This document shows, piece by piece, positions 1 through 64,000 of a stretch of 64,000 nucleotides of DNA (positions within the stretch are counted from its first letter, which is position 1; the number at the start of each line of letters is the position of its first letter). The stretch lies in the UHGV virus genome UHGV-0222911; one strand, written 5' to 3'. The notes beneath the pieces were generated by a model, which was not told where the DNA came from, did no database searches, and saw nothing but the letters and a program-made list of their open reading frames with translations. The DNA comes from a virus. The position numbers were made by a program, and so were the translations under genes.

Positions 1-1208
1 AAGATTTCGATGAAAACTCTGCTGCATATAAGGCTGCTAAACAACTTTGGAGTCAGACTCCTAAAGTAACTCAGCTTTATATTGGTAGACGTGCTATGCA
101 GTACACTGTATCAATTCCTGATGAGGTTACTGAGAGTACCGACTATTCTTTAACTGTAGCTGTGAGCGGTGGAGTTTCTCAGCCATTCCAGTATACAGCA
201 CAGTCAGAAGATACTGCTGAGAAGGTGCTACAGCAGCTTAAAACTCAGATTGAAGCAGAACCTTCTGTAAAAGACCTTGTTACTGTCAATGTAACTGGTG
301 CTGGCGGTTCAGCAACAATGGTAATCACCAAAGCTGGTGTCAACGACTTCGTGAAGGTTACTACTACAGCACAAACAGTGTCAATTGCAAGCACAACTGC
401 TGACACAGCATCGACTGCTCTGGCAGCTATTGAAGCGTATTCAACTGACTGGTATTTCATTGCAGCAGAAGACAGAACTCAACAGTTTGTCTTAGCAATG
501 GCTTCTGAGATTCAAGCTCGTAAGAAGATTTTCTTTACAGCTAACTCCGATGTAGCAGCACTGCAAGGTACAGAATTAGCCAGTGCAAATGACGTTCCAG
601 CACAACTTGCTAAGAATAAGTACACTCGTACAGTTTGCTTGTGGCATCACGCAGCAGCAGAAGACTATCCAGAGATGGCATACATTGCTTATGGTGCTCC
701 ATATGATGCAGGTTCAATTGCTTGGGGTAATGCTCAGCTAACTGGTGTAGCAGCTTCTCTACAACCATCTAATCAGAGACCTCTGACAAGTATTCAGAAG
801 TCTGCTTTAGATGTACGTCACTGTAACTTTATTGACCTTGATGGTGGTGTTCCAGTGGTTCGTAGAGGGATTACTTCTGGTGGGGAATGGATTGATATCG
901 TCCGTGGTGTTGACTGGTTAGAATCAGACCTGAAAACTTCTCTGAGAGACTTGCTAATTAACCAGAAGGGTGGTAAGATTACTTATGATGATACTGGTAT
1001 TACTCGTATTCGTCAAGTCATTGAAACCTCTCTGCAAAGAGCAGTCAACAGAAACTTCCTGTCATCTTACACAGTTAATGTTCCTAAAGCCTCTCAAGTT
1101 GCTTTGGCAGATAAGAAAGCTCGTATCCTGAAAGATGTTACCTTCGCAGGTATCTTAGCAGGGGCTATCTTGGATGTTGACTTGAAAGGTACAGTGGCTT
1201 ACGAATAA
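1..1208 (+). CDS. tail sheath-like virion structural protein (N-terminus lies upstream of the window)
   Basis: Reading frame of the 96..1208 ORF is open back to base 3, so the gene is 5'-truncated by the window; first gene of a sheath-tube-chaperone-tape measure order; identity by synteny only, could instead be another major structural protein. Confidence 0.4.
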   Translation, partial: DFDENSAAYKAAKQLWSQTPKVTQLYIGRRAMQYTVSIPDEVTESTDYSLTVAVSGGVSQPFQYTAQSEDTAEKVLQQLKTQIEAEPSVKDLVTVNVTGAGGSATMVITKAGVNDFVKVTTTAQTVSIASTTADTASTALAAIEAYSTDWYFIAAEDRTQQFVLAMASEIQARKKIFFTANSDVAALQGTELASANDVPAQLAKNKYTRTVCLWHHAAAEDYPEMAYIAYGAPYDAGSIAWGNAQLTGVAASLQPSNQRPLTSIQKSALDVRHCNFIDLDGGVPVVRRGITSGGEWIDIVRGVDWLESDLKTSLRDLLINQKGGKITYDDTGITRIRQVIETSLQRAVNRNFLSSYTVNVPKASQVALADKKARILKDVTFAGILAGAILDVDLKGTVAYE

Positions 1209-1223
1209 TAGAGGTAAATTGGA

Positions 1224-1670
1224 ATGGCTATGTATCAGCAATATTCCCCTAAAGACGTTGTATGTAGCTGGAATGGTATTGCCATTGAAGGCTTTGCCCC
1301 AGACTCATTCTTGCGTCTACAGAGAACATCACCACTTGTTACACCAGTTGTTGGTGCAGGTGGTCAAGTTGCTCTGACAAGAAATGCAGACAAGACAGGT
1401 ACTATTGAGATTGAGCTAATGCAGACTTCTCTCTCTAACCAGATGCTTTCTGCAATTCAAGCTAAACAAGACAATATGGAACTTGAAGAAGATATCTCTT
1501 CTAACTTCGTAATCTACGACCCATCAGGCTCTGTTCTGGCAACTGGTATTAATGCTTGGTTGCAGGAATTACCACAGATTGAACTTGGTCGTGACCAGAA
1601 CTCTAAAACTTGGATTTTTGGTTGTGAGAAGCTAGACTACACTTCTACAATTCCAGCGTCAAGTGTTTAA
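1224..1670 (+). CDS. tail tube protein candidate
   Basis: 148 aa ORF directly after the sheath candidate, followed by a strong hairpin+T-run terminator; synteny only. Confidence 0.4.
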   Translation: MAMYQQYSPKDVVCSWNGIAIEGFAPDSFLRLQRTSPLVTPVVGAGGQVALTRNADKTGTIEIELMQTSLSNQMLSAIQAKQDNMELEEDISSNFVIYDPSGSVLATGINAWLQELPQIELGRDQNSKTWIFGCEKLDYTSTIPASSV

Positions 1671-1682
1671 TAAATCCTATAA

Positions 1683-1717
1683 GGGGGAGACTTTAAAAGG
1701 TCTTCCCCTTTTTTGTT
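1683..1717 (+). terminator. rho-independent terminator after tube gene
   Basis: GGGGGAGAC / GTCTTCCCC stem followed by TTTTTTGTTT. Confidence 0.6.
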
Positions 1718-1743
1718 TCTTTTAAAAGTATTAAGGAATCACA

Positions 1744-2142
1744 ATGAAAACAGAATCTAGAGTAATTAATGGCAAGAAAGTAAATATCGTTCTGCTTGGG
1801 GCAAGAGATGGTATTAAGATGTCTATGAAGTTGGGTAAAATTGTTGTTCCAACCTTTGCACAGATGCTATCAAGTCTGACTGACAAGGGTAAGAAGGAAG
1901 CTCCAATGGTTCCATTTAAAGAGCTTGTTGAAGCTTGTTTTGACAGAATTGAAGAAATTAACCTTGAAGAGATGGCTACCTTATTATTTCAAGGGGCAAC
2001 TGTTGATGACTTCCCACTTAATATTGATACATACTTCCAAGCAAACTATGGTGAATTTATTGATTACTTAGCATTTGCGCTGGAGGCAAACTTCGGAAGT
2101 TTTTTCGAAGCAAGCATTTTCAAAAGCCTAACTTCTCAGTAA
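1744..2142 (+). CDS. tail assembly chaperone (G-like)
   Basis: 132 aa acidic ORF immediately upstream of tape measure gene; contains slippery heptamer T TTT TTC at 2100-2106 near its 3' end. Confidence 0.45.
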   Translation: MKTESRVINGKKVNIVLLGARDGIKMSMKLGKIVVPTFAQMLSSLTDKGKKEAPMVPFKELVEACFDRIEEINLEEMATLLFQGATVDDFPLNIDTYFQANYGEFIDYLAFALEANFGSFFEASIFKSLTSQ

Positions 2143-2144
2143 AC

Positions 2145-2383
2145 ATGGGTAACACTCTACAGACACCACTAACTGATGCTGCTGTAGAGGCAACCTATGA
2201 AGAAGCAGACGAGATGAAATTTGTGCTTGCTATTTATGGTATGGAAGGGTGTAAAGAAACACTTGACCAACTCTTTGCTATGACATTCTCTGATTTATTA
2301 TCATTGAGACAATTTCTTGAAATTCAGAGGTCGTATAAAGAGGAAATTGCTTACAACGAACTTAGAAGAGCAGGAAAAATGTA

Positions 2384-2384
<1 letters not shown>
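2145..2384 (+). CDS. tail assembly chaperone -1 frame extension (T-like part of a G-T fusion)
   Basis: 79 aa ORF in the -1 frame relative to 1744..2142; -1 frame is stop-free from the slippery site at 2100 to this ORF. Confidence 0.4.
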
Positions 2385-10388
<8,004 letters not shown>

Positions 10389-10390
10389 TA

Positions 10391-11578
10391 ATGGCGGTAG
10401 GTGAAATTCAAATTAGTGCCTTGCCTCAAGCAGCCTTACCAATTGACCTTAGTGATATCTTCCATCTTAAGCAGGGTATTGAGGATAAGAGATGTACTCT
10501 TGAGCAATTACTTGCTCCACACTCAAGCCTAAGAAATAACCCTCATGGTGTTACTAAAACACAAATTGGTTTAGATAACGTTATCAATGCTCTTCAGTTA
10601 GTTGCTGCAAATAACTTATCAGACGTTACTAATGTAGTTCAGGCAAGAGCAAATCTACAGATTATGTCTTCAGAAGAGGTTAATAATCTTGTTCAACAGC
10701 ATATTCAGGACAAGAGCAACCCACATAATACAACTAAGGCACAGGTAGGGTTGAGTAATGTTCAGAACTGGACAACATCGAACCTTTATAACGAAGATGC
10801 AGACAAGTACGCTACAGCAAGAGCAGTAAATAACTTGTACAAGGCTGTTCAGGCTTCCTATCCAGTAGGTACTATCCATCTTTCCATGAACTCTGCAAAC
10901 CCTTCTACATATTTAATTTGTGGAGGAACTTGGGAGTTAGTTTCAAAAGGTAGGGCATTGGTTGGCTATGACTCTGATACAAGACCAGCAGGCTCTGTAT
11001 TTGGTGCTTCAACTGTCACTTTGTCAGTTAATAACATGCCTCAACATTCACACTCCGTGTCTCTTAGTGGTGGTGGTCACACTCATAATGCAACTGTGTC
11101 AATTTCAGCTTTTGATTATGGAACTAAGACTACCAACTCTTTTGACTATGGAACAAAGACCACTAACACGACTGGTAACCACAACCATGTTGGCAGTGGG
11201 TCAACAAGTGCTGCTGGTGCTCATAACCACAGATTGACCTATGAATCAGGTGGTGGTTTATCTGAAAGACCTGCAATGGTTTGGTCTTCAAGAAATGACC
11301 AATCATGGTACTCAGCAGATGCTGTCTGTGAAGTCGCTGGTGCTCACAGCCACTCTTTCAGTGTTACCACTAACACAACTGGTAACCACAACCATACGGT
11401 TGGTATTGGTGCTCACAGCCACACAGTTGGTATTGGTTCACATACACACAATGGTACTGTAACAGTTTCTTCTTCTGAGCATACGCATAGCGGGAACACT
11501 AATAGTGTTGGTGGTGGACAAGCTTTCAACATTGAGCAGCCATCCTTTGTACTGTATGTATGGCAGAGAACAGCTTAA
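10391..11578 (+). CDS. tail fibre protein with His-box (HxH) C-terminal tip
   Basis: 395 aa; C-terminal repeats GNHNH, GAHSHTVGIGSHTH, SEHTHSG, FDYGTKTTN duplicated; shares C-terminal motifs with the next gene; HxH boxes are known from T-even long tail fibre tips. Confidence 0.6.
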   Translation: MAVGEIQISALPQAALPIDLSDIFHLKQGIEDKRCTLEQLLAPHSSLRNNPHGVTKTQIGLDNVINALQLVAANNLSDVTNVVQARANLQIMSSEEVNNLVQQHIQDKSNPHNTTKAQVGLSNVQNWTTSNLYNEDADKYATARAVNNLYKAVQASYPVGTIHLSMNSANPSTYLICGGTWELVSKGRALVGYDSDTRPAGSVFGASTVTLSVNNMPQHSHSVSLSGGGHTHNATVSISAFDYGTKTTNSFDYGTKTTNTTGNHNHVGSGSTSAAGAHNHRLTYESGGGLSERPAMVWSSRNDQSWYSADAVCEVAGAHSHSFSVTTNTTGNHNHTVGIGAHSHTVGIGSHTHNGTVTVSSSEHTHSGNTNSVGGGQAFNIEQPSFVLYVWQRTA

Positions 11579-11588
11579 TTTCTTTACA

Positions 11589-11608
11589 GGGGCTTTGTAG
11601 CCCCTTTT
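11589..11608 (+). terminator. hairpin + T-run between the two fibre genes
   Basis: GGGGCT ttgt AGCCCC followed by TTTT. Confidence 0.45.
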
Positions 11609-11624
11609 AAGAGGAAAATTTATA

Positions 11625-14171
11625 ATGGCAGATTACAAGTTGAGTCAATTAAACTCAATCGACACAATTCGTTCAGAAGACCTATTGCACATCAGAGTTA
11701 AGAAAAGACCTGAAATGTTGGGTGACGAAGACCGTAGAATGACCTATCAAGACTTCTTAGCTTCCTTCAAACTAGAAAGGTTTGTTCAGATTGCTGGGAG
11801 TACTATGGTTGGGGACTTAGGTATTGTCAAGTTACTTTACGGTGGTAAGGCAGTATTTGACCCAACAGGCTCTTCTGAGATTACTATTGGGGATATTTTA
11901 AAGACTTTTAAAATCAACTCAAATGGGCTTAAACTCACTATTGCAGATGCCACAAGGTCGGCAACTGTTTATCATACTTTGAATAAACCAAGCCCTAATG
12001 AACTTGGTATGAGAACTAATGAAGAGAATGATGCAAGATATGCAAGGCTTGCTGTTACAAACACATTCTCTGGAACTCAGAACATTCAAGGTGATGCTAA
12101 CTTACTTCGCCTTAGAAACCGAAATGCAAACAATGCACAATACATTGAAGGTGTAAACCAAGATGGTTCAGCTAGATGGTGGGTTGGTATTGGTAGCAAT
12201 GGTTCTGACGAAGTAAAACTGTACAATAACAAATACAACTCAGTCTTGACTGTTGCAAGTAATATCTCTGTTAATAAGTCTTTAGCAATCACTGGACAAG
12301 TTCAACCTTCAGATTTCTCTAACTTAGATGCTAGATATTTTACTCAGACAGTTGCTAATCAGAGATTTGCACAGTTAGCTGGCAATAATACTTTTACAGG
12401 TGCTAACACTTTCACTAACCTTGTTGCTAAGAAGAATGCTAATGCTATTACTTTGCAGAATACTGATGCAAGTACAGCACTTTACATTCTCGGTAAGAAG
12501 TCTGATGGAACAAATAAATGGTATGTTGGTACAGATTCTGATGAGACACGTCTAAACATTTACAACTACCTTACAGGTTCACAGGTTTCACTAGGTACTA
12601 CTATTGGTATCAATAAAACTGTGCAAATCACTGGACAAGTTCAACCTTCAGATTGGGCTAACATTGACTCTAGATATATTCCGGTAGCAACATTAAGTAC
12701 GATTGCAAGAACTAATGCAAGGAATACTTTTAATGGTGTACAGACAGTTGTTACGGATAATGAAGGTCTGATTGTTAAAAACTCTACTCAGAATAGACCA
12801 TTATATATTCGTGGTGTGGACACTACTAATGTATCAAGATGGTGGATTGGTGTTGGTGGTGCTGATACGAATGATGTTACCCTAAATAACAGTTATTCTG
12901 GAACCCAATTGGTTCTCGGGAATACAACATCATACATTAACAAAACATTGACTATTGCTGGACAAGTTCAACCTTCAGATTTTTCTAACTTAGATGCTAG
13001 ATACTTTACGCAAAGTGCTAGTGATAGCAGATACCTAAGAATCAGAAGCACTAGCTTCAATGTGGGAAACACTGAGAAGTGGGCTAAAATTGCCACTGTT
13101 GTGATGCCACAATCAGCATCCACTGCTGTTATTGAGGTATTTGGTGGGTCAGGTTATAATATTAATACACCACAACAAGCAGGTAAATGTGAAATTGTTC
13201 TGCGAACTTCAAATAACAATCCAAAGGGCTTAAATGTTGTTGCTTGGAGAACATCAGATAACACCATTGTCAGGGATATTGGTTATGTGAATACTTCTGG
13301 AGACACCTATGATATTTACTATCTTGCTGGTACGTTTCAAAACAGTACAACGACAAGGGTTCAGTCTTCTAGTAATGCAAGTGTACAGTTGTTTGAAGTC
13401 CCACAGACATTTGATGATGCTCCACAAGATATTGTGAAGGGTACAATTGCAAAATACTACACAAGTTTGCAAAAACCAACCCCTTCAGATATTGGTGCAT
13501 ACACTAAAGCAGAGACTGACCAGAAAATTGCAGAAGCAATTAGTGACTCTACAGACCTGAATAAAATCTACCCAGTAGGTATCGTGACATGGTTTAATAG
13601 TAATGTTAACCCTAATACAGCACTTCCTGGTCTAACTTGGACGTACCTGAATAATGGTGTTGGCAGAACTATTAGAATTGCAGCAGCAAATGGTTCAGAT
13701 GTTGCTACAACTGGTGGTTCAGACTCTGTAACGTTATCTGTTGGTAACTTACCTTCACACACGCATAGTTTCTCTGCTACTACTTCATCATTTGATTATG
13801 GCACTAAGACTTCTAGTACAACTGGTAACCATAACCATAACAGAGGGACTATGGAGATTACTGGTACAGTAGGTTACTTTAGAAGTGACTCTAGCAGCTT
13901 CTACACAGCAAGTGGTGCATTTACACTTGGTAGCTCAACTGCTTCTAAGGGTTTTACTGGCTCTAACTTCACTTATGGTATCCCTGCTAACTTTAATGCG
14001 TCAAGAACTTGGTCTGGTGTAACGAATACAACAGGTAACCACAGCCACACTGTTGGTATTGGTGCTCACAGCCACACAGTTAGCGGTAACACAGGTGGTA
14101 CTGGTTCTGGTTCAGCATTTAGTGTTACTAACCAGTTCTACAAGTTAATGGCTTGGGTAAGAACTGCTTAA
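11625..14171 (+). CDS. long tail fibre protein with three tandem internal repeats and His-box tip
   Basis: 848 aa; three ~110 aa tandem repeats each ending ITGQVQPSD(F/W)xNxDxRY (near-identical DNA at 12291-12347, 12629-12685, 12957-13013); C-terminus has LPSHTHSF, FDYGTKT, TGNHNH, HSHTVGIGAHSHTV like the preceding gene. Confidence 0.65.
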   Translation: MADYKLSQLNSIDTIRSEDLLHIRVKKRPEMLGDEDRRMTYQDFLASFKLERFVQIAGSTMVGDLGIVKLLYGGKAVFDPTGSSEITIGDILKTFKINSNGLKLTIADATRSATVYHTLNKPSPNELGMRTNEENDARYARLAVTNTFSGTQNIQGDANLLRLRNRNANNAQYIEGVNQDGSARWWVGIGSNGSDEVKLYNNKYNSVLTVASNISVNKSLAITGQVQPSDFSNLDARYFTQTVANQRFAQLAGNNTFTGANTFTNLVAKKNANAITLQNTDASTALYILGKKSDGTNKWYVGTDSDETRLNIYNYLTGSQVSLGTTIGINKTVQITGQVQPSDWANIDSRYIPVATLSTIARTNARNTFNGVQTVVTDNEGLIVKNSTQNRPLYIRGVDTTNVSRWWIGVGGADTNDVTLNNSYSGTQLVLGNTTSYINKTLTIAGQVQPSDFSNLDARYFTQSASDSRYLRIRSTSFNVGNTEKWAKIATVVMPQSASTAVIEVFGGSGYNINTPQQAGKCEIVLRTSNNNPKGLNVVAWRTSDNTIVRDIGYVNTSGDTYDIYYLAGTFQNSTTTRVQSSSNASVQLFEVPQTFDDAPQDIVKGTIAKYYTSLQKPTPSDIGAYTKAETDQKIAEAISDSTDLNKIYPVGIVTWFNSNVNPNTALPGLTWTYLNNGVGRTIRIAAANGSDVATTGGSDSVTLSVGNLPSHTHSFSATTSSFDYGTKTSSTTGNHNHNRGTMEITGTVGYFRSDSSSFYTASGAFTLGSSTASKGFTGSNFTYGIPANFNASRTWSGVTNTTGNHSHTVGIGAHSHTVSGNTGGTGSGSAFSVTNQFYKLMAWVRTA

Positions 14172-14250
14172 TCACTTGTTGACTGATTGTTAAGATGGTG
14201 TTAATATTCTTTATGGGTATTCTCACCATCTTGGCTGATGAGGTGATTAA

Positions 14251-14448
14251 ATGCCTACAATCCTAGCAATTCTTCTAAAAAATCTAGGTAACTTCTTCTG
14301 GAAACTCATTTTATCCCTTCTAAGTGAATACATGATTGAGAAAGTGTTCTTTAAGCTTGCAAGATATCTTGCGAGTAAAACAGACACACCTATTGATGAT
14401 GAGTTCGTAGATAACTTAGAAAAAGCTTTTAAGGGGGAGAATAAATGA
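14251..14448 (+). CDS. small membrane protein (holin-like candidate)
   Basis: 65 aa, hydrophobic N-terminal segment (ILAILLKNLGNFFWKLILSLL), charged C-terminus. Confidence 0.3.
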   Translation: MPTILAILLKNLGNFFWKLILSLLSEYMIEKVFFKLARYLASKTDTPIDDEFVDNLEKAFKGENK

Positions 14449-14816
14449 AGTGGCTAGAGGAAGCTTTTAAAAATAATATTGGTACAATTGTAGTTGGTAT
14501 TTTTAGTGTTATTGGGATGTATACCACCATGCAAGTCTCGGATGGTAAGCAAGAAGTGTCTGTCACAACAAAGTTACAGCAGCTAGATAATTATAGCAAG
14601 TCTAATTACTCAGCTATTCGTGATTTACAGTCTGACATGAGACTGATTCAGCTAGGGATGGAGAACCAGAAAGTTCAGTTAGAGAATGTTAAGGGTGAGA
14701 ACGCAAAACTTACTAAAACTCTGGATAAATTCTCTGACAGTGTGAACAATCTGGCTCAATCAGTATCAGCCTTGCAAGCTATTACTGAAAAGAACACAAA
14801 GAATACTGAAAAATAA
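14445..14816 (+). CDS. membrane-anchored coiled-coil protein
   Basis: 123 aa, one TM segment (IGTIVVGIFSVIGMY) then coiled-coil-like region; overlapping start with previous ORF. Confidence 0.3.
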   Translation: MKWLEEAFKNNIGTIVVGIFSVIGMYTTMQVSDGKQEVSVTTKLQQLDNYSKSNYSAIRDLQSDMRLIQLGMENQKVQLENVKGENAKLTKTLDKFSDSVNNLAQSVSALQAITEKNTKNTEK

Positions 14817-14823
14817 AATTTAA

Positions 14824-14853
14824 GGCTCCTTTTTACGGGAGCCTTTTTGTTTT
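14824..14853. terminator. bidirectional terminator between convergent genes
   Basis: GGCTCC ttttta cGGGAGCC hairpin with T-runs on both sides. Confidence 0.55.
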
Positions 14854-15751
14854 ACTTGCCTACTGACAGAGGTGCTTCAATCTTTCCTGCATGTTGGTAG
14901 TTATTAATCCCACCAATAAAATCACTTGCTGTAAGATGTTTTAAGTCACTTAAAGTATTAAGTGGTAGACCAATCTCAAAAGTTGGTGCATGGAACTCTT
15001 CGTTGTTCATCAGTTCATAAACCTGCTTCATATGGTTCTGATAAATCTGAGTATCTCCAAAGACACCTATCAAGTACCGTGGAGTGTATCCAGTCATCTT
15101 ACAAAGAACTTCCAGAATAAAACCGTAAGATGCAATATTAAACGGAAGTCCTAAAAAGGTGTCTACTGAACGCTGATACCATTGTAAATCAACTTCACCC
15201 TCATTAGTAATATAAATCTGAAACAGAACATGACAAGGTGCTAAAGCCATTGAGTTTGCTGCAATATCTGCTGCATTCCAAGCATTAACAAGCATGTAAC
15301 GGTCTGTGATATCACCCTTCATCTTTGTTACTAATGTATCTAGTTGGTCTACAACACAACCGTTATGACCTTCAAAGTTTCTCCACTGAACCCCATAGAT
15401 TCTTCCACCTGCATCCTCTAACCAATCTTGTTCAGAAGAATAATTAGAGCTTAACCAGCGTTTAAAATCATCTGACCAGATAGTCCAGCGTTCCCCATCA
15501 TTTTCACCCCAAGTGCGGTAACGGAGTTCACCCAGCTTATTCTCACCGTTCAGGAACCATAAAGCTTCCCCAATAACTTGTCGTGTAAACACCTGTTTAG
15601 AAGTTAAGAGTGGGAAACCAGTTCGCATATCAAAACGAAACTGAGGTGGAGCAAATGCAGAGATAACATCTCCAGTTCGTGTAGTACGCAGTTCACCAAC
15701 TGATAAAACATGGTTCAGAATATTTTTGTAACTTGTATCTGCTTGTGACAT
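14852..15751 (-). CDS. thyA: thymidylate synthase (ThyA type)
   Basis: 299 aa; classical ThyA motifs (EALWFLNGEN, DLQWYQRSVD, LGLPFNIASYG). Confidence 0.9.
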   Translation of the reverse strand: MSQADTSYKNILNHVLSVGELRTTRTGDVISAFAPPQFRFDMRTGFPLLTSKQVFTRQVIGEALWFLNGENKLGELRYRTWGENDGERWTIWSDDFKRWLSSNYSSEQDWLEDAGGRIYGVQWRNFEGHNGCVVDQLDTLVTKMKGDITDRYMLVNAWNAADIAANSMALAPCHVLFQIYITNEGEVDLQWYQRSVDTFLGLPFNIASYGFILEVLCKMTGYTPRYLIGVFGDTQIYQNHMKQVYELMNNEEFHAPTFEIGLPLNTLSDLKHLTASDFIGGINNYQHAGKIEAPLSVGK

Positions 15752-15752
15752 A

Positions 15753-16298
15753 TCAAAAGTGTCCTTTTACTTGTGGAACATAAATTTCAAAGGTTGCTTT
15801 ACCATCCTCTGATGGTTTTGACTGTACCTTTGTAAATACACGGTTATCATACAGCTTCTCAAAGAAGTTTTCAAAAGGTAAATACACAGTGGCCTCTTCA
15901 GTAACTTTATGGAAAACTGTATGGAAAACTACACCAGCATATGGTAAAGCATTGACAAGGACACCTGCACCACCAATTACAAAGACATCTTCATCAATAG
16001 AGCTATCAAGATACTTCAAAAATGCTCCAAAGGATTCTTTGCTGGCCTTAGCATACATTACCTCATCTTTGCCAAAATCTATGCCTAAGTATGGTACAGA
16101 ATTTGTTAAGATGAGGTTTGCACGTTCTGGTAAAGGTTTACTACCAAGAGTCTTGAAAGTCTCATTCCCCATTACTACTAAGTTGTTTTTAGTGAGCCTC
16201 TTAAACTCTTGCATATCTTGTTTATGTCGAGGCCACGGCATACCAGTTGGAGTACCAAACTCCCCATTTTCACCACTTGCAAAGATTAATTTAATCAT
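15753..16298 (-). CDS. folA: dihydrofolate reductase
   Basis: 181 aa; DHFR N-terminal signature (IFASGENGEFG...MPWPRHKQD...VVMGNETFKTLG); adjacent to thyA. Confidence 0.85.
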   Translation of the reverse strand: MIKLIFASGENGEFGTPTGMPWPRHKQDMQEFKRLTKNNLVVMGNETFKTLGSKPLPERANLILTNSVPYLGIDFGKDEVMYAKASKESFGAFLKYLDSSIDEDVFVIGGAGVLVNALPYAGVVFHTVFHKVTEEATVYLPFENFFEKLYDNRVFTKVQSKPSEDGKATFEIYVPQVKGHF

Positions 16299-16555
16299 TT
16301 TGTAAATCCTTTCTTAATGAACCAGTTGATAACATTCTTCACCGCTTTATTGCTATGATAGATTAAGTGTGGTGCAGGTTGGTATGAACCATAAGCCCAG
16401 AAAGCAATAATTTCACTACACCCTGTACACCTTGTACTCTCTTCAGCAATATGACCGTTGACTATTTCACTTACCTCACCTTGTAAGTCTGTGCATCCAC
16501 AATGTGGACAACGGATAGGTGCTCCGTCAGACTCATAGCAGTGTTCAATTTTCAT
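16295..16555 (-). CDS. small zinc-ribbon protein
   Basis: 86 aa with CPHCGC...CTGC cysteine pairs. Confidence 0.35.
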   Translation of the reverse strand: MKIEHCYESDGAPIRCPHCGCTDLQGEVSEIVNGHIAEESTRCTGCSEIIAFWAYGSYQPAPHLIYHSNKAVKNVINWFIKKGFTK

Positions 16556-17071
16556 TTATTTAACCTCAAAAACTGGTTCAAGAACCAATATAAAGTCTAC
16601 ACAGTCATCTTCTTCATCCAGAATACCATCAAAGTTCTTAGGAACGAAGTCGAAGAGACTCATCACAAAGCAGTCAGAAGTAACCCTGATAGTTCCTCCG
16701 ATGTTCTCTACAGTTAACACTGTACGACTTTCTTTTACCTCTCGCAAAAGATTACTCACAAAGTCATCTAAGAAGTACTTCATCAGTGACTTAAAACCTT
16801 TAGGGTAATCTGTACCAGAGTATGTTTCAATCTGAGGTACAAGCTTAACATTTATACTAGTCTTTGTTAAGAATGTGCTAGAGAACATACTATCAGGTAA
16901 CTTACAAACAGTCTTTCCAGTGCCTTCATGTTCAATCTCAACAAAACCAGCTTCATCGCCACATGTAACTATTTTAAAAGATGCTTCATTATCACCCTGT
17001 GAAGCCATAAACTTTTTAAGCATCTCTTTAAGGAAATCTGCATGAGCATCTTGTAAGTAGATATCAATCAT
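16556..17071 (-). CDS. hypothetical protein
   Basis: 171 aa ORF, coupled to neighbours. Confidence 0.4.
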   Translation of the reverse strand: MIDIYLQDAHADFLKEMLKKFMASQGDNEASFKIVTCGDEAGFVEIEHEGTGKTVCKLPDSMFSSTFLTKTSINVKLVPQIETYSGTDYPKGFKSLMKYFLDDFVSNLLREVKESRTVLTVENIGGTIRVTSDCFVMSLFDFVPKNFDGILDEEDDCVDFILVLEPVFEVK

Positions 17072-17084
17072 AGTTAATCACCTA

Positions 17085-17444
17085 TTATGGGAACAGACAC
17101 TTGATGTCATCATTTTTGAAAACGAAGCTTGTGTAGTTGTGACCATCAACATCCAGCCAAACAGCCTGAACATCTACACCATCAAGATTGTGGTAAAGCT
17201 CTTTGATGAAGTGGTCTTTCACAATCTGGCTGCTAGTTGTTTCCAGCTTAATGTTTGAGATTGCTGAACCTACAGCCATATAACCCATGACACGTTTCTT
17301 CTCAGTATGCTTAATCTTACCATCTTTGTAAGCCATAATGAGATTGGAAAGAATCTTCACACCATAATACTTTTCAAGGTGAGTTGGTACACCATAAAAG
17401 CCTAATGCGAAGTTTTCAGAGTGGATAATATTTTCACGTTTCAT
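17085..17444 (-). CDS. hypothetical protein
   Basis: 119 aa ORF. Confidence 0.4.
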   Translation of the reverse strand: MKRENIIHSENFALGFYGVPTHLEKYYGVKILSNLIMAYKDGKIKHTEKKRVMGYMAVGSAISNIKLETTSSQIVKDHFIKELYHNLDGVDVQAVWLDVDGHNYTSFVFKNDDIKCLFP

Positions 17445-17445
17445 A

Positions 17446-17775
17446 TTAATCTGCCAGCCTTAAATTAAAATTAACACCAAATTTTTCGCATACTTCCAAC
17501 ATATACTCAAGGGAGACATTACCAGTGAGGTGGATTATGTTGGATACACGAGCCTGAGAGATACCACAAATTTTAGCAACTTGCTCTTGAGAAAGACCTC
17601 TGGATTTAATCTCTCTCTTAAAACGATGTGCAACGAAATCTCTCATTTCGTCTACATCCATTGGACAAATATAACTCTCCATTTCAGCCTCTCTGTCAGC
17701 CTCCCAATCATCTTGTGGAGCATAAGGGTCAAAAACCTCATTCATCTTTCTTCTTCCGTTTGCGTGAAGTGTCAA
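17446..17775 (-). CDS. helix-turn-helix DNA-binding protein candidate
   Basis: 109 aa; HTH-like segment GLSQEQVAKICGISQARVSNIIH. Confidence 0.4.
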   Translation of the reverse strand: MTLHANGRRKMNEVFDPYAPQDDWEADREAEMESYICPMDVDEMRDFVAHRFKREIKSRGLSQEQVAKICGISQARVSNIIHLTGNVSLEYMLEVCEKFGVNFNLRLAD

Positions 17776-17950
17776 TCAATGAATCTATGTTTGTAGCCCT
17801 AACCTTTTCACGTTCATCGTTAAGATAATCATCAAGAACCTTTTCAATCTGTGAATCATCTTGACAGATAACTGTAAAGACTGTAAAGCCGTCTGTATCG
17901 TCAATTATCTTACCATAACCGCTTCTGGGATGTAACTTTTTAAGAGCCAT
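17738..17950 (-). CDS. hypothetical protein
   Basis: 70 aa ORF overlapping start of next gene. Confidence 0.3.
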   Translation of the reverse strand: MALKKLHPRSGYGKIIDDTDGFTVFTVICQDDSQIEKVLDDYLNDEREKVRATNIDSLIDTSRKRKKKDE

Positions 17951-17951
17951 A

Positions 17952-18335
17952 TCAAATACCTGTGCAGCTTCTGTTTTCTAAGAAATACTCAACACCATAC
18001 ATAGCTTTTTGCATCAAATCTTCTTTAAACTGGATACGGTGGTTGAGCATCGCCTGTACATCAATATCGTCATGGTGTTTCTCTTTAATGTTTGCAGATT
18101 GCAGGAAATACTCTGCAAGAACACGATACTGGTAGTCAGTCACCTTATCAGTCATCTCTGTCAAAGATTCTTCAGATATTGGTTTAAGTAGCTCACCATT
18201 AGCTAGAGCAACACCTTTTACAATCTGGCAAGTGTCTTCTGGAACACCTGATAAGTCCACATTTGGAAGTTCTGTTGCATTGACTGGTAAATTCATTGCC
18301 ATAACCATTGCAGCAGCTAATAAAATCTTTTTCAT
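17952..18335 (-). CDS. secreted/periplasmic protein (signal peptide)
   Basis: 127 aa; N-terminal signal peptide MKKILLAAAMVMAMNLPVNA. Confidence 0.45.
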   Translation of the reverse strand: MKKILLAAAMVMAMNLPVNATELPNVDLSGVPEDTCQIVKGVALANGELLKPISEESLTEMTDKVTDYQYRVLAEYFLQSANIKEKHHDDIDVQAMLNHRIQFKEDLMQKAMYGVEYFLENRSCTGI

Positions 18336-18379
18336 AATGACCTCAAAGTTATATTAAATTTTGTATTACATTGAGTATA

Positions 18380-18408
18380 AAAATAAGCTATAACACCTGA
18401 CTTGTCAA
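18380..18408 (-). promoter_or_regulatory. sigma70-like promoter candidate for gene 17952..18335
   Basis: On minus strand TTGACA - 17 nt - TATTTT, AT-rich upstream. Confidence 0.35.
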
Positions 18409-18463
18409 CAGACTTTATAGCTTATTTGGCAGATTTTTTATAAGGCTACTGCCATCCTTCCAT

Positions 18464-18498
18464 ACCAAACCCGACCTCACCTCACCCCACCTCACCTT
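18464..18498. repeat. phased pentamer array 1: (ACCNN)x7 on plus strand
   Basis: accaa acccg acctc acctc acccc acctc acctt, strict 5-nt phase. Confidence 0.8.
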
Positions 18499-18519
18499 AT
18501 TAAAAGACCCTCTTAAAGA

Positions 18520-18548
18520 CCTTTTAAAAAGGAGCCTCCGAAGAGGCT
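18520..18548 (-). terminator. rho-independent terminator for gene 18560..19000
   Basis: Minus strand AGCCTC UUCG GAGGCU hairpin followed by CCTTTTT. Confidence 0.6.
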
Positions 18549-18559
18549 ACCTCGTCAAC

Positions 18560-19000
18560 TTAGAAAGGTTTTCTGCGTTGCTTGTTAATGTTAGCTTTCA
18601 TAGCAGCTAAATGGTTTTGCTGTTCAATCAGTCGTGAACGTTCTTGATGACTAAGTGCCATAGTGTTCACATTCTCAATTGCTTGAGTGGCTTGCTTTAA
18701 AGCTCGACCAATCTTACCAGACATTTTACGTTTTGCAATAGTTGCTTGATGCTTAGGTTCAACCACACGATAACCAACACCCATTGAAGCAACCAGATAA
18801 ATCTTCTCTTCTTTAAGAAGCTTTTCAATAAACTTCTCAAGTCGGTTTAGACGTGTAAGTGCATAAGCCTTCATTTCATCTTCGTACTTAACAATGTCAC
18901 CTTGATAAGTTGGCTTCACAATACCTAAGAAGGTGTCCATCTCAGAATGTGATACAGTGTCACCGTAACTAAACTTTGCTGCTAATGCTTTTGTATTCAT
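18560..19000 (-). CDS. hypothetical protein
   Basis: 146 aa ORF. Confidence 0.45.
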   Translation of the reverse strand: MNTKALAAKFSYGDTVSHSEMDTFLGIVKPTYQGDIVKYEDEMKAYALTRLNRLEKFIEKLLKEEKIYLVASMGVGYRVVEPKHQATIAKRKMSGKIGRALKQATQAIENVNTMALSHQERSRLIEQQNHLAAMKANINKQRRKPF

Positions 19001-19002
19001 AA

Positions 19003-19608
<606 letters not shown>

Positions 19609-19702
19609 TTAGTTGATTGTTAAGTTGTTTGTAAAGAACCCTCAACAGAAGACTCTTTAGAAACTTGGTAGATTTTTAACGTGGCTACTACCATCCACCC
19701 AT

Positions 19703-19792
19703 ACATTACCGGACTTTACCCCACCATGCCGAACCACACCTGACCAAACAACACCACACCGTACCAAACCTTACCCAACCAGACCTTATCTT
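19703..19792. repeat. phased pentamer array 2: 18 consecutive pentamers, 16 beginning ACC/AC
   Basis: acatt accgg acttt acccc accat gccga accac acctg accaa acaac accac accgt accaa acctt accca accag acctt atctt. Confidence 0.8.
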
Positions 19793-19864
19793 ATTAAAAG
19801 ACCCTCTTAAAGACCTTTTAAAAAGGTAAGTCTCATTTTAATGTAGCTGAGACTAACTACCCGC

Positions 19865-19954
19865 ACTTTACCGCACCGGACCTTACCGGACCGCACATCA
19901 CCGCACTAAACCGGACATCACATTACCCGACCACACCAAACCAAACACCACATT
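19865..19954. repeat. phased pentamer array 3: 18 consecutive pentamers all beginning AC
   Basis: acttt accgc accgg acctt accgg accgc acatc accgc actaa accgg acatc acatt acccg accac accaa accaa acacc acatt. Confidence 0.8.
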
Positions 19955-20019
19955 ACTTAAAAAACCTCTTAGAAGACTCTTAAGTGATGCTGGTGAGTAC
20001 CCGTTGGTTTATGCTGCTC

Positions 20020-20047
20020 AGTATACTCACCAAATTTTCTATGTCAA
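20020..20047 (-). promoter_or_regulatory. near-consensus sigma70 promoter on minus strand, reading into pentamer array 3
   Basis: Minus strand TTGACA - 16 nt - TATACT. Confidence 0.55.
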
Positions 20048-20050
20048 CAA

Positions 20051-20200
20051 CTTTTATAAAAAAGTTCTGATAGCTATATGCGTCACGAAACAAAAGATTG
20101 TAAACAAGACACCCATTGCAAAGGATGTGTTCAAAAGCTTACTTGTGATGTAAGACAACACAAAGATAACTAATGCAAACAGAATGATTGTACTTAACAT
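20051..20200 (-). CDS. small hydrophobic protein (49 aa, two predicted TM segments)
   Basis: ATG 3 nt after ligase stop; MLSTIILFALVIFVLSYITSKLLNTSFAMGVLFTIFCFVTHIAIRTFL; below ORF-track size cutoff, no clear SD. Confidence 0.25.
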
Positions 20201-20203
20201 AGT

Positions 20204-21303
20204 TTATTCATAATCCCTAATAACTAGCCCGACAGGGAACTGTAAAGAACCCTTACGAGTCATCTTCTGGAACTGAACCGTTAAAGGTTTCCCGATAAAC
20301 TCTTCAGGATGCTCAGCAAGATACTGTTTCTTCTCATGAGTAGTTTTCCATGAGACATCTACAAAGACGTTAGGAAGAGTCTCTACAACGAACTTGCCAT
20401 GACCACGCTTATCAGTCTTTACACCAGTCACTTTAAACTCTTCAGTGTGCATCTTCTTGTGCTTAATCAAGAAGTATGAACGGTGACAACACTCATAGAA
20501 GGAGTCTTCAGAGATTGAACGGTACATTGCACCTTCAAACTTAGCTTCAACCCACTTATCATGAGCTTCATCAAACTCTTCCCAAGAATTTACACGACGA
20601 GACTTAACAGGAACAACTTTACAGCCGTCTCTAAAGTCATTCAATGGTGAAGTCTCAATAATATCTCTACGCTCAGGCCACGTCTTAGTGCTGTCACAGA
20701 TATCGTACCAGTAGAACTGGAGTAGATGTCGGTCTGGATTGTCAGCATTCTTAATCATAGACACAATATCTTCTAAGTCCCAACCATGAGCATAAATCTC
20801 ACCATCAAAGTCTTCGACTTGTGGATGCAATTTAAGCAACAAAAGCAAATCTGGGATTAGTTCTTCTGGGACGTTGTAAACAGTATTCTCACGAGAATAA
20901 GCCGTGAAGCTAACTAAATCAGCATCTCTTGAAATTCTACAACGAACACCATCAAGTTTTGGTTGAGCATCAGCAGGGAATATCAAATACTTTGCATGGC
21001 TAACCTTTGCAGCATCATGAGCAAGCTGTACACCCACCTTTTCAGTATTCTGTGCAGACTCTTTTGTGTAAGCATAACCTTTGCGGTCAACTTGCTTCTT
21101 GTACTTAGCAGTAACTTCAAAGAGAGCTTGCTGTTCAGCGTTACGCTCATTCTTTTTACCGATGTTTTTAGGTTCTGCTGTATACTCTTCAAACATCATC
21201 TTGCCATTTTCTTTACCGTAGGTTGTAATAACTTTGTCACCTACAGCAACGCATGACCAGACGTTGAATGAGCCGTCTTTATTTTGTTTGTACAGTATTG
21301 TCA
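20204..21303 (-). CDS. ATP-dependent DNA ligase
   Basis: Adenylation motif I KLDGVR; start set at internal Met (MTILYKQ) preceded by GAGGA SD; longest ORF would start at 21340. Confidence 0.8.
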
Positions 21304-21305
21304 TT

Positions 21306-21497
21306 TTATTCCTCTGAATGATACCAAGTGTTGCAAGCATTACATGCGTAAAGCTCTAAGTCATTTTTATCTGGTTTATGAAAACAGTTTGCTCCGCAGT
21401 GGCAACGAAATGGCTTTCCACCAACTGTTAGGATGAAGGATTGAACCTTTCCATCAGGAGTTCGTACAGCATTTTTATGCTTATCTTCTTTGTTCAT
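21306..21497 (-). CDS. small Cys-rich zinc-finger protein (paralog 1)
   Basis: 63 aa; FRCHCGANCFHKPD...YACNACN; paralog of 21822..22025. Confidence 0.4.
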   Translation of the reverse strand: MNKEDKHKNAVRTPDGKVQSFILTVGGKPFRCHCGANCFHKPDKNDLELYACNACNTWYHSEE

Positions 21498-21576
21498 TTG
21501 TCTCTTGCCTCACAAGCTATGCAGCATTTTGAGTAGAAGTTGTGCCAAGCATGTCCACCAAAGTCTTCTTTGATAA

Positions 21577-21825
21577 TTAAATTGAATTTATCGCTTCCAT
21601 GTGTTTTTCGTAGAAATCTAAACATTTTTCATCTTGCTCCTTTATGTAACTATCATAAAATTCCGGTGATTCTGGTCTTTCGCCAAAGGAAATAACCTTC
21701 AGGTAGTACTTCCCATATGTGGAGCCATCTAACCAAGAATCAAATAGTAATTTCTTAGTATTAGTCTTTGGAGGGATTACCAAGCTTTTCTCATACAATT
21801 CCTTCATTTCTTGAGTTATCTTCAT
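21577..21825 (-). CDS. hypothetical protein
   Basis: 82 aa ORF. Confidence 0.4.
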   Translation of the reverse strand: MKITQEMKELYEKSLVIPPKTNTKKLLFDSWLDGSTYGKYYLKVISFGERPESPEFYDSYIKEQDEKCLDFYEKHMEAINSI

Positions 21826-22025
21826 TGCATATCCTTAATCTTACCTAAGAACCTTACACCACAACTATTACACTCGTATATGTCTAAATTTGTGTTATCA
21901 GGTTTATGAAAACAGTTTGACCCGCAACGACACCTGAATAGCTTACCATCGACACGAAGAATGAATGTTTCAAGCTCACCATCTTCTGTAAGAACTGCGT
22001 TCTTAAATTTATCTTCTACAGTCAT
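21822..22025 (-). CDS. small Cys-rich zinc-finger protein (paralog 2)
   Basis: 67 aa; FRCRCGSNCFHKPD...YECNSCG; same architecture as 21306..21497. Confidence 0.4.
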   Translation of the reverse strand: MTVEDKFKNAVLTEDGELETFILRVDGKLFRCRCGSNCFHKPDNTNLDIYECNSCGVRFLGKIKDMQ

Positions 22026-22228
22026 TTTCTCTTACCACCAATCTCTACGTCGATAACCTGAACATCACCAGCAACATCAAACTTATGGATGATGCTTTCC
22101 ACAGTGTAAGTCCAACCCTCGATGCTAACCAACTCACCTTCTCGTGGGACGATTGGGTTACGTTGAGCTACGGTTGTAGTGGAGTGAACAACATCATAAC
22201 AATAGATATAGTTTACTAGGACTTCCAT
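22022..22228 (-). CDS. hypothetical protein
   Basis: Start chosen at internal Met to avoid 89-nt overlap with lipoprotein gene; longest ORF extends to 22327. Confidence 0.3.
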   Translation of the reverse strand: MEVLVNYIYCYDVVHSTTTVAQRNPIVPREGELVSIEGWTYTVESIIHKFDVAGDVQVIDVEIGGKRK

Positions 22229-22238
22229 CGTGAAAACC

Positions 22239-22496
22239 TCACTCAATAACCGTAGTGTGTGATTGACCATTTTTCCCATAACTATAAGATGTTGTTGTTT
22301 GAGAGTTTGGACATCTGACAACAACAATATCTCTGCTTATGGCATCACCATGTAACTTATAGACTTTGCAATCTTGCATCTCTGGTGGGAGGCTATAAGA
22401 AGCGTTTTTGTCCTCGTAAGAGGGGTTGCAGCCAGATAGAAAAATTACTCCAAGTGCAACCATTGCTTTCACACAACTCTTAACCTTATTGTTCAC
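22239..22496 (-). CDS. lipoprotein
   Basis: 85 aa; signal peptide with lipobox ...GVIFLSGC (MNNKVKSCVKAMVALGVIFLSGCNPSY). Confidence 0.5.
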   Translation of the reverse strand: MNNKVKSCVKAMVALGVIFLSGCNPSYEDKNASYSLPPEMQDCKVYKLHGDAISRDIVVVRCPNSQTTTSYSYGKNGQSHTTVIE

Positions 22497-22628
22497 GATA
22501 GTCTACCTCTCTGTATGTTTTTAAATAGTGGGTAATGAGTTCTGGTAATTCACTACGTTTAACGTTTGAACGAAGAAGTGTCCAGTCAAAACCTTTACCA
22601 ACCCTTCCCCAGAGACTGTACATTTTCT

Positions 22629-22862
22629 TCATAGCAACTCCAGAATATCAATACGTTCACCTTTAAGTACTCCAGTACGGTCTTTTGCAATCTTACCGTC
22701 AACGATAAGGATGTGTGTAGACCTTAAAGCGTCGTTGTTAAAGGTTTTTACGAACTTGCTAGGCATGACTACAATGGACATCTCCTGAATTAACTCTGGA
22801 GTGTAGCAGTTATCATGAAGTTGCTGAATAACGTCTGCAAGTGTCATTTTTGATGTCTCCAA
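22629..22862 (-). CDS. hypothetical protein
   Basis: 77 aa ORF. Confidence 0.4.
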   Translation of the reverse strand: METSKMTLADVIQQLHDNCYTPELIQEMSIVVMPSKFVKTFNNDALRSTHILIVDGKIAKDRTGVLKGERIDILELL

Positions 22863-23053
22863 TATTCAATATCTACAAGTTCTTGTGCAATGCTTTTCAG
22901 ATTACCTTTCAAGAAAACCTTCTCAGAACCTGAAAGAGATGAATTGTCAATCAACCTGTTTATTCTCTCAAACAACTTCTGCTTACGATTCTTGATAGTT
23001 TCCTTTGAAGCACCTTTCATCATTGCTGCATGGGTTCTTCCACGGTGGCTCAT
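22844..23053 (-). CDS. hypothetical protein
   Basis: 69 aa basic ORF. Confidence 0.35.
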   Translation of the reverse strand: MSHRGRTHAAMMKGASKETIKNRKQKLFERINRLIDNSSLSGSEKVFLKGNLKSIAQELVDIEYWRHQK

Positions 23054-23114
23054 AAGCCCTCCTATATAAGATATTGTATAAGGTACTCTTCCATGAGTAC
23101 CTTGTCAATACTAA

Positions 23115-25814
23115 TTAGTGCACTTCAAGCCAGCTTTTACCAACCTTACCAGTACCTGTTACAAGTGTTTCTTTCTTAAGACCTAAATTCTTAGAAGCTT
23201 GTCCATAATACCAGTCAGTAACTGCTTTCACTTCTGCCGTCATACTTTCTGGACATTCCCAGCTTGTTTCATCGTGATATGCGCAGAGCAAACGAGCACC
23301 AATAGCTGGTTTACGACCATTTAACTTCATCAAACCTTCGTCAATCATACGACGACAAGCAAGGTTAATTGCCTCATTTTGAATCTGAGCCTCTGAACCC
23401 ATCAAAAGATAGTTCAACAGTTTGTGTGGAGATTTACACCACAACCAAGCTCCAGCAACCTTTACAAATCCCCCTTTAGAGATTGCAGCGGTCTTACCAA
23501 AAACCTCTTCAAGTGCCTTTTTAGTCGCTTTGTAGTCAGCTTCCAAGTCATCTAGCAACTTCTTAATTTTAGGCAAACGAATAAAGTAAGTCTGTTTAGT
23601 CAGTGCACCTTCCTGAGTAGTTGCAGCTTTAATTGTCTTAGCAAACTTCTCATCACCTGCACCGAACAGCAGTGCATAGATACCATTCTTAGCTTTTTTA
23701 CGACCCTTACTAATCTCATGGAGAAGATTCTCATCCTGAGTGGCTCGACAAGTCAAGATATCCTGCTCATCATTCAAGCTAAAGTAAATACTGTTCAGTG
23801 TGTGTGCATCAGTCCCTGAATAGACAACGTACAGGTCATTCTCAGAGTCATAGCGGAGGTACTTATCAATCTCTGGGTTGAGGTACTCATCAAAGTGTTT
23901 GCAGTAATAGCGTCCATCTTCTTGACGAATAAACTCAATCTCTTCTTTACCTTGCGTTACCGCTTTGGTGAAGTCTTTGTCACCCATAAAGTTACAAAGA
24001 AGAACTAGCTGGGCTGAGTTCATGTCTACAGAGACAACGTTAGTACCTTCTTCACAAATCCATACTGCCCTCATTGGTTCCCCATAGACAGCAGCACCAG
24101 ACGGTACGTTTACAATACCATATTGTGTCATACGTCCAGTTGAAGTACCAAATACCATTGCACCAGCACTAAGGCGACCATCTGGACGAATCTGGTTTAG
24201 CCAACCTTTTTCATCATCCTTTGAGTTCTCAATGGTTCTGCGTCGGTGCATCAAAGTATAGTATTTAGCAATCTTCTGTCCAAGCTCACCTTCAATCGTA
24301 TCATAAGAAGATTCAGTAAGTTTTGGTGAAGTACGGATTAAGCAAGGTTCAAGCAAATCCGTGTACTTCTTCACAGACCAGTTATGTTCGATGTACTGGA
24401 CACCTTCGTGTTCAACATAACTCAACCCACACCGTTCAACCATCTCCTGCCACTTAGGATGCTTTGTAATCATCTTTTTGTTGTCTTTGAAACGACAAAC
24501 TTTGACAGGGCGACCGTCTGAATCTTTCTTGTAGTTCCAGTCATCTGGAATCCAACCAACTGATTTCAAGTAGTCTTTAACAACTGCTACCTGAGTCATA
24601 CGAGAAACTTCAAACTCAATTGGTGTATATGGTGCATCAATCAATCCTGTGTAGCGACTTGACTCAAGCTCAAAGTGGTTAACAACATGACTGTTATAGT
24701 ACTTCACAGTTTTAACTGTTTTTACTGGCTTCCAGTCTTTGCATTTCTTACCAATCTTTGCATTCAACTCATTGCAAATTGCACGAGCATCCTTCATTGC
24801 TACAAAACCCTCCTTGTACTCTTCACCAGTTACAGAGTTGGTTGGTGTATAGCAATTTCTCTTTTCAATGTTAAAAATCTTTGTAGTTGGCTTACCAAAT
24901 GGCTTGATTTCATATGTCTGCATCTCACCGTTACGTACCTGCTGACGATACTTTGTCTTAGGGTACTTGGTAATTCTCTTCAGTCCATCTGCGTGACCAA
25001 ATGCTTCAACATACTCATTCCAAGCTTTTGCAAACTCTTCTCCAGTGACTTTACCTTTGGTCTTAATAGTTGGAGGAAGATGTGGTTCAACTTCTGAAGC
25101 AAGCTCATTAGTCAACTTGTCAAGTTCCTTTACATGGAACTCCATAAGCTCTTTATCAGCTTTCCAACCATTGATAGCTTGTTGACTCATCCAGAAAGAT
25201 GTTTCTTTAGCTCGCATATAGGTTTCATAAGTGTCTATGCCACACTTCTTTAGCTTGAGATACTCATTATCCAGTGCGCGTTTAGTTTTGGCGTTAATAC
25301 GGATATCTTCCACAACACGAGTGAAGATTTCTGCATTCCACACACCCCAATGTTCAATCTCTGGTTTACGGACACCAACACGAGCACCCCATGCAGCCAA
25401 GCCATGAGCACCTTTATAGCCTTTTGGAGTTGGTCTATCCATCCACTGAACACGAGACTGGATAAGAGAATCCTGAAAGAAATTACTCCACGGCTTACAC
25501 TTTGGATTATCAAAGTTCCATAAATCAGGTGCAATGTGATTGAAAACCCACCAGTCATAACCCAGACCATTATGGATGCAAAGTCGTTTTGCCTTTAACG
25601 CAAACTCAATACCTTCACGCAAACCACCCTTGATGTACTTGGTGTATTTGTGACCGAGGATAGGCTCATCTGTAAAGACCCATACAGGTGGCTCTTCATC
25701 GTCAGATTTATAGTCTGCGAAAGCCATTACGTGCACTTTAGTGAACTCAAGGAGTAAACCATCAGTTTCTGTATCACCAACTAAATGTAAGTTTTTAAAA
25801 TCTACGTTTTCCAT
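23115..25814 (-). CDS. DNA polymerase, family A, with 3'-5' exonuclease domain
   Basis: Exo I motif GDTETDG; Pol motif A-like VSVDMNSAQLVLL, motif B KNGIYALLFGAG, motif C CAYHDE; start set at Met preceded by GAGGGAG SD (longest ORF starts 25844). Confidence 0.9.
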   Translation of the reverse strand: MENVDFKNLHLVGDTETDGLLLEFTKVHVMAFADYKSDDEEPPVWVFTDEPILGHKYTKYIKGGLREGIEFALKAKRLCIHNGLGYDWWVFNHIAPDLWNFDNPKCKPWSNFFQDSLIQSRVQWMDRPTPKGYKGAHGLAAWGARVGVRKPEIEHWGVWNAEIFTRVVEDIRINAKTKRALDNEYLKLKKCGIDTYETYMRAKETSFWMSQQAINGWKADKELMEFHVKELDKLTNELASEVEPHLPPTIKTKGKVTGEEFAKAWNEYVEAFGHADGLKRITKYPKTKYRQQVRNGEMQTYEIKPFGKPTTKIFNIEKRNCYTPTNSVTGEEYKEGFVAMKDARAICNELNAKIGKKCKDWKPVKTVKTVKYYNSHVVNHFELESSRYTGLIDAPYTPIEFEVSRMTQVAVVKDYLKSVGWIPDDWNYKKDSDGRPVKVCRFKDNKKMITKHPKWQEMVERCGLSYVEHEGVQYIEHNWSVKKYTDLLEPCLIRTSPKLTESSYDTIEGELGQKIAKYYTLMHRRRTIENSKDDEKGWLNQIRPDGRLSAGAMVFGTSTGRMTQYGIVNVPSGAAVYGEPMRAVWICEEGTNVVSVDMNSAQLVLLCNFMGDKDFTKAVTQGKEEIEFIRQEDGRYYCKHFDEYLNPEIDKYLRYDSENDLYVVYSGTDAHTLNSIYFSLNDEQDILTCRATQDENLLHEISKGRKKAKNGIYALLFGAGDEKFAKTIKAATTQEGALTKQTYFIRLPKIKKLLDDLEADYKATKKALEEVFGKTAAISKGGFVKVAGAWLWCKSPHKLLNYLLMGSEAQIQNEAINLACRRMIDEGLMKLNGRKPAIGARLLCAYHDETSWECPESMTAEVKAVTDWYYGQASKNLGLKKETLVTGTGKVGKSWLEVH

Positions 25815-26071
25815 TTTTACTCCCTCTAAAATCATTAACCTCATACATTACTGCAAAAAATTATAAAAAGCAAGTTGACAATGTACTTGACAAGGTGTTA
25901 ATCTTTGCGAAGTGGGTTTTTACTTAAAAGGTTACTTAACAGTTTAACTATACAGATACTTTAAAACTCTTAAAAGATTATTTAATAGCTTTTAAAAAGT
26001 TTTAAAGTATAACGTATAGAATACGTTAAGATAAAAGATTAAAACTTAATAGTTACTTAAAAGAGGCTTAC

Positions 26072-26494
26072 ATGCAGAAAATGTTTGTTCACCCAGACAT
26101 AGCTGACTTTGTTAGAGCTTTGCAGAAGTTGGAAGAACTTGACATTGCTGCTCAACGGGAATATGCTCACCATCACAGGAGAATGGTTGATATACAACAT
26201 GAAATAGAGTTGTCTGAAAACTATGAAGATGACTTAAAATGCTCTGTATTTGAGCATATGAAAGATGTTGCTACAGCTAGACGTAAAGCTAAAGACACAG
26301 TTGCTTTACTAGATTCTCTTAAAAAGAGGTTGCAAAGTGGTACAGACCTGTGTAATCTAGCATCACTGATTAATGATGTTGAAACTTCTTGGGATAGACA
26401 TTACTATCCACGTTCTGAAAAGACACTTGACTTTTCTTCATCCGAAAACTTAAAATGTTCTAGAAAGAAACTTAACCAACTGAGAGAGAAATAA
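26072..26494 (+). CDS. hypothetical protein
   Basis: 140 aa ORF, first gene of plus-strand block after divergent AT-rich region. Confidence 0.4.
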   Translation: MQKMFVHPDIADFVRALQKLEELDIAAQREYAHHHRRMVDIQHEIELSENYEDDLKCSVFEHMKDVATARRKAKDTVALLDSLKKRLQSGTDLCNLASLINDVETSWDRHYYPRSEKTLDFSSSENLKCSRKKLNQLREK

Positions 26495-26495
26495 T

Positions 26496-27308
26496 ATGAA
26501 TACTACTGTAGACCAGATGCTTGAAGAAAAAGGTATTGACGAAGCTTTCTTAATCAATGCCGTAGAAAGCATGGCTATGATTCTTCGTGGAAACAACTAC
26601 ACAGAACAGTTTATGCCTGCAAGCTATAACCTGCCTAAAGACAAGTCTGATAACGGTGCTTTTGCAGAACAGGTTAATATGATGCTGTGTGACAAAACAC
26701 TTGCTTTAGCATCTATTGTTGTAGGTGTTGATGCTCTTGCAGAGTTCATTTTTTATGAGATGCAGAAAAATGACTATATTGCCATGACCTCTGAAGAAAA
26801 AGACTCACTATTGCTCTTAGATAATAATGAGCTAGTTGACCTGTTAATTTCGTCAACGAGTGCTGTTATGGCTGCTCTTGAGAAGCGCATGGAAGAGAAG
26901 CTGTCACGATATGAAAAACTTGATTGGGGTGTAGAAGAGTTAAACCCACGAATCAAAGAGATTATCCAGCAAACTAAAGATTCTTTAGAAGAAGCTGTGA
27001 AAGATGATTCTGTAGCTGATGTAGAACCACTACAGGTGAAGGTTGCTCTGATGATTCCAGCTATTTCTACAATGATGAATATCGTTGCACTAATCCAACT
27101 TTCTCAGATGTTGGGAGTAACCATTGAGTTCGTTGAGGAAATGACTGGCGGTGTGAGTATGCAAGCAATCAATGATGTTTTGGTAAGCATCGGTGCTTCA
27201 ATCATTGAAGAGAAGCTTCGCATTAACTTCGGTGATGATTTTGTTAAGCAAATCTCAGCTATGGCTGAAAAAGAACACTCACAGATTAATACTGACCAAC
27301 TGCACTAA
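26496..27308 (+). CDS. hypothetical protein
   Basis: 270 aa acidic ORF. Confidence 0.4.
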   Translation: MNTTVDQMLEEKGIDEAFLINAVESMAMILRGNNYTEQFMPASYNLPKDKSDNGAFAEQVNMMLCDKTLALASIVVGVDALAEFIFYEMQKNDYIAMTSEEKDSLLLLDNNELVDLLISSTSAVMAALEKRMEEKLSRYEKLDWGVEELNPRIKEIIQQTKDSLEEAVKDDSVADVEPLQVKVALMIPAISTMMNIVALIQLSQMLGVTIEFVEEMTGGVSMQAINDVLVSIGASIIEEKLRINFGDDFVKQISAMAEKEHSQINTDQLH

Positions 27309-27327
27309 GTCTTTATAAAAACTTACA

Positions 27328-27351
27328 AGCCTCCTTAGTTGGGGGCTTTTT
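27328..27351 (+). terminator. hairpin + T-run
   Basis: AGCCTCC ttagtt GGGGGCT (one G-U pair) followed by TTTT. Confidence 0.45.
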
Positions 27352-27370
27352 AGTAATTAAGGGAGATAGA

Positions 27371-28114
27371 ATGAGTAATATTATCGCATTTACTGGAAAG
27401 GCACGTTCTGGAAAAGACACCTCATGTTCTATTGTTAAGAATATTCTAGAAGATGAGTATGGCTACAATGTTGCAGTAATGGCCTATGCAGACAACCTTA
27501 AACTCTCTGCATCAAGGATATTTGACTTGACTTGGAATGACCTGTACGGTGAAACTAAAGAGACTCCACAGGTTTTTGATTTATCATACTCTGAACTGAT
27601 GTTCAAGGTCACAGAAGCTATGGAGTTTACCTTCAGAGGTGAACGTTATCATACGGACTTCAAACTCATGTCAGAGTTAACCGGACGATTAATTATGGAA
27701 CTGAAGAAGGTTGCTAAACCGACTCTATTAACACGTCTGGGATTTAGTAAAAAGTATAAATTTTCATCAAGACAGATTCAACAGATTTGGGGCACTGAAG
27801 TTATCCGTAAAGTTATGGGTGACAAATTCTGGGCTAAAGACCTCGAAAAACGAATGGCAAATTTCTTTGACGTTTGCTCACTTAAGAATCAAGATGGTGT
27901 TGTTTTAATCAGTGACTTAAGGTTTGACTCTGAAGCTGAGTGGTTGAGCAGATTTGCACACCAAATTATTGAAGTAAAAAGAGACAATGTGGATAAGGTT
28001 TCGTCACATGTTTCAGAAAATGGGATTTCTACCAAATATGCGCGTGACATTATTCATAATAATGGTACTCTTGCAGACCTTGAAAGCAAGCTAAGAGCTA
28101 TCCTGAAAATTTAA
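27371..28114 (+). CDS. deoxynucleoside monophosphate kinase
   Basis: N-terminal P-loop IIAFTGKARSGKDT resembling T4 gp1 dNMP kinase (FLSGVKRSGKDT). Confidence 0.6.
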   Translation: MSNIIAFTGKARSGKDTSCSIVKNILEDEYGYNVAVMAYADNLKLSASRIFDLTWNDLYGETKETPQVFDLSYSELMFKVTEAMEFTFRGERYHTDFKLMSELTGRLIMELKKVAKPTLLTRLGFSKKYKFSSRQIQQIWGTEVIRKVMGDKFWAKDLEKRMANFFDVCSLKNQDGVVLISDLRFDSEAEWLSRFAHQIIEVKRDNVDKVSSHVSENGISTKYARDIIHNNGTLADLESKLRAILKI

Positions 28115-28122
28115 AAGAGAGA

Positions 28123-28323
28123 ATGAAGATGAGAGTAAAAGATAATTTTAAAGTTATTGACCATCGTTTAGTGGAACTCTCATCTCTTTCCAATGAGGTA
28201 ATGATTGAACGTCTTAAAAGAGTTGAATCACGAAGGAAAGAGATTGCAGATGAGATTCATGAACTTGACAAGATTGAAAATGGATTGAAGGCAGAACTAC
28301 AACGAAGAGGTGCTAATGTCTAA
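28123..28323 (+). CDS. hypothetical coiled-coil protein
   Basis: 66 aa ORF. Confidence 0.3.
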   Translation: MKMRVKDNFKVIDHRLVELSSLSNEVMIERLKRVESRRKEIADEIHELDKIENGLKAELQRRGANV

Positions 28324-30301
28324 AGGTCGTAAATTGAAAGAGGCTGGTCAGTTTGTTGGTCATTGCGCATGTCCACGTTGTGGTTCATCAGATGCTGGTT
28401 CAATCTACCACCATGACGATGATTCATATTCGATGACTTGCTTTAGTTGTAATAAAGGTTTTCCAGAGTGGGATTTTGATAAAGGACAAATTGTGAGCAC
28501 TTATTCTACTGGTTCAGATAATAAAAACCGTACTTTCCGTGGAATGGATTTAGACGATGTAAAAGAAAACCTTGAAGCAATGGACTTGAAAGACAGGAAG
28601 ATTCCTGCAAAAGTTCTTGAGCGTCTCGGTATCAAGGTTGACATTGACAGTGACGGTGAAATTGATGCACATTTCTATCCGACTTACAAACGTAATGAAG
28701 ATGGCAAACTAGAACATGTCGGCTACCGTGTTCGTCACCGTTACCCAGAAGACCATCCAAAAGAACACCTACGTGGTAAGCTAAAAGACTTCTCAGGTGG
28801 TGTTGGAGACATTAAAGGTGAACTGGCAATGTTCGGTTCATGGATTGCTCCAGAAGGTGGTAACCGTCTATTCATCTGGGAAGGTGAGATGGAATGTGCG
28901 ACAGCAATCTATATGACTTCTCTTGCGATTAAGGACAAGTCTCGTCGTAAGAATTACTGTCACGTATCTGTTCCATCGGGTGCAAACATTAAGTCTATCA
29001 AAGACAACTATCAGTACATCACATCATTTGATGAGATTTACTTGTGCTTTGATAACGATGAAGCAGGTGCTAAAGCTACCAAAGAGGCTGCTGGTATCTT
29101 ACCTATTGAGAAGGTTCGTTTGTTCCAGTATCCAGAAGGTGTAAAAGACCTTAATGAATGGTGGACAAAGTTCTATAAAGAGAAAGATACAGTTCTGGAA
29201 GGATTTAAGCAGCGTATCTACAACGCACCTCGTTATTGCCCTGCTGGTATCAAGAACTTTGCAGATGGTTTTGAGGCAATGAAGAATCGTGGTCAGATTC
29301 CTTTGATTCCTTTCCCAGAATCTTTCGGGGATTTGAACAGACTAACTTACGGTGGTTATGGTTTAGGAGAGATTACAACTCTGGCAGCACCATCTTCAGT
29401 AGGTAAATCAGCTTACACTCGTGAGATGATTTACACTGCTTGGAAAGAAACTGATTATAATATCGGTGTAATTCCTGTAGAAGATACTTACGAAGAGCTT
29501 ATGGAAATGCTCTGTGCAATCCACCTGAGCAAGCAGATTTCTGAGATTCCTTATGACGAACGTGATTGGGATGAACTAAAAGGGGCACACGCCGAGCTTT
29601 CAAAAGGTCGTCGCATCCATATCGTTGACCATCAAGGGGCAATTGACCAAGATAACCTGCTGGAGTTTGTTGACTATCTTGTTAATAGTTTAGACTGTAA
29701 GATTATCATTCTTGACCCTATTACGTTGGCTCTGTCACGTTCTGATACGGATGAAGAGGAAGTCTTGTCTGAACTACTGCGTCGTTGCAAACGCTACCAG
29801 TATGCACAGGTGAACGTCTGTCACGTTCGTAAGAGTGCAGGTGGTCAGAAAGCTAACTCTGAAGGTGGAGATATCTCTGAAGAGGACATTAAAGGTTCTG
29901 GTGCGTATTTCCAGATTTCCATGAACAACATTCTGTTAATGCGTAACAAGGTTGACCCAGACCCTGTTAAGAAAAACTTGACAAAAATCAAGTTAACTAA
30001 GTGTCGTCGTCATGGTAAGTCAACAGGTATTGCTGGTCATACTTGGTACAATCCAGACACAGGACGTCTTATCAAAGCTTCTGGATGTGGTGTTGACATT
30101 GATGGTGCAGCAGAAAATATCCGTCAACAGTTTGGTATTGGTGAAGCTGAAGACCATTATGACGACTCTTTACCTCATTATGAGGATGAAGTGTTTGACC
30201 GTGAGACTGGTGAAGTCTATACTGAAGAACAGCGTCAAAGCTCAATGATTCCACCTGTATTAAGCGAGGATGCAGATGACTGCCCATTCGAAACTGAGTG
30301 A
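28316..30301 (+). CDS. DNA primase/helicase (T7 gp4-like)
   Basis: N-terminal Zn ribbon CPRCGSS...CFSCN, TOPRIM-like EGEMECAT/DNDEAG, Walker A APSSVGKSAYT, Walker B IIILDP; start at Met after GAGGTG SD. Confidence 0.85.
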   Translation: MSKGRKLKEAGQFVGHCACPRCGSSDAGSIYHHDDDSYSMTCFSCNKGFPEWDFDKGQIVSTYSTGSDNKNRTFRGMDLDDVKENLEAMDLKDRKIPAKVLERLGIKVDIDSDGEIDAHFYPTYKRNEDGKLEHVGYRVRHRYPEDHPKEHLRGKLKDFSGGVGDIKGELAMFGSWIAPEGGNRLFIWEGEMECATAIYMTSLAIKDKSRRKNYCHVSVPSGANIKSIKDNYQYITSFDEIYLCFDNDEAGAKATKEAAGILPIEKVRLFQYPEGVKDLNEWWTKFYKEKDTVLEGFKQRIYNAPRYCPAGIKNFADGFEAMKNRGQIPLIPFPESFGDLNRLTYGGYGLGEITTLAAPSSVGKSAYTREMIYTAWKETDYNIGVIPVEDTYEELMEMLCAIHLSKQISEIPYDERDWDELKGAHAELSKGRRIHIVDHQGAIDQDNLLEFVDYLVNSLDCKIIILDPITLALSRSDTDEEEVLSELLRRCKRYQYAQVNVCHVRKSAGGQKANSEGGDISEEDIKGSGAYFQISMNNILLMRNKVDPDPVKKNLTKIKLTKCRRHGKSTGIAGHTWYNPDTGRLIKASGCGVDIDGAAENIRQQFGIGEAEDHYDDSLPHYEDEVFDRETGEVYTEEQRQSSMIPPVLSEDADDCPFETE

Positions 30302-30710
30302 TAGTTATAAAAGAGAGGGGTTTATACCCTTCTTTGAAGAAAAAAGTTTAAATGAATTTCAGGAAGAGTGTTTGACAAAGGTTGATAGGTTCTATAGAAT
30401 GCTCTACATGAAATGTGATGGAGGCGTTGAGGTAGAAGAAAAGTTCCATCACAGCATAATCACAGTCACTATTACTATACCTAAACATAATATTGGTTGG
30501 CTGTTTGTAATAAAAGAAAATGTGTTTGAATATCAAGTATATCGGAGAATATCATGAAACACTCTAAAGCATTTGAAAAAGTTTTTGGGGATTCCTTAAA
30601 AGCCACTGCTGGAAAACCAGCAAAATACTATGAAGAGAAGCGTGTAAGAACTGGAAAAACTGCACGTAAAGCAGCTTCTAAAGATAAGCACAACTTCCAG
30701 TAATTAATGT

Positions 30711-30739
30711 TTGACAATAGAGTATCAACAAATTAGAAT
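30711..30739 (+). promoter_or_regulatory. consensus sigma70 promoter upstream of SSB-like gene
   Basis: TTGACA - 17 nt - TAGAAT. Confidence 0.6.
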
Positions 30740-30775
30740 TGGTACTCTTCATAAATTGAGATAGAGGTTTAAATA

Positions 30776-31633
30776 ATGTCTAAAGTTGTTAAAATGAAAG
30801 CTCCGGTAGAGAAGTACAATGGTACTGAACGTCAAACTCTGCGTTACCTTCTGAAAGATGTTTGGTTTTATTACCTGAACACTTCACCACGTCCGGGGAA
30901 AGGTAAATCCATTGATAAGAAATTCCCAGGCAAAGACTGTAACTACAGTGTTTCAATTCTGGCAGAAGATGGTAACAAACTGTTTAAAGAGTTTACTAAG
31001 TCTAAGAAAAACCCAGAAGGTTGGGATAAAGTTACTACTGAAGCAGTTGATGCAGATGACTTCGAAGAGAAGTTTGGTTGCAAACCACCATTTGAAGCAG
31101 ACACTTACTACATCTTGAAAGTAAGTCGTGCAGCAGCTTATAAAGATGGTGCTGTGTGGACAGCTAAACAGTCATTCCCTGTAATGCTGATTGAAGAAGT
31201 AAATGGTAAGCGTGTAGCTGTTAAACAGCCGATGAAGAAAATCAAAGCTCAAGCATCTGACAAACATGAAGATGACAAGAACTATGATGTAATTCATCCA
31301 GATATTGCAGTCGGTAATGGTTCTTTTGGTAGTGTGATTCTTTCTACTCACTTCTACACTTTTGAGAACAATGTCCTGACAAAACCTATTCAGGAACAGT
31401 TTATCATTGACACCCTTGTACCTTACACTGGTGGTAACGGTGCTAACGGTGAACCTGAACTGGATGAAGACGAACTGGCTATGCTTGGTCTTGACGGCGT
31501 TGAAGATAACGGCGAAATCACTGAAGAAGATGCAAAAGACCACAAACCTTCGAATGATTCTGATGATGGTGACGATGAAGACTTGCCAGACCCAGACGAC
31601 GAAGAAGATGAAGACTTCGATACAGAAGACTAA
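30776..31633 (+). CDS. single-stranded DNA-binding protein candidate
   Basis: 285 aa; extremely acidic C-terminal tail (DEDLPDPDDEEDEDFDTED); follows primase-helicase as in T7-like replication modules. Confidence 0.45.
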   Translation: MSKVVKMKAPVEKYNGTERQTLRYLLKDVWFYYLNTSPRPGKGKSIDKKFPGKDCNYSVSILAEDGNKLFKEFTKSKKNPEGWDKVTTEAVDADDFEEKFGCKPPFEADTYYILKVSRAAAYKDGAVWTAKQSFPVMLIEEVNGKRVAVKQPMKKIKAQASDKHEDDKNYDVIHPDIAVGNGSFGSVILSTHFYTFENNVLTKPIQEQFIIDTLVPYTGGNGANGEPELDEDELAMLGLDGVEDNGEITEEDAKDHKPSNDSDDGDDEDLPDPDDEEDEDFDTED

Positions 31634-31652
31634 TCTTTAAAAAGTTACTTTA

Positions 31653-31682
31653 AAGCCCTGTACTTAGTATGGGGCTTTTTCA
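31653..31682 (+). terminator. hairpin + T-run
   Basis: AAGCCC ... GGGCTT stem followed by TTTTT. Confidence 0.45.
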
Positions 31683-31696
31683 TATGGAGAGTCACA

Positions 31697-32737
31697 ATGG
31701 AGAAGTACACGCTAACAAAACTTCCCGATTCAGTTACACATGTCTTTATTGACTCTGATAGTATTGCCTATAAAGGTGCTTGTGTAGTTGAGAAAGCAAA
31801 ATATAAGTATGTCAATAAACTCACAGCAGAAGAATCTGAACCATTTGATAATGCAAAAGATGCGGCAAGATGGTTAGCAGACCAGAGAATCCTTGTGGAA
31901 GAACTTGGCCTGACATTTGATGAAGATGAATGGGAAAGACAGACTTGGAAAGAAGCTAAGAGTGAAAAAGAAGCTATCATGGCTACTCAGCAGGTTCTTC
32001 AGGAATGGCTTAAGGTTGTTGGTAAAGAAAGAACTTGGGTAGGTTACTTAACAGAGAAGGGTGTACATAAACATAAAGACATTAAAGGTCTTGAGCACCA
32101 ATATCAAGGTAACCGTAAAGAGGCTGTCACACCAACACACTTAGTTGCTTGTCGCGAATATCTTCTGTCAAGACCAGAGTTTAAACTCTTAAAGGGTGGC
32201 TTCGAAGCCGATTCCATCGTAATTGCTAAAGCTGAAAAGATGGGTAAGAAGGCTGCTCTTATGAGTATTGACAAAGACCTTCGACAAGCTGAAGGTACTT
32301 ATTGTATTGATATGACTTATGAAAAGTCACCACTAATTTTTATTGCTGACAATAATGTTGGTGATATCTGGGATTGTCCTATCAAATCAAAACCAAAAGC
32401 TGCAAAAACAGTTGGTGTAGGTTTTAAATTTTTGTGTTATCAGGCTGTTGCTGGAGATAATGCAGACAACTACTTCGGCCTTAAAGGTGCTGGAAAAGTA
32501 GCTGTGATGAATGCTTTAGAGGGTAAAGAGACCTATAAAGAGTGTCTTGATGCTATCTATGAACTCTATGCTAAAAAAGAGTCTTACACCTATGTGTCAT
32601 GGGATGGACAGACTGTTACCAAAACACCATTAGAGTTAATGGAACAACATTTCTGGATAGCATATCAAGAGAGAAATCCAAAAGATAATTTCTCTTTTAA
32701 GAAATATAATTGGGAGCCGTGTATGAATGAAGATTAA
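31697..32737 (+). CDS. 5'-3' exonuclease / flap endonuclease
   Basis: N-terminal HVFIDSDSIAYKGA and H3TH-like AGDNADNYFGLKGAGKVA (cf. GDxSDNIPGVxGIGxKTA). Confidence 0.7.
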   Translation: MEKYTLTKLPDSVTHVFIDSDSIAYKGACVVEKAKYKYVNKLTAEESEPFDNAKDAARWLADQRILVEELGLTFDEDEWERQTWKEAKSEKEAIMATQQVLQEWLKVVGKERTWVGYLTEKGVHKHKDIKGLEHQYQGNRKEAVTPTHLVACREYLLSRPEFKLLKGGFEADSIVIAKAEKMGKKAALMSIDKDLRQAEGTYCIDMTYEKSPLIFIADNNVGDIWDCPIKSKPKAAKTVGVGFKFLCYQAVAGDNADNYFGLKGAGKVAVMNALEGKETYKECLDAIYELYAKKESYTYVSWDGQTVTKTPLELMEQHFWIAYQERNPKDNFSFKKYNWEPCMNED

Positions 32738-33224
32738 AGGATTTGGCAATTGTCCCACCTATGGTCATTGGGTATCTTTGTGTGGGGAAGTTGACCCCAC
32801 TAAACATTTTGGTTTTGTCTATTTAGTATACTGTAAGAAAACCGGACAATATTATATCGGAAAGAAACAACTTAATAGTGTGACCAAAAGAAAAGTTGCT
32901 GGCAAGACTCGGAAGAAGGTAGTCACTAAGGAAAGTGATTGGATGACTTATGAGACTTCTTCTGAGTATATTAAAAAAGATATTGAGAGCTTTGGAAAAG
33001 AATTTTTTGACTTTTACATTATCCAGACCTACTGCACAAAAGGTGGGCTAGTTTATGGTGAAGCAAACCTTCAACATAAATTCGATGTAATGACAAAAAG
33101 GATTGACTCTAAGCTCAGACTCTTCTACAATGCCAATATTGCAGCAATTAAGTTTATTACTAAAGAAACTTATGAAGATGCTGAAAAAAGAATCCATAAG
33201 GTAATGAAAGCAAATTGTGCTTGA
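32727..33224 (+). CDS. GIY-YIG endonuclease-like protein
   Basis: 165 aa; FVYLVYCKKTGQYYIGKK resembles GIY-x(10)-YIG motif. Confidence 0.35.
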   Translation: MKIKGFGNCPTYGHWVSLCGEVDPTKHFGFVYLVYCKKTGQYYIGKKQLNSVTKRKVAGKTRKKVVTKESDWMTYETSSEYIKKDIESFGKEFFDFYIIQTYCTKGGLVYGEANLQHKFDVMTKRIDSKLRLFYNANIAAIKFITKETYEDAEKRIHKVMKANCA

Positions 33225-33230
33225 TAACTA

Positions 33231-33494
33231 TTGAGAGAGAATAAAATGTTTAACAAAAGTAAAGCTGTGAGTCATGTAGCAAAAGTTGACAGCAAGATTG
33301 AAGAACTTGGGCGCATTCTTGCAAATGCCAGAGAGTCAATAATTAGAGAAGTTGAAGCTGTTGAATCTCAAATGCAGCACCTAATGCTTAAACGTCAAGA
33401 GCTACGTGAGCATCTGGAATATATTGAAACACGAGAGCTAAAGGTTAACAGATATTTTAAGGAGTCCAAATGTTTAACTCAAGAGAATCAGTAA
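33231..33494 (+). CDS. hypothetical coiled-coil protein
   Basis: 87 aa ORF. Confidence 0.3.
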   Translation: MRENKMFNKSKAVSHVAKVDSKIEELGRILANARESIIREVEAVESQMQHLMLKRQELREHLEYIETRELKVNRYFKESKCLTQENQ

Positions 33495-34225
33495 AAAACT
33501 GGAATCTTCGTTGTGGGAACACTCAAAAGCAACCTTACAGTAATGAGTATTGGGAATCTTTGAAATCTCAATCTCTATGTATGCTTGAAGAAGCAAAAGA
33601 GCTTGTAAAAGCAATTGAAGAGAAAGACCCCATTGAGACACTTGATGCTCAGGCAGATTTGCAATATGTCCTTGACGGTTTGATTTACCTGTCACAACAT
33701 GACCATAATGGTGCTATGGAAGCTGTTTGCCATAATAATGACCTGAAGTATACAGACGACTATGAAGAAGCTTTAAAGCGTCTTGCAGATATTGAGAAGC
33801 GTACTGGTCAAGAGTGTATCATCAGAATGTCAGTAGTTGATGGTAAAGAGTGGTATGCGATTGTTCGTGCAGCCGATGGGAAGATTATGAAGCAATCAAA
33901 TCTCCCTAAAGTACAGCTTGGTGAATACATTGTAGAGCTTGAAAGCCAAGAACTTTTTGTGGTAGTATCTGAGACATGCGTTATCTGCAAAGGTATTGTA
34001 TGTAGCTTAAAGGATTTGGGTGTAGATGGTTTTGTAGAAGTTAATCCAATTACCTCTAAAGCAGATAAAGATTTCTGTAAAGAGAATGGACTATGGATTG
34101 CAGATATTGTCTACTATGATGGTGAGCAGTTCCATGTAACCTCATACCCGAAACTGAATTATGATGCTAATAACCTGAAGTGCTGGTTAAAAGGGGTTGG
34201 TTATAATGGATTCACAGAACATTAA
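33470..34225 (+). CDS. hypothetical protein (possible MazG-like NTP pyrophosphatase; weak)
   Basis: 251 aa; helical N-terminal segment with EEAKELVKAIEE...DLQYVLDGL pattern; weak. Confidence 0.3.
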   Translation: MFNSRESVKNWNLRCGNTQKQPYSNEYWESLKSQSLCMLEEAKELVKAIEEKDPIETLDAQADLQYVLDGLIYLSQHDHNGAMEAVCHNNDLKYTDDYEEALKRLADIEKRTGQECIIRMSVVDGKEWYAIVRAADGKIMKQSNLPKVQLGEYIVELESQELFVVVSETCVICKGIVCSLKDLGVDGFVEVNPITSKADKDFCKENGLWIADIVYYDGEQFHVTSYPKLNYDANNLKCWLKGVGYNGFTEH

Positions 34226-34529
34226 TAAAGAAGGTGTGGCTCAGAAGAGCCACTTCTCAAACTACAATATTTCTATGACGGTGTTTATGAATGACCCGTT
34301 ACTTGAGAAGTATGGTGAGACTCCAGATACACTTCTGGATAATGAACAAGTTTTAAAAGCAGTCCTGTACAAATACGGGATTGATATTGAGAAAGAGTAT
34401 TCTTTTGAAATCTGTCAACACAGGAATACTTTTGGTAAAGTTGTAATGGCTCCACTCTTCATGGGTGTAGAAAGAACTGACTATGGTTGGTTATATCTAA
34501 AAAGAAACTTGGAGAAATACCGTGTCTAA
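34197..34529 (+). CDS. hypothetical protein
   Basis: 110 aa ORF. Confidence 0.3.
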   Translation: MVIMDSQNINKEGVAQKSHFSNYNISMTVFMNDPLLEKYGETPDTLLDNEQVLKAVLYKYGIDIEKEYSFEICQHRNTFGKVVMAPLFMGVERTDYGWLYLKRNLEKYRV

Positions 34530-34854
34530 AGCAAAAAAGTTATCTTATGATGACATTATCTCAGGTGCTAAACTAGGTGTTGATAGTATCGGACAAGATG
34601 TTAAGCACGGAGACACAGTTATGTACTGTGACGACCGAAGAGGCAGAAGTGCAATCTTGTTTGGAAGAGTTGTTTGCAAGATGCGAGGTAATTACGTTGT
34701 TGAAGACATGAATGTGGATGTCACAAAACAGCTTGAAATAATTATGAATAGTAATATATCATGGTTCGTCAATTGTATGCACACTTCGTCAGTCACAAAG
34801 GTAAGTGATAAGTTTTACGATATGTGGCAGAATGAGCAAATTTTCAAGATTTAA
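34522..34854 (+). CDS. hypothetical protein
   Basis: 110 aa ORF followed by terminator. Confidence 0.4.
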   Translation: MSKAKKLSYDDIISGAKLGVDSIGQDVKHGDTVMYCDDRRGRSAILFGRVVCKMRGNYVVEDMNVDVTKQLEIIMNSNISWFVNCMHTSSVTKVSDKFYDMWQNEQIFKI

Positions 34855-34860
34855 ACTAGG

Positions 34861-34884
34861 GAGCCTCTTCGGAGGCTCTTCTCA
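34861..34884 (+). terminator. UUCG-tetraloop hairpin
   Basis: GAGCCTC TTCG GAGGCTC followed by TTCTCATCT. Confidence 0.45.
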
Positions 34885-34900
34885 TCTGTAGGATTCAAAA

Positions 34901-37135
34901 ATGATTAAGACAATTAAAAAATCAAACGGTACAGTAGTAAGCTTTGACCCAGAAAGACTGAATAAGTGGGCATCATGGGCAGATAAGCGTGGAATTATCT
35001 GGTCAGAAGTCACTATGGAAGCTATGAAGCGTGTCTATGAAGGTTGCACTACAAAAGAGATGCACCAAGCTATGATTGATGTTTGTGTTGATAAACAAAC
35101 TCAAGAGTACTCAGACATGGCTGGACGGCTACTTCTGGGTATTATCTACAAAGAAGCCTTTGGAGGCTTTACTAAGGTTCCTACGCTGGTTACCTTCGTT
35201 AAAAATATGGAGAGAGCAGGACTTTGGGAGAAGATGGATTATTCACAGGAAGAACTTGAATACCTGCAAGGCTACATCGTGCACTCAAAAGATATCTCTT
35301 ACGGCTATGCAGTGTTGAAACAGTTCAGAGATAAATATGGTATCCGTGATATTAAAACGGGAAGACTTTTTGAGTCACCACAATTTATGTTTATGGGTAT
35401 GGCTATGAAAGCCTTTGAGAAGCAACCAAAGCACCGTAGACTGCAAGATGTTATTAAGCTGTACACTTACCTATCTGACCTGAAGATTAATGCTCCTACA
35501 CCTTATCTGAATGGTTTACGTGCTACTAAGTCAGGTTATGCGTCATGCTGTTTGATTAAGGCAAATGATACTGCTGAGTCACTTGGTATTGCTGCAAAGG
35601 TTGCTTATGATATGACTACGAAGCAAGCTGGTATTGGTATGCTGATGGAGACCCGTACTATTGGTGATGGTATCCGTCAAAACACTATCGAACACATGGG
35701 TAAACTACCTTATTACAAGCTTGTACGTTCATCTGTAGAGGCAAATAAACAGAAGAGTCGTGGTGGTTCAGCTAACAACTTCTACACCGCTCTAGACCCG
35801 CAGATTGAAGATTTACTACGTTTGAAGCACCCTACAACGGTTCCTTCTAAACGTATTAACGAGATGGACTACTCATTTGGTACAAATGATTATTTCTGGC
35901 AGTGTGTTCAGTATGATACAGATTGGTTGCTATTCTCTTACAAAGATGCACCAAAACTTTATGATATGTTCTACACCGCATCTGCTGATGAGTTTGCTAT
36001 GGCAGTTGGTCACGCAGTACATGCAGGTGTTAAGCACAGACGAGTAAAGGCTCGTGAAATTGCTAAACTGTTTATCCAGCAGCGTTATGCAACAGGTCGT
36101 GTGTACCCATTCTTCACAAACAATGCAAACACACATACACCATTTAAAGAACCTTTGAAGATGTCAAATCTTTGTATGGAAATTGTATTGCCAGTATATG
36201 GCTTTGAGAAGGAGACAGACCTTTACAGAGACGATGCTGTGAAAGAGGATGGTGAGGTAGCTCTTTGCTTCCTAGCTAGTTTGGTTGCAGGGAGAATTTC
36301 AGAAGATGAATACGCTGACGTTGCTTATTATGCTCTTGCAATGGTTGATTCCGTTATTGACCTTATGGATTATCCGTATCCGTCGATGCGTAACCATGTT
36401 CAGAAGCGTCGTTCTGTTGGGATTGGCCTTACAAATGTGGCTCATTACCTTGCGAAAAACTACGTGAACTATTCTTCAAGAGCAGGTAAGACGAAGCTTC
36501 ATGAGCTTGCTGAAATGCACTCTTACTACTTACACGAAGCTTCTTTAAGACTTGCTAAAGAACGTGGTGTACCTGAGTATATGCAGTTCACTAAGTATCC
36601 TGAAGGATGGGTTCCTCCAAAGACAGCTAACAAGAAGATTGATGAGAAGCATGATGCAAAACTAAGATATGATTGGGATGACTTAGCACAACGTATCAAA
36701 GAAAATGGTGGCATCCGTAACTCTGTATTAGAAGCTTACATGCCTAACGAGAGTTCTTCGCTGGCGACTAATACAACTAACGGCTTGTACCCAATTCGTG
36801 ACTTTATTTTAACTAAAAAGTCTGCAACTGGTAACGTACTGTTTATTGTTCCAGATTATGAAGAGTTGAAGTATGTCTATGAAATTGCTTGGAATATTGA
36901 CACCTTTGACCTGATTGATTGTTATGCAATTGTTCAAAAGTTCACTGGTCAAGCTATCTCTTCAGATTTCTATGTTGACTACGCAAAAGCTAAGAAGGTA
37001 TCATTGGCTCAAGCTTTGAAGTACATGATTTATGCCAACTCGGTAGGTATGAAAACCATGTACTACCTTAACAGTCGCATTGGTGTAGGTAAATCTGCAC
37101 TGCAAGATGCTTATTGCGAGGGTTGTGGTGTTTAG
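34901..37135 (+). CDS. nrdA: ribonucleotide reductase class I large subunit
   Basis: 744 aa; N-terminal ATP-cone (IKKSNGTVVSFDPERLNKW), C-terminal CEGCGV. Confidence 0.9.
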   Translation: MIKTIKKSNGTVVSFDPERLNKWASWADKRGIIWSEVTMEAMKRVYEGCTTKEMHQAMIDVCVDKQTQEYSDMAGRLLLGIIYKEAFGGFTKVPTLVTFVKNMERAGLWEKMDYSQEELEYLQGYIVHSKDISYGYAVLKQFRDKYGIRDIKTGRLFESPQFMFMGMAMKAFEKQPKHRRLQDVIKLYTYLSDLKINAPTPYLNGLRATKSGYASCCLIKANDTAESLGIAAKVAYDMTTKQAGIGMLMETRTIGDGIRQNTIEHMGKLPYYKLVRSSVEANKQKSRGGSANNFYTALDPQIEDLLRLKHPTTVPSKRINEMDYSFGTNDYFWQCVQYDTDWLLFSYKDAPKLYDMFYTASADEFAMAVGHAVHAGVKHRRVKAREIAKLFIQQRYATGRVYPFFTNNANTHTPFKEPLKMSNLCMEIVLPVYGFEKETDLYRDDAVKEDGEVALCFLASLVAGRISEDEYADVAYYALAMVDSVIDLMDYPYPSMRNHVQKRRSVGIGLTNVAHYLAKNYVNYSSRAGKTKLHELAEMHSYYLHEASLRLAKERGVPEYMQFTKYPEGWVPPKTANKKIDEKHDAKLRYDWDDLAQRIKENGGIRNSVLEAYMPNESSSLATNTTNGLYPIRDFILTKKSATGNVLFIVPDYEELKYVYEIAWNIDTFDLIDCYAIVQKFTGQAISSDFYVDYAKAKKVSLAQALKYMIYANSVGMKTMYYLNSRIGVGKSALQDAYCEGCGV

Positions 37136-37190
37136 TTTTAACAACTATGAGGGTCGTAAAAGACCCTCTAAAAATAACTTTGGAGAGACC

Positions 37191-37448
37191 ATGAAAGATT
37201 TAATAGAAAAACATGAGCGACCAATATACCTGCTCTACAAACCCCGCAAAACATTGTACTATGTGAGTAGCACAGGTATCATGATAAAGCAGAATGATGA
37301 CTTATGGGTCACTGGAGCCTCTTACATCTCTACAGCAGATGGTAAAATCTACGCAAGACCTTATGAGATGTTTAACAAAGAAAATTGGGAAGTTTTAGAC
37401 AGAAAACAAGCCTTAGAAATGATAAAGAAAGGAGAAATCACACTATGA
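37191..37448 (+). CDS. small protein between nrdA and nrdB
   Basis: 85 aa from ATG after GGAGAG SD (longest ORF starts 37107 inside nrdA). Confidence 0.3.
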   Translation: MKDLIEKHERPIYLLYKPRKTLYYVSSTGIMIKQNDDLWVTGASYISTADGKIYARPYEMFNKENWEVLDRKQALEMIKKGEITL

Positions 37449-38518
37449 TTAACCAGCACCCAATCTTTTTAGGTGGTGAGAGAAAAACTTTTGACTCACT
37501 TAATAAGCACTACCCAAAAATCTTTGAACTTTATAAACAACAAAAAGCACAAGACTGGTCAGAAGATGAGTTCCCTTTTGAACAATCACGTCTTGATTTT
37601 GAGAGTGTCCCAGCATCAATGTCAGGTGTAATGCTTGAGATTCTTAAGTGGCAATGGGAAGCAGATACTCAAGTTGCTAAGAGCTTGGCATTTGCCTTTG
37701 CACCCTTTATCTCTGATGACATCTATGCAACTGCAATTATGAAGCAGTCTGAGATTGAAAACCTACACGCTCTTACTTACTCAGAGATTGTAAGGCAATG
37801 TATTAAAAACCCTGAAACAATCTTAGATGAGATTAACCAGAATGTTGCTGTACAAGACCGATTAAAAACTGTGAATCGTGTTCTTGAAGAATTGCTGGAT
37901 GAAGGTATAAACTATCGACTGAGTTATGTCCGTGACTCACTTCTGGACAAAGACCCTTTACACTTCCATAAAGTGATTCTGAAAGGTCTATTTGCAGTGA
38001 CTGCACTGGAAGGTATATCTTTTATGGCATCCTTTGCATGTACTTTTGCACTTGATGCTCAAGATAAATTTCAGGGTATTGCTCAAGCTGTCCAGAAAAT
38101 TATGCTTGATGAAATCCTTCACACTAAAATTGATATTGAAGTTTTAAAAGAAACTTTAAGAGATGATGAGTGGCAAAAAGCTTTCCAACAAATTCTTCCA
38201 GAGATTAAAGTAATCTTAGATGAAGTAGTTGAAAGTGAAGAAAAATGGTCGTATTATATCTTCTCCGAAGGACGTGCTGTAGTTGGTTTAAATACAAAGC
38301 TTCTTCATGAGTGGGTTTACTATAATGCTGCCCCACTGTATGATATGTTTGGCATTCCCAGAGATTTTGTAGCTCCTAAAGAACCACCTTTGAAGTATAT
38401 GATTAAGAAGATGGAAATTGATAAAGAGCAGAATGCTAATCAGGAGCAACAGAACGGTGCGTATTTATTGAATACTGTTGTAGATGATTTGAATAGTGGA
38501 TTTTTAGAGGTTCCTTAA
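37445..38518 (+). CDS. nrdB: ribonucleotide reductase class I small subunit
   Basis: 357 aa from MINQHPIF; diiron-site-like segments (EGISFMASFA, LDEILHT); adjacent to nrdA. Confidence 0.85.
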   Translation: MINQHPIFLGGERKTFDSLNKHYPKIFELYKQQKAQDWSEDEFPFEQSRLDFESVPASMSGVMLEILKWQWEADTQVAKSLAFAFAPFISDDIYATAIMKQSEIENLHALTYSEIVRQCIKNPETILDEINQNVAVQDRLKTVNRVLEELLDEGINYRLSYVRDSLLDKDPLHFHKVILKGLFAVTALEGISFMASFACTFALDAQDKFQGIAQAVQKIMLDEILHTKIDIEVLKETLRDDEWQKAFQQILPEIKVILDEVVESEEKWSYYIFSEGRAVVGLNTKLLHEWVYYNAAPLYDMFGIPRDFVAPKEPPLKYMIKKMEIDKEQNANQEQQNGAYLLNTVVDDLNSGFLEVP

Positions 38519-38760
38519 TGACTTATATAATTTACTCCAAAACCGGATGCCCTCAGTGTGAGACTGCAAAGAATTTTGCGAAAGCTCGTGGTATTGGCCA
38601 TGTTGTGAGAATGTTAGGGCAGGATTATGAACTGTCAGACCTGATGGATATTGCACAGATGCCAGTTCGTCAGATGCCATTCATCATGAAAACTGACGGT
38701 CAAAACTTAAAACCTGTTGGAACGCTACAGAATTTTATGGCAGAGGTGAATAATGCTTAA
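38518..38760 (+). CDS. glutaredoxin/NrdH-like redoxin
   Basis: 80 aa; active site SKTGCPQCETAK (CxxC). Confidence 0.75.
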   Translation: MTYIIYSKTGCPQCETAKNFAKARGIGHVVRMLGQDYELSDLMDIAQMPVRQMPFIMKTDGQNLKPVGTLQNFMAEVNNA

Positions 38761-38959
38761 ACGCCTTTGGGAAGGTTTGGTTGTTGATGCACCAGCCATT
38801 GTGATTGGTATGCTTGTTGTTAACCTATTTACTGATTTTGAACAAGGTTCATTGTTTGGAGCCATGCTATTATGGGTTATCTTTGAAATATTAGAGATAC
38901 AGCTAGGCATCACTGAAAAACTAAGAAAACTCGTTTCAAAGTTTTCTAAAAAGATTTAA
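38753..38959 (+). CDS. small membrane protein
   Basis: 68 aa, two hydrophobic segments. Confidence 0.3.
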   Translation: MLKRLWEGLVVDAPAIVIGMLVVNLFTDFEQGSLFGAMLLWVIFEILEIQLGITEKLRKLVSKFSKKI

Positions 38960-38967
38960 AATGAAAG

Positions 38968-38988
38968 GGTCTCTTCGGAGACCTTTTT
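38968..38988 (+). terminator. UUCG-tetraloop terminator
   Basis: GGTCTC TTCG GAGACC followed by TTTTT. Confidence 0.55.
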
Positions 38989-39007
38989 AGCATGTAAAGG
39001 GGCAATA

Positions 39008-41152
39008 ATGAACAAAGTACAGATTATTAAAAAGAATGGCTCACTTGAAGAACCTGATATCAAAAAAGTTTTAGCAGCAGTAACTAAGTCAGCTAACAGG
39101 GTTGGGTATAGAGAACTTCCACCAGATGTTACCCAAGCTCTTGAGTCAGCATTTATGAGGATTCTGGTAAAGTCCACTAAGCAGAATAATTTACTAATTT
39201 CGGTAAATGATATTCACAGTATTGTTGAGGGTGCTTTGGCAGAAGTCAATCACGAGATTTATGAGTCTTACTCAACATATAGAAATTACCGTAAAGAGGT
39301 TGCTCAAAATTGGGATGAACTCTACCAGAAGACTAAAGATACACTCTTCTTAGGTGACCGTGAAAATGCTAACTTTGACAGCAGTTTAATTTCTACGAAA
39401 GGTTCAATTATCCGTGGTTACCTGACTAAAGAAATCTTTAAACAGTATCATCTAACACCAGAGGAACTTGAAGCCATTGAGAAAGGCTTTATCTATATCC
39501 ATGATTTAAGAGACCTGATTTTTGGTGGTATTAACTGTTGCCTGTTTGACATTGGTAAAGTACTAAAAGGTGGCTTTGAAATGTCCGGCATTGAGTACTG
39601 TGAACCTAAATCTGTACTGTCAGCGTTGCAGGTTATTGGTGACGTAGTACTTTCAGCAACTGCACAGCAATTTGGTGGTTTTACTTTAGCAGAGATTGAT
39701 AAGGTACTTGTACCGTATGCTAAGAAGTCTCTACGCTATCATGCTGAGAAAGCATCATCTTATGGTATTCCTAAAGAGCATTACCACAATTATGTAATGG
39801 AGCAGTTACAAATTGAACTGACTCAAGGTTTTCAGTCACTTGAGATGAAACTAAATACCGTACCTTGTAGCCGTGGTGATTTTGCATTCACAACTTTAAC
39901 ATTTGGTTTACTTGACTCAGATATGTCTAATGAGGATAATCGACTACAATACATGATTGCAAGTACTCTCCTAGATGTTCGTATGAATGGACAAGGCAAG
40001 AGTAAAAAACCTGTTGTATTCCCTAAACTGGTTTATATTTATGACCAGAAGAGACATGATGAGAATATCTGTCAAGGTCACCTGTACAGTAAAGCTATTG
40101 AGTGTTGCTCTAAAGCAATGTACCCAGATTTCTTAAGTGTGTCTGGTCATGGTGCTGTAGCAGAGGCTTTTGAGCGTTCTGGTAAGGTAATTTCACCGAT
40201 GGGTTGCAGAGCCTTCTTATCTCCATATTTTAATGAGGATGGGGAAGAGTTTTACGTTGGTCGTGCTAACATTGGTGCTGTATCTTTGAACTTGCCAATG
40301 ATTTACCAGTACTCTAAAGAGAATGGTTTAGATTTCTGGAAAGAGCTTGATAAGTACCTAGAGATGATTCGCAACTTCCACAAGAAACGCTACGAAATGA
40401 TTGCTAATATGCCAGCAAGTTCTAACCCTCTTGCGTTCACACAAGGTGGTCTGTACAAAGGTACTAAGAAACCTACTGATAAGGTTGGTTGGGATATCGT
40501 GAAGTCCTTCACAGCTTCTTTTGGGGTTACTGCACTTGATGAGTTATCTGTTCTTGCTGAAGGTAAACGACTTCATGAAGTTGGAAGCTATAGTTTTGCA
40601 TATGATGTTCTGGCATACATCAACATGAAAACCGAAGAGTTTAAAAATGAAGATGGCTTCTTATATGCCGTCTATGGTACTCCAGCAGAATCACTTTGTG
40701 GAACTCAACTAAAACAGTTCAGAGATATGTTTGGCGTTATCAAAGGCGTTTCTGACAAGGAATACTTTACAAACAGTTTCCATATGAATGTTGCAGCAGA
40801 CATCTCACCATTTGAGAAGCAGGACTTAGAAGAGCCATTCTTCCATATCTGTAGAGGCGGTAGAATCCAGTATGTAAGAGTAGCTAACCCAGAAAACTTA
40901 TCAGCACTTAAAAGTTGTATTACAAGAGGGATGTTGAAAGGTTTCTATCAGGGACTTAACTTTGACTTAGCAATCTGTGAACATTGTGGTAACAGACCAA
41001 AGGCTGATGTTGAAGAATGTGAGGTTTGCCATTCACACGATATCTCTGTGATTAACAGGGTGTGCGGGTACTTGTCATTCACAAAAATTAAAGGTCAGTC
41101 TCGAATGAATGACGCTAAGATGGCAGAAATTAAGGATAGGGTTTCTATGTAG
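39008..41152 (+). CDS. nrdD: anaerobic ribonucleoside-triphosphate reductase
   Basis: 714 aa; C-terminal Cys cluster CEHCGN...CEVC and glycyl-radical motif RVCGYL. Confidence 0.9.
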   Translation: MNKVQIIKKNGSLEEPDIKKVLAAVTKSANRVGYRELPPDVTQALESAFMRILVKSTKQNNLLISVNDIHSIVEGALAEVNHEIYESYSTYRNYRKEVAQNWDELYQKTKDTLFLGDRENANFDSSLISTKGSIIRGYLTKEIFKQYHLTPEELEAIEKGFIYIHDLRDLIFGGINCCLFDIGKVLKGGFEMSGIEYCEPKSVLSALQVIGDVVLSATAQQFGGFTLAEIDKVLVPYAKKSLRYHAEKASSYGIPKEHYHNYVMEQLQIELTQGFQSLEMKLNTVPCSRGDFAFTTLTFGLLDSDMSNEDNRLQYMIASTLLDVRMNGQGKSKKPVVFPKLVYIYDQKRHDENICQGHLYSKAIECCSKAMYPDFLSVSGHGAVAEAFERSGKVISPMGCRAFLSPYFNEDGEEFYVGRANIGAVSLNLPMIYQYSKENGLDFWKELDKYLEMIRNFHKKRYEMIANMPASSNPLAFTQGGLYKGTKKPTDKVGWDIVKSFTASFGVTALDELSVLAEGKRLHEVGSYSFAYDVLAYINMKTEEFKNEDGFLYAVYGTPAESLCGTQLKQFRDMFGVIKGVSDKEYFTNSFHMNVAADISPFEKQDLEEPFFHICRGGRIQYVRVANPENLSALKSCITRGMLKGFYQGLNFDLAICEHCGNRPKADVEECEVCHSHDISVINRVCGYLSFTKIKGQSRMNDAKMAEIKDRVSM

Positions 41153-41159
41153 CATACAA

Positions 41160-41717
41160 ATGAATTACGAACTAATATATAATGCAATTATTAAGAAGGC
41201 ACATTCTGAAAGGGGTGTGCCTCTTACATACTACAAATGTCAAGGTAAGGGTTATGAAAGACACCATATCATACCAGTATGTCTAGGTGGAGATAAAATT
41301 AGTGGAGATAATATTGCTTTGCTTACACCTAGAGAGCATTATATAGCTCATAAATTACTGGTTAAGATGTATCCAAACAATCATAAGTTATGGTTTGCAT
41401 GGAACAGGTTAGCTCATGATGGCCTAGATAGGAAAATATCATCCAGAGACTATGAAAAGGTAAGAGCTTTGAACTCGAAAGCTTTATCTATTGTGAATAA
41501 AGGTAGGGTTTTCACTGAAGAACATCGAAGACGATTAGGAGAATCTCAAATAGGCAATACAAAATCAAAAGGTTGTAAAAGGTCTATAGAAACAAGGAAG
41601 AAGATGTCAGAAGCCGGAAAAAAGCCAAAGAAAAAGAAAACTTGCCCTCATTGTGGTATGACTGGTGGTGCTGGTAACATGACTCGATATCATTTTGACA
41701 ATTGTAAGAAAAAATAA
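41160..41717 (+). CDS. HNH homing endonuclease
   Basis: HNH motif ERHHIIPVCLGGDKISGDNIALLTPREHYIAH; inserted between nrdD and nrdG; start at internal Met after nrdD stop. Confidence 0.7.
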   Translation: MNYELIYNAIIKKAHSERGVPLTYYKCQGKGYERHHIIPVCLGGDKISGDNIALLTPREHYIAHKLLVKMYPNNHKLWFAWNRLAHDGLDRKISSRDYEKVRALNSKALSIVNKGRVFTEEHRRRLGESQIGNTKSKGCKRSIETRKKMSEAGKKPKKKKTCPHCGMTGGAGNMTRYHFDNCKKK

Positions 41718-41881
41718 CCTTATGTAAAACTTGACATGGTGGTGTGAGTCTTGATAGGCTTACATCACCTTTTTATTTGGATGTTAGATATGGCAGAGAG
41801 TATTATTGGGTTGTTCATAGGTTCTGTCTTACTAGGGTTCTTTTTAGGACTTTCTTATTGTGAATTGAAAGGTAAGTTAAA

Positions 41882-42082
41882 ATGTTTAAGATATCAAAAG
41901 CGTTGATATACATACTCCATATTCTAGTCTTCTTCTTTGGGGTTAGTGTTATGGTATGGGGTTTTTCAGACCCACAATGGAGTTTCTCATATCATGGTCA
42001 GATGGATTTATGGTCATGCTTCAAACCATTTTTAGGGTTAGTCATAGCATTCAGTGCATTACCAACTAAGGTGAAATTATGA
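41882..42082 (+). CDS. small membrane protein
   Basis: 66 aa, two hydrophobic segments. Confidence 0.3.
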   Translation: MFKISKALIYILHILVFFFGVSVMVWGFSDPQWSFSYHGQMDLWSCFKPFLGLVIAFSALPTKVKL

Positions 42083-42474
42083 TTAAGTTGAGCCAAAAAC
42101 AGTTAGAGTGGATTAAAGATTATGCCTCAGAGTGTGGCTCTTGTGAAAAGAATCATGTAAGATACTCAACATTCCACACGGTCTTCACATTGTATATCGG
42201 CGACAATGTTCTAAGTGATTCTGTAGAAGATGGTGTAGCATTGCCTAATGAATTGCTTGACAAATTAGCTGTAGTCACTGGAACTTGGTCTGAAGAAGAT
42301 GGTCACGAACTATCTGATGATGTTGTCTTCTACAGTCTTGAAAACATCATGAATCCAGAGTACATTATGCTAATGACTTGCGCACAAGATTGTGTACCAT
42401 TACAAAACTTCATTAAAGAGCACTGTGAAGAATTTATTACTAAACAGGTTCCTTGTCAGGTGGTGTTTGAATGA
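42079..42474 (+). CDS. hypothetical protein
   Basis: 131 aa Cys-containing ORF. Confidence 0.4.
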   Translation: MIKLSQKQLEWIKDYASECGSCEKNHVRYSTFHTVFTLYIGDNVLSDSVEDGVALPNELLDKLAVVTGTWSEEDGHELSDDVVFYSLENIMNPEYIMLMTCAQDCVPLQNFIKEHCEEFITKQVPCQVVFE

Positions 42475-42533
42475 GTAAAACAATTCGAAGAAAAGGTTTA
42501 AAGAACATTTATATTTATTGGTGAGGTAACTAG

Positions 42534-43019
42534 ATGAATTACATGGAGATTAGACCATTTGACACGGCTAATGGTGAAGGGGTTCGTGTAAGCCTCTTCG
42601 TAGCTGGTTGTAAGCATCACTGTGAAGGCTGCTTTAACAGGGAGTCTTGGAAGTTTAATGCTGGTAAGGTATTTACTTATGCAAACCTCTACGGAATCAT
42701 CCAGCTAATGGGTGATAATGCTGTCAGTGGTTTGTCAATACTTGGTGGAGAACCTCTGGATGATAGAAATATTCAAGAGGTTACAGACATATGCAAACGT
42801 GTTAAAACTGTTTACCCAGAGAAGACTATATGGCTCTGGACAGGTTTTCAGTTACACGAAAAAATTCACCTAGATGTAATGAAATATGTTGACGTGGTGA
42901 TTGATGGTAAGTATGATTCATCTAAACCAACAGTTAAACCATATCGTGGTTCTGATAACCAAAACCTCTGGAGAAAAGAGTATGGGTGGCAAGGCGATTG
43001 TCAATGGAGAGCCGAGTAA
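42534..43019 (+). CDS. nrdG: anaerobic ribonucleotide reductase activating protein (radical SAM)
   Basis: 161 aa; radical SAM cluster motif CKHHCEGC. Confidence 0.85.
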   Translation: MNYMEIRPFDTANGEGVRVSLFVAGCKHHCEGCFNRESWKFNAGKVFTYANLYGIIQLMGDNAVSGLSILGGEPLDDRNIQEVTDICKRVKTVYPEKTIWLWTGFQLHEKIHLDVMKYVDVVIDGKYDSSKPTVKPYRGSDNQNLWRKEYGWQGDCQWRAE

Positions 43020-43143
43020 GTCTCGTCGTAAAGCAGGTTATCGGTAAAGGGCACTTTACAATGTTCTACAGAACAAACTTAACCGTTTGTGTCACTGAAA
43101 AAGAACTTAAAACATTTTGTGAAAAGATTGAGAGAGATATGAA

Positions 43144-43401
43144 ATGGGACTCTGGAATAGTTTTAAATCAAAAGTAAAAGCAGCACTAGCTTCATTAGGT
43201 ATGCTCACTGGTGTTGATGTGACTCACCTTATGCAGAACTTCAAGATGGATGAGAAGCTGGCTAATGAGATTATGAAAAGTATCTATGTAGGCCGTGGTA
43301 AAGGTGGTAAGAAACAAGCCCACCGTCCGTCTGGTGCAGCAGCTATTAAACGAGCAGCTAAGAAAGCTCGTAACCGTAAACGTAATAAGAAGGCTAAATA
43401 A
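43144..43401 (+). CDS. small basic protein
   Basis: 85 aa; Lys/Arg-rich C-terminus (AAKKARNRKRNKKAK). Confidence 0.35.
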   Translation: MGLWNSFKSKVKAALASLGMLTGVDVTHLMQNFKMDEKLANEIMKSIYVGRGKGGKKQAHRPSGAAAIKRAAKKARNRKRNKKAK

Positions 43402-43403
43402 TC

Positions 43404-43724
43404 ATGAGCAAAGTTTATAACACTCGCAAATTACAGATTTTCGTACTGTGCCAGTTTATGGCTAAAGAATATAACTTCTACTATTGCGGCACAGGTTTTA
43501 TTAGCGACGATGATGGTTCATACCTACCATTTAAAGAAGCTGTGAAGCTCTTTAATGAAGAGAAAAGCTCTAAGAAAGATATTGAAAAGGTTAAGCTAAC
43601 CTATAGCAAGAAAGATAAGAAGATTATCTGCCTAGATAATTTTGTAAAAGTTACTGGAGAAGCAAAAGAGTTTATGGATGAGAGTGAGATTTCATTCACA
43701 AGCATCTTGAAAGTAGCTCAGTAA
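43404..43724 (+). CDS. hypothetical protein
   Basis: 106 aa ORF followed by terminator. Confidence 0.4.
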   Translation: MSKVYNTRKLQIFVLCQFMAKEYNFYYCGTGFISDDDGSYLPFKEAVKLFNEEKSSKKDIEKVKLTYSKKDKKIICLDNFVKVTGEAKEFMDESEISFTSILKVAQ

Positions 43725-43745
43725 ACAGATACTATAAGGGAACTG

Positions 43746-43770
43746 TAAAGGTTCCCTTTTTATTTTGGAG
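43746..43770 (+). terminator. hairpin + T-run
   Basis: GGGAAC tgtaaag GTTCCC followed by TTTTTATTTT. Confidence 0.55.
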
Positions 43771-43775
43771 ATAAC

Positions 43776-44291
43776 ATGTATCTGACAAATCTGAAACGTT
43801 CGGCTGCAATGTCAGTGCTAAGACTCAGCTTTGAGGAACGTCAAGAGTTCATTGACTCCCACCAATACGACCATTCTAACTCCAATCACATGATTCTCTG
43901 GAATCGTGGCAGTACTCGTGAAAGAGCACTATTCCGCTATTACCCACACTACACCATAGACAACCTGTATGAATGTTTTGTTGTGAAGAACACTATCACA
44001 GTACTCAACAAACTTTGCAGATACACAGGTAACCAGTCCTTCACATTAGGTCACCACAAACCTGTTACAAAAGGTGGTGAACATCACTGTGCAAACTGGT
44101 TTATCCAGACTAAACTTGATAACCAGAAGCAAGGTGATAGCCTTTTAAGCACCCCTAAGATGACCTATGAAGAGCAAGAGAAATATATCAAAAATAATAT
44201 GCCAGATGTGCTTGACAACAACTATACAGATTTGGCAATATCTCTCCTGTTGAAGTTCGAGACAGTTTATAGGGCAACTTATAATGGCTAA
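43776..44291 (+). CDS. HNH-like nuclease domain protein candidate
   Basis: 171 aa; GHHKPVTKGGEHHCANWFIQTKLDNQKQG resembles an HNH core. Confidence 0.35.
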   Translation: MYLTNLKRSAAMSVLRLSFEERQEFIDSHQYDHSNSNHMILWNRGSTRERALFRYYPHYTIDNLYECFVVKNTITVLNKLCRYTGNQSFTLGHHKPVTKGGEHHCANWFIQTKLDNQKQGDSLLSTPKMTYEEQEKYIKNNMPDVLDNNYTDLAISLLLKFETVYRATYNG

Positions 44292-44562
44292 AGAAAAGTG
44301 GGAGATTTTACCATTAGTTAGCGAAGGTGGTAATGGTTGTGAGATGTACATGATACGAGGCCATGTTCCAGAACCAATTGCACTTGAGATGATAAACAAT
44401 TTTACAGATGGTTCTTACAAAGACTTAGGCGAACCAACTGTCAAGCAACAATGGGTTAAACCTGTACCAGACAGCACAGGCAACTGTAGTGTACTTTATC
44501 ACGTTGTGGACCCTGCAAAATGCAAATCTGCAATGGCAGTAACAAACGTAACTTTTGATTGA
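44284..44562 (+). CDS. hypothetical protein
   Basis: 92 aa ORF. Confidence 0.35.
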   Translation: MAKEKWEILPLVSEGGNGCEMYMIRGHVPEPIALEMINNFTDGSYKDLGEPTVKQQWVKPVPDSTGNCSVLYHVVDPAKCKSAMAVTNVTFD

Positions 44563-44574
44563 GAGAGAAAAACT

Positions 44575-45456
44575 ATGAAAACATCTATCCGTGTTACAGT
44601 TCATTCACCAACTAAAGGAACTCATGAAGAAGAGTTTAACATCATCCAATTTCCTTCTGGTGAGATTGGTGGACACTTTTCGCCAGAGTTTGTTGATTTT
44701 ACTGCTTATGCAGCATCATCCATCAACAATGTGATTATGATTGTAAAAGGTTATGATAAGGACACATTGTTTGCTGTGGCACTTGCTAAAGAAGCAATTG
44801 ATGATTTAATTCCTCACGATTATGCTTTAAAGACTGTCATCTTTTACTACTTACCAAATGCACGATATGACCGTCACATGTTTAAAGGCGACGCAGCAGC
44901 TTTAAAGGTTTTTGCTAAACAGATTAATGCAATGGGGTTTGGCGCAGTCTGTGCAGTTGACCCTCACAGCTATGTACCAGATAACCTGTTTAACTGCTTC
45001 CAGAGTATTCCTCAAAAGGAAATTGCAGTCCACTATGCAAATGACCCACTGATTGATTACTTAGTAGCCCCAGATGCAGGTGCTGCTAAGAAGATTGCAG
45101 AGACTGCTAAAGAGGTGGATAAACCATACATCACAATGTCTAAAGTGCGTAACCTTAAGACTGGTGAAATTACTGGTATGCGAATCCTTGATGATGTTGA
45201 TTTGACAGATAAAACCGTTATGATTCTGGATGATATCTGTGATGGTGGTCGAACCTTCATAGAAGCAGCGAAACATCTTCGTGAAGCAGGTGCAAAACGT
45301 GTGGAACTTTATGTAACACATGGTATCTTCTCTAAAGATGTTGAAAACCTTCTTGACAATGGTATCGACCATATTTACACTACAAACTCTTTAGGCGAAG
45401 CTAAAGACCGTGGCTTAACACATTACAGTCAAGTTACTGTAGCAAACCTTGATTGA
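44575..45456 (+). CDS. ribose-phosphate pyrophosphokinase-like enzyme (Prs family; possibly ADP-ribose pyrophosphokinase of an NAD+ reconstitution pathway)
   Basis: 293 aa; PRPP-synthetase-type motif VMILDDICDGGRTF; directly upstream of NAMPT-like gene. Confidence 0.7.
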   Translation: MKTSIRVTVHSPTKGTHEEEFNIIQFPSGEIGGHFSPEFVDFTAYAASSINNVIMIVKGYDKDTLFAVALAKEAIDDLIPHDYALKTVIFYYLPNARYDRHMFKGDAAALKVFAKQINAMGFGAVCAVDPHSYVPDNLFNCFQSIPQKEIAVHYANDPLIDYLVAPDAGAAKKIAETAKEVDKPYITMSKVRNLKTGEITGMRILDDVDLTDKTVMILDDICDGGRTFIEAAKHLREAGAKRVELYVTHGIFSKDVENLLDNGIDHIYTTNSLGEAKDRGLTHYSQVTVANLD

Positions 45457-45501
45457 AAGTTTATAGGGGCTTAAAAGCCCCATTTTGAGAGAGATTAAAA
45501 G

Positions 45502-47283
45502 ATGACTAAATCACTTTATGCAGTACCAGCAGGTTTAAATGCAGATGCTTACAAATCTGGTCATGTTTACCAGTATCCTAGCGCAACAGAGTACTTGATG
45601 TTCAATCTGACACCACGTAGCGACAAATGGTTTAACAGCCCTTTAGCAATTGACGGTGTAGTGGCTTTTGGTATTCAACGTTTTGTTAAAGATTACTTGA
45701 TAGACCACTGGAATGCCACTTTCTTTGAACGTGATAAAAAAGAAGCCATTGATGAAATCTTAGAAGTCATGAATGGTGTTCTGGGTAAAGATGCTATCGG
45801 TCGAGAGCATTGGGAAGCACTTCACGACTTAGGTTATCTACCAGTTGAAGTATACGCTGTAGAAGAAGGCACAGTTGTTCCAATGCGTGTCCCGATGATT
45901 GTCTTTCATAACACTGTTTCAGGTTTTCATTGGGTAGCAGGTTATCTGGAAGATGCTTTCTCTGCTGAAATTTGGAAGGCTTGCACCATTGCAACTATTG
46001 CATTGCATTACAAACGCATCTGTAAGAAGTGGGCTGACCTTACTTGTGACAATGACTTACATTTACCTTATCAGTGCCATGATTTTGCTATGCGTGGTAT
46101 GTCCGGCTTTACTGATGACGCATTTAACGCTGTAGGTCACTTAACCAGCTTTAAAGGGACTGATAGCTTCCCTGCTGTATACACGGCTAAACGAATCTAT
46201 GGACAGTCCTACCCAATCTCTGATATTGGTAGCTCTGTACCAGCCACTGAGCACTCTGTAATGTGTGCAAACATTGCTTGGGAAGGTGGTAACGAGTTAA
46301 TTGAAGAAGAAAGACGCTTTAAAGGTGAGTTACAAACCTTCCGTCGTTTCTTAACAGAAACTTACCCAACTGGTATTGCAAGTGTTGTTTCAGATACTTA
46401 TAACTTCTGGAGAACTGTATCAGTCATATTACCAGAACTCCGTAAAGAGATTATGGAACGTAATGGCAAACTGGTAATTCGTCCTGATTCTGGAGACCCT
46501 GTACATATTGTCACAGGATACAAAGCAATCCATTTAGAGTGTGCTAAAAAGGCTTATTATGAACACTTAAGCAAGCTGGAAGCCAGTGACACAATGTTGA
46601 ATGCTGTTCTGAACATGAAGCTTGAAAACATCAATTATGGTATTGCTGGATGGCTACTGTCAGAAGGCTACGAAATGGTTGTTGACAGAGAAGACTTTGA
46701 AGTTGCTGATACAGTGCTGTTGAAAAACGCTTATATGGTTGGTTCTGCAAACGTTGTAACACGTCCTGTAGCGGAGATTGATGGAGCTATCAAGACACTG
46801 TATAACATCTTTGGAGGAACTATCAACTCTAAAGGTTTTAAAGTACTGGATGAGCATATCGGGCTTATTTATGGCGACTCTATCACGTTGGAACGTGCAA
46901 ACGAAATACTGAAGCGTTTGTATGAAATGGGTTTTGCAAGCTCTAACGTAGTGTTTGGTGTAGGTTCTTACACTTACCAGTACATGACTCGTGACACCTT
47001 TGCATTTGCTGTCAAAGCAACTCTTGGAAGCATTGGTGGTAAAGAGATTATGCTTGCAAAAGACCCTAAAACAGATAGTGGTGTTAAGAAGTCTGCTTTT
47101 GGTGGTGTAGCACCTATGTGGGATGGTGAAAATCTGAAAGCTGTAGATGGCTATGGGTTCCAGAGCTTTGCAGATGCACTTGAACACCCAGCTTGTGCTT
47201 TACGTCTAGTCTTTAGCGACTCTGAGCAGTTCGGCTACACGACTCTTGGTGATATTCGAAATAATATTGACAAGCAGCTTTAA
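45502..47283 (+). CDS. nicotinamide phosphoribosyltransferase-like enzyme (NadV/NAMPT family)
   Basis: 593 aa; N-terminal NADAYKSGHVYQYP matches NAMPT signature (DSYKVTHYKQYP). Confidence 0.8.
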   Translation: MTKSLYAVPAGLNADAYKSGHVYQYPSATEYLMFNLTPRSDKWFNSPLAIDGVVAFGIQRFVKDYLIDHWNATFFERDKKEAIDEILEVMNGVLGKDAIGREHWEALHDLGYLPVEVYAVEEGTVVPMRVPMIVFHNTVSGFHWVAGYLEDAFSAEIWKACTIATIALHYKRICKKWADLTCDNDLHLPYQCHDFAMRGMSGFTDDAFNAVGHLTSFKGTDSFPAVYTAKRIYGQSYPISDIGSSVPATEHSVMCANIAWEGGNELIEEERRFKGELQTFRRFLTETYPTGIASVVSDTYNFWRTVSVILPELRKEIMERNGKLVIRPDSGDPVHIVTGYKAIHLECAKKAYYEHLSKLEASDTMLNAVLNMKLENINYGIAGWLLSEGYEMVVDREDFEVADTVLLKNAYMVGSANVVTRPVAEIDGAIKTLYNIFGGTINSKGFKVLDEHIGLIYGDSITLERANEILKRLYEMGFASSNVVFGVGSYTYQYMTRDTFAFAVKATLGSIGGKEIMLAKDPKTDSGVKKSAFGGVAPMWDGENLKAVDGYGFQSFADALEHPACALRLVFSDSEQFGYTTLGDIRNNIDKQL

Positions 47284-47297
47284 AAGTATATGATAAG

Positions 47298-47320
47298 AGG
47301 CTCCTACGGGAGCCTTTTTA
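47298..47320 (+). terminator. hairpin + T-run
   Basis: AGGCTCC tacg GGAGCCT followed by TTTTT. Confidence 0.55.
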
Positions 47321-47336
47321 ATTTCTGGAGAAGATT

Positions 47337-47672
47337 ATGAAAATCAAAGAGATGAACATCAACATCGTCTTAGAAGAACGTTGGGAGAACATTAAGAAGC
47401 CTGAAAATGGTCATAAGTTCCTTAACAAAATTTTAGTAGCAGCTAAAGAAGAACTGACTGGTAAGATTGCAGCAGCAATCACAATAAAGGTCTGTGTAAA
47501 AGGTCTTCCAGACAATCACCAATTTGCACTTGACGAGTTTAAAGAAAGCTTCTACAATCCAAACAAACAGATGCTTGAAAGTAACTTTGCAGTGTCTACA
47601 AGTATCGTCCATGACAGAAGCTTTATCCTTTACAAGAATATGAGAGGTGAGTCATGCAAGCATATTGGATAG
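47337..47672 (+). CDS. hypothetical protein
   Basis: 111 aa ORF. Confidence 0.4.
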   Translation: MKIKEMNINIVLEERWENIKKPENGHKFLNKILVAAKEELTGKIAAAITIKVCVKGLPDNHQFALDEFKESFYNPNKQMLESNFAVSTSIVHDRSFILYKNMRGESCKHIG

Positions 47673-47830
47673 AAATTTTGCTGTCACTTGGTAGTGTAGC
47701 AGTATTTGTTTACCTCCTTTGTAAGTACTTTGCAGAGCACAAAAAATGTGACTACTGTAATGGAGAGGGGTACATAAGGGCAGGATGTTGCCCTATGTGT
47801 GGTGGTTCTGGTAAAATGTTTAACAAGTAA
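47654..47830 (+). CDS. membrane-anchored mini-protein with two CxxCxGxG zinc-finger repeats
   Basis: 58 aa; SD GAGG before ATG; TM segment then CDYCNGEG and CPMCGGSG (DnaJ-type Cys-rich repeats); below ORF-track cutoff. Confidence 0.35.
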   Translation: MQAYWIEILLSLGSVAVFVYLLCKYFAEHKKCDYCNGEGYIRAGCCPMCGGSGKMFNK

Positions 47831-47858
47831 TTTAACAGTAAACTAAGAGGAAAGTATT

Positions 47859-50225
47859 ATGCGCATGGTAAATGACCACGCAGAAGTGATTAAGAGTTCA
47901 ACTTCTTTAGAGACGTCTCAAGCACAGATTACAATGACACCTGAGATGTTCAGCCTTTTGAGTTCTGGTGTATATACCTTTAAAGAAAGGGCAGTGATTC
48001 GTGAACTGTCATGTAATGCAGTAGATGCTCAGAAAGAAGCTGGAAAAGAAAACATCCCGTTCCATGTGCATTTACCTACTCGATTTGAGCCTTACTTTGA
48101 AGTCCGTGACTTTGGAACTGGTTTAACCCATGACAAAGTAATGAGTTTGTATCTGAACTACGGTGCTTCTACGAAGAATGACTCTAATGACTACATTGGT
48201 GCAATGGGTATCGGCTCAAAGTCACCGTTTGCAATTGCTCAGTCATTCACAGTATCTAGCTATGTTGATGGTGTTGTTAATAAGTACTCTGTTTACCTTG
48301 AGAATGGTATCCCTCAAGTAACTAAGCTTACTACTAACCAAACAAATGAACCTAATGGTTTAGCGGTACGTGTGGCAGTTGCTGACCACCGTATCTCAAA
48401 GTTCTTTGAAGAAGCTGGGAATGTGTACTCATACTTCACTGTAAAACCAGAAAGTAATATTGAGTACGACGATGTATTAGCAGATATGAACGTCATTGCC
48501 CGTGAAGAAGGTGTTTATGATGCCATGATTCATAAGCAAAGCTGGCGTTCTAGTGGTAACAGGACAGAGTTTAATGTGGTGATGGGTAATATTGCCTATC
48601 CAGTGAACATGGAAGCATTACTTGGTGATGATTTCTTCAAAGTCTTGCCAGAGTTTTTCCGTAGGAGCGTAGACCTTGTAAACATCTACATGCCTATTGG
48701 TTCAGTTGCTATAGCAGCTTCTCGTGAAGCATTGCAGATGAATGACACGACAAAAAATGTTATCATTGAGGCTACTAAAAAGATAACTGAAGCCATTACA
48801 AAGGATGTTATCAAGAAAGTTAATAGCCAACCTACACTCATGGATGCTGCACAGGCTTATGCAGAGTTACGTTTGAACTCACGAGAGATGTTTAATGCTG
48901 TGTGTCCAAAGCTAGAGTGGGGAGGCGTTAAGCTTGATTCTCTGGAAGAAGAATTGTTAAACATTCGTCGTGGAATTATCTACGCAGAAGACGGCTCAGT
49001 CATTTATGAACGTGACGGTAAAGGCAATATTAAGGTTGATAGGAACGGGAACAATATCCCTAAAGTAGATTATCTTTATGACCCAGTTGCTTATGTCAAG
49101 TTCAACTCTTTAGAGAGTAAGATTCGTGCAACAGCACTTTCCTACACTCAAGAGGCAAGCATGTTCAATATCTTTGGTGCAATGCGTAAAAGCCAAATTG
49201 AACAGTTTTTGTTCGTGATTAATGACCGTCGCAATAAAAACGGTACTGAGAAGACTGTAGGACGCAATCAAATTTTGCGTGGTGCATGTCGAGACTACGC
49301 CAGTGAGTCAAATCTGTTTCACAGATACAATGGTATTGTCTTTGTATTCTCTACAGAGAAAGAGCTAGATGACTTAATCAATCTGCACAAACTTGATAAA
49401 AGCTTGTTAAAGATTGTGAAGATGTCTGATAAGGAACATCACTATCAGCGTAAAGAAGCTGTAAGAGGTGTTGTAAAACTCTGGAAAGCTGTTCCAGCAG
49501 AAGGTGTAGCTTCCTATAAAGAGGTTTCAGAGGACTTTGATACAATTGAAGAACCTCAGCTTTACATTAAGGCAGTTGGTGACACAGTTGACGGTGAATG
49601 TTTTTGCTCATCTCCAGAAGATGTAGCCAAGTCAGTTGCTAATGTTATAGGGAAGACAGTCTATGTTTTCCGAAAAGCAAATTGGAAAAAGATACCAGAA
49701 GACTGGATTGAAGTAGACGAGAAACTCTTGAACGACAGCTTAACTGACGTTCACTGGATTAACCATAACAGATATATGACACGTATCTATATGAATGGTG
49801 TCCTCGACCTTACAAGCAGTTGGATTATTGCCAGAAACTTTACGTTCAATAACAGGAAGATTTCTCGTGGCTATTGCTATTCACGAGACACAAACAAAAC
49901 TATCTTCTTAGAAGGCAATGAAGATGCTGTTGAGGCAATGTTTGGTAAAATCCAATACGTTGCTGCACCGTTTGCATACACTTACACTATTAGTAGATTG
50001 CAAACTTTGAAAGAATGCCTTGACAATGATACAAAACTGTACAAGAAAATTAAGAAAGCTGGTGACCGCATGGTCATTAAGGTGACAAACTACCTTTCAA
50101 AAAGAAAACAAGAAAACTTCTTGCTTTCACACTTAGATTGGAATAAAGTGTCACCCATCGAAGTGAGTAAGTTCTTAGGCTTTGATGTGAAGTGTGTTCC
50201 AGAAGGGACTACAATTTACGATTAA
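47859..50225 (+). CDS. rIIA-like protein
   Basis: 788 aa; N-terminal GHKL/HATPase-like motifs (NAVDA, EVRDFGTGL, GAMGIGSKS) as in T4 rIIA. Confidence 0.6.
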   Translation: MRMVNDHAEVIKSSTSLETSQAQITMTPEMFSLLSSGVYTFKERAVIRELSCNAVDAQKEAGKENIPFHVHLPTRFEPYFEVRDFGTGLTHDKVMSLYLNYGASTKNDSNDYIGAMGIGSKSPFAIAQSFTVSSYVDGVVNKYSVYLENGIPQVTKLTTNQTNEPNGLAVRVAVADHRISKFFEEAGNVYSYFTVKPESNIEYDDVLADMNVIAREEGVYDAMIHKQSWRSSGNRTEFNVVMGNIAYPVNMEALLGDDFFKVLPEFFRRSVDLVNIYMPIGSVAIAASREALQMNDTTKNVIIEATKKITEAITKDVIKKVNSQPTLMDAAQAYAELRLNSREMFNAVCPKLEWGGVKLDSLEEELLNIRRGIIYAEDGSVIYERDGKGNIKVDRNGNNIPKVDYLYDPVAYVKFNSLESKIRATALSYTQEASMFNIFGAMRKSQIEQFLFVINDRRNKNGTEKTVGRNQILRGACRDYASESNLFHRYNGIVFVFSTEKELDDLINLHKLDKSLLKIVKMSDKEHHYQRKEAVRGVVKLWKAVPAEGVASYKEVSEDFDTIEEPQLYIKAVGDTVDGECFCSSPEDVAKSVANVIGKTVYVFRKANWKKIPEDWIEVDEKLLNDSLTDVHWINHNRYMTRIYMNGVLDLTSSWIIARNFTFNNRKISRGYCYSRDTNKTIFLEGNEDAVEAMFGKIQYVAAPFAYTYTISRLQTLKECLDNDTKLYKKIKKAGDRMVIKVTNYLSKRKQENFLLSHLDWNKVSPIEVSKFLGFDVKCVPEGTTIYD

Positions 50226-50230
50226 AGTGT

Positions 50231-50260
50231 TTGACAAGGGGCTTCAAAGCCCCTTAGAAT
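50231..50260 (+). promoter_or_regulatory. sigma70-like promoter with hairpin in the spacer
   Basis: TTGACA - 18 nt (contains GGGGCTT caa AGCCCC) - TAGAAT. Confidence 0.45.
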
Positions 50261-50304
50261 AGCCTTACAAAATGATTTATTAACTAACAAGAGAGAGTAA
50301 TAAG

Positions 50305-51413
50305 ATGACTACTAAAACTAAAGCACAGATTGACGCAGAAATTTACGAACTGGTTAAAGAAGGTAAGCTGACTAAAACAGCTATTGCACAGAAGTTCAAT
50401 ACTTCAACCCGTTCAGTTGGTCGTGCTGTAGAGCGTCATGAAGCAACCTTAAAAGGTAAGAAGAAGGCGACTTCTACACCAGCTAAGAAGACCCTAAAAC
50501 AAGTTGCTAAGTCAGTTAAAAAGAAAGCTGACAAACCAGTTGAAAAGGCCGTTAAAGACGCTGTACAGAAAGCTCCAGTAAATAAACTGCATGAAGCTAT
50601 GCAGAAAGATGACAAGATTGAGTACATGATTACTGGTGACTCTGTAATTATGACTTACGGTTCAGAATCTGAAATTGTTGAGTCTACTCATCCGAACTAT
50701 CAAGAGATTGTAGTTCATGTTGTGAAAGGTGAGTTCAAGAAAGCATTTGAACTGATGAACATTCGTAAGTCTATCGAAAACTTCACTCAGGGTGCTATCA
50801 CAATCAAAGGTGACAAGCTCTTCTACGGTGCTGTTGAGATGCGTTCTACTCTGGTTGACCGTATTCTTCACATGATGAAAACTGGTGATAAAGGTTTTGA
50901 ACGACTTGTAATGTTCTTCGAAAAACTGATGGAAAACCCATCTAAAGATTCTGTAGAACAACTTTGGGGATTTGTATCTCACCTTGATGTTGAAATTGAT
51001 GAAGAAGGTTACATCATTGGTTGGAAGAAAGTCTCTACTCGTGAAGGCAAGCTGGTTGACTCTCACACCTACAAAGTGCCTAATGATTTGGGTAACATTG
51101 TAGAGATGCCACGTTGGATGGTTGATAACAACCGTAACGTAACTTGCTCTCAAGGTCTTCATGTTGGCGCTTGGATTATGTTCGTTGCTTCTCAGGTGAT
51201 ACCATCCTGAAGGTTCGTGTCCATCCACGAGATGTTGTATCCGTACCAACTGATTACAACGATATGAAGATGCGTTCCTCTCGTTATGAAGTTGCAGCAA
51301 TCGTTGATAATCAACGTAAAGTGCTGAAAGCATGGGATGGTAAGACTGAAGCTTTGCATGTCATCGTTGGCACTGCTGGTGAACTTATCTCTCAACGTAA
51401 ACGTGAAATCTAA
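50305..51413 (+). CDS. rIIB-like protein candidate, split by an apparent -1 frameshift near 51180-51210
   Basis: ORFs 50305..51210 and 51144..51413 overlap by 67 nt in different frames and read as one protein; Lys-rich segment near N-terminus; rIIB identity only from position after rIIA-like gene. Confidence 0.3.
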
Positions 51414-51429
51414 TAAGTAATTTCTTAAA

Positions 51430-51456
51430 AGGCTGCTTCGGCGGCCTTTTTTATTT
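51430..51456 (+). terminator. UUCG-tetraloop terminator
   Basis: GGCTGC TTCG GCGGCC followed by TTTTTTATTT. Confidence 0.55.
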
Positions 51457-51513
51457 GTATTTTGTGCAGAGTGCTGTATAATTGTTGTCACGATAAACTA
51501 AACAGGAGAACCA

Positions 51514-52062
51514 ATGAAGAAATTGATTCTAGGCTTGTGCTTAATGTTTACAGCACACTTATCTTATGCAGTTGACTGCCCAGAGCTATCAATTAGCCAA
51601 AAAGTTAACATGTTAAAAGCTTACCAGTATGGTGAGAATAATATGGGGAAAGGCTGGGGTATTACTCTAGCAGCTATAGCCTTACAAGAGTCAGAGTTAG
51701 GTCTGAAGGTAGAGAATAAAAAGACCCACGACTATGGTATTTTCCAGAATCACTTGAAGACTGTTGTAAAGCGTAACAAAATTAGTCCTAATGTGGCTAA
51801 AAAGAAACTCTTAAAAGATTTTGACTATGCAGCAAAAGAGACACATAAAGAGCTTGAGTTTTGGACTAAGGTACATGGTCACCCGAAGTCAAAGAAGACT
51901 TTACAAAAAGTTTTAGCATCATATAATGCTGGGTATTCGTACAAAATCCCTAAAGCTAAGAAATACTCTCAAGATGTCTATAACAATATGAAAGTTATCG
52001 CTCAATGTGAATTTGCAACAAACATTTCTAAGGTAAATCATGAAAAAATTAAGAAAGTCTGA
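51514..52062 (+). CDS. secreted lytic transglycosylase (SLT domain) - endolysin candidate
   Basis: 182 aa; signal peptide MKKLILGLCLMFTAHLSYA; SLT-like motifs AIALQESELGL...DYGIFQ and SYNAGYS. Confidence 0.5.
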   Translation: MKKLILGLCLMFTAHLSYAVDCPELSISQKVNMLKAYQYGENNMGKGWGITLAAIALQESELGLKVENKKTHDYGIFQNHLKTVVKRNKISPNVAKKKLLKDFDYAAKETHKELEFWTKVHGHPKSKKTLQKVLASYNAGYSYKIPKAKKYSQDVYNNMKVIAQCEFATNISKVNHEKIKKV

Positions 52063-52735
52063 TGAAGTCCTGTGCCATGCTTATGACTTGCATCCTCATG
52101 AGTTAGGTCTTGATTCCTGTGTATGGACTCCAGAACAGTGCAGGGATTTTGAAGACACTGCAAGAGAAGTTGTATGTTCACTTGAAGAGTTCCACACATC
52201 AGAACCAATTGTGAACGTTGTGGACAAAGAGACTGGACAAACTATAGGTGTAAGGCGCGATAGTTTAGTCATAGTCAATAAAGACCTTGTAGAAAAAGGT
52301 AACCTCATCTTAGCAGATATTGATGGTGTTCTTACAAATTTTAATCACGAAGATTGCTCAACGGAATTGACTGATGGGTCATTCTCACAGTACACTAATC
52401 TTCTTGATTCTGTAAGAGCAAAGCCAACATATGTTTTCAACATTATTGATGCAATTGCAAATCATGCAGCAGTTGGACTCTTGACAGCAAGAGGTGAATC
52501 TCAGAGAATACCTACTGAGATGTTTTTAAGGCACAATATAGAGCATGATTACTTGCTTTTTATGCGTGGTTTTGGAACTAACTCTATAAGTGCAGAAAGT
52601 TTAAAAGTGAGGATGATTCAGTCTTGCATTCTTCCTTATTTTAATATAGTATGCTTTATAGAAGATACAGAGAATAATGTTCAGAAGGTAAACAGAATCC
52701 TTCCACACATTAAAACTATGTTAGTTAAACATTGA
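52040..52735 (+). CDS. HAD-superfamily phosphatase-like protein
   Basis: 231 aa; HAD motif I LILADIDGVLT. Confidence 0.4.
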   Translation: MKKLRKSDEVLCHAYDLHPHELGLDSCVWTPEQCRDFEDTAREVVCSLEEFHTSEPIVNVVDKETGQTIGVRRDSLVIVNKDLVEKGNLILADIDGVLTNFNHEDCSTELTDGSFSQYTNLLDSVRAKPTYVFNIIDAIANHAAVGLLTARGESQRIPTEMFLRHNIEHDYLLFMRGFGTNSISAESLKVRMIQSCILPYFNIVCFIEDTENNVQKVNRILPHIKTMLVKH

Positions 52736-53211
52736 GAGAAGAACTTATGAACAATATCATTACGGTAGCACTGGACGATACGGCAAACAAATCTGAAGTA
52801 GTTCGTAAAATGATTCAAGGTAACTTTGAAGGTAAAATTTTCCGTGCTGTTAATGTAAAAGCTGATGGCAGTATTCGTGAATATCGTGCATTGTTGAATG
52901 TTAAGAAGCACGTAAAAGGTGCTGGTTCAACGACTGCACACAAAGAAAACCTGATGACTATCTATGATATGGGTAAGGCTTCAGAGTTAGGTGCTGAAGG
53001 TATCGTTAAAGAAGGTGCTCCATATCGCTCTTTCAATCTGGAAACTACCCTTATGCTTTCCTTTACGAGTGGTTCTAAAACAATCACTTATCTCTTTACT
53101 GATGCTGCAACGGTATCTGCTATTAAGGATAGCACTGTCAAAGCTGGCGTAGTTGCTGCTGCAAAAGCTTCTTCGATGGCTGCAAATATCCTTGCTAAAG
53201 TCCTCGGTTAA
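52732..53211 (+). CDS. hypothetical protein
   Basis: 159 aa ORF followed by terminator. Confidence 0.4.
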   Translation: MREELMNNIITVALDDTANKSEVVRKMIQGNFEGKIFRAVNVKADGSIREYRALLNVKKHVKGAGSTTAHKENLMTIYDMGKASELGAEGIVKEGAPYRSFNLETTLMLSFTSGSKTITYLFTDAATVSAIKDSTVKAGVVAAAKASSMAANILAKVLG

Positions 53212-53224
53212 GGTTAAGATACAG

Positions 53225-53246
53225 GCTCCTTCGGGAGCCTTTTTCA
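53225..53246 (+). terminator. UUCG-tetraloop terminator
   Basis: GGCTCC TTCG GGAGCC followed by TTTTTCATTT. Confidence 0.55.
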
Positions 53247-53263
53247 TTTCAGGAGATTGTTAA

Positions 53264-53611
53264 ATGACATTTAAAGAGTTCTGTCAAGCTACTTTCATAA
53301 TTGTTTTCTTAGTTGGGGCAGGTGTCTGGGGAGGATACTCTTACAGAGACTACCAAGTTGCTGAAGCTGAGTTAAGCAATGAGAAACTAATAAGTATTGC
53401 TAAAGACGCTTATCAGGAAGGTTTAGCCACACTGAGCACCAATTACAAAAATGATTTGAAAGATGTGCTTGCTAAGAATAAGCATACAAAAGAGGTACTA
53501 ACATATGAAAAAACTAAGCCAGAGTTTTATAATGTTTGTGTTACTGATAATTATGTCAGGGTGTTCAACGAACAAAGTGAACAGTACATTCAAAAACTCC
53601 CAAGTAAGTGA
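53264..53611 (+). CDS. i-spanin-like protein (Rz-like)
   Basis: 115 aa; N-terminal TM (FIIVFLVGAGVWGGY) then coiled-coil-like region; overlapped by lipoprotein ORF in another frame. Confidence 0.45.
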   Translation: MTFKEFCQATFIIVFLVGAGVWGGYSYRDYQVAEAELSNEKLISIAKDAYQEGLATLSTNYKNDLKDVLAKNKHTKEVLTYEKTKPEFYNVCVTDNYVRVFNEQSEQYIQKLPSK

Positions 53612-53774
53612 GAGTGATAAGTACACTCAAGAAGATTCAAGATTCACTATCAAAGGTAATACTGGTAGTGATGTGGCAGCAGCCCTTGAGTTCTATCGTG
53701 ATGGATTTTACCAGTGCACAATCAAAGCTAATAGCCTTATTGATATGATTTTATTAGGAAATAAACAGCAATGA
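53505..53774 (+). CDS. o-spanin-like lipoprotein (Rz1-like)
   Basis: 89 aa; lipobox LLIIMSGC; starts inside the 3' part of the preceding gene in a different frame. Confidence 0.45.
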   Translation: MKKLSQSFIMFVLLIIMSGCSTNKVNSTFKNSQVSESDKYTQEDSRFTIKGNTGSDVAAALEFYRDGFYQCTIKANSLIDMILLGNKQQ

Positions 53775-54040
53775 CAGAGAATGAAGATACTTTTTACGTA
53801 GAAGGGTACTTACTGTTACCGCGACCAAAAGAAACTTATATGAGAATTGACTTCATACCAACCATTATGGATAATGTGATGTGTCATATCTTTATGCAGG
53901 GTGTCACAGCACAGCTTAAGCATGTTGGTAAAGAGTGCAGAATAAAGGTTGACACTCATCCAGAAATCAAAGAGAATCACTACACATGGTTCTTACCAGA
54001 CTCTAAAGAAATCTTAGCAGTTCTTAAAACGAGGAAGTAA
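53771..54040 (+). CDS. hypothetical protein
   Basis: 89 aa ORF. Confidence 0.4.
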   Translation: MTENEDTFYVEGYLLLPRPKETYMRIDFIPTIMDNVMCHIFMQGVTAQLKHVGKECRIKVDTHPEIKENHYTWFLPDSKEILAVLKTRK

Positions 54041-54042
54041 CT

Positions 54043-54366
54043 ATGCAGATTAATGGAAGAGACTTTGTAGCCGTTTACTACGAGAAAGGTAAAGAAGTTG
54101 GCGTAGCGCAAGTATCTTATGGCAATGGTGGGTGGCTATATGGAACAATCGCAGTAGTTGGAACGAGAAGTGATACAAAAACTTTTAAAGATTGTGTTGA
54201 CCTTCTTGAAGAATCCATTCAGAATCATTGGTGTCTGATATGGATGACTGACAACGAAGTGATAGAACGCTTCAAAAAGATTGATATCAACATTGATAGT
54301 ATTGAGCATGTTGATTTATATGAGCTAACTGAGAAGGTAAATTATGAAAGCTCTAGAAATAGTTGA
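54043..54366 (+). CDS. hypothetical protein
   Basis: 107 aa ORF. Confidence 0.4.
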   Translation: MQINGRDFVAVYYEKGKEVGVAQVSYGNGGWLYGTIAVVGTRSDTKTFKDCVDLLEESIQNHWCLIWMTDNEVIERFKKIDINIDSIEHVDLYELTEKVNYESSRNS

Positions 54367-54571
54367 CAAAGATACTGGAGAAGTCATCTCTGCATGTGTT
54401 TTCGTGAGCGATGATACAGTGATACCATTTTACAATCTTGATGGTTTTAGTTTTACAGGGATAACTCCAGAAGAATACTTTGAAGACCTCACCTTTGCCA
54501 GAGTATCTATAGATACATTCTATAAATGTTTCTATGATGAAGGTAAAGAATTACGAGAAACTGAACTATAA
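54344..54571 (+). CDS. hypothetical protein
   Basis: 75 aa ORF. Confidence 0.35.
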   Translation: MKALEIVDKDTGEVISACVFVSDDTVIPFYNLDGFSFTGITPEEYFEDLTFARVSIDTFYKCFYDEGKELRETEL

Positions 54572-54582
54572 GGTGTATATTC

Positions 54583-54783
54583 ATGGCTGACTTCTGCAAA
54601 GACTGTTCTATAGAAATGTTTGGACGTGATACAGGTGACTTAAAAGGTCTTATCACTGAAGATGACTTTAAAGCTGGCTATGCAATGCCAGTAATCTGTG
54701 AAGGTTGTGGATGTATCTGGGTAGACCACGAAGGACAACGTGTAAAACCTTCAGAAGATAAAGAATCTTGGGAGAGATGTTAA
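54583..54783 (+). CDS. small Cys-containing protein
   Basis: 66 aa; CKDC...CEGCGC. Confidence 0.35.
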   Translation: MADFCKDCSIEMFGRDTGDLKGLITEDDFKAGYAMPVICEGCGCIWVDHEGQRVKPSEDKESWERC

Positions 54784-55569
54784 ATGGGTATTGTAAAAAT
54801 CATCAATGGCGATATCTTTGCCGCATTTGATAAAGGTAAGTTTGACATCATTGGTCACGGTTGCAACTGTATGAATTTAATGGGCGCAGGTATCGCTGAC
54901 AAGATTTCTAAACTTTACCCAAAAGCATATGAGACCGATACAGAGGTTTATCTATATGCAGGTGGCATAGGTCACAAACCTTGTGAAAATTTACTGGGTA
55001 ATTTCTCTGTAGCACGTTTAAAACAAGGTCGTATAGCTAACCTTTACACTCAGCTTAAGACTGGTAAAGATGCCCGATACAGTGCTTTAGAATCATCTTT
55101 GAAACAGCTTAACAGATACTGTGAAGTTAATCAGTTGAGGAAAGTTGGTTTACCTATGATTGGTGCAGGTATCGGTGGGTTGGACCCTCAAGCCGTCACA
55201 GTTATCATCAATCAGGTGATGAAGAGTGTAGATGTTTATCTATATGTCTATGAAGGAGAGATGTACCACAAGTTACGCTCAGGTTGGAAGAACTACTGTG
55301 AACCAGAATACTTTGCAGGTGTAGTTGTGTTCACGGATAATGCAGTTACCCTCTTCAGACGAAGAAAAGGTAAGATACATCAAAGTAACCCTCCGGTTGA
55401 GAAGATGTCTCTAAGTAACGCTCTAGTTACCCACCTGTCGAAGAGCAATCACAGGATAGCCGTAACATTTGGCAGTGATGCAGATACATATATTTATGCA
55501 AGAACTGATGAGGATATCGAGACGGTCTTCTCTTCACCGGAAGTTACCTTCTTAGACGCAAAGAACTAA
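54784..55569 (+). CDS. macro-domain (ADP-ribose binding/processing) protein candidate
   Basis: 261 aa; N-terminal IINGDIFAAF...DIIGHGCNCMNLMGAGIADKI resembles macro-domain core. Confidence 0.5.
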   Translation: MGIVKIINGDIFAAFDKGKFDIIGHGCNCMNLMGAGIADKISKLYPKAYETDTEVYLYAGGIGHKPCENLLGNFSVARLKQGRIANLYTQLKTGKDARYSALESSLKQLNRYCEVNQLRKVGLPMIGAGIGGLDPQAVTVIINQVMKSVDVYLYVYEGEMYHKLRSGWKNYCEPEYFAGVVVFTDNAVTLFRRRKGKIHQSNPPVEKMSLSNALVTHLSKSNHRIAVTFGSDADTYIYARTDEDIETVFSSPEVTFLDAKN

Positions 55570-55639
55570 GAAACTCTGTATAATATTCACAATAGACTAA
55601 GCCTTTCTTATCTGGTAAATTTTTCAGGTAAGGAGGGCT

Positions 55640-55823
55640 TTTTCATTTCAAGATTGTGCAGGTAGAGTTCTGTAGAGAAATCTGTAGAGAGAATTTTGAA
55701 CTCCAAAGAGAAAATTCATTTTCAAACTGTGCAGGTAATCTCCAAAGAGTTTTTTCATTTTCAAAACGTGCAGACCCCGCTCAGGTCGGGCAAGAAAAAT
55801 CATTTTAGAATTGTGCAGGTAGG
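55640..55823. repeat. four direct repeats of ~CATTTTCAAAnTGTGCAGGTA in ORF-free region
   Basis: Copies near 55640, 55714, 55752, 55798; followed by C-rich tract CCCCTCTCCCCCTCTTACTCCCCCTCTCCCC at ~55826-55876. Confidence 0.6.
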
Positions 55824-55997
55824 TTTTTATAGACAGCCAGCCCAGCCCCTCTCCCCCTCTTACTCCCCCTCTCCCCAAAAGTCAAGAGAAAAATTTGTAG
55901 CGGATTGAAAAATAATTCTTGATTGTAGTTCTGTTTTGTGGTAGTCGCGTGCGCCCGTTTCATTACAGTTTTTTCAAAAATATTTTTAAAATTTTTC

Positions 55998-56026
55998 TTG
56001 ACTCTTTGGATATGGTTATCTAATAT
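55998..56026 (+). promoter_or_regulatory. sigma70-like early promoter (module A1)
   Basis: TTGACT - 17 nt - TAATAT, then hairpin GGGGAGGGAATGACCTTCCCC at 56037-56057 and conserved leader to ATG 56093. Confidence 0.6.
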
Positions 56027-56092
56027 TTGCATCAACGGGGAGGGAATGACCTTCCCCACTAAACAACTAACCTTAAACTAGGAGATTCAAAA

Positions 56093-56473
56093 ATGGCTTA
56101 TCGTGCACCGAAATTCATCAACAAAGACAACTTTCGCAACGTACTGGAGAAGGCACTTGATGAAAAATTTAACGGTAAAATGATTGTTGTTCACGCATTC
56201 AATTTTAAGTATGATATCAACGGGAATAAAATCAACCATTACACGGCTACAATGCTAGATGGTACTCTTTCAAGTGAAAAATCCATTCTCCATGCACTGG
56301 CAGGACGTGGAAAGGTTTTAGTAAGATGTGATAAGCGACGTTATCAAGGTGGCGCATATGGTTATGATGATGCTGTTTACCATCTTGAAAATATGGGCTA
56401 TTCAGTGGAGAAAGCTGGAGCGCCTCAAATAATCGGTAGTGATGGTTATGTGACAATCTTCAAAATTAAATAA
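56093..56473 (+). CDS. early-region small protein (unknown)
   Basis: 126 aa; ATG 8 nt after GGAGA SD in conserved leader. Confidence 0.5.
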   Translation: MAYRAPKFINKDNFRNVLEKALDEKFNGKMIVVHAFNFKYDINGNKINHYTATMLDGTLSSEKSILHALAGRGKVLVRCDKRRYQGGAYGYDDAVYHLENMGYSVEKAGAPQIIGSDGYVTIFKIK

Positions 56474-56559
56474 AGTACTTTACAGGGGGCTTATAGTTCG
56501 ATAAAGTAAGCCCCAGATAAAGAGCTTTACCACTAAATCCTAAATTGGAGAACTTAAAA
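56471..56559 (+). promoter_or_regulatory. conserved intergenic module B1 (hairpin + shared leader)
   Basis: TAAAGTACTTTACA + hairpin GGGGCTTA/TAAGCCCC (56486-56514) + AGATAAAGAGCTTTACCACTAAATCCTAAATTGGAGA..ATG. Confidence 0.55.
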
Positions 56560-56850
56560 ATGGCTATTATCAAAAACGTTGTAATTCCTGCAAAAACTCG
56601 TGACGACGCTCGTATCATGGCGAAAAAGTTAGGCGGAAAAGTGGTTGACAACGGAAAACAATCCACTGTAAGATGGGGCGTGAAGACTGATAAGCAGTTG
56701 AAGTTAAAAAATTCACCAATAAACCTTTTTACATGTGTAAACACTATCGGGAAGGCAAATGTATACACGAAAAAGGCATATATTAGACGCGTAGCCTTAA
56801 CATCCCCCATTCGTACAATGAGAGGCCATGCAAAGCTGAAAATTAACTGA
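56560..56850 (+). CDS. early-region small protein (unknown)
   Basis: 96 aa from ATG placed by conserved leader (longest ORF starts 56545). Confidence 0.5.
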   Translation: MAIIKNVVIPAKTRDDARIMAKKLGGKVVDNGKQSTVRWGVKTDKQLKLKNSPINLFTCVNTIGKANVYTKKAYIRRVALTSPIRTMRGHAKLKIN

Positions 56851-56938
56851 TAAAGTACTTTACAGGGGGCTTAAAAGTTGGTATCTTAAGCCCCAGATAA
56901 AGAGCTTTACCACTAAATCCTAAACTGGAGATTCAAGA
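56851..56938 (+). promoter_or_regulatory. conserved intergenic module B2
   Basis: Same module; hairpin GGGGCTTAA/TTAAGCCCC at 56866-56894 with compensatory changes relative to B1. Confidence 0.55.
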
Positions 56939-57151
56939 ATGAACATTAATCAAAAACTGAAAACCGCCTCACAAGTCCTATTCACAGATGATGACTATTT
57001 CAATAAAGACCTTACAGGTTTGAAATCTCTCAAAGAGATTAAAGAGCGCATGAAAATTTATGGAAAACCTCGGTTAGTTGGTGTATTCTCTAACTGTTAT
57101 GTTTATCAGCTTAATGGTCATTACAATTTTACGATTACTATTTTATCCTAA
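56939..57151 (+). CDS. early-region small protein (unknown)
   Basis: 70 aa. Confidence 0.45.
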   Translation: MNINQKLKTASQVLFTDDDYFNKDLTGLKSLKEIKERMKIYGKPRLVGVFSNCYVYQLNGHYNFTITILS

Positions 57152-57166
57152 ACTGGAGATTCAAAA

Positions 57167-57463
57167 ATGAAATTATCAAATAAAGTCCGTGAAAACCTTA
57201 GCAAGTTACTCAACAAAATTGATTTCATTGAAACATCAAGAAATAGCCATGATGTTATGGAATGGTTACACGGCAAAATAAAAGGCCGTCGTGTAGTGAT
57301 TTGTCTATGGAATAGTTGCAGGGAGTATAAAAAACCTGTATTGCAAATTAATGTTTATGATGATACTTATAAAAGCCCTGTTAAGTCTGAAAGTGATTTA
57401 CTAGATTCTTATGAGATAACTGTAAATGGCAAAGTATCACGTAAAGAGGAAGCACTATGTTAA
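57167..57463 (+). CDS. early-region small protein (unknown)
   Basis: 98 aa; preceded by short form of conserved leader CCTAAACTGGAGATTCAAAAATG. Confidence 0.45.
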   Translation: MKLSNKVRENLSKLLNKIDFIETSRNSHDVMEWLHGKIKGRRVVICLWNSCREYKKPVLQINVYDDTYKSPVKSESDLLDSYEITVNGKVSRKEEALC

Positions 57464-57789
57464 TGATGGGTATCACTGCAATCATAGCCATTATGGCACT
57501 TTACAAGGCTTACAGCGCCTATAATCTGGCAAGTAAGGCAATCACGCAACAGGTTAATAATAACCTTGTAATGAGCTTTCTGGAGCGTTTAAGTGATGAA
57601 CAATTGAAACGGTTAGAAATGAGCTTCAGATTTCAATCGAGAACTTATCAAATCAGCGACATTTTCAAAGATGATTTTCAGCTAGTCGATGATTATAATT
57701 CTCTGATAAATGCTTTAAATATCAGTGACTTAAAAGACTATTACTCTGTAATTGTTCAAGAATTGAGCAAACGAAAACAAAACTGTTGA
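57457..57789 (+). CDS. early-region small membrane protein
   Basis: 110 aa; N-terminal TM (MGITAIIAIMALY); ATG overlaps previous stop. Confidence 0.4.
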   Translation: MLMMGITAIIAIMALYKAYSAYNLASKAITQQVNNNLVMSFLERLSDEQLKRLEMSFRFQSRTYQISDIFKDDFQLVDDYNSLINALNISDLKDYYSVIVQELSKRKQNC

Positions 57790-57814
57790 CACTGATTTTT
57801 AGATAGATTAAATT
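57786..57814 (+). promoter_or_regulatory. sigma70-like early promoter (module A2)
   Basis: TTGACA - 17 nt - TAAATT; hairpin 57825-57845; leader to ATG 57880. Confidence 0.6.
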
Positions 57815-57879
57815 ACACATCAACGGGGAGGGAATGAACTTCCCCACTAAATAAAGTCCTTAAACTAGGAGATTCGAAA

Positions 57880-58152
57880 ATGTATACTACTAACAACGGT
57901 CGTACTCTAAATGTAACTTTGCGCCACTATGTTGACGGTGTAATGCACTTTGAGGATTTACAGGCTGAACAACACATCTTAGATTGGCAAGTAGCAGGAC
58001 TCCAAAAAACTGCTACAGGATACGGGAAAAAGATTCCAACTAGCTGGAAAGTATACTACGAAGGACGTTTGCGCAGAATTTATCAGGATGTATGTAGCAA
58101 TAGCGCAACAAGTTACATCATGGTAAAAGGTAAAAAATTGCACTTAGTATAA
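57880..58152 (+). CDS. early-region small protein (unknown)
   Basis: 90 aa. Confidence 0.5.
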   Translation: MYTTNNGRTLNVTLRHYVDGVMHFEDLQAEQHILDWQVAGLQKTATGYGKKIPTSWKVYYEGRLRRIYQDVCSNSATSYIMVKGKKLHLV

Positions 58153-58237
58153 AGTACTTTACAAGGGGCTTATAGTTCGATAAAGTAAGCCCCAGATAAA
58201 GAGCTTTACCACTAAATCCTAAATTGGAGATTCAAAA
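58150..58237 (+). promoter_or_regulatory. conserved intergenic module B3
   Basis: Near-identical to B1; hairpin 58165-58193. Confidence 0.55.
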
Positions 58238-58642
58238 ATGGCTATTAATAATCGTGAGTTGTCAATCTTAAAAGCACGTTTGACCGTTAACCGGATTAAT
58301 GTTATCACGTCATCAGCACCAGATGAAACACTGCAAAACATTATTGGGAAGATTCAAAGTGTTATCTTAGATGTTGAAAGCGTAAAAAACTCATTGGCTG
58401 ACGTTGCAGCAGGTATCACGCTAGACGGTGCACAATATGAAATGGCTGACATGTTAGGCAAATCAAAGGTAATGAATAAAGAGCTTGATTTAAAAATGTT
58501 TCGTTTTGCCGTGAAAGTGTGGCTATCTGTCGAGTATGACGCAAATTTTGCAATTGCTGACTTTTTTGCAACATGGTTGCAACGTAATTTAACAAATCAT
58601 GATTTTCGTGATATCTGTGACGCAATTTACGCAGAACTCTAA
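58238..58642 (+). CDS. early-region small protein (unknown)
   Basis: 134 aa. Confidence 0.5.
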   Translation: MAINNRELSILKARLTVNRINVITSSAPDETLQNIIGKIQSVILDVESVKNSLADVAAGITLDGAQYEMADMLGKSKVMNKELDLKMFRFAVKVWLSVEYDANFAIADFFATWLQRNLTNHDFRDICDAIYAEL

Positions 58643-58649
58643 AAAACTG

Positions 58650-58678
58650 TTGACACTGATTTTTAGATAGATTAAATT
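58650..58678 (+). promoter_or_regulatory. sigma70-like early promoter (module A3)
   Basis: Identical to A2: TTGACA - 17 nt - TAAATT; hairpin 58689-58709. Confidence 0.6.
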
Positions 58679-58740
58679 ACTCATCAACGGGGAGGGAATG
58701 AACTTCCCCACTAAGTAAAATCCTAAACTGGAGATTCAAA

Positions 58741-58941
58741 ATGGCTATTATTAACGGCTTAACCATTGAAACAACACACATCAAAGACATCAAAGTTGGG
58801 GATGTAGTCCTTTCCCACGGCGTAGAAAAAACTGTCACTGCAAAGGATATCAAAGAGGATTCTTTCATGGGTAGAACTCTCTTTGGTGATTCTTATTGCT
58901 TAGGTTATCTTGCAGTTTTAAAAGTTGTCAAAATTAACTGA
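58741..58941 (+). CDS. early-region small protein (unknown)
   Basis: 66 aa. Confidence 0.45.
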   Translation: MAIINGLTIETTHIKDIKVGDVVLSHGVEKTVTAKDIKEDSFMGRTLFGDSYCLGYLAVLKVVKIN

Positions 58942-59029
58942 TAAAGTACTTTACAGGGGGCTTAAAAGTTGGTATCTTAAGCCCCAGATAAAGAACTTTA
59001 CTACTCAATCCTAAACTGGAGATTCAAAA
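58942..59029 (+). promoter_or_regulatory. conserved intergenic module B4
   Basis: Same as B2; hairpin 58957-58985. Confidence 0.55.
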
Positions 59030-59572
59030 ATGAAATGCTTTCACGGTACTACTCAAGAAAACTTTATCAACCTGATTAATAACGGTGATAAGCCATCAGG
59101 TGCATGGAATTGTTCGGATATGGACGGCAATTTTTACGTTTATCCAGAAAATAAAATCTATGGCGACGATGAGGAAGAGATAACATCTGAAGGCATTCAG
59201 CAAGCTTTAGGTAATGCCACTATTACCGCAGCGTTTCAGATGAAAACTCAAAATATTGTTATCTTGGAACTTGATATTCCAGAGGATGAGTTGAATGATG
59301 ATTATTCTTGTGATAATATGTCGAGTGTGGCAAGTTTTACAGAGTATTTTGATATAAGCTGGATTAAAAAGGTTTACATCACTGAATTTAATGCTATGTT
59401 TTCACCTTTTTGTCTTCCTTCACTGGATAACCCAAATTTGAACTATCTTGATGAGTCTCTGGAACTTCTCGCTAAAAGTGTTCAACAATCAGACAGTGTT
59501 CAGGTTTTTTGTGACATCATGGATACACTAACAGGAAACATCATAGAAAGTGATTTGAAGAGCTTTTTATAA
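59030..59572 (+). CDS. strongly acidic early protein (unknown)
   Basis: 180 aa, Asp/Glu-rich with few basic residues. Confidence 0.5.
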   Translation: MKCFHGTTQENFINLINNGDKPSGAWNCSDMDGNFYVYPENKIYGDDEEEITSEGIQQALGNATITAAFQMKTQNIVILELDIPEDELNDDYSCDNMSSVASFTEYFDISWIKKVYITEFNAMFSPFCLPSLDNPNLNYLDESLELLAKSVQQSDSVQVFCDIMDTLTGNIIESDLKSFL

Positions 59573-59604
59573 AAACCTATGCAATCACCTTATAAACACT
59601 GATT

Positions 59605-59625
59605 AGCCCCTCACAGGGGCTTTTA
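59605..59625 (+). terminator. hairpin + T-run
   Basis: AGCCCC tcaca GGGGCT followed by TTT. Confidence 0.45.
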
Positions 59626-59638
59626 GGAGGCTTTAATC

Positions 59639-59872
59639 ATGCTTACAACCGTTTATCTCATCCTTTCTATTTGTAATGGTCATTCATGCGATTTTAAAGG
59701 GCTTGAGGAGTTTACAGGGAGTAAAGAAAATGCCATTCAGGTCTGTCAGATAGCAAGACAAGACTATCCCGCCAGTGATGATATACAATGTTACTTTAAG
59801 ACAGAAGATAAAGACGGCATCTATTTTGACAGCGTAGACGGTCAATATGAAATCATCATTGAAAAAGACTAG
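59639..59872 (+). CDS. early-region small protein (unknown)
   Basis: 77 aa; SD GGAGG before ATG. Confidence 0.45.
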   Translation: MLTTVYLILSICNGHSCDFKGLEEFTGSKENAIQVCQIARQDYPASDDIQCYFKTEDKDGIYFDSVDGQYEIIIEKD

Positions 59873-59898
59873 ACAAGCTTGATAAAAGTCTGTAAATT
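59870..59898 (+). promoter_or_regulatory. sigma70-like early promoter (module A4)
   Basis: TAGACA - 17 nt - TAAATT; hairpin 59909-59929. Confidence 0.5.
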
Positions 59899-59963
59899 AC
59901 TAATCAACGGGGAGGGAATGGCCTTCCCCACTAAATAAAGTCCTTAAACTAGGAGATTCTAAA

Positions 59964-60305
59964 ATGGCTTATGTAACTGTAATTACCGATAAAGAGAATT
60001 CATCTTGGTCAACTCAGGTTAGTGATAAGATGTCACCTATGCAGTGCCTAAAATACTTTGAGCAGTGGAACAAAGGCGAAGATGTAAGCCCCTTTCAGGT
60101 AATGCAAATCATCCATACAGATAACGAAGGGAATAAAACGACACTGAATAGCGAGTACTACGCAAGCCGTTTTGAAACGAGAAGTAAAACAATGAAGATT
60201 TTACGTGAATCCGGCTATTCTCATATTGCCGCGCTAATCTGGGATGACCTGCTAAAAAGTCAGCGTATCAGCTATGTAAAACCTGAAAAAATATTTATCA
60301 GTTAA
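59964..60305 (+). CDS. early-region small protein (unknown)
   Basis: 113 aa. Confidence 0.5.
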   Translation: MAYVTVITDKENSSWSTQVSDKMSPMQCLKYFEQWNKGEDVSPFQVMQIIHTDNEGNKTTLNSEYYASRFETRSKTMKILRESGYSHIAALIWDDLLKSQRISYVKPEKIFIS

Positions 60306-60434
60306 TCAATAACTTACAAAAAACTTTTAAAAAGATGTTGACAATCCCTCTTGACATTGGTAACTTTGTTCGAGGGGGTTTATCTAAAAGGGATTAACTT
60401 AAAAGATTCTTTATAGATAAACTTAAAAAATTGC

Positions 60435-60463
60435 TTGCAATCAGATATCAAAACAAGTAAATT
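60435..60463 (+). promoter_or_regulatory. sigma70-like early promoter (module A5)
   Basis: TTGCAA - 17 nt - TAAATT; variant hairpin GGGAGG caataa CCTCCC at 60475-60492; two extra TTGACA at ~60345-60366. Confidence 0.5.
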
Positions 60464-60527
60464 ACTCATCAACGGGGAGGCAATAACCTCCCTACTAAGT
60501 AAAATCCTTAAACTAGGAGATTCAAAA

Positions 60528-61058
60528 ATGAACAAGTTCAAAGCTATCAACTATATTCGTTCAAATAATGTAATGTCTAAGCCTGTTAAAGATACCTATG
60601 AATTTCGTTGTAATGGGGTACACTTTGCAACCATTACCAAATCAGAAAACGGAGCTTATTACGTTCATCGTCGTAATGTTGCAACCGTTGTAGTCTCTCA
60701 CTTTATGCAAGCTGTTGCGGAACTTCTCCCGCTGTTTTTAGGTCTTTACTTAGATGAGTGTAAAAACGTTCACAGCCACGTTAAAAACCTTTTAAACAGT
60801 TATAAAATGGCTTATGAACGTTCTATTCATAATTTGAACAAGTTCTATAAAGCCCCTGAAAATACTGTGTCAATAGCTTATGACGTAAGCGGTGAAATGG
60901 TCAATCTCTCCAATGTAGAACAAATTAACCTTTATGATTTACGTCCTAACGGTTACGCTAAAACTCTCGGTGAAGGTTTAACGTTTAATATCAAGAACTT
61001 AGAAAAAACTTTAAAAGATATTGAAAAAGATATTGACGAGACAACCAAAAATCTGTAA
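60528..61058 (+). CDS. early-region protein (unknown)
   Basis: 176 aa from ATG placed by conserved leader (longest ORF starts 60435 within promoter). Confidence 0.5.
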   Translation: MNKFKAINYIRSNNVMSKPVKDTYEFRCNGVHFATITKSENGAYYVHRRNVATVVVSHFMQAVAELLPLFLGLYLDECKNVHSHVKNLLNSYKMAYERSIHNLNKFYKAPENTVSIAYDVSGEMVNLSNVEQINLYDLRPNGYAKTLGEGLTFNIKNLEKTLKDIEKDIDETTKNL

Positions 61059-61061
61059 ATT
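61033..61061 (+). promoter_or_regulatory. sigma70-like early promoter (module A6)
   Basis: TTGACG - 17 nt - TAAATT, inside 3' end of preceding CDS; hairpin 61072-61092. Confidence 0.5.
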
Positions 61062-61123
61062 GTCAATCAACGGGGAGGGAATGGCCTTCCCCACTAAGTA
61101 AAGTCCTAAACTGGAGATTCAAA

Positions 61124-61387
61124 ATGGAACACGTCGAACTGACCACACTTTTACAAATTGCAACCGACAAAGAGGATGTAGCACTATTCCACCGTATCGA
61201 AAGTGATTTGTTCAATGGTGAAATCATCAAAGAGTCTTACGAGGTTGTCGGATTCAAAGACGGTAAAGCATTCGGATTCTTTGACCTCGACAAAGGTAAC
61301 GCTATTACAAAGTACGATGTATTATCTTGTGAGATTCTGGCAAAATACAACGAAAAAAGACTTGCAACATACGCCAACATGCAGTAA
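61124..61387 (+). CDS. early-region small protein (unknown)
   Basis: 87 aa. Confidence 0.5.
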   Translation: MEHVELTTLLQIATDKEDVALFHRIESDLFNGEIIKESYEVVGFKDGKAFGFFDLDKGNAITKYDVLSCEILAKYNEKRLATYANMQ

Positions 61388-61391
61388 ATTA
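61362..61391 (+). promoter_or_regulatory. sigma70-like early promoter (module A7)
   Basis: TTGCAA - 18 nt - TAAATT; variant hairpin GGGAGG taatga CCTCCC at 61401-61418. Confidence 0.5.
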
Positions 61392-61452
61392 CTAATCAAC
61401 GGGAGGTAATGACCTCCCACTAAATAAAAACCTTAAACTAGGAGACTCTAAA

Positions 61453-61701
61453 ATGGCTACTATCCGCGCAACTGTTAATGCTTATGGCTGCTACACTCTG
61501 GATGTTAAATTTGATATTGGTGGAACTGATGAATGCTTTTCATTAGTGAAGACAGTTATCAAGCAAGTTATCCCAGATTATAACCCTACTGATGACTTCT
61601 GGAAAGACGCTGTAAAAGAGGCATTAAACGACGAGCATCACTATCATTACTGGGGTGATTTGATTGTCTCCCTGTACTACAGCAAACAAGGGTACAACTA
61701 A
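61453..61701 (+). CDS. early-region small protein (unknown)
   Basis: 82 aa; followed by two hairpins and a long T-run. Confidence 0.5.
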   Translation: MATIRATVNAYGCYTLDVKFDIGGTDECFSLVKTVIKQVIPDYNPTDDFWKDAVKEALNDEHHYHYWGDLIVSLYYSKQGYN

Positions 61702-61735
61702 TCGACGCAACGGGGCTAAATAGCCCCAGATACCT

Positions 61736-61769
61736 GAAAAGCTCCTTCTCATAGGGGCTTTTTTTTTTA
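61736..61769 (+). terminator. rho-independent terminator closing the early cluster
   Basis: AAAAGCTCC ttctcata GGGGCTTTT with 10-nt T-run. Confidence 0.6.
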
Positions 61770-61779
61770 CGTCTATGCA

Positions 61780-63420
61780 ATAGCCCCTATACAAGCCTTT
61801 CCCTTTCCTTTCCAGAATCTATCCCGTACCTTAAAAGCAATAACTCTATAGCTTACTCTATAGCCCCTTATCAAATCAACTTAAATAAAAGCCAATAACC
61901 CCAGAAAGGGGATGGCCTACTAATTGGTATTGTTACCAATCCCCTAAACGCTCTATAAAGCTCTATAACAGCCTTATCAACCTAACTTAAGGGATTGCAT
62001 TAACCCACTCTAAAAAGCCCTTTATAAAGCTTCCTATAGCCTTAAAAGAATCTTATAAGGGTGTAAGCTTTATCATCTCGTTAGTTATCTTGTGAATAAC
62101 TCAATAGCCCTTGATAGTCTCTAAAAAGTATGTTATAGGGGCTGTTAAGTTACTTTGAAGTTACGTAAAAGAGGCTATAAAGTTACGTAAACGCTAGCCC
62201 CCTTAACATTTTCTTAACAATTTCTTAACAATCCCTACATAGTTATGCTTTTAAGGCACTTGTTAGAGACTTGTTAGCCCCTTGTTAAATCTCTGTTAAG
62301 ACCACGTAAAAGCCTTGTAAGAGTCTTTGGCATAGCCTTTAAAGCTCCTATAAAGCCCTATAAAGAGGTGTCTGTATAGTTGGGGTGTAGTTACTAGGAA
62401 GAGACTTAAAAGAGCTTATAAGGGGCTATAGAGAGCTTTTAAGAGGTATGTTTAGAGAGTCACTAAAAGGGAAGGGAACAATAAGAAAAGAGTAGTGACC
62501 ATGTTAATAGCTTGTTAAAAAGATTAAACACTTGTTAGGAACTTGTTAATTATCTAATTGGTATTGTTACCAATCCCTAACAAAATAACTCTTTAAAATT
62601 AACTTGTTAGCTCTTGTTAGTCATCTGTTAAGATTCTGTAAAGTCTATGTATCAACTGTTAAGAAACTGTTACATCCTTGTTAGTTCTGTTAAGAATCTG
62701 TTAAGACCTTTGAAGAGTTGTTAAGAGGATGTAGTAGCTGTTAAGAGATTGTTAAGGATATTTTAAAATTTTGCAAAGTACTTGTAAGGGAGCTGTTAAG
62801 GGCTACCAAGCAGATATACATCTTCTACAGATATTTTTCAGTTCCTTCAAAGACCCTAAAAAATGACTTGACAGTCCTATTTTATAAAAATTTTAAAATT
62901 CTGAATAATTACCTAGACAGTCTTTTAAAAATACAGGCATAAACAGGCTTATAAGATACCTTGTTAGTACCGTGTTAGACCTTGTGAGATAAGGTCTGTA
63001 AAGATATTCCTGTTAAGTTTGTTAAAACAGTCTATATAGAGGCTTAGTATTTCCTAGTGAACACCTATAGAGAGTAACATAGCTAACCTAATGGGTTACT
63101 GTTAAGTAACACAGGTAACCTAGAGATTAAGAGGTGTATAGGAGCTTCTAAGAGGGTGTAGAGAGATGGTTAAGGTGATTGTATAGGTTGTTAAGAAGGC
63201 TTGTTAGAAGAGTGTTTAGAAGGGCTATACAGAGGGGCTATTAAGACCACTAGATAGATACTAAGATACTATATAGTACTATATAACTATATAGAGAGTA
63301 AGATTAAGAAGGTTGTTAAGAAGGATAGATATTTTATTCACATATGATGGTGACCCAGAGGTTGGGACAACCGATAAAATTTTATAAAAATTAAAAAGCC
63401 CCCAATTAAGGAGGCTCTTA
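61780..63420. repeat. ORF-free repeat-dense region (YTGTTAR and CTATAAAG short-repeat families, palindromes)
   Basis: No ORF of 60 aa or more on either strand; about 30 copies of CTGTTAAG/TTGTTAG-like words; CTATAAAG/CTATAG words at 61.84-62.45 kb; palindrome TTGGTATTGTTACCAA at ~61924 and ~62557. Confidence 0.7.
63393..63416 (-). terminator. terminator for minus-strand gene 63428..63985
   Basis: Minus strand AGCCTCC ttaatt GGGGGCT followed by TTTTT. Confidence 0.45.
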
Positions 63421-63427
63421 AGATATT

Positions 63428-63985
63428 TTAAATCAGTGTTTCCAGAACTGTCTTTAGTGATGACTTGGTTGTCTGATAAAAATGAGTAAATCCATTGTTA
63501 TTATCGAATACCTGCATCATGATATCATCTCCCTTGATTGGGTACACTCGGATATCATAGTGAAAACCATTAAAGACACAAGAACCACTACAGAATGCTC
63601 TAAAGTCATCCACTGAGATATACTCTTCATGACCTGTGATTTTTATACAAACACCTTTACTCGGTCTCTTAGGGTTGATATCTTCCATCACAGACATACT
63701 CTGTCCACCAAGAGATACCATAGTGACCACTTTACGGTTCTTCTGTTTAAAGTACATCTTAACTTTCTGCAAAGTGTCTTCATAGAACGGATACGACTTC
63801 TCTACAAAGATTCCTTCAAGTGGCTCTTTACCATTTTGAACCTCTCTGTAACCCCGTACTGCAAAGATAATTTGTTCTAACCTATTAAGGCTTTCTTCGT
63901 AGAGTGCTCCACGAATATCATTCCAGTCAAGGACTAGGTAGTTACCTTCAACTTCTTTTAAGTTATCTTTTTCCATAGCTATCAC
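63428..63985 (-). CDS. hypothetical protein
   Basis: 185 aa ORF near window end. Confidence 0.4.
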   Translation of the reverse strand: MIAMEKDNLKEVEGNYLVLDWNDIRGALYEESLNRLEQIIFAVRGYREVQNGKEPLEGIFVEKSYPFYEDTLQKVKMYFKQKNRKVVTMVSLGGQSMSVMEDINPKRPSKGVCIKITGHEEYISVDDFRAFCSGSCVFNGFHYDIRVYPIKGDDIMMQVFDNNNGFTHFYQTTKSSLKTVLETLI

Positions 63986-64000
63986 ACCATTATCGTAAAA

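What the first reader, a model, noticed from the sequence alone, without database searches (positions are those of the whole stretch)
56471..59029. Four copies of a second ~90-bp intergenic module whose hairpin shows covariation
Modules at 56471-56559, 56851-56938, 58150-58237 and 58942-59029 begin at the stop codon of the upstream gene (TAAAGTACTTTACA), contain a hairpin, and end with the shared leader. Copies 1 and 3 have stem GGGGCTTA/TAAGCCCC with loop TAGTTCGATAAAG; copies 2 and 4 have GGGGCTTAA/TTAAGCCCC with loop AAGTTGGTATC, so the stem is maintained while the loop is replaced. The hairpin has no strong T-run after it, so it is probably not a simple terminator; it may be an RNase III-type processing site within a polycistronic early transcript, or it lies in the spacer of a TTTACA-17-TAAAGT-like promoter. 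The same hairpin-in-spacer arrangement appears at 50231-50260.
Basis: seen in the sequence. Interest (0 to 1): 0.6.

Follow-up and report, generated by a model that had tools for sequence, protein, structure and literature searches.

The report
Promoter-hairpin gene cassettes, Felix-O1-like phage
The four ~90-bp repeats are real intergenic cassettes of a Felix-O1-like phage: each puts a host-type early promoter, an RNA hairpin built into that promoter, and a shared ribosome-binding leader in front of a small gene of unknown function. They also mark the points where related phages have swapped genes, and cassettes of this kind are already described in T4-like phages.

Summary
The window is a Felixounavirus, and the four modules sit in its early, orphan-gene region downstream of rIIA/rIIB.

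Across ~150 copies from related phages, three features are conserved:
- **-35:** an invariant TTTACA.
- **Spacer:** 17 bp, rarely 18.
- **-10:** always TAnnnT, with TGn upstream in 61% of variants. Its TA lies in the hairpin loop and its last bases in the 3' arm.

The stem is kept by compensatory changes: GGGG/CCCC becomes GGTG/CACC in Erwinia phages, and one variant has lost a base pair from both arms. Non-Watson-Crick pairs are almost all G·U (40) rather than A·C (2), so the hairpin is selected in plus-strand RNA. It lies upstream of its own predicted start site and has no U-tract, so it can only act on read-through transcripts.

Homology breakpoints between phages pile up on these cassettes, and upstream genes, hairpin types and downstream genes are reassorted.

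This anatomy matches the PeSL (promoter-early stem-loop) cassettes of T4-like phages. The Felix O1 genome paper listed the same sequence only as a "57-bp direct repeat". RNase III processing is neither shown nor excluded.

Verdict: real, a new member of a known kind, of modest interest.

The parts
56471..56559 (+). Module copy 1. The stop codon TAA (56471-56473) of gene 56093-56473 lies inside L1 TAAAGT. The module ends just before the ATG at 56560.
   Evidence: (nhmmer E 1e-25)
56851..56938 (+). Module copy 2. It starts right after the TGA stop (56848-56850) of gene 56560-56850 and ends before the ATG at 56939.
58150..58237 (+). Module copy 3. The stop TAA (58150-58152) of gene 57880-58152 lies inside L1. 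The module ends before the ATG at 58238.
58942..59029 (+). Module copy 4. It starts right after the TGA stop (58939-58941) of gene 58741-58941 and ends before the ATG at 59030.
56479..56507 (+). Copy 1 predicted sigma-70 promoter: -35 TTTACA (56479-56484), 17-bp spacer, -10 TAAAGT (56502-56507). The start site is predicted near A56515.
   Evidence: for the site. Family-wide conservation of TTTACA-17/18-TAnnnT. The start-site position is inferred.
56859..56887 (+). Copy 2 predicted promoter: TTTACA, 17 bp, TG-n-TATCTT (extended -10). The start site is predicted near A56895.
58158..58186 (+). Copy 3 predicted promoter: TTTACA, 17 bp, TAAAGT. The start site is predicted near A58194.
58950..58978 (+). 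Copy 4 predicted promoter: TTTACA, 17 bp, TG-n-TATCTT. The start site is predicted near A58986.
56486..56514 (+). Copy 1 core hairpin GGGGCTTA(U)...(G)UAAGCCCC. It occupies the spacer, the -10 and the stretch between the -10 and the start site.
56866..56894 (+). Copy 2 core hairpin GGGGCTTAA...TTAAGCCCC.
58165..58193 (+). Copy 3 core hairpin.
58957..58985 (+). Copy 4 core hairpin.
56471..56529 (+). Copy 1 extended three-helix hairpin: L1 TAAAGT pairs with R2 GCTTTA, L2 CTTTA (inside the -35) pairs with R1 TAAAG, plus the core stem. The same arrangement is at 56851-56909, 58150-58208 and 58942-59000.
   Evidence: Minimum-free-energy fold -22 to -24 kcal/mol, z -3.3 to -5.7. RNAalifold gives the same structure. 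Pair counts. The palindromes TAAAGnnCTTTA occur exactly only at these sites.
56532..56559 (+). Shared leader with the Shine-Dalgarno GGAG (CCACTAAATCCTAAAyTGGAGAttCAAAAATG). The same leader ends every module here (56912-56938, 58211-58237, 59003-59029) and stands alone at 57135-57166.
   Evidence: (family D6)
50231..50260 (+). Divergent relative between rIIA and rIIB: TTGACA, an 18-bp spacer that is itself the hairpin AGGGGCTTCAAAGCCCCT, then TAGAAT.
   Evidence: 11 of 12 consensus matches; nhmmer E 0.009

Best explanation
Each module is a self-contained expression-and-recombination cassette of the PeSL type. It has four parts in order:
1. The stop codon of the upstream gene, set in an AT-rich stretch.
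2. A host sigma-70 early promoter, TTTACA-17 bp-TAnnnT, often with TGn upstream.
3. A GC-rich hairpin written into the spacer, the -10 and the stretch up to the start site.
4. A conserved ~45-nt unstructured leader with a GGAG Shine-Dalgarno sequence and the ATG.

**How it works.** E. coli or Salmonella RNA polymerase with sigma-70 starts at the A about 7-8 nt after the -10 (inferred). It transcribes the next one to three small genes early in infection.

**Role of the hairpin.** The hairpin lies upstream of that start site, so it exists as RNA only in transcripts reading through from upstream promoters. There it marks the 3' boundary of the upstream message. It most likely acts as a barrier or attenuator, or as a processing site, rather than as a classical terminator (inferred).

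**Role in recombination.** The same ~90 bp recurs at many gene junctions, so homologous recombination between copies inserts, deletes and swaps the flanked genes. This is shown by comparison between phages; the mechanism is inferred.
For: **Identity.** The window is a Felixounavirus: 93% identity to phage HY02 and 252 related records.

**Promoter.**
- In 74 distinct module sequences, CTTTACA is invariant. The only invariant loop positions are the T and A of the -10, and the sixth position is T in at least 90%.
- In 60 unique cores the spacer is 17 in 53 and 18 in 6. There are 13 different TAnnnT hexamers. TG sits at -15/-14 in 36 of 59.
- The upstream 29 nt are 75.6% AT, against 62.2% overall.
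- The upstream stop codon always lies 7-14 nt before CTTTACA, and the ATG lies 79-85 nt after it.
- Variants that have lost a stem base pair keep the 17-bp spacer, and only the distance from the -10 to AGATAAAG drops from 7 to 6.
- In Felix O1, genes 16 and 20, just downstream of the two copies, peak at 5 min, while genes 14, 17 and 19 peak at 25 min (PMC3185647 Table 3).

**Hairpin.**
- 95.3% of cells are paired, against at most 56% when partners are slid. The covariation score is 0.120 against 0.068 in shuffles (0 of 500 shuffles reach it).
- Compensatory changes include GGGG/CCCC to GGTG/CACC in Erwinia phage phiEa21-4, a C-G to U.G to U-A series, and a base pair deleted from both arms.
- Non-Watson-Crick pairs are 40 G.U against 2 A.C, which points to the + strand RNA.

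**Shuffling.**
- 114 of 138 homology breakpoints fall in the intergenic cassettes, against 27% expected (p = 2e-42). Counted as distinct 10-nt bins it is 32 of 50 (p = 4e-8).
- Concrete indels end in the repeats.
- 34 upstream and 32 downstream gene classes are joined in 59 combinations.
- Four-gamete incompatibilities appear on both sides of the hairpin.
- Copy number per genome ranges from 1 to 10.

**Context.** The flanked genes all belong to PHROG families of unknown function with no Pfam domain.

**Match to PeSLs.**
- PeSLs run from the upstream stop codon through an AT-rich region and a sigma-70 promoter to the Shine-Dalgarno sequence and ATG.
- They have a GGGG...CCCC stem-loop with G-T pairs, most often between the -35 and -10 or overlapping the -10.
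- Promoter activity and reduction of read-through were shown with lacZ fusions (PMC2839356).
- The T4/PST consensus is TTTACW-N17-TAYWAT (PMC4122927).
Against: - No transcript 5' or 3' ends, reporter data or in-vitro transcription exist for these phages; none was found.
- The -10 hexamers match the consensus at only 4 of 6 positions.
- The copies are paralogues and orthologues linked by descent and gene conversion, so counts of sequences overstate the number of independent events. The G.U excess rests on about 5-6 events.
- The breakpoint enrichment would be expected for any intergenic linker in a mosaic phage. It does not prove that the module is the recombination substrate.
- The hairpin's role in read-through RNA is inferred. 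There is no U-tract, so real termination is doubtful.
- L1 TAAAGT aligns with the -10 of the sister module (TAAATT/TAAAGT-ACT...-GGGG). In some copies it is preceded by TG, so a second start site upstream of the hairpin cannot be excluded in those copies.
Confidence: 0.7

Rival explanations
1. The whole ~58-nt region folds in read-through RNA into a three-helix, roughly 20-bp irregular hairpin. Host RNase III cuts it, separating the upstream and downstream messages as at the intergenic sites of T7 early RNA. The embedded promoter would be secondary or additional. This reading can coexist with the main explanation.
For: - The extended hairpin is the minimum-free-energy fold of all four copies (-22 to -24 kcal/mol, z -3.3 to -5.7).
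- RNAalifold gives the same consensus structure.
- In the outer helix, pair 7-60 switches from G-C (55 sequences) to U-A (11 sequences), and pair 5-62 tolerates G.U in 10 (L1/R2 table).
- Non-canonical pairs are of the G.U type, which points to an RNA-level structure.
- Helices of 6 + 5 + 8-11 bp separated by internal loops fit the general size of RNase III substrates (own knowledge).
Against: - There is no cleavage data.
- L2 and R1 never vary, and L2 is fixed anyway as the -35, so the middle helix is untested.
- The G-C to U-A switch may be only one or two inherited events, with 7 exceptions.
- There is no Rfam match.
- RNase III does not explain the invariant TA at a fixed 17-18 bp from TTTACA, or the TGn.
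- The relative at 50231-50260 and the second promoter-hairpin class of phiEa21-4 (TTTACA or TTGCAA followed by hairpin GGGGTTATGG...ATAACCCC) have the hairpin but no outer helices.
Confidence: 0.2
2. L1 TAAAGT is the real -10, as in the sister module where TAAATT or TAAAGT is followed by ACTCATCAAC and a GGGG hairpin. Transcription would then start just before the hairpin, which would be a 5'-terminal stem-loop that stabilises the module's own mRNA.
For: - Modules 1 and 2 align over TAAAGT/TAAATT-ACT..-GGGG (reading).
- Copies 2 and 4 have TGA-TAAAGT, which is an extended -10.
Against: - No -35 is found at 15-18 bp upstream in any of the four window copies, where the upstream sequence is unrelated coding DNA (reading).
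- L1 is much less conserved as TAnnnT than the loop hexamer: AAAAGT and TAGACC variants are common.
- A TGA stop codon (20 of 150 copies) is needed for the TG upstream of L1, so at most 20 copies can have it.
- This reading does not explain the invariant TTTACA or the TAnnnT at 17-18 bp from it.
Confidence: 0.07
3. The inverted repeats act in DNA. Either the two palindromes TAAAGnnCTTTA bracketing the promoter, or the GGGGCTT/AAGCCCC repeat, bind a dimeric phage or host regulator that shuts the early promoters off. Alternatively, the hairpin extrudes as a cruciform.
For: - Two exact 12-bp palindromes sit 47 bp apart in every copy, one over the -35 and one at about +4 to +15.
- In the window, exact matches occur only in the modules (8 exact; 29 with at most 1 mismatch, against 5.7 expected).
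- The PeSL authors speculated about a protein that binds GGGG...CCCC.
Against: - When L1 or R2 changes, the local palindrome is broken but complementarity between L1 and R2 is kept. That is hairpin logic, not half-site logic.
- The loop between the GGGG and CCCC arms varies from 4 to 13 nt.
- G.U pairs far outnumber A.C pairs, which argues for + strand RNA rather than duplex or cruciform DNA.
- No transcription regulator was recognised among the neighbouring genes.
Confidence: 0.06
4. The hairpin is an ordinary intrinsic terminator for the upstream gene, and the promoter-like hexamers are coincidental.
For: - The hairpin is GC-rich, stable, and placed right after a stop codon.
- A PeSL stem-loop reduced downstream lacZ expression about as strongly as rrnB T1.
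Against: - In all ~150 copies the stem is followed by AGATAAAG (TGATAAAG in phiEa21-4), never by a T-run.
- The terminator scan does not list these hairpins, whereas the true terminators of the region (51427, 53223, 55599, 61736) have T-runs.
- Conservation of TTTACA-17-TAnnnT with TGn is not explained.
Confidence: 0.04

Closest known systems
PeSL (promoter-early stem-loop) cassettes of the T4-like phages RB49 and phi1 (Arbiol et al. 2010, PMC2839356)
   Same: - An intergenic unit running from the upstream stop codon, set in AT-rich sequence, through a sigma-70 -35/-10 promoter to the Shine-Dalgarno sequence and ATG.
- A GGGG...CCCC stem-loop with G-T pairs, most often placed between the -35 and -10 or overlapping the -10.
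- Many copies clustered among small genes of unknown function.
- Indels and replacements between close relatives end in the cassettes.
   Different: - A different phage subfamily (Ounavirinae, not T4-like).
- No sequence similarity detectable by blastn (one search finds essentially only Ounavirinae).
- The -10 is weak (4 of 6) and often of the extended type, rather than a near-perfect TATAAT.
- Two extra outer helices enclose the -35 and the stop codon.
- Promoter activity, attenuator activity and mini-circles are unproven here.
PeSLs of T4/PST and of KVP40/nt-1 (Comeau et al. 2014, PMC4122927)
   Same: - The T4/PST promoter consensus TTTACW-N17-TAYWAT is almost the TTTACA-N17-TAnnnT found here.
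- They play the same role as exchange points for orphan genes.
   Different: In PST the stem-loops lie just upstream of the promoter, not inside it. The stem sequences differ.
The '57-bp direct repeat' of the Felix O1 genome paper (Whichard et al. 2010, PMC3185647)
   Same: It is the same element: CTTTACATGGGGCTTAAAAGTCTGTAAAGTAAGCCCCAGATAAAGAGCTTTACCACT, found between genes 15/16 and 19/20.
   Different: It was reported only as a direct repeat. No promoter, hairpin or recombination role was proposed, and the authors stated that secondary promoters downstream of terminators were unknown.
Sister module in the same window: TTGACA-17-TAAATT-ACnnATCAAC-GGGGAGGGAATGAACTTCCCC-leader, at 55991, 57779, 58643, 59863, 60450, 61026 and 61377
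   Same: - The same leader and the same kind of GC-rich hairpin.
- The same position between small early genes, and the same breakpoints.
- It aligns with module 2 over TAAAGT/TAAATT-ACT..-GGGG.
   Different: Its hairpin lies downstream of the -10, so it would be at the 5' end of its own transcript. It has a near-consensus -35 and no outer helices.
RNase III processing sites between the early genes of phage T7
   Same: Intergenic, irregular hairpins of about 20 bp with internal loops, sitting in a polycistronic early transcript (own knowledge; fold).
   Different: The T7 sites do not contain promoters. No cleavage evidence exists here, and there is no sequence or Rfam similarity.

Membership tests
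PeSL cassette | [quoted passage not shown] | tested here: met
   The stop codon lies 7-14 nt before CTTTACA in all 150 copies with an upstream ORF, and the ATG lies 79-85 nt after it.
PeSL cassette | A sigma-70-like -35 and -10 at about 17-bp spacing, with AT-rich sequence upstream. | tested here: met
   - TTTACA is invariant.
- The spacer is 17 in 53 unique cores and 18 in 6.
- TAnnnT is present in 59 of 60 unique cores.
- TG is at -15/-14 in 36 of 59.
- The upstream sequence is 75.6% AT, against 62.2% overall.
PeSL cassette | A stable GC-rich stem-loop (GGGG...CCCC, with G-T pairs tolerated) inside or next to the promoter. | tested here: met
   - The core stem is 8-11 bp and lies in the spacer and -10.
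- 95.3% of cells are paired and compensatory changes are present.
- There are 40 G.U pairs.
PeSL cassette | Ends with a Shine-Dalgarno sequence and the start codon. | tested here: met
   Every copy has the leader ...CCTAAAyTGGAGATTCAAAAATG.
PeSL cassette | Clustered in a variable region rich in small genes of unknown function. | tested here: met
   All ten flanked ORFs belong to PHROG families of unknown function, with no Pfam hit above threshold. The number of copies per genome varies from 1 to 10.
PeSL cassette | Indel and replacement junctions between related genomes fall in the cassettes. | tested here: met
   - 114 of 138 breakpoints lie in cassettes, against 27% expected.
- There are 59 upstream x downstream combinations.
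- Four-gamete incompatibilities are found.
PeSL cassette | Promoter activity, and reduction of read-through by the stem-loop, demonstrated with reporters. | not testable with these tools
   The only indirect evidence is that Felix O1 genes 16 and 20 peak at 5 min.
PeSL cassette | Formation of mini-circles by recombination between neighbouring cassettes. | not testable with these tools
   This needs inverse PCR on infected cells or virion DNA.
PeSL cassette | Host genome is a T4-like phage, the group in which the family was described. | tested here: not met
   The window and all relatives are Ounavirinae. The element is therefore filed as the same kind, not as a homologue of the T4-like elements.
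Intrinsic (Rho-independent) terminator | A GC-rich hairpin followed directly by a U-rich tract. | tested here: not met
   The stem is always followed by AGATAAAG, and the terminator scan does not list these hairpins.
RNase III processing site | About two turns of mostly double-stranded RNA within the transcript. | tested here: inconclusive
   A three-helix hairpin of 19-22 bp is predicted, with partial covariation in the outer helix. The middle helix never varies.
RNase III processing site | Cleavage by RNase III in vitro, or rnc-dependent RNA ends in vivo. | not testable with these tools
   No data were found.
Rfam RNA families | A match to a curated covariance model. | tested here: not met
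   Nothing in 56400-59100 scores at E up to 1.

The most novel reading that the evidence does not exclude
The module is more than a promoter with a hairpin. Its ~58-nt extended hairpin pairs the -35 element with positions +4 to +8 of its own transcribed region, and pairs the upstream stop-codon region with +10 to +15.

On this reading the hairpin is a conserved RNA 'punctuation mark' across Ounavirinae. In read-through transcripts it would be cut (for example by RNase III) or would block exonucleases. Each orphan gene would then become an independently stabilised message that is also independently re-initiated.

That would make it a single ~90-bp unit in which promoter, RNA-processing site and recombination linker are superimposed and co-evolve.
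Probability: 0.2. Interest if true: 0.55.

Novelty: new member of a known kind. Interest (0 to 1): 0.35.

Why it matters
- **Missing promoters of Felix O1.** It supplies the early promoters that the Felix O1 genome paper could not find, for a phage group widely used for Salmonella and E. coli typing and biocontrol.
- **PeSL-type cassettes outside T4-like phages.** It shows that PeSL-type promoter/stem-loop cassettes are not confined to T4-like phages. An unrelated myovirus subfamily uses the same design, with the same consequence of gene shuffling at the cassettes.
- **Overlapping constraints.** It is a clean natural example of overlapping constraints. The three variable bases of the -10 hexamer co-vary with spacer bases so as to keep an RNA stem, while the bases that sigma-70 reads stay fixed.
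- **Practical use.** The cassettes are natural landing pads and ready-made expression units for engineering these phages.

Tried and rejected
- **Rfam scan of 49000-64000 at E up to 1**: nothing in the modules.
- **Flank-anchored scan of IMG/VR**: it also returned five loci (L006, L012, L022, L025, L048) with a 25-nt insert, AAGGAATGAACCTTGAAGATGGTAA. This reads as an open frame (LYKGMNLEDGKDKELY) and has no stem. I treated these as chance coding matches and dropped them.
- **T4 middle promoter with a MotA box.** I considered this because many copies read GTGCTTTACA. I rejected it because the box would lie 19 bp from the -10, not about 12 bp (own knowledge). No transcription-factor-like protein turned up among the 20 neighbouring ORFs scanned, and the Felix O1 paper reports no polymerase-modifying proteins.
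- **General operator TAAAGnnCTTTA.** Exact copies in the window occur only inside the modules, and the variation follows hairpin logic rather than half-site logic.
- **Conserved -35 upstream of L1.** I looked for one and found none.
- **Transcriptomic or start-site data for Felix-O1-like phages.** Four literature searches and two comparative-genomics papers gave none.
- **GenBank annotations.** Relatives call the flanking genes hypothetical. Phage Mordin marks only a 14-nt 'repeat_region' in the leader, without comment.
- **MAFFT register.** MAFFT puts the variants that lost a base pair out of register. As a result the 'not paired' counts for pairs 27-42 and 28-41 are inflated. The register-free count corrects this.

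Full report
**What the window is.** The region 56000-59600 matches 252 phage records. The best is Escherichia phage HY02 (93% over the full length), and almost all hits are Felix-O1-like myoviruses of Escherichia, Salmonella, Shigella and Citrobacter. The finding lies about 8.6 kb downstream of the start of a 788-codon ORF (47859-50225), in the position of rIIA in Felix O1. It sits in a run of small plus-strand genes. All ten ORFs around the modules fall in PHROG families of unknown function, with no Pfam hit above threshold. Further upstream are a polynucleotide kinase, spanins and a macro-domain phosphatase.

**Checking the observation.**
- The repeat finder reports them as one family of 105 nt, and their alignment has 87% mean column identity.
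- The stems and loops are exactly as described. The pattern GGGGYTT-N3-15-AARCCCC is found 4 times, against 0.00 expected.
- No T-run follows the stems, and the terminator scan does not list them, whereas it does list true terminators at 51427, 53223, 55599 and 61736.
- The promoter scan lists TTTACA-17-TAAAGT for copies 1 and 3, and TTTACA-17-TATCTT with an upstream TG for copies 2 and 4.
- The arrangement at 50231-50260 is also real: TTGACA, an 18-bp spacer that is itself the hairpin AGGGGCTTCAAAGCCCCT, then TAGAAT. nhmmer recognises it as a weak relative of the module.

There are two corrections. Copies 2 and 4 start just after a TGA stop rather than at the stop. Within the window, the 'covariation' is a single position (U.G against A-U).

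**Prior description.** The Felix O1 genome paper lists this very sequence as 'two 57 bp direct repeats' between genes 15/16 and 19/20. It lists the sister module as 39-bp repeats. It gives no interpretation, and it says that secondary promoters downstream of terminators were unknown (PMC3185647).

**Collecting relatives.**
- A flank-anchored scan of IMG/VR gave 50 loci.
- An nhmmer census gave 147 near-full copies, of which 139 are distinct.
- A blastn search shows the module in 289 phage records with 1 to 10 copies each. They span Felixounavirus, Mooglevirus, Suspvirus and, at about 77% identity, the Erwinia Kolesnikvirus group.
- I fetched the early regions of Mordin and phiEa21-4.

**Evidence for a promoter.**
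- In 74 distinct sequences, CTTTACA never varies. Within the otherwise variable loop, the only invariant columns are a T and an A. A T four bases further on is at least 90% conserved.
- Measured on 60 unique cores, TAnnnT lies 17 bp after TTTACA in 53 and 18 bp after it in 6.
- Thirteen different hexamers occur: TATCTT, TAGTAT, TAAGAT, TAAAGT, TACCTT, TATGAT, TACCAT, TACAGT, TAGGAT, TAACTT, TATAGT, TAGAGT and TAATCT.
- TG occupies -15/-14 in 36 of 59.
- Variants that lost one base pair from the stem gained a loop base on the 5' side. The -35 to -10 distance therefore stays at 17, while the distance from the -10 to AGATAAAG falls from 7 to 6. A promoter predicts this; an RNA loop motif does not.
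- The 29 nt upstream are 75.6% AT, against 62.2% overall.
- In Felix O1, RT-PCR put genes 16 and 20, the genes directly downstream of the two copies, in the class that peaks at 5 min. Genes 14, 17 and 19 peak at 25 min (PMC3185647 Table 3).
- The start site (A about 8 nt after the -10: 56515, 56895, 58194, 58986) is my inference.

**Evidence for a hairpin selected as RNA.**
- On the 74-sequence alignment, 95.3% of cells form standard pairs, against at most 56% when partners are slid.
- The covariation score is 0.120 against 0.068 in shuffles (0 of 500 shuffles reach it). Cells changed on both sides number 46, against 16 expected.
- Specific compensations:
  - GGGG/CCCC becomes GGTG/CACC in all four phiEa21-4 copies (pair 21-47).
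  - The ninth pair is A-U, U-A, U.G, C-G or G-C.
  - Position 5 runs C-G, U.G, U-A.
  - One variant class has lost a base pair from both arms.
- In a register-free count over 61 unique cores there are 505 Watson-Crick pairs, 40 G.U, 2 A.C and 3 other pairs. The A.C pairs occur only at the loop-proximal tenth position. A transition in a Watson-Crick pair yields either G.U or A.C on a given strand. This asymmetry therefore says the stem matters in the plus-strand RNA, not in duplex DNA or minus-strand RNA. The caveat is that this rests on perhaps five or six independent events.

**An extended hairpin.**
- All four copies fold into three stacked helices: L1 UAAAGU with R2 GCUUUA, L2 CUUUA (inside the -35) with R1 UAAAG, and the core stem. 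The energies are -22 to -24 kcal/mol, with z-scores of -3.3 to -5.7. RNAalifold predicts the same structure.
- In the outer helix, G-C (55 sequences) switches to U-A (11 sequences), with 7 exceptions. A neighbouring pair tolerates G.U in 10 sequences.
- When L1 or R2 changes, the local 12-bp palindromes (TAAAGTACTTTA and TAAAGAGCTTTA) are broken, but L1-R2 complementarity is kept. This argues against reading the palindromes as protein half-sites.
- Exact palindromes occur only in the modules.
- The middle helix never varies, so it is untested.

**Consequence for mechanism.** The core stem lies between -29 and -1 of the predicted promoter, so it is not in the module's own transcript. It can form only in RNA arriving from upstream promoters. 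With no U-tract in any of ~150 copies, it is not a classical terminator. I infer that it marks the 3' boundary of the upstream message as an exonuclease barrier, attenuator or processing site. Which of these applies cannot be decided here. RNase III remains a live but unproven option.

**Evidence for gene shuffling at the modules.**
- I compared window 55900-61700 with the fetched loci by blastn. Of 138 homology breakpoints, 114 fall in the intergenic cassettes, which cover 27% of the length (p = 2e-42). Collapsed to distinct 10-nt bins it is 32 of 50 (p = 4e-8). The four module-2 copies hold 32 breakpoints, against 7.8% expected.
- Examples:
  - L046 and L047 lack gene 56939-57151, with the junction inside the repeated leader.
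  - L008 lacks 58746-59893, between two copies of the sister module.
  - L028, L040, L008 and L015 carry a different ~580-bp insert from the ATG after copy 2 to the leader at 57149.
- Across all copies, 34 upstream and 32 downstream gene classes are joined in 59 combinations.
- Four-gamete incompatibilities appear between upstream gene and hairpin type (31), and between hairpin type and downstream gene (36). Exchanges therefore occur on both sides of the loop. The alternation of two loop versions in the window is thus allele reassortment, not independent covariation.

**Comparison with known systems.** Arbiol et al. describe PeSLs of the T4-like phages phi1 and RB49.
- PeSLs start at the upstream stop codon in AT-rich sequence. 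They contain sigma-70 -35 and -10 boxes and end with the Shine-Dalgarno sequence and ATG.
- They carry a stem-loop, often GGGG...CCCC with G-T pairs. [quoted passage not shown]
- One PeSL gave about 13,000 Miller units as a promoter. A PeSL stem-loop cut downstream lacZ about as much as rrnB T1.
- Recombination between PeSLs explains indels and yields mini-circles (PMC2839356).
- Comeau et al. give TTTACW-N17-TAYWAT for T4/PST (PMC4122927).

Every sequence-level defining feature is met here (see the membership table). The activities and mini-circles cannot be tested with these tools. The host phage is not T4-like, and there is no blastn similarity to T4-like phages. I therefore file the element as the same kind of system in a new lineage, not as a homologue. 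None of the papers found with the term PeSL concerns Felix-O1-like phages.

**Relationship to the sister module.** The other repeat family of this region is TTGACA-17-TAAATT-ACnnATCAAC-GGGGAGGGAATGAACTTCCCC-leader. It aligns with module 2 over TAAAGT/TAAATT-ACT..-GGGG, most clearly in Mordin. L1 may therefore be a relic of that module's -10. As a working -10, L1 is poorly supported. It has no -35. AAAAGT and TAGACC variants are common. A TGA stop codon (20 of 150 copies) is needed for the TG upstream of L1, so at most 20 copies can have it.

**Verdict.** The best-supported reading is a PeSL-type cassette with three superimposed roles:
- an early sigma-70 promoter;
- a plus-strand RNA hairpin superimposed on it, which acts on read-through transcripts;
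- a shared leader, the whole unit serving as a recombination linker for orphan early genes.

It is a new member of a known kind. The element itself was already listed, uninterpreted, in the Felix O1 paper. Interest is modest (0.35). The most novel reading still open is the three-helix RNA as a processing or punctuation signal that co-evolves with the promoter it encloses (probability about 0.2).

Noticed in passing
window 55570-56092: A 523-nt gene-free spacer.
- A terminator hairpin lies at 55599-55640.
- It is followed by four spaced copies of a ~28-nt motif, TTTTTCATTTyMAAnnTGTGCAGGTAG (repeat families D12/D16).
- Then comes a C/T-rich run, CCCAGCCCCTCTCCCCCTCTTACTCCCCCTCTCCCC.
- The same TCATTT..TGTGCA motif follows the terminators near 51450 and 53241.
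- Erwinia phage phiEa21-4 has four copies in the equivalent spacer (L052 4553-5011).

This may be a phage-specific promoter class or origin iterons.
   Followed up: partly
window 55991-56094, 57779-57882, 58643-58743, 59863-59966, 60450-60530, 61026-61126, 61377-61455: A sister cassette family: TTGACA-17-TAAATT-ACnnATCAAC-GGGGAGGGAATGAACTTCCCC-leader. Here the hairpin is downstream of the -10, so it would sit at the 5' end of its own transcript. Indels between phages also end in these copies.
   Followed up: partly
window 57135-57166, and the 3' end of every cassette from 56070 to 61455: Nearly all early genes here share one leader, CCTWAACTrGGAGATTCnAAAATG, always with GGAG as the Shine-Dalgarno sequence. 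At 57135 it stands alone without a promoter module, and it is itself a deletion junction in L046 and L047. GGAG is the target of the T4 RegB nuclease, but no RegB-like protein was seen among the 20 ORFs scanned.
   Followed up: partly
window 60303-60530; Mordin L051 7974-8171: A long spacer with two TTGACA hexamers in tandem (TTGACAATCCCTCTTGACA) and G-runs, conserved between this phage and Citrobacter phage Mordin. It lies upstream of a sister-module copy.
   Followed up: no
window 59600-59625: The hairpin GCCCCTCACAGGGGC is followed by TTTT directly in front of the Shine-Dalgarno sequence of gene 59639-59872. It is a short terminator-like element, unlike the modules.
   Followed up: no
window 18460-18532, 19754-19826, 19916-19988: Three copies of a 73-nt repeat (family D7). 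It is CA-rich (CCATACCAAACCCGACCTCACC...) and ends in TTAAAAGACCCTCTTAAAGACCTTTTAAAAAGG.
   Followed up: no
L009 near 5405; Mordin L051 5671-5755: Apparent hybrid cassettes. They have the sister-module 5' part (TAAAGTACTyATCAAC) joined to a hairpin whose 3' arm is the module-2 arm (AAGCCCC). This is what recombination between the two cassette families would produce.
   Followed up: no
phiEa21-4 L052 11136-11199 and 11440-11507: In the Erwinia phage, another promoter class has its -10 (TAAAAT) in the loop of the hairpin GAGGGG-TTAAAAT-CCCCTC, 18 bp after TTGACA. Hairpins superimposed on promoters are therefore a general habit of this subfamily.
   Followed up: no

What the first reader, a model, noticed from the sequence alone, without database searches (positions are those of the whole stretch)
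61780..63420. 1.6-kb non-coding region packed with two short-repeat families and a duplicated palindrome
No ORF of 60 aa or more on either strand, bounded by terminators from both sides. Roughly 61.84-62.45 kb is rich in CTATAAAG/CTATAG words; 62.2-63.3 kb contains about 30 copies of YTGTTAR (CTGTTAAG, TTGTTAG), often as tandem pairs such as CTTGTTAGAGACTTGTTAG and TCTGTTAAGAATCTGTTAAG. The palindrome CTAATTGGTATTGTTACCAATCCC occurs twice about 640 bp apart, and there are short tandem words (TTACGTAAA x2, TCTTAACAAT x2, ACTATATA x3). Such a region in a virulent phage is a candidate for the physical genome end or terminal repeat, a packaging-recognition region, or a sink of binding sites for a host or phage DNA-binding protein.
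Basis: seen in the sequence. Interest (0 to 1): 0.6.

Follow-up and report, generated by a model that had tools for sequence, protein, structure and literature searches.

The report
Phage terminal repeat and packaging junction
This gene-free 1.6-kb stretch is where copies of a Felix O1-type phage genome are joined and cut for packaging. Its central 611 bp is the repeat found at both ends of the virion DNA, already mapped in close relatives, and it contains about twenty evenly phased copies of one short word whose binding protein is unknown.

Summary
Window 61765-63393 has no ORF of 60 aa or more, and a terminator faces in from each side. It carries 26 same-strand YTGTTAR words against about 1 expected, and two exact copies of a 24-nt hairpin word.

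The window is a Felixounavirus (Felix O1-like myovirus). Three GenBank relatives (Ro111lw, SeKF_63, Pr103Blw) carry exact 613/613/581-bp direct terminal repeats. Their first and last bases map to window 62197 and 62807, and the boundary sequences are identical in the window. Two of these repeats were called by PhageTerm. Published Bal31/SpeI data for UAB_Phi87 fit only the SpeI fragment that holds this region.

So the region is the concatemer junction: right-end arm, a 611-bp terminal repeat, then left-end arm. The repeat holds 18 of the 26 words. Its 21 TGTTA cores are phased at about 10.25 bp, and the cores are better conserved than the spacers across three genera. I infer a phased protein-binding platform for packaging or end handling. 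The protein is unidentified.

The duplicated palindrome is not a conserved part. It is a hairpin mini-insertion found at five different sites among relatives.

The element itself is already known and annotated in relatives. The array anatomy appears not to have been described.

The parts
61736..61763 (+). Intrinsic terminator that closes the rightward (+) cluster of small early-type genes
   Evidence: 11-pair stem followed by a T run. The homologous terminator is annotated in phage Michonne.
61765..62196 (.). Unique arm next to the right physical end of the genome. It is C-rich on the + strand and holds the CTATAAAG / TATAGCCC words. Two AAGTTACGTAAA copies (62157-62192) abut the cut site.
   Evidence: GC skew -0.24; CTATAR 6 (+) and 4 (-). 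It is the least conserved segment, with 0.80 mean identity to 22 relatives. In phiEa21-4 the equivalent arm uses CTTCTAA words instead.
61920..61943 (+). Hairpin mini-insert, copy 1 (7-bp stem, TTGT loop). Among the genomes compared it is present at this site only in this phage.
   Evidence: Absent from all 23 aligned relatives. The fold gives -4.7 kcal/mol, z = -4.7.
62197..62807 (+). Direct terminal repeat (611 bp). In virion DNA it is present at both ends; in the concatemer or collapsed assembly it is present once. The left genome end is predicted at 62197 and the right genome end at 62807.
   Evidence: Exact 613-bp end repeats of Ro111lw and SeKF_63, and the annotated 581-bp DTR of Pr103Blw, map to 62197..62807. 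PhageTerm results are published. At least six records start or end exactly at the equivalent of 62197, and one at 62806. UAB_Phi87 Bal31/SpeI data fit only this locus.
62202..62232 (-). Three inverted copies of the word (TTAACA) at 11-bp steps, just inside the left boundary. With CTGTTAAGGG at the right boundary they make the repeat's ends an imperfect inverted pair, TAGCCC(CC)TTAACA.
   Evidence: period 11, 2.8 copies., I3 (62200-62231 vs 62771-62802, 72% complementary). Conserved in Mooglevirus and Suspvirus.
62260..62800 (+). Array of 21 forward TGTTA cores (18 of them full YTGTTAR words) in four clusters: 62260-62300, 62501-62550, 62604-62756 and 62793-62800. All lie on one face of the helix.
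   Evidence: Phase test R = 0.81 at 10.25 bp against 0.25 +/- 0.07 for random placement, 0 of 2000. The same holds in Michonne, Sf13, SUSP1, UAB_Phi87 and Ro111lw. Core columns are identical in 4 genomes of 3 genera at 86%, against 63% for other DTR columns.
62554..62577 (+). Hairpin mini-insert, copy 2, inside the terminal repeat
   Evidence: Present at this site in only 3 of 23 aligned relatives. The same element sits at three other sites in other relatives.
62808..62960 (.). A+T-rich, word-free segment directly abutting the right boundary of the repeat. It starts with AAGCAGATATACA. It is a candidate cleavage or recognition site, or an unwinding element.
   Evidence: 28% GC, falling to 23% in 62860-62945. 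It is the most conserved part of the region, 0.96 mean identity. AAGCAGATATACA is kept in four genera, including Erwinia phage phiEa21-4.
62961..63393 (+). Unique arm next to the left physical end. It is G-rich on the + strand and has 7 more YTGTTAR words and ACTATATA(G) x3 (63267-63295).
   Evidence: The word cores here are not better conserved than their surroundings (52% vs 62%).
63089..63120 (+). 32-bp hairpin insertion carrying CTGTTAAG in its loop, flanked by AACCTA
   Evidence: Present in 5 of 23 aligned relatives. The fold gives -5.5 kcal/mol.
63394..63419 (-). Intrinsic terminator that closes the leftward (-) gene cluster (first gene 63428..63985)
   Evidence: 10-pair stem followed by a T run. 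A terminator is annotated at the homologous place in KhF2 and Michonne.

Best explanation
The region is the concatemer junction of a Felix O1-like (Felixounavirus) genome.

Shown by homology to mapped relatives: window 62197-62807 is the short, exact, non-permuted direct terminal repeat (DTR). Virion DNA starts at 62197 and, after one genome length, ends at 62807. The 432-bp arm on the left is therefore the subterminal DNA of the right genome end. The 586-bp arm on the right is the subterminal DNA of the left end. Both flanking gene clusters are transcribed towards the junction and stop at terminators.

Inferred: the repeat is a nucleoprotein platform. Its 21 TGTTA cores sit on one helical face, so a phage protein could coat or wrap it. 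The most likely candidate is a still unannotated small-terminase-type or end-binding protein. The terminase would then cut at the two boundaries, which carry the same word in inverted orientation, TAGCCC(CC)TTAACA. That arrangement fits nicks on opposite strands about 611 bp apart, followed by strand-displacement synthesis that duplicates the repeat, as proposed for T7 (from my own knowledge of the T7 literature). The same bound array on both virion ends could also help end pairing for concatemer formation.

The duplicated palindrome is not part of this machinery. It is a variable hairpin insertion.
For: Identity
- The region matches 256 phage records, almost all Felixounavirus or other Ounavirinae.

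Termini
- The Ro111lw and SeKF_63 records have exact 613-bp repeats at both ends, mapping to window 62197..62807.
- The Pr103Blw record annotates a 'short direct terminal repeat region' of 581 bp with the same first and last bases.
- PhageTerm results are published for Ro111lw (613 bp) and Pr103Blw (581 bp).
- H12, NBSal004, ECP2307 and SPJ41 also begin or end exactly at the equivalent of 62197, and EcSzw_1 at 62806.
- For UAB_Phi87, Bal31-sensitive SpeI fragments of 4322 + 2819 bp and a 608-bp DTR were published. Only SpeI fragment 13014-19582 fits: 6568 + 608 = 7176, against 7141 observed. That fragment contains the junction.
- The window's boundary sequences are identical to those of the mapped relatives.

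Selection on the array
- 18 of the 26 words lie in the DTR.
- The cores are phased at 10.25 bp: R = 0.81, with 0 of 2000 random placements reaching it. Phasing is conserved in three genera.
- Core columns are 86% invariant against 63% for spacers, and only inside the DTR.
- The TGTTAAG array and AAGCAGATATACA persist even in Erwinia phage phiEa21-4.

Analogy tested
- The T7 junction has 13 one-strand CCTAAAG words across the terminal repeat and its flanks.
Against: - No reads or virion DNA of this particular phage were available, so its termini are inferred from relatives that are about 87-93% identical here.
- The UAB_Phi87 fragment sizes predicted from the mapped boundaries (4431 and 2751 bp) differ by 109 and 68 bp from the published 4322 and 2819 bp.
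- No protein that binds TGTTAAG is known. PHROGs gives no small terminase near the large-terminase gene, and it gives 'unknown function' for the genes flanking the junction.
- Nothing here shows that the words, rather than only the boundary sequences, matter for packaging. The equivalent T7 words still have no proven role (my own knowledge).
- The inverted boundary motif is only weakly visible in phiEa21-4.
Confidence: 0.8

Rival explanations
1. Replication origin. The phased TGTTAAG words would be iterons for an initiator, and the adjacent 23-28% GC segment (62808-62960) would be the unwinding element. This could coexist with the terminal repeat.
For: - The array is helically phased and one-orientation, as in iteron origins.
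- The A+T-rich, extremely conserved segment lies next to it.
- Two relaxed DnaA boxes (TTATTCACA) sit in the arms, out of six in the 64-kb window.
Against: - The terminal-repeat identity already accounts for the location and the boundaries.
- No initiator-like gene is adjacent.
- Transcription converges on the site rather than diverging from it.
- DnaA boxes are under-represented in the window as a whole (6 vs 11.4 expected). The right-hand box is not kept in other genera.
- No replication data exist for this group in the papers searched.
Confidence: 0.12
2. End-protection or end-pairing array, or a protein sink. A phage or host DNA-binding protein would coat both genome ends after injection. 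It would shield them from exonucleases, pair the two repeats for recombination into concatemers, or titrate a host protein, with no direct role in terminase recognition.
For: - The array lies inside the repeat, so it is present on both virion ends.
- Same-face phasing suits a cooperative filament.
- The word is conserved across phages of Escherichia, Salmonella, Citrobacter, Shigella and Erwinia. That would fit either a conserved host factor or a core phage protein.
- The PhageMaP paper notes that Bas63, a Felixounavirus, lacks a RecBCD inhibitor.
Against: - No candidate protein is known.
- I could not match the word to any host-factor consensus I know (IHF, Fis, DnaA, LexA, CRP). This rests on my own knowledge and is not a database test.
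- It is not exclusive of the packaging role.
Confidence: 0.15
3. Functionless repeat-rich spacer made by slippage and unequal recombination between two transcription units, or a transcribed non-coding RNA locus.
For: - The region is rich in small indels and variable hairpin insertions.
- Word copies in the right distal arm are not better conserved than their surroundings.
Against: - The architecture, the phasing and the boundary sequences are conserved in three genera. The word array and the right-boundary sequence also persist in a fourth genus, where phasing is weaker.
- Core columns in the repeat are selectively conserved.
- Promoter-like sites are not above chance (16 vs 10.4 +/- 3.2).
- No Rfam family reaches its gathering score; the best hit scores 26 bits against a threshold of 55, E = 0.21.
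- Both flanking terminators face inward.
Confidence: 0.03

Closest known systems
Direct terminal repeats of other Felixounaviruses: Pr103Blw MW481326 (581 bp, annotated), Ro111lw MH571750 (613 bp, PhageTerm), UAB_Phi87 (608 bp, Bal31 plus run-off sequencing)
   Same: This is the orthologous sequence, 87-93% identical in the pairwise comparisons. The first and last bases of the repeat are identical, and so are the flanking genes and terminators.
   Different: Length differs by small indels. This phage carries two copies of the 23-bp hairpin mini-insert, one inside the repeat. The papers that report these repeats give only their length. In the text I read, they do not give the location or the word array.
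Bacteriophage T7 concatemer junction (160-bp terminal repeat flanked by the short-repeat arrays SRR and SRL)
   Same: Both have a short exact non-permuted terminal repeat in a non-coding junction. Both have a one-orientation array of a 7-8-nt word spanning the repeat and its flanks: T7 has 13 CCTAAAG and no inverse copy. The terminases group as 'short DTR' type according to Bardina et al..
   Different: - In T7 most words lie outside the repeat, at 13-bp steps. Here most lie inside it, at about 10.25-bp phase.
- The repeat is four times longer here.
- T7 has strong early promoters reading inward from the left end. Here both neighbouring gene clusters read outward into the junction.
- The phages are unrelated (a myovirus versus a podovirus).
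Terminase small-subunit recognition sites built from repeated boxes (lambda cosB R sites, SPP1 pacL/pacR) - from my own knowledge
   Same: Several short repeated binding boxes lie next to the cleavage site and are thought to wrap an oligomeric DNA-recognition protein.
   Different: Those sites have 2-4 boxes, not about 20. They belong to cos or headful phages. Here no small subunit has been identified.
Boundary inverted repeats of the long terminal repeats of Twort-like/SPO1-like myoviruses - from my own knowledge of the literature, not checked here
   Same: The two edges of the terminal repeat carry the same short sequence in inverted orientation. This suggests one nuclease specificity acting on opposite strands.
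   Different: Those repeats are several kb long and contain genes. Here the repeat is 0.6 kb and gene-free, and the inverted motif is imperfect (I3: 72% over 32 nt).
Iteron-type replication origins (lambda ori, P1 oriR, iteron plasmids) - from my own knowledge
   Same: Helically phased direct repeats lie next to an A+T-rich segment.
   Different: Iterons are 17-22 bp long and few in number, usually with the initiator gene in cis. Here the word is 7-8 bp, there are about 20 copies, and no initiator is nearby.

Membership tests
Short exact direct terminal repeat (T7-type, non-permuted) junction | The sequence is orthologous to a terminal repeat whose ends were mapped on virion DNA or reads, with both boundaries intact | tested here: met
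   Window 62197 and 62807 coincide with the first and last base of the repeats of Ro111lw, SeKF_63 and Pr103Blw.
Short exact direct terminal repeat (T7-type, non-permuted) junction | Virion DNA of this very phage has fixed ends with the repeat on both | not testable with these tools
   No reads or virion DNA are available. The window holds the repeat once, as expected for a collapsed assembly.
Short exact direct terminal repeat (T7-type, non-permuted) junction | The large terminase groups with short-DTR terminases | not tested
   The terminase gene lies outside the window: no match to the UAB_Phi87 terminase region and no tRNA cluster. Bardina et al. place the Felix O1-group terminases in a DTR cluster.
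Short exact direct terminal repeat (T7-type, non-permuted) junction | The junction is non-coding and carries oriented short-word arrays, as in T7 | tested here: met
   No conserved ORF. 26 (+) vs 3 (-) YTGTTAR words. T7 has 13 CCTAAAG words on one strand.
Iteron-type replication origin | Phased repeated binding sites next to an A+T-rich unwinding element | tested here: inconclusive
   The phasing is met and a 23-28% GC segment adjoins the array. Both are equally explained by a packaging junction.
Iteron-type replication origin | Initiator gene in cis, or host DnaA boxes | tested here: inconclusive
   The neighbouring genes belong to PHROGs of unknown function. Two relaxed DnaA boxes lie in the arms, and the right-hand one is not conserved in other genera.
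Iteron-type replication origin | Replication initiates here | not testable with these tools
   This needs marker-frequency analysis or 2-D gels.
Structured non-coding RNA / transcribed locus | A promoter and a conserved RNA family or structure | tested here: not met
   No Rfam family reaches its gathering score (best hit 26 bits against 55). Promoter-like sites are not above shuffles.

The most novel reading that the evidence does not exclude
The whole terminal repeat of the Ounavirinae is a roughly 20-site, one-face, phased array for a still unidentified small DNA-binding protein: a missing small terminase or an end-binding/end-pairing factor. It would be conserved from Escherichia/Salmonella phages to Erwinia phages. 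Recognition would therefore be spread over 0.4-0.6 kb rather than held in a compact pac/cos site. In addition, the 21-23-bp hairpin that carries the same word in its loop would be a tiny mobile or gene-converting element that targets these sites.
Probability: 0.35. Interest if true: 0.55.

Novelty: already known. Interest (0 to 1): 0.3.

Why it matters
Felix O1-type phages are widely used for Salmonella and E. coli typing, biocontrol and therapy. Many of their GenBank records are opened at arbitrary points, or carry wrong end repeats, as the first UAB_Phi87 record does.

Placing the true ends at window 62197 and 62807 gives the correct physical map. It shows that early genes lie at one end and read outward, and that the lysis/tRNA/terminase side lies at the other end. 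It also defines which DNA must be kept intact when engineering these phages.

The phased TGTTAAG array is a concrete, testable handle on two open points. The first is the identity of the DNA-recognition partner of the terminase in this group. The second is what the short-word arrays at DTR junctions do, a question still unanswered for T7 (my own knowledge).

Tried and rejected
1. I first took the exact 542-bp repeat at the two ends of record JN225449.1 (UAB_Phi87) as the physical DTR. I rejected it for two reasons. That record read as linear gives terminal SpeI fragments of 1134 and 16247 bp, not the published 4322 and 2819 bp. Three other records place the repeat in this region.
2. Rfam at a permissive threshold gave only a sub-threshold Phe-leader hit over the right terminator.
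3. The sigma-70 promoter scan gave 16 sites vs 10.4 +/- 3.2 expected, and none was convincing. TTGACA at 62868 has no acceptable -10 element and is lost in Mooglevirus.
4. There are no tRNAs in the window.
5. PHROGs for the genes flanking the junction, and for the genes upstream of the large terminase in UAB_Phi87, gave only 'unknown function', so there is no small-terminase candidate.
6. The Felix O1 genome paper lists other repeats but not this region.
7. The PhageMaP paper on Bas63 reports no result for this junction, and its supplements are not held.
8. Relaxed DnaA boxes were too few and too poorly conserved to support an origin.
9. I considered a T5-like injection-stop signal. I did not pursue it, because the repeat here is terminal and 0.6 kb long, with no pre-early gene block between it and the end.
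Full report
**1. The observation**

Window 61780-63420 is free of ORFs of 60 aa or more.
- With a 30-aa cut-off, only a 33-aa and a 31-aa ORF lie inside.
- A + strand terminator at 61736-61763 and a - strand terminator at 63419-63394 face inward. The neighbouring genes (61453..61701 on +, 63428..63985 on -) therefore converge on the region.
- YTGTTAR occurs 26 times on the + strand and 3 times on the - strand. The rest of the window predicts 0.9 and 1.0. Dinucleotide shuffles of the region give 1.25 +/- 1.13, with a maximum of 6 in 1000.
- The two main forms are CTTGTTAG (8 copies) and CTGTTAAG (10 copies).
- The CTATAAAG/CTATAG family is enriched against the genome background. Against the region's own composition it is only modest: 16 vs 6.1 +/- 2.8.
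- The 24-mer CTAATTGGTATTGTTACCAATCCC is exact at 61920 and 62554.

**2. What genome this is**

The region matches 256 phage records, at 88-91% identity over the full length among the best-listed hits. Almost all are Felixounavirus (Felix O1-like myoviruses) or other Ounavirinae.
- In 23 further loci from GenBank and IMG/VR the same 1.5-1.7-kb gene-free region lies between the same two genes. Each carries 22-26 forward and 1-5 reverse YTGTTAR words.
- No ORF of 40 aa or more is conserved in it. Only 14% of 354 pairwise indels are multiples of three.
- Rfam finds nothing that reaches a family threshold, and promoter-like sites are not above chance.

**3. A false start**

Bardina et al. 2016 determined the ends of the Felixounavirus UAB_Phi87 by Bal31 digestion and run-off sequencing. 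They reported a 608-bp direct terminal repeat.

The GenBank record JN225449.1 has an exact 542-bp repeat at its two ends, inside the tRNA cluster. I first read this as the physical repeat. That would have placed the termini 14 kb from our region.

It is not the physical repeat.
- Read as linear, that record gives terminal SpeI fragments of 1134 and 16247 bp. The paper saw Bal31-sensitive SpeI fragments of 4322 and 2819 bp.
- The unique genome is 87,061 bp. Adding 608 gives 87,669, which is the size published.
- The only SpeI fragment that can yield the published pair is 13014-19582: 6568 + 608 = 7176, against 4322 + 2819 = 7141. That fragment contains the homologue of our region, at 14.55-16.25 kb.

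**4. The termini**

Several records start inside the region. vB_EcoM_H12 starts at the equivalent of window 62197 and ends at 62196, and REP10 starts at 62217.

A spread sample of 60 of the 255 records that match window 62100-62900 shows more.
- Ro111lw, SeKF_63, NBSal004, ECP2307 and SPJ41 begin or end exactly at the equivalent of 62197.
- EcSzw_1 begins at 62806.
- The segment is found at 290 places in the 255 records, so in up to 35 records it is present twice or split.

Three records define the repeat directly.
- Ro111lw and SeKF_63 each carry an exact 613-bp repeat at both ends. It runs from GCCCCCTTAACATT... to ...CTGTTAAGGGCTACC and maps to window 62197..62807.
- Liao et al. 2019 report a 613-bp repeat for Ro111lw from PhageTerm, that is, from read-start pile-ups.
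- Pr103Blw, with a PhageTerm repeat of 581 bp, is annotated in GenBank with a 'short direct terminal repeat region' at 1-581 and 87841-88421. It has the same first and last bases.

In UAB_Phi87 the same boundaries delimit 614 bp. The SpeI end fragments predicted from them, 4431 and 2751 bp, are within 109 and 68 bp of the published values.

The window has both boundary sequences unchanged. I conclude that window 62197-62807 (611 bp) is the direct terminal repeat and that the whole non-coding region is the concatemer junction. This rests on homology. The termini of this particular phage were not and could not be mapped here.

**5. Anatomy of the junction (window coordinates)**

| Segment | Coordinates | Main features |
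|---|---|---|
| Left arm | 61765-62196 | Subterminal DNA of the right genome end |
| Terminal repeat | 62197-62807 | 611 bp, holds most of the word array |
| Right proximal segment | 62808-62960 | A+T-rich, no words, most conserved |
| Right distal arm | 62961-63393 | Seven more words, ACTATATA(G) x3 |

Left arm:
- It is C-rich on the + strand (GC skew -0.24) and holds most CTATAAAG/TATAGCCC words.
- Two AAGTTACGTAAA copies lie just before the cut site.
- It is the least conserved segment, at 0.80 mean identity.

Terminal repeat:
- It opens with three inverted copies of the word (TTAACA at 11-bp steps, 62202-62232).
- It then carries 21 forward TGTTA cores, 18 of them full YTGTTAR words, in four clusters. 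It closes with CTGTTAAGGG-CTACC.
- Its two edges are thus an imperfect inverted pair: TAGCCCCCTTAACA on the top strand at the left edge and TAGCCCTTAACA on the bottom strand at the right edge (I3). The pair is conserved in Mooglevirus and Suspvirus.

Right proximal segment:
- It has 28% GC, falling to 23% in 62860-62945, and contains no words.
- It is the most conserved part, at 0.96 mean identity.
- It begins with AAGCAGATATACA.

Right distal arm:
- It is G-rich and has seven more words plus ACTATATA(G) x3.

**6. Evidence that the array is functional**

- The TGTTA cores in the repeat are in helical phase. For all pairs up to 120 bp apart the resultant is R = 0.81 at a period of 10.25 bp. Randomly placed sites give 0.25 +/- 0.07, and none of 2000 trials reached the observed value.
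- The same phasing is found in Ro111lw, UAB_Phi87, the Mooglevirus phages Michonne and Sf13, and the Suspvirus phiSUSP1 (R = 0.66-0.81, 0 of 1000 each). It is weaker in the Kolesnikvirus phiEa21-4 (R = 0.55, 19 of 1000).
- In an alignment of four genomes from three genera, core columns inside the repeat are invariant at 86%, against 63% for the other repeat columns. Outside the repeat the cores are no better conserved than their surroundings (35-52% against 62-64%).
- Erwinia phage phiEa21-4 has a 43% GC genome, yet its syntenic region has TGTTAA 17 times (0.67 expected) and the AAGCAGATATACA boundary. Its left arm uses a different word, CTTCTAA.

Selection therefore acts on the words inside the repeat and on the boundaries. 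It is much weaker on the arm copies.

**7. The palindrome**

Both copies lie in segments that are absent from most relatives.
- The element (a 7-bp stem, a TTGT loop that itself contains the word, and a CCC tail; -4.7 kcal/mol) is a presence/absence polymorphism.
- It occupies five different sites of the junction among the relatives: 61920 (this phage only), 62465 (inverted), 62555, 62604 and 62659. Each site is next to or within a TGTTA word, and most have TA at the joints.
- A second hairpin insertion of 32 bp, at 63089-63120, behaves the same way.

These are variable passengers, not conserved parts of the junction.

**8. Mechanism**

Shown by homology: the genome is non-permuted, and its ends fall at 62197 and 62807.

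Inferred: the phased array is a one-face binding platform for a phage protein. The terminase cuts at the two boundary motifs on opposite strands, and the repeat is duplicated by strand displacement, as proposed for T7 (my own knowledge).

No binding protein is identified. PHROGs finds no small terminase next to the large terminase, and gives only 'unknown function' for the neighbouring genes.

Rivals:
- An origin of replication co-located with the repeat. It has a phased array and an A+T-rich block, but no initiator. The two relaxed DnaA boxes are few, and the right-hand one is not conserved in other genera.
- An end-protection or end-pairing array.
- A functionless spacer, which the conservation data disfavour.

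**9. Comparison with the known**

The element is the orthologue of terminal repeats already mapped and annotated in Felixounaviruses, so as a kind of feature it is already known.

The closest well-studied analogue is the T7 concatemer junction. I checked it directly. T7 has a 160-bp repeat and 13 one-strand CCTAAAG words: three in the repeat, eight in the left flank at 13-bp steps, and two in the right flank.

The differences here are these:
- most words lie inside the repeat;
- they follow the helical period;
- the repeat is four times longer;
- transcription runs into the junction from both sides.

The papers I could search give only repeat lengths. They do not describe the location, the array, the phasing, its conservation across four genera, or the hairpin insertions. 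I cannot exclude descriptions in papers outside the library.

**10. Verdict**

The kind of element is already known, and interest is modest. The residual value lies in the phased, conserved word array as a lead to the unknown DNA-recognition protein of this phage group, and in the correct physical map for a much-used phage genus.

Noticed in passing
window 61920-61943 and 62554-62577; relatives L011, L017, L022, L024, L025, L005/L026, L043: The 21-23-bp hairpin TAATTGGTATTGTTACCAATCCC is a presence/absence polymorphism at five different sites of the junction in different Felixounaviruses. One copy is inverted. All copies lie next to TGTTA words, and most have TA at the joints. It looks like a tiny mobile or gene-converting element. 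I found it nowhere else in the window or in the IMG/VR contigs.
   Followed up: partly
window 63089-63120: A 32-bp hairpin insertion carrying CTGTTAAG in its loop, flanked by AACCTA on both sides. It is present in only 5 of 23 aligned relatives.
   Followed up: partly
JN225449.1 / NC_027360.1 (loci L003, L004): The UAB_Phi87 record ends with an exact 542-bp duplication inside the tRNA cluster. This is not the 608-bp physical repeat published for that phage: the SpeI end fragments do not fit. It is probably an assembly overlap, and it can mislead anyone who reads termini from the record.
   Followed up: yes
GU169904.1, 135355-137101 (hit H22): 'Staphylococcus phage SA1' (147 kb) contains this Felixounavirus junction at 90.5% identity. 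Other searches also hit its Felix O1-type genes. The record looks chimeric or contaminated.
   Followed up: no
window 60404-60530, 61020-61124, 61384-61458: The short intergenic stretches between the small + strand genes are repeats of one another: a G+C-rich hairpin (for example AACGGGGAGGGAATGGCCTTCCCCACT) followed by a ribosome-binding site. This recalls the repeated intergenic cassettes of T4-type early regions.
   Followed up: no
L045 (Erwinia phage phiEa21-4), 16472-17912: The syntenic non-coding region keeps the TGTTAAG array and the AAGCAGATATACA boundary. Its other arm uses a different word (CTTCTAA, 9-12 copies). From the conserved boundary motifs I predict a terminal repeat of about 439 bp at roughly 17028-17466.
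   Followed up: partly
window 62091-62099 (-) and 63334-63342 (+): Two relaxed DnaA boxes (TTATTCACA) in inverted orientation, one in each arm of the junction. The whole 64-kb window has only six, against 11.4 expected. The left one lies in a block conserved across genera. The right one is not kept as a box in other genera.
   Followed up: partly
L046/L047 (phage T7 ends): The T7 junction carries 13 CCTAAAG words, all on one strand, with three inside the 160-bp repeat. Related words such as CATAAAG and CTTAAAG also occur, which resemble the ...TAAAG/...TTAAG endings of the words seen here. I make no claim of homology.
   Followed up: partly
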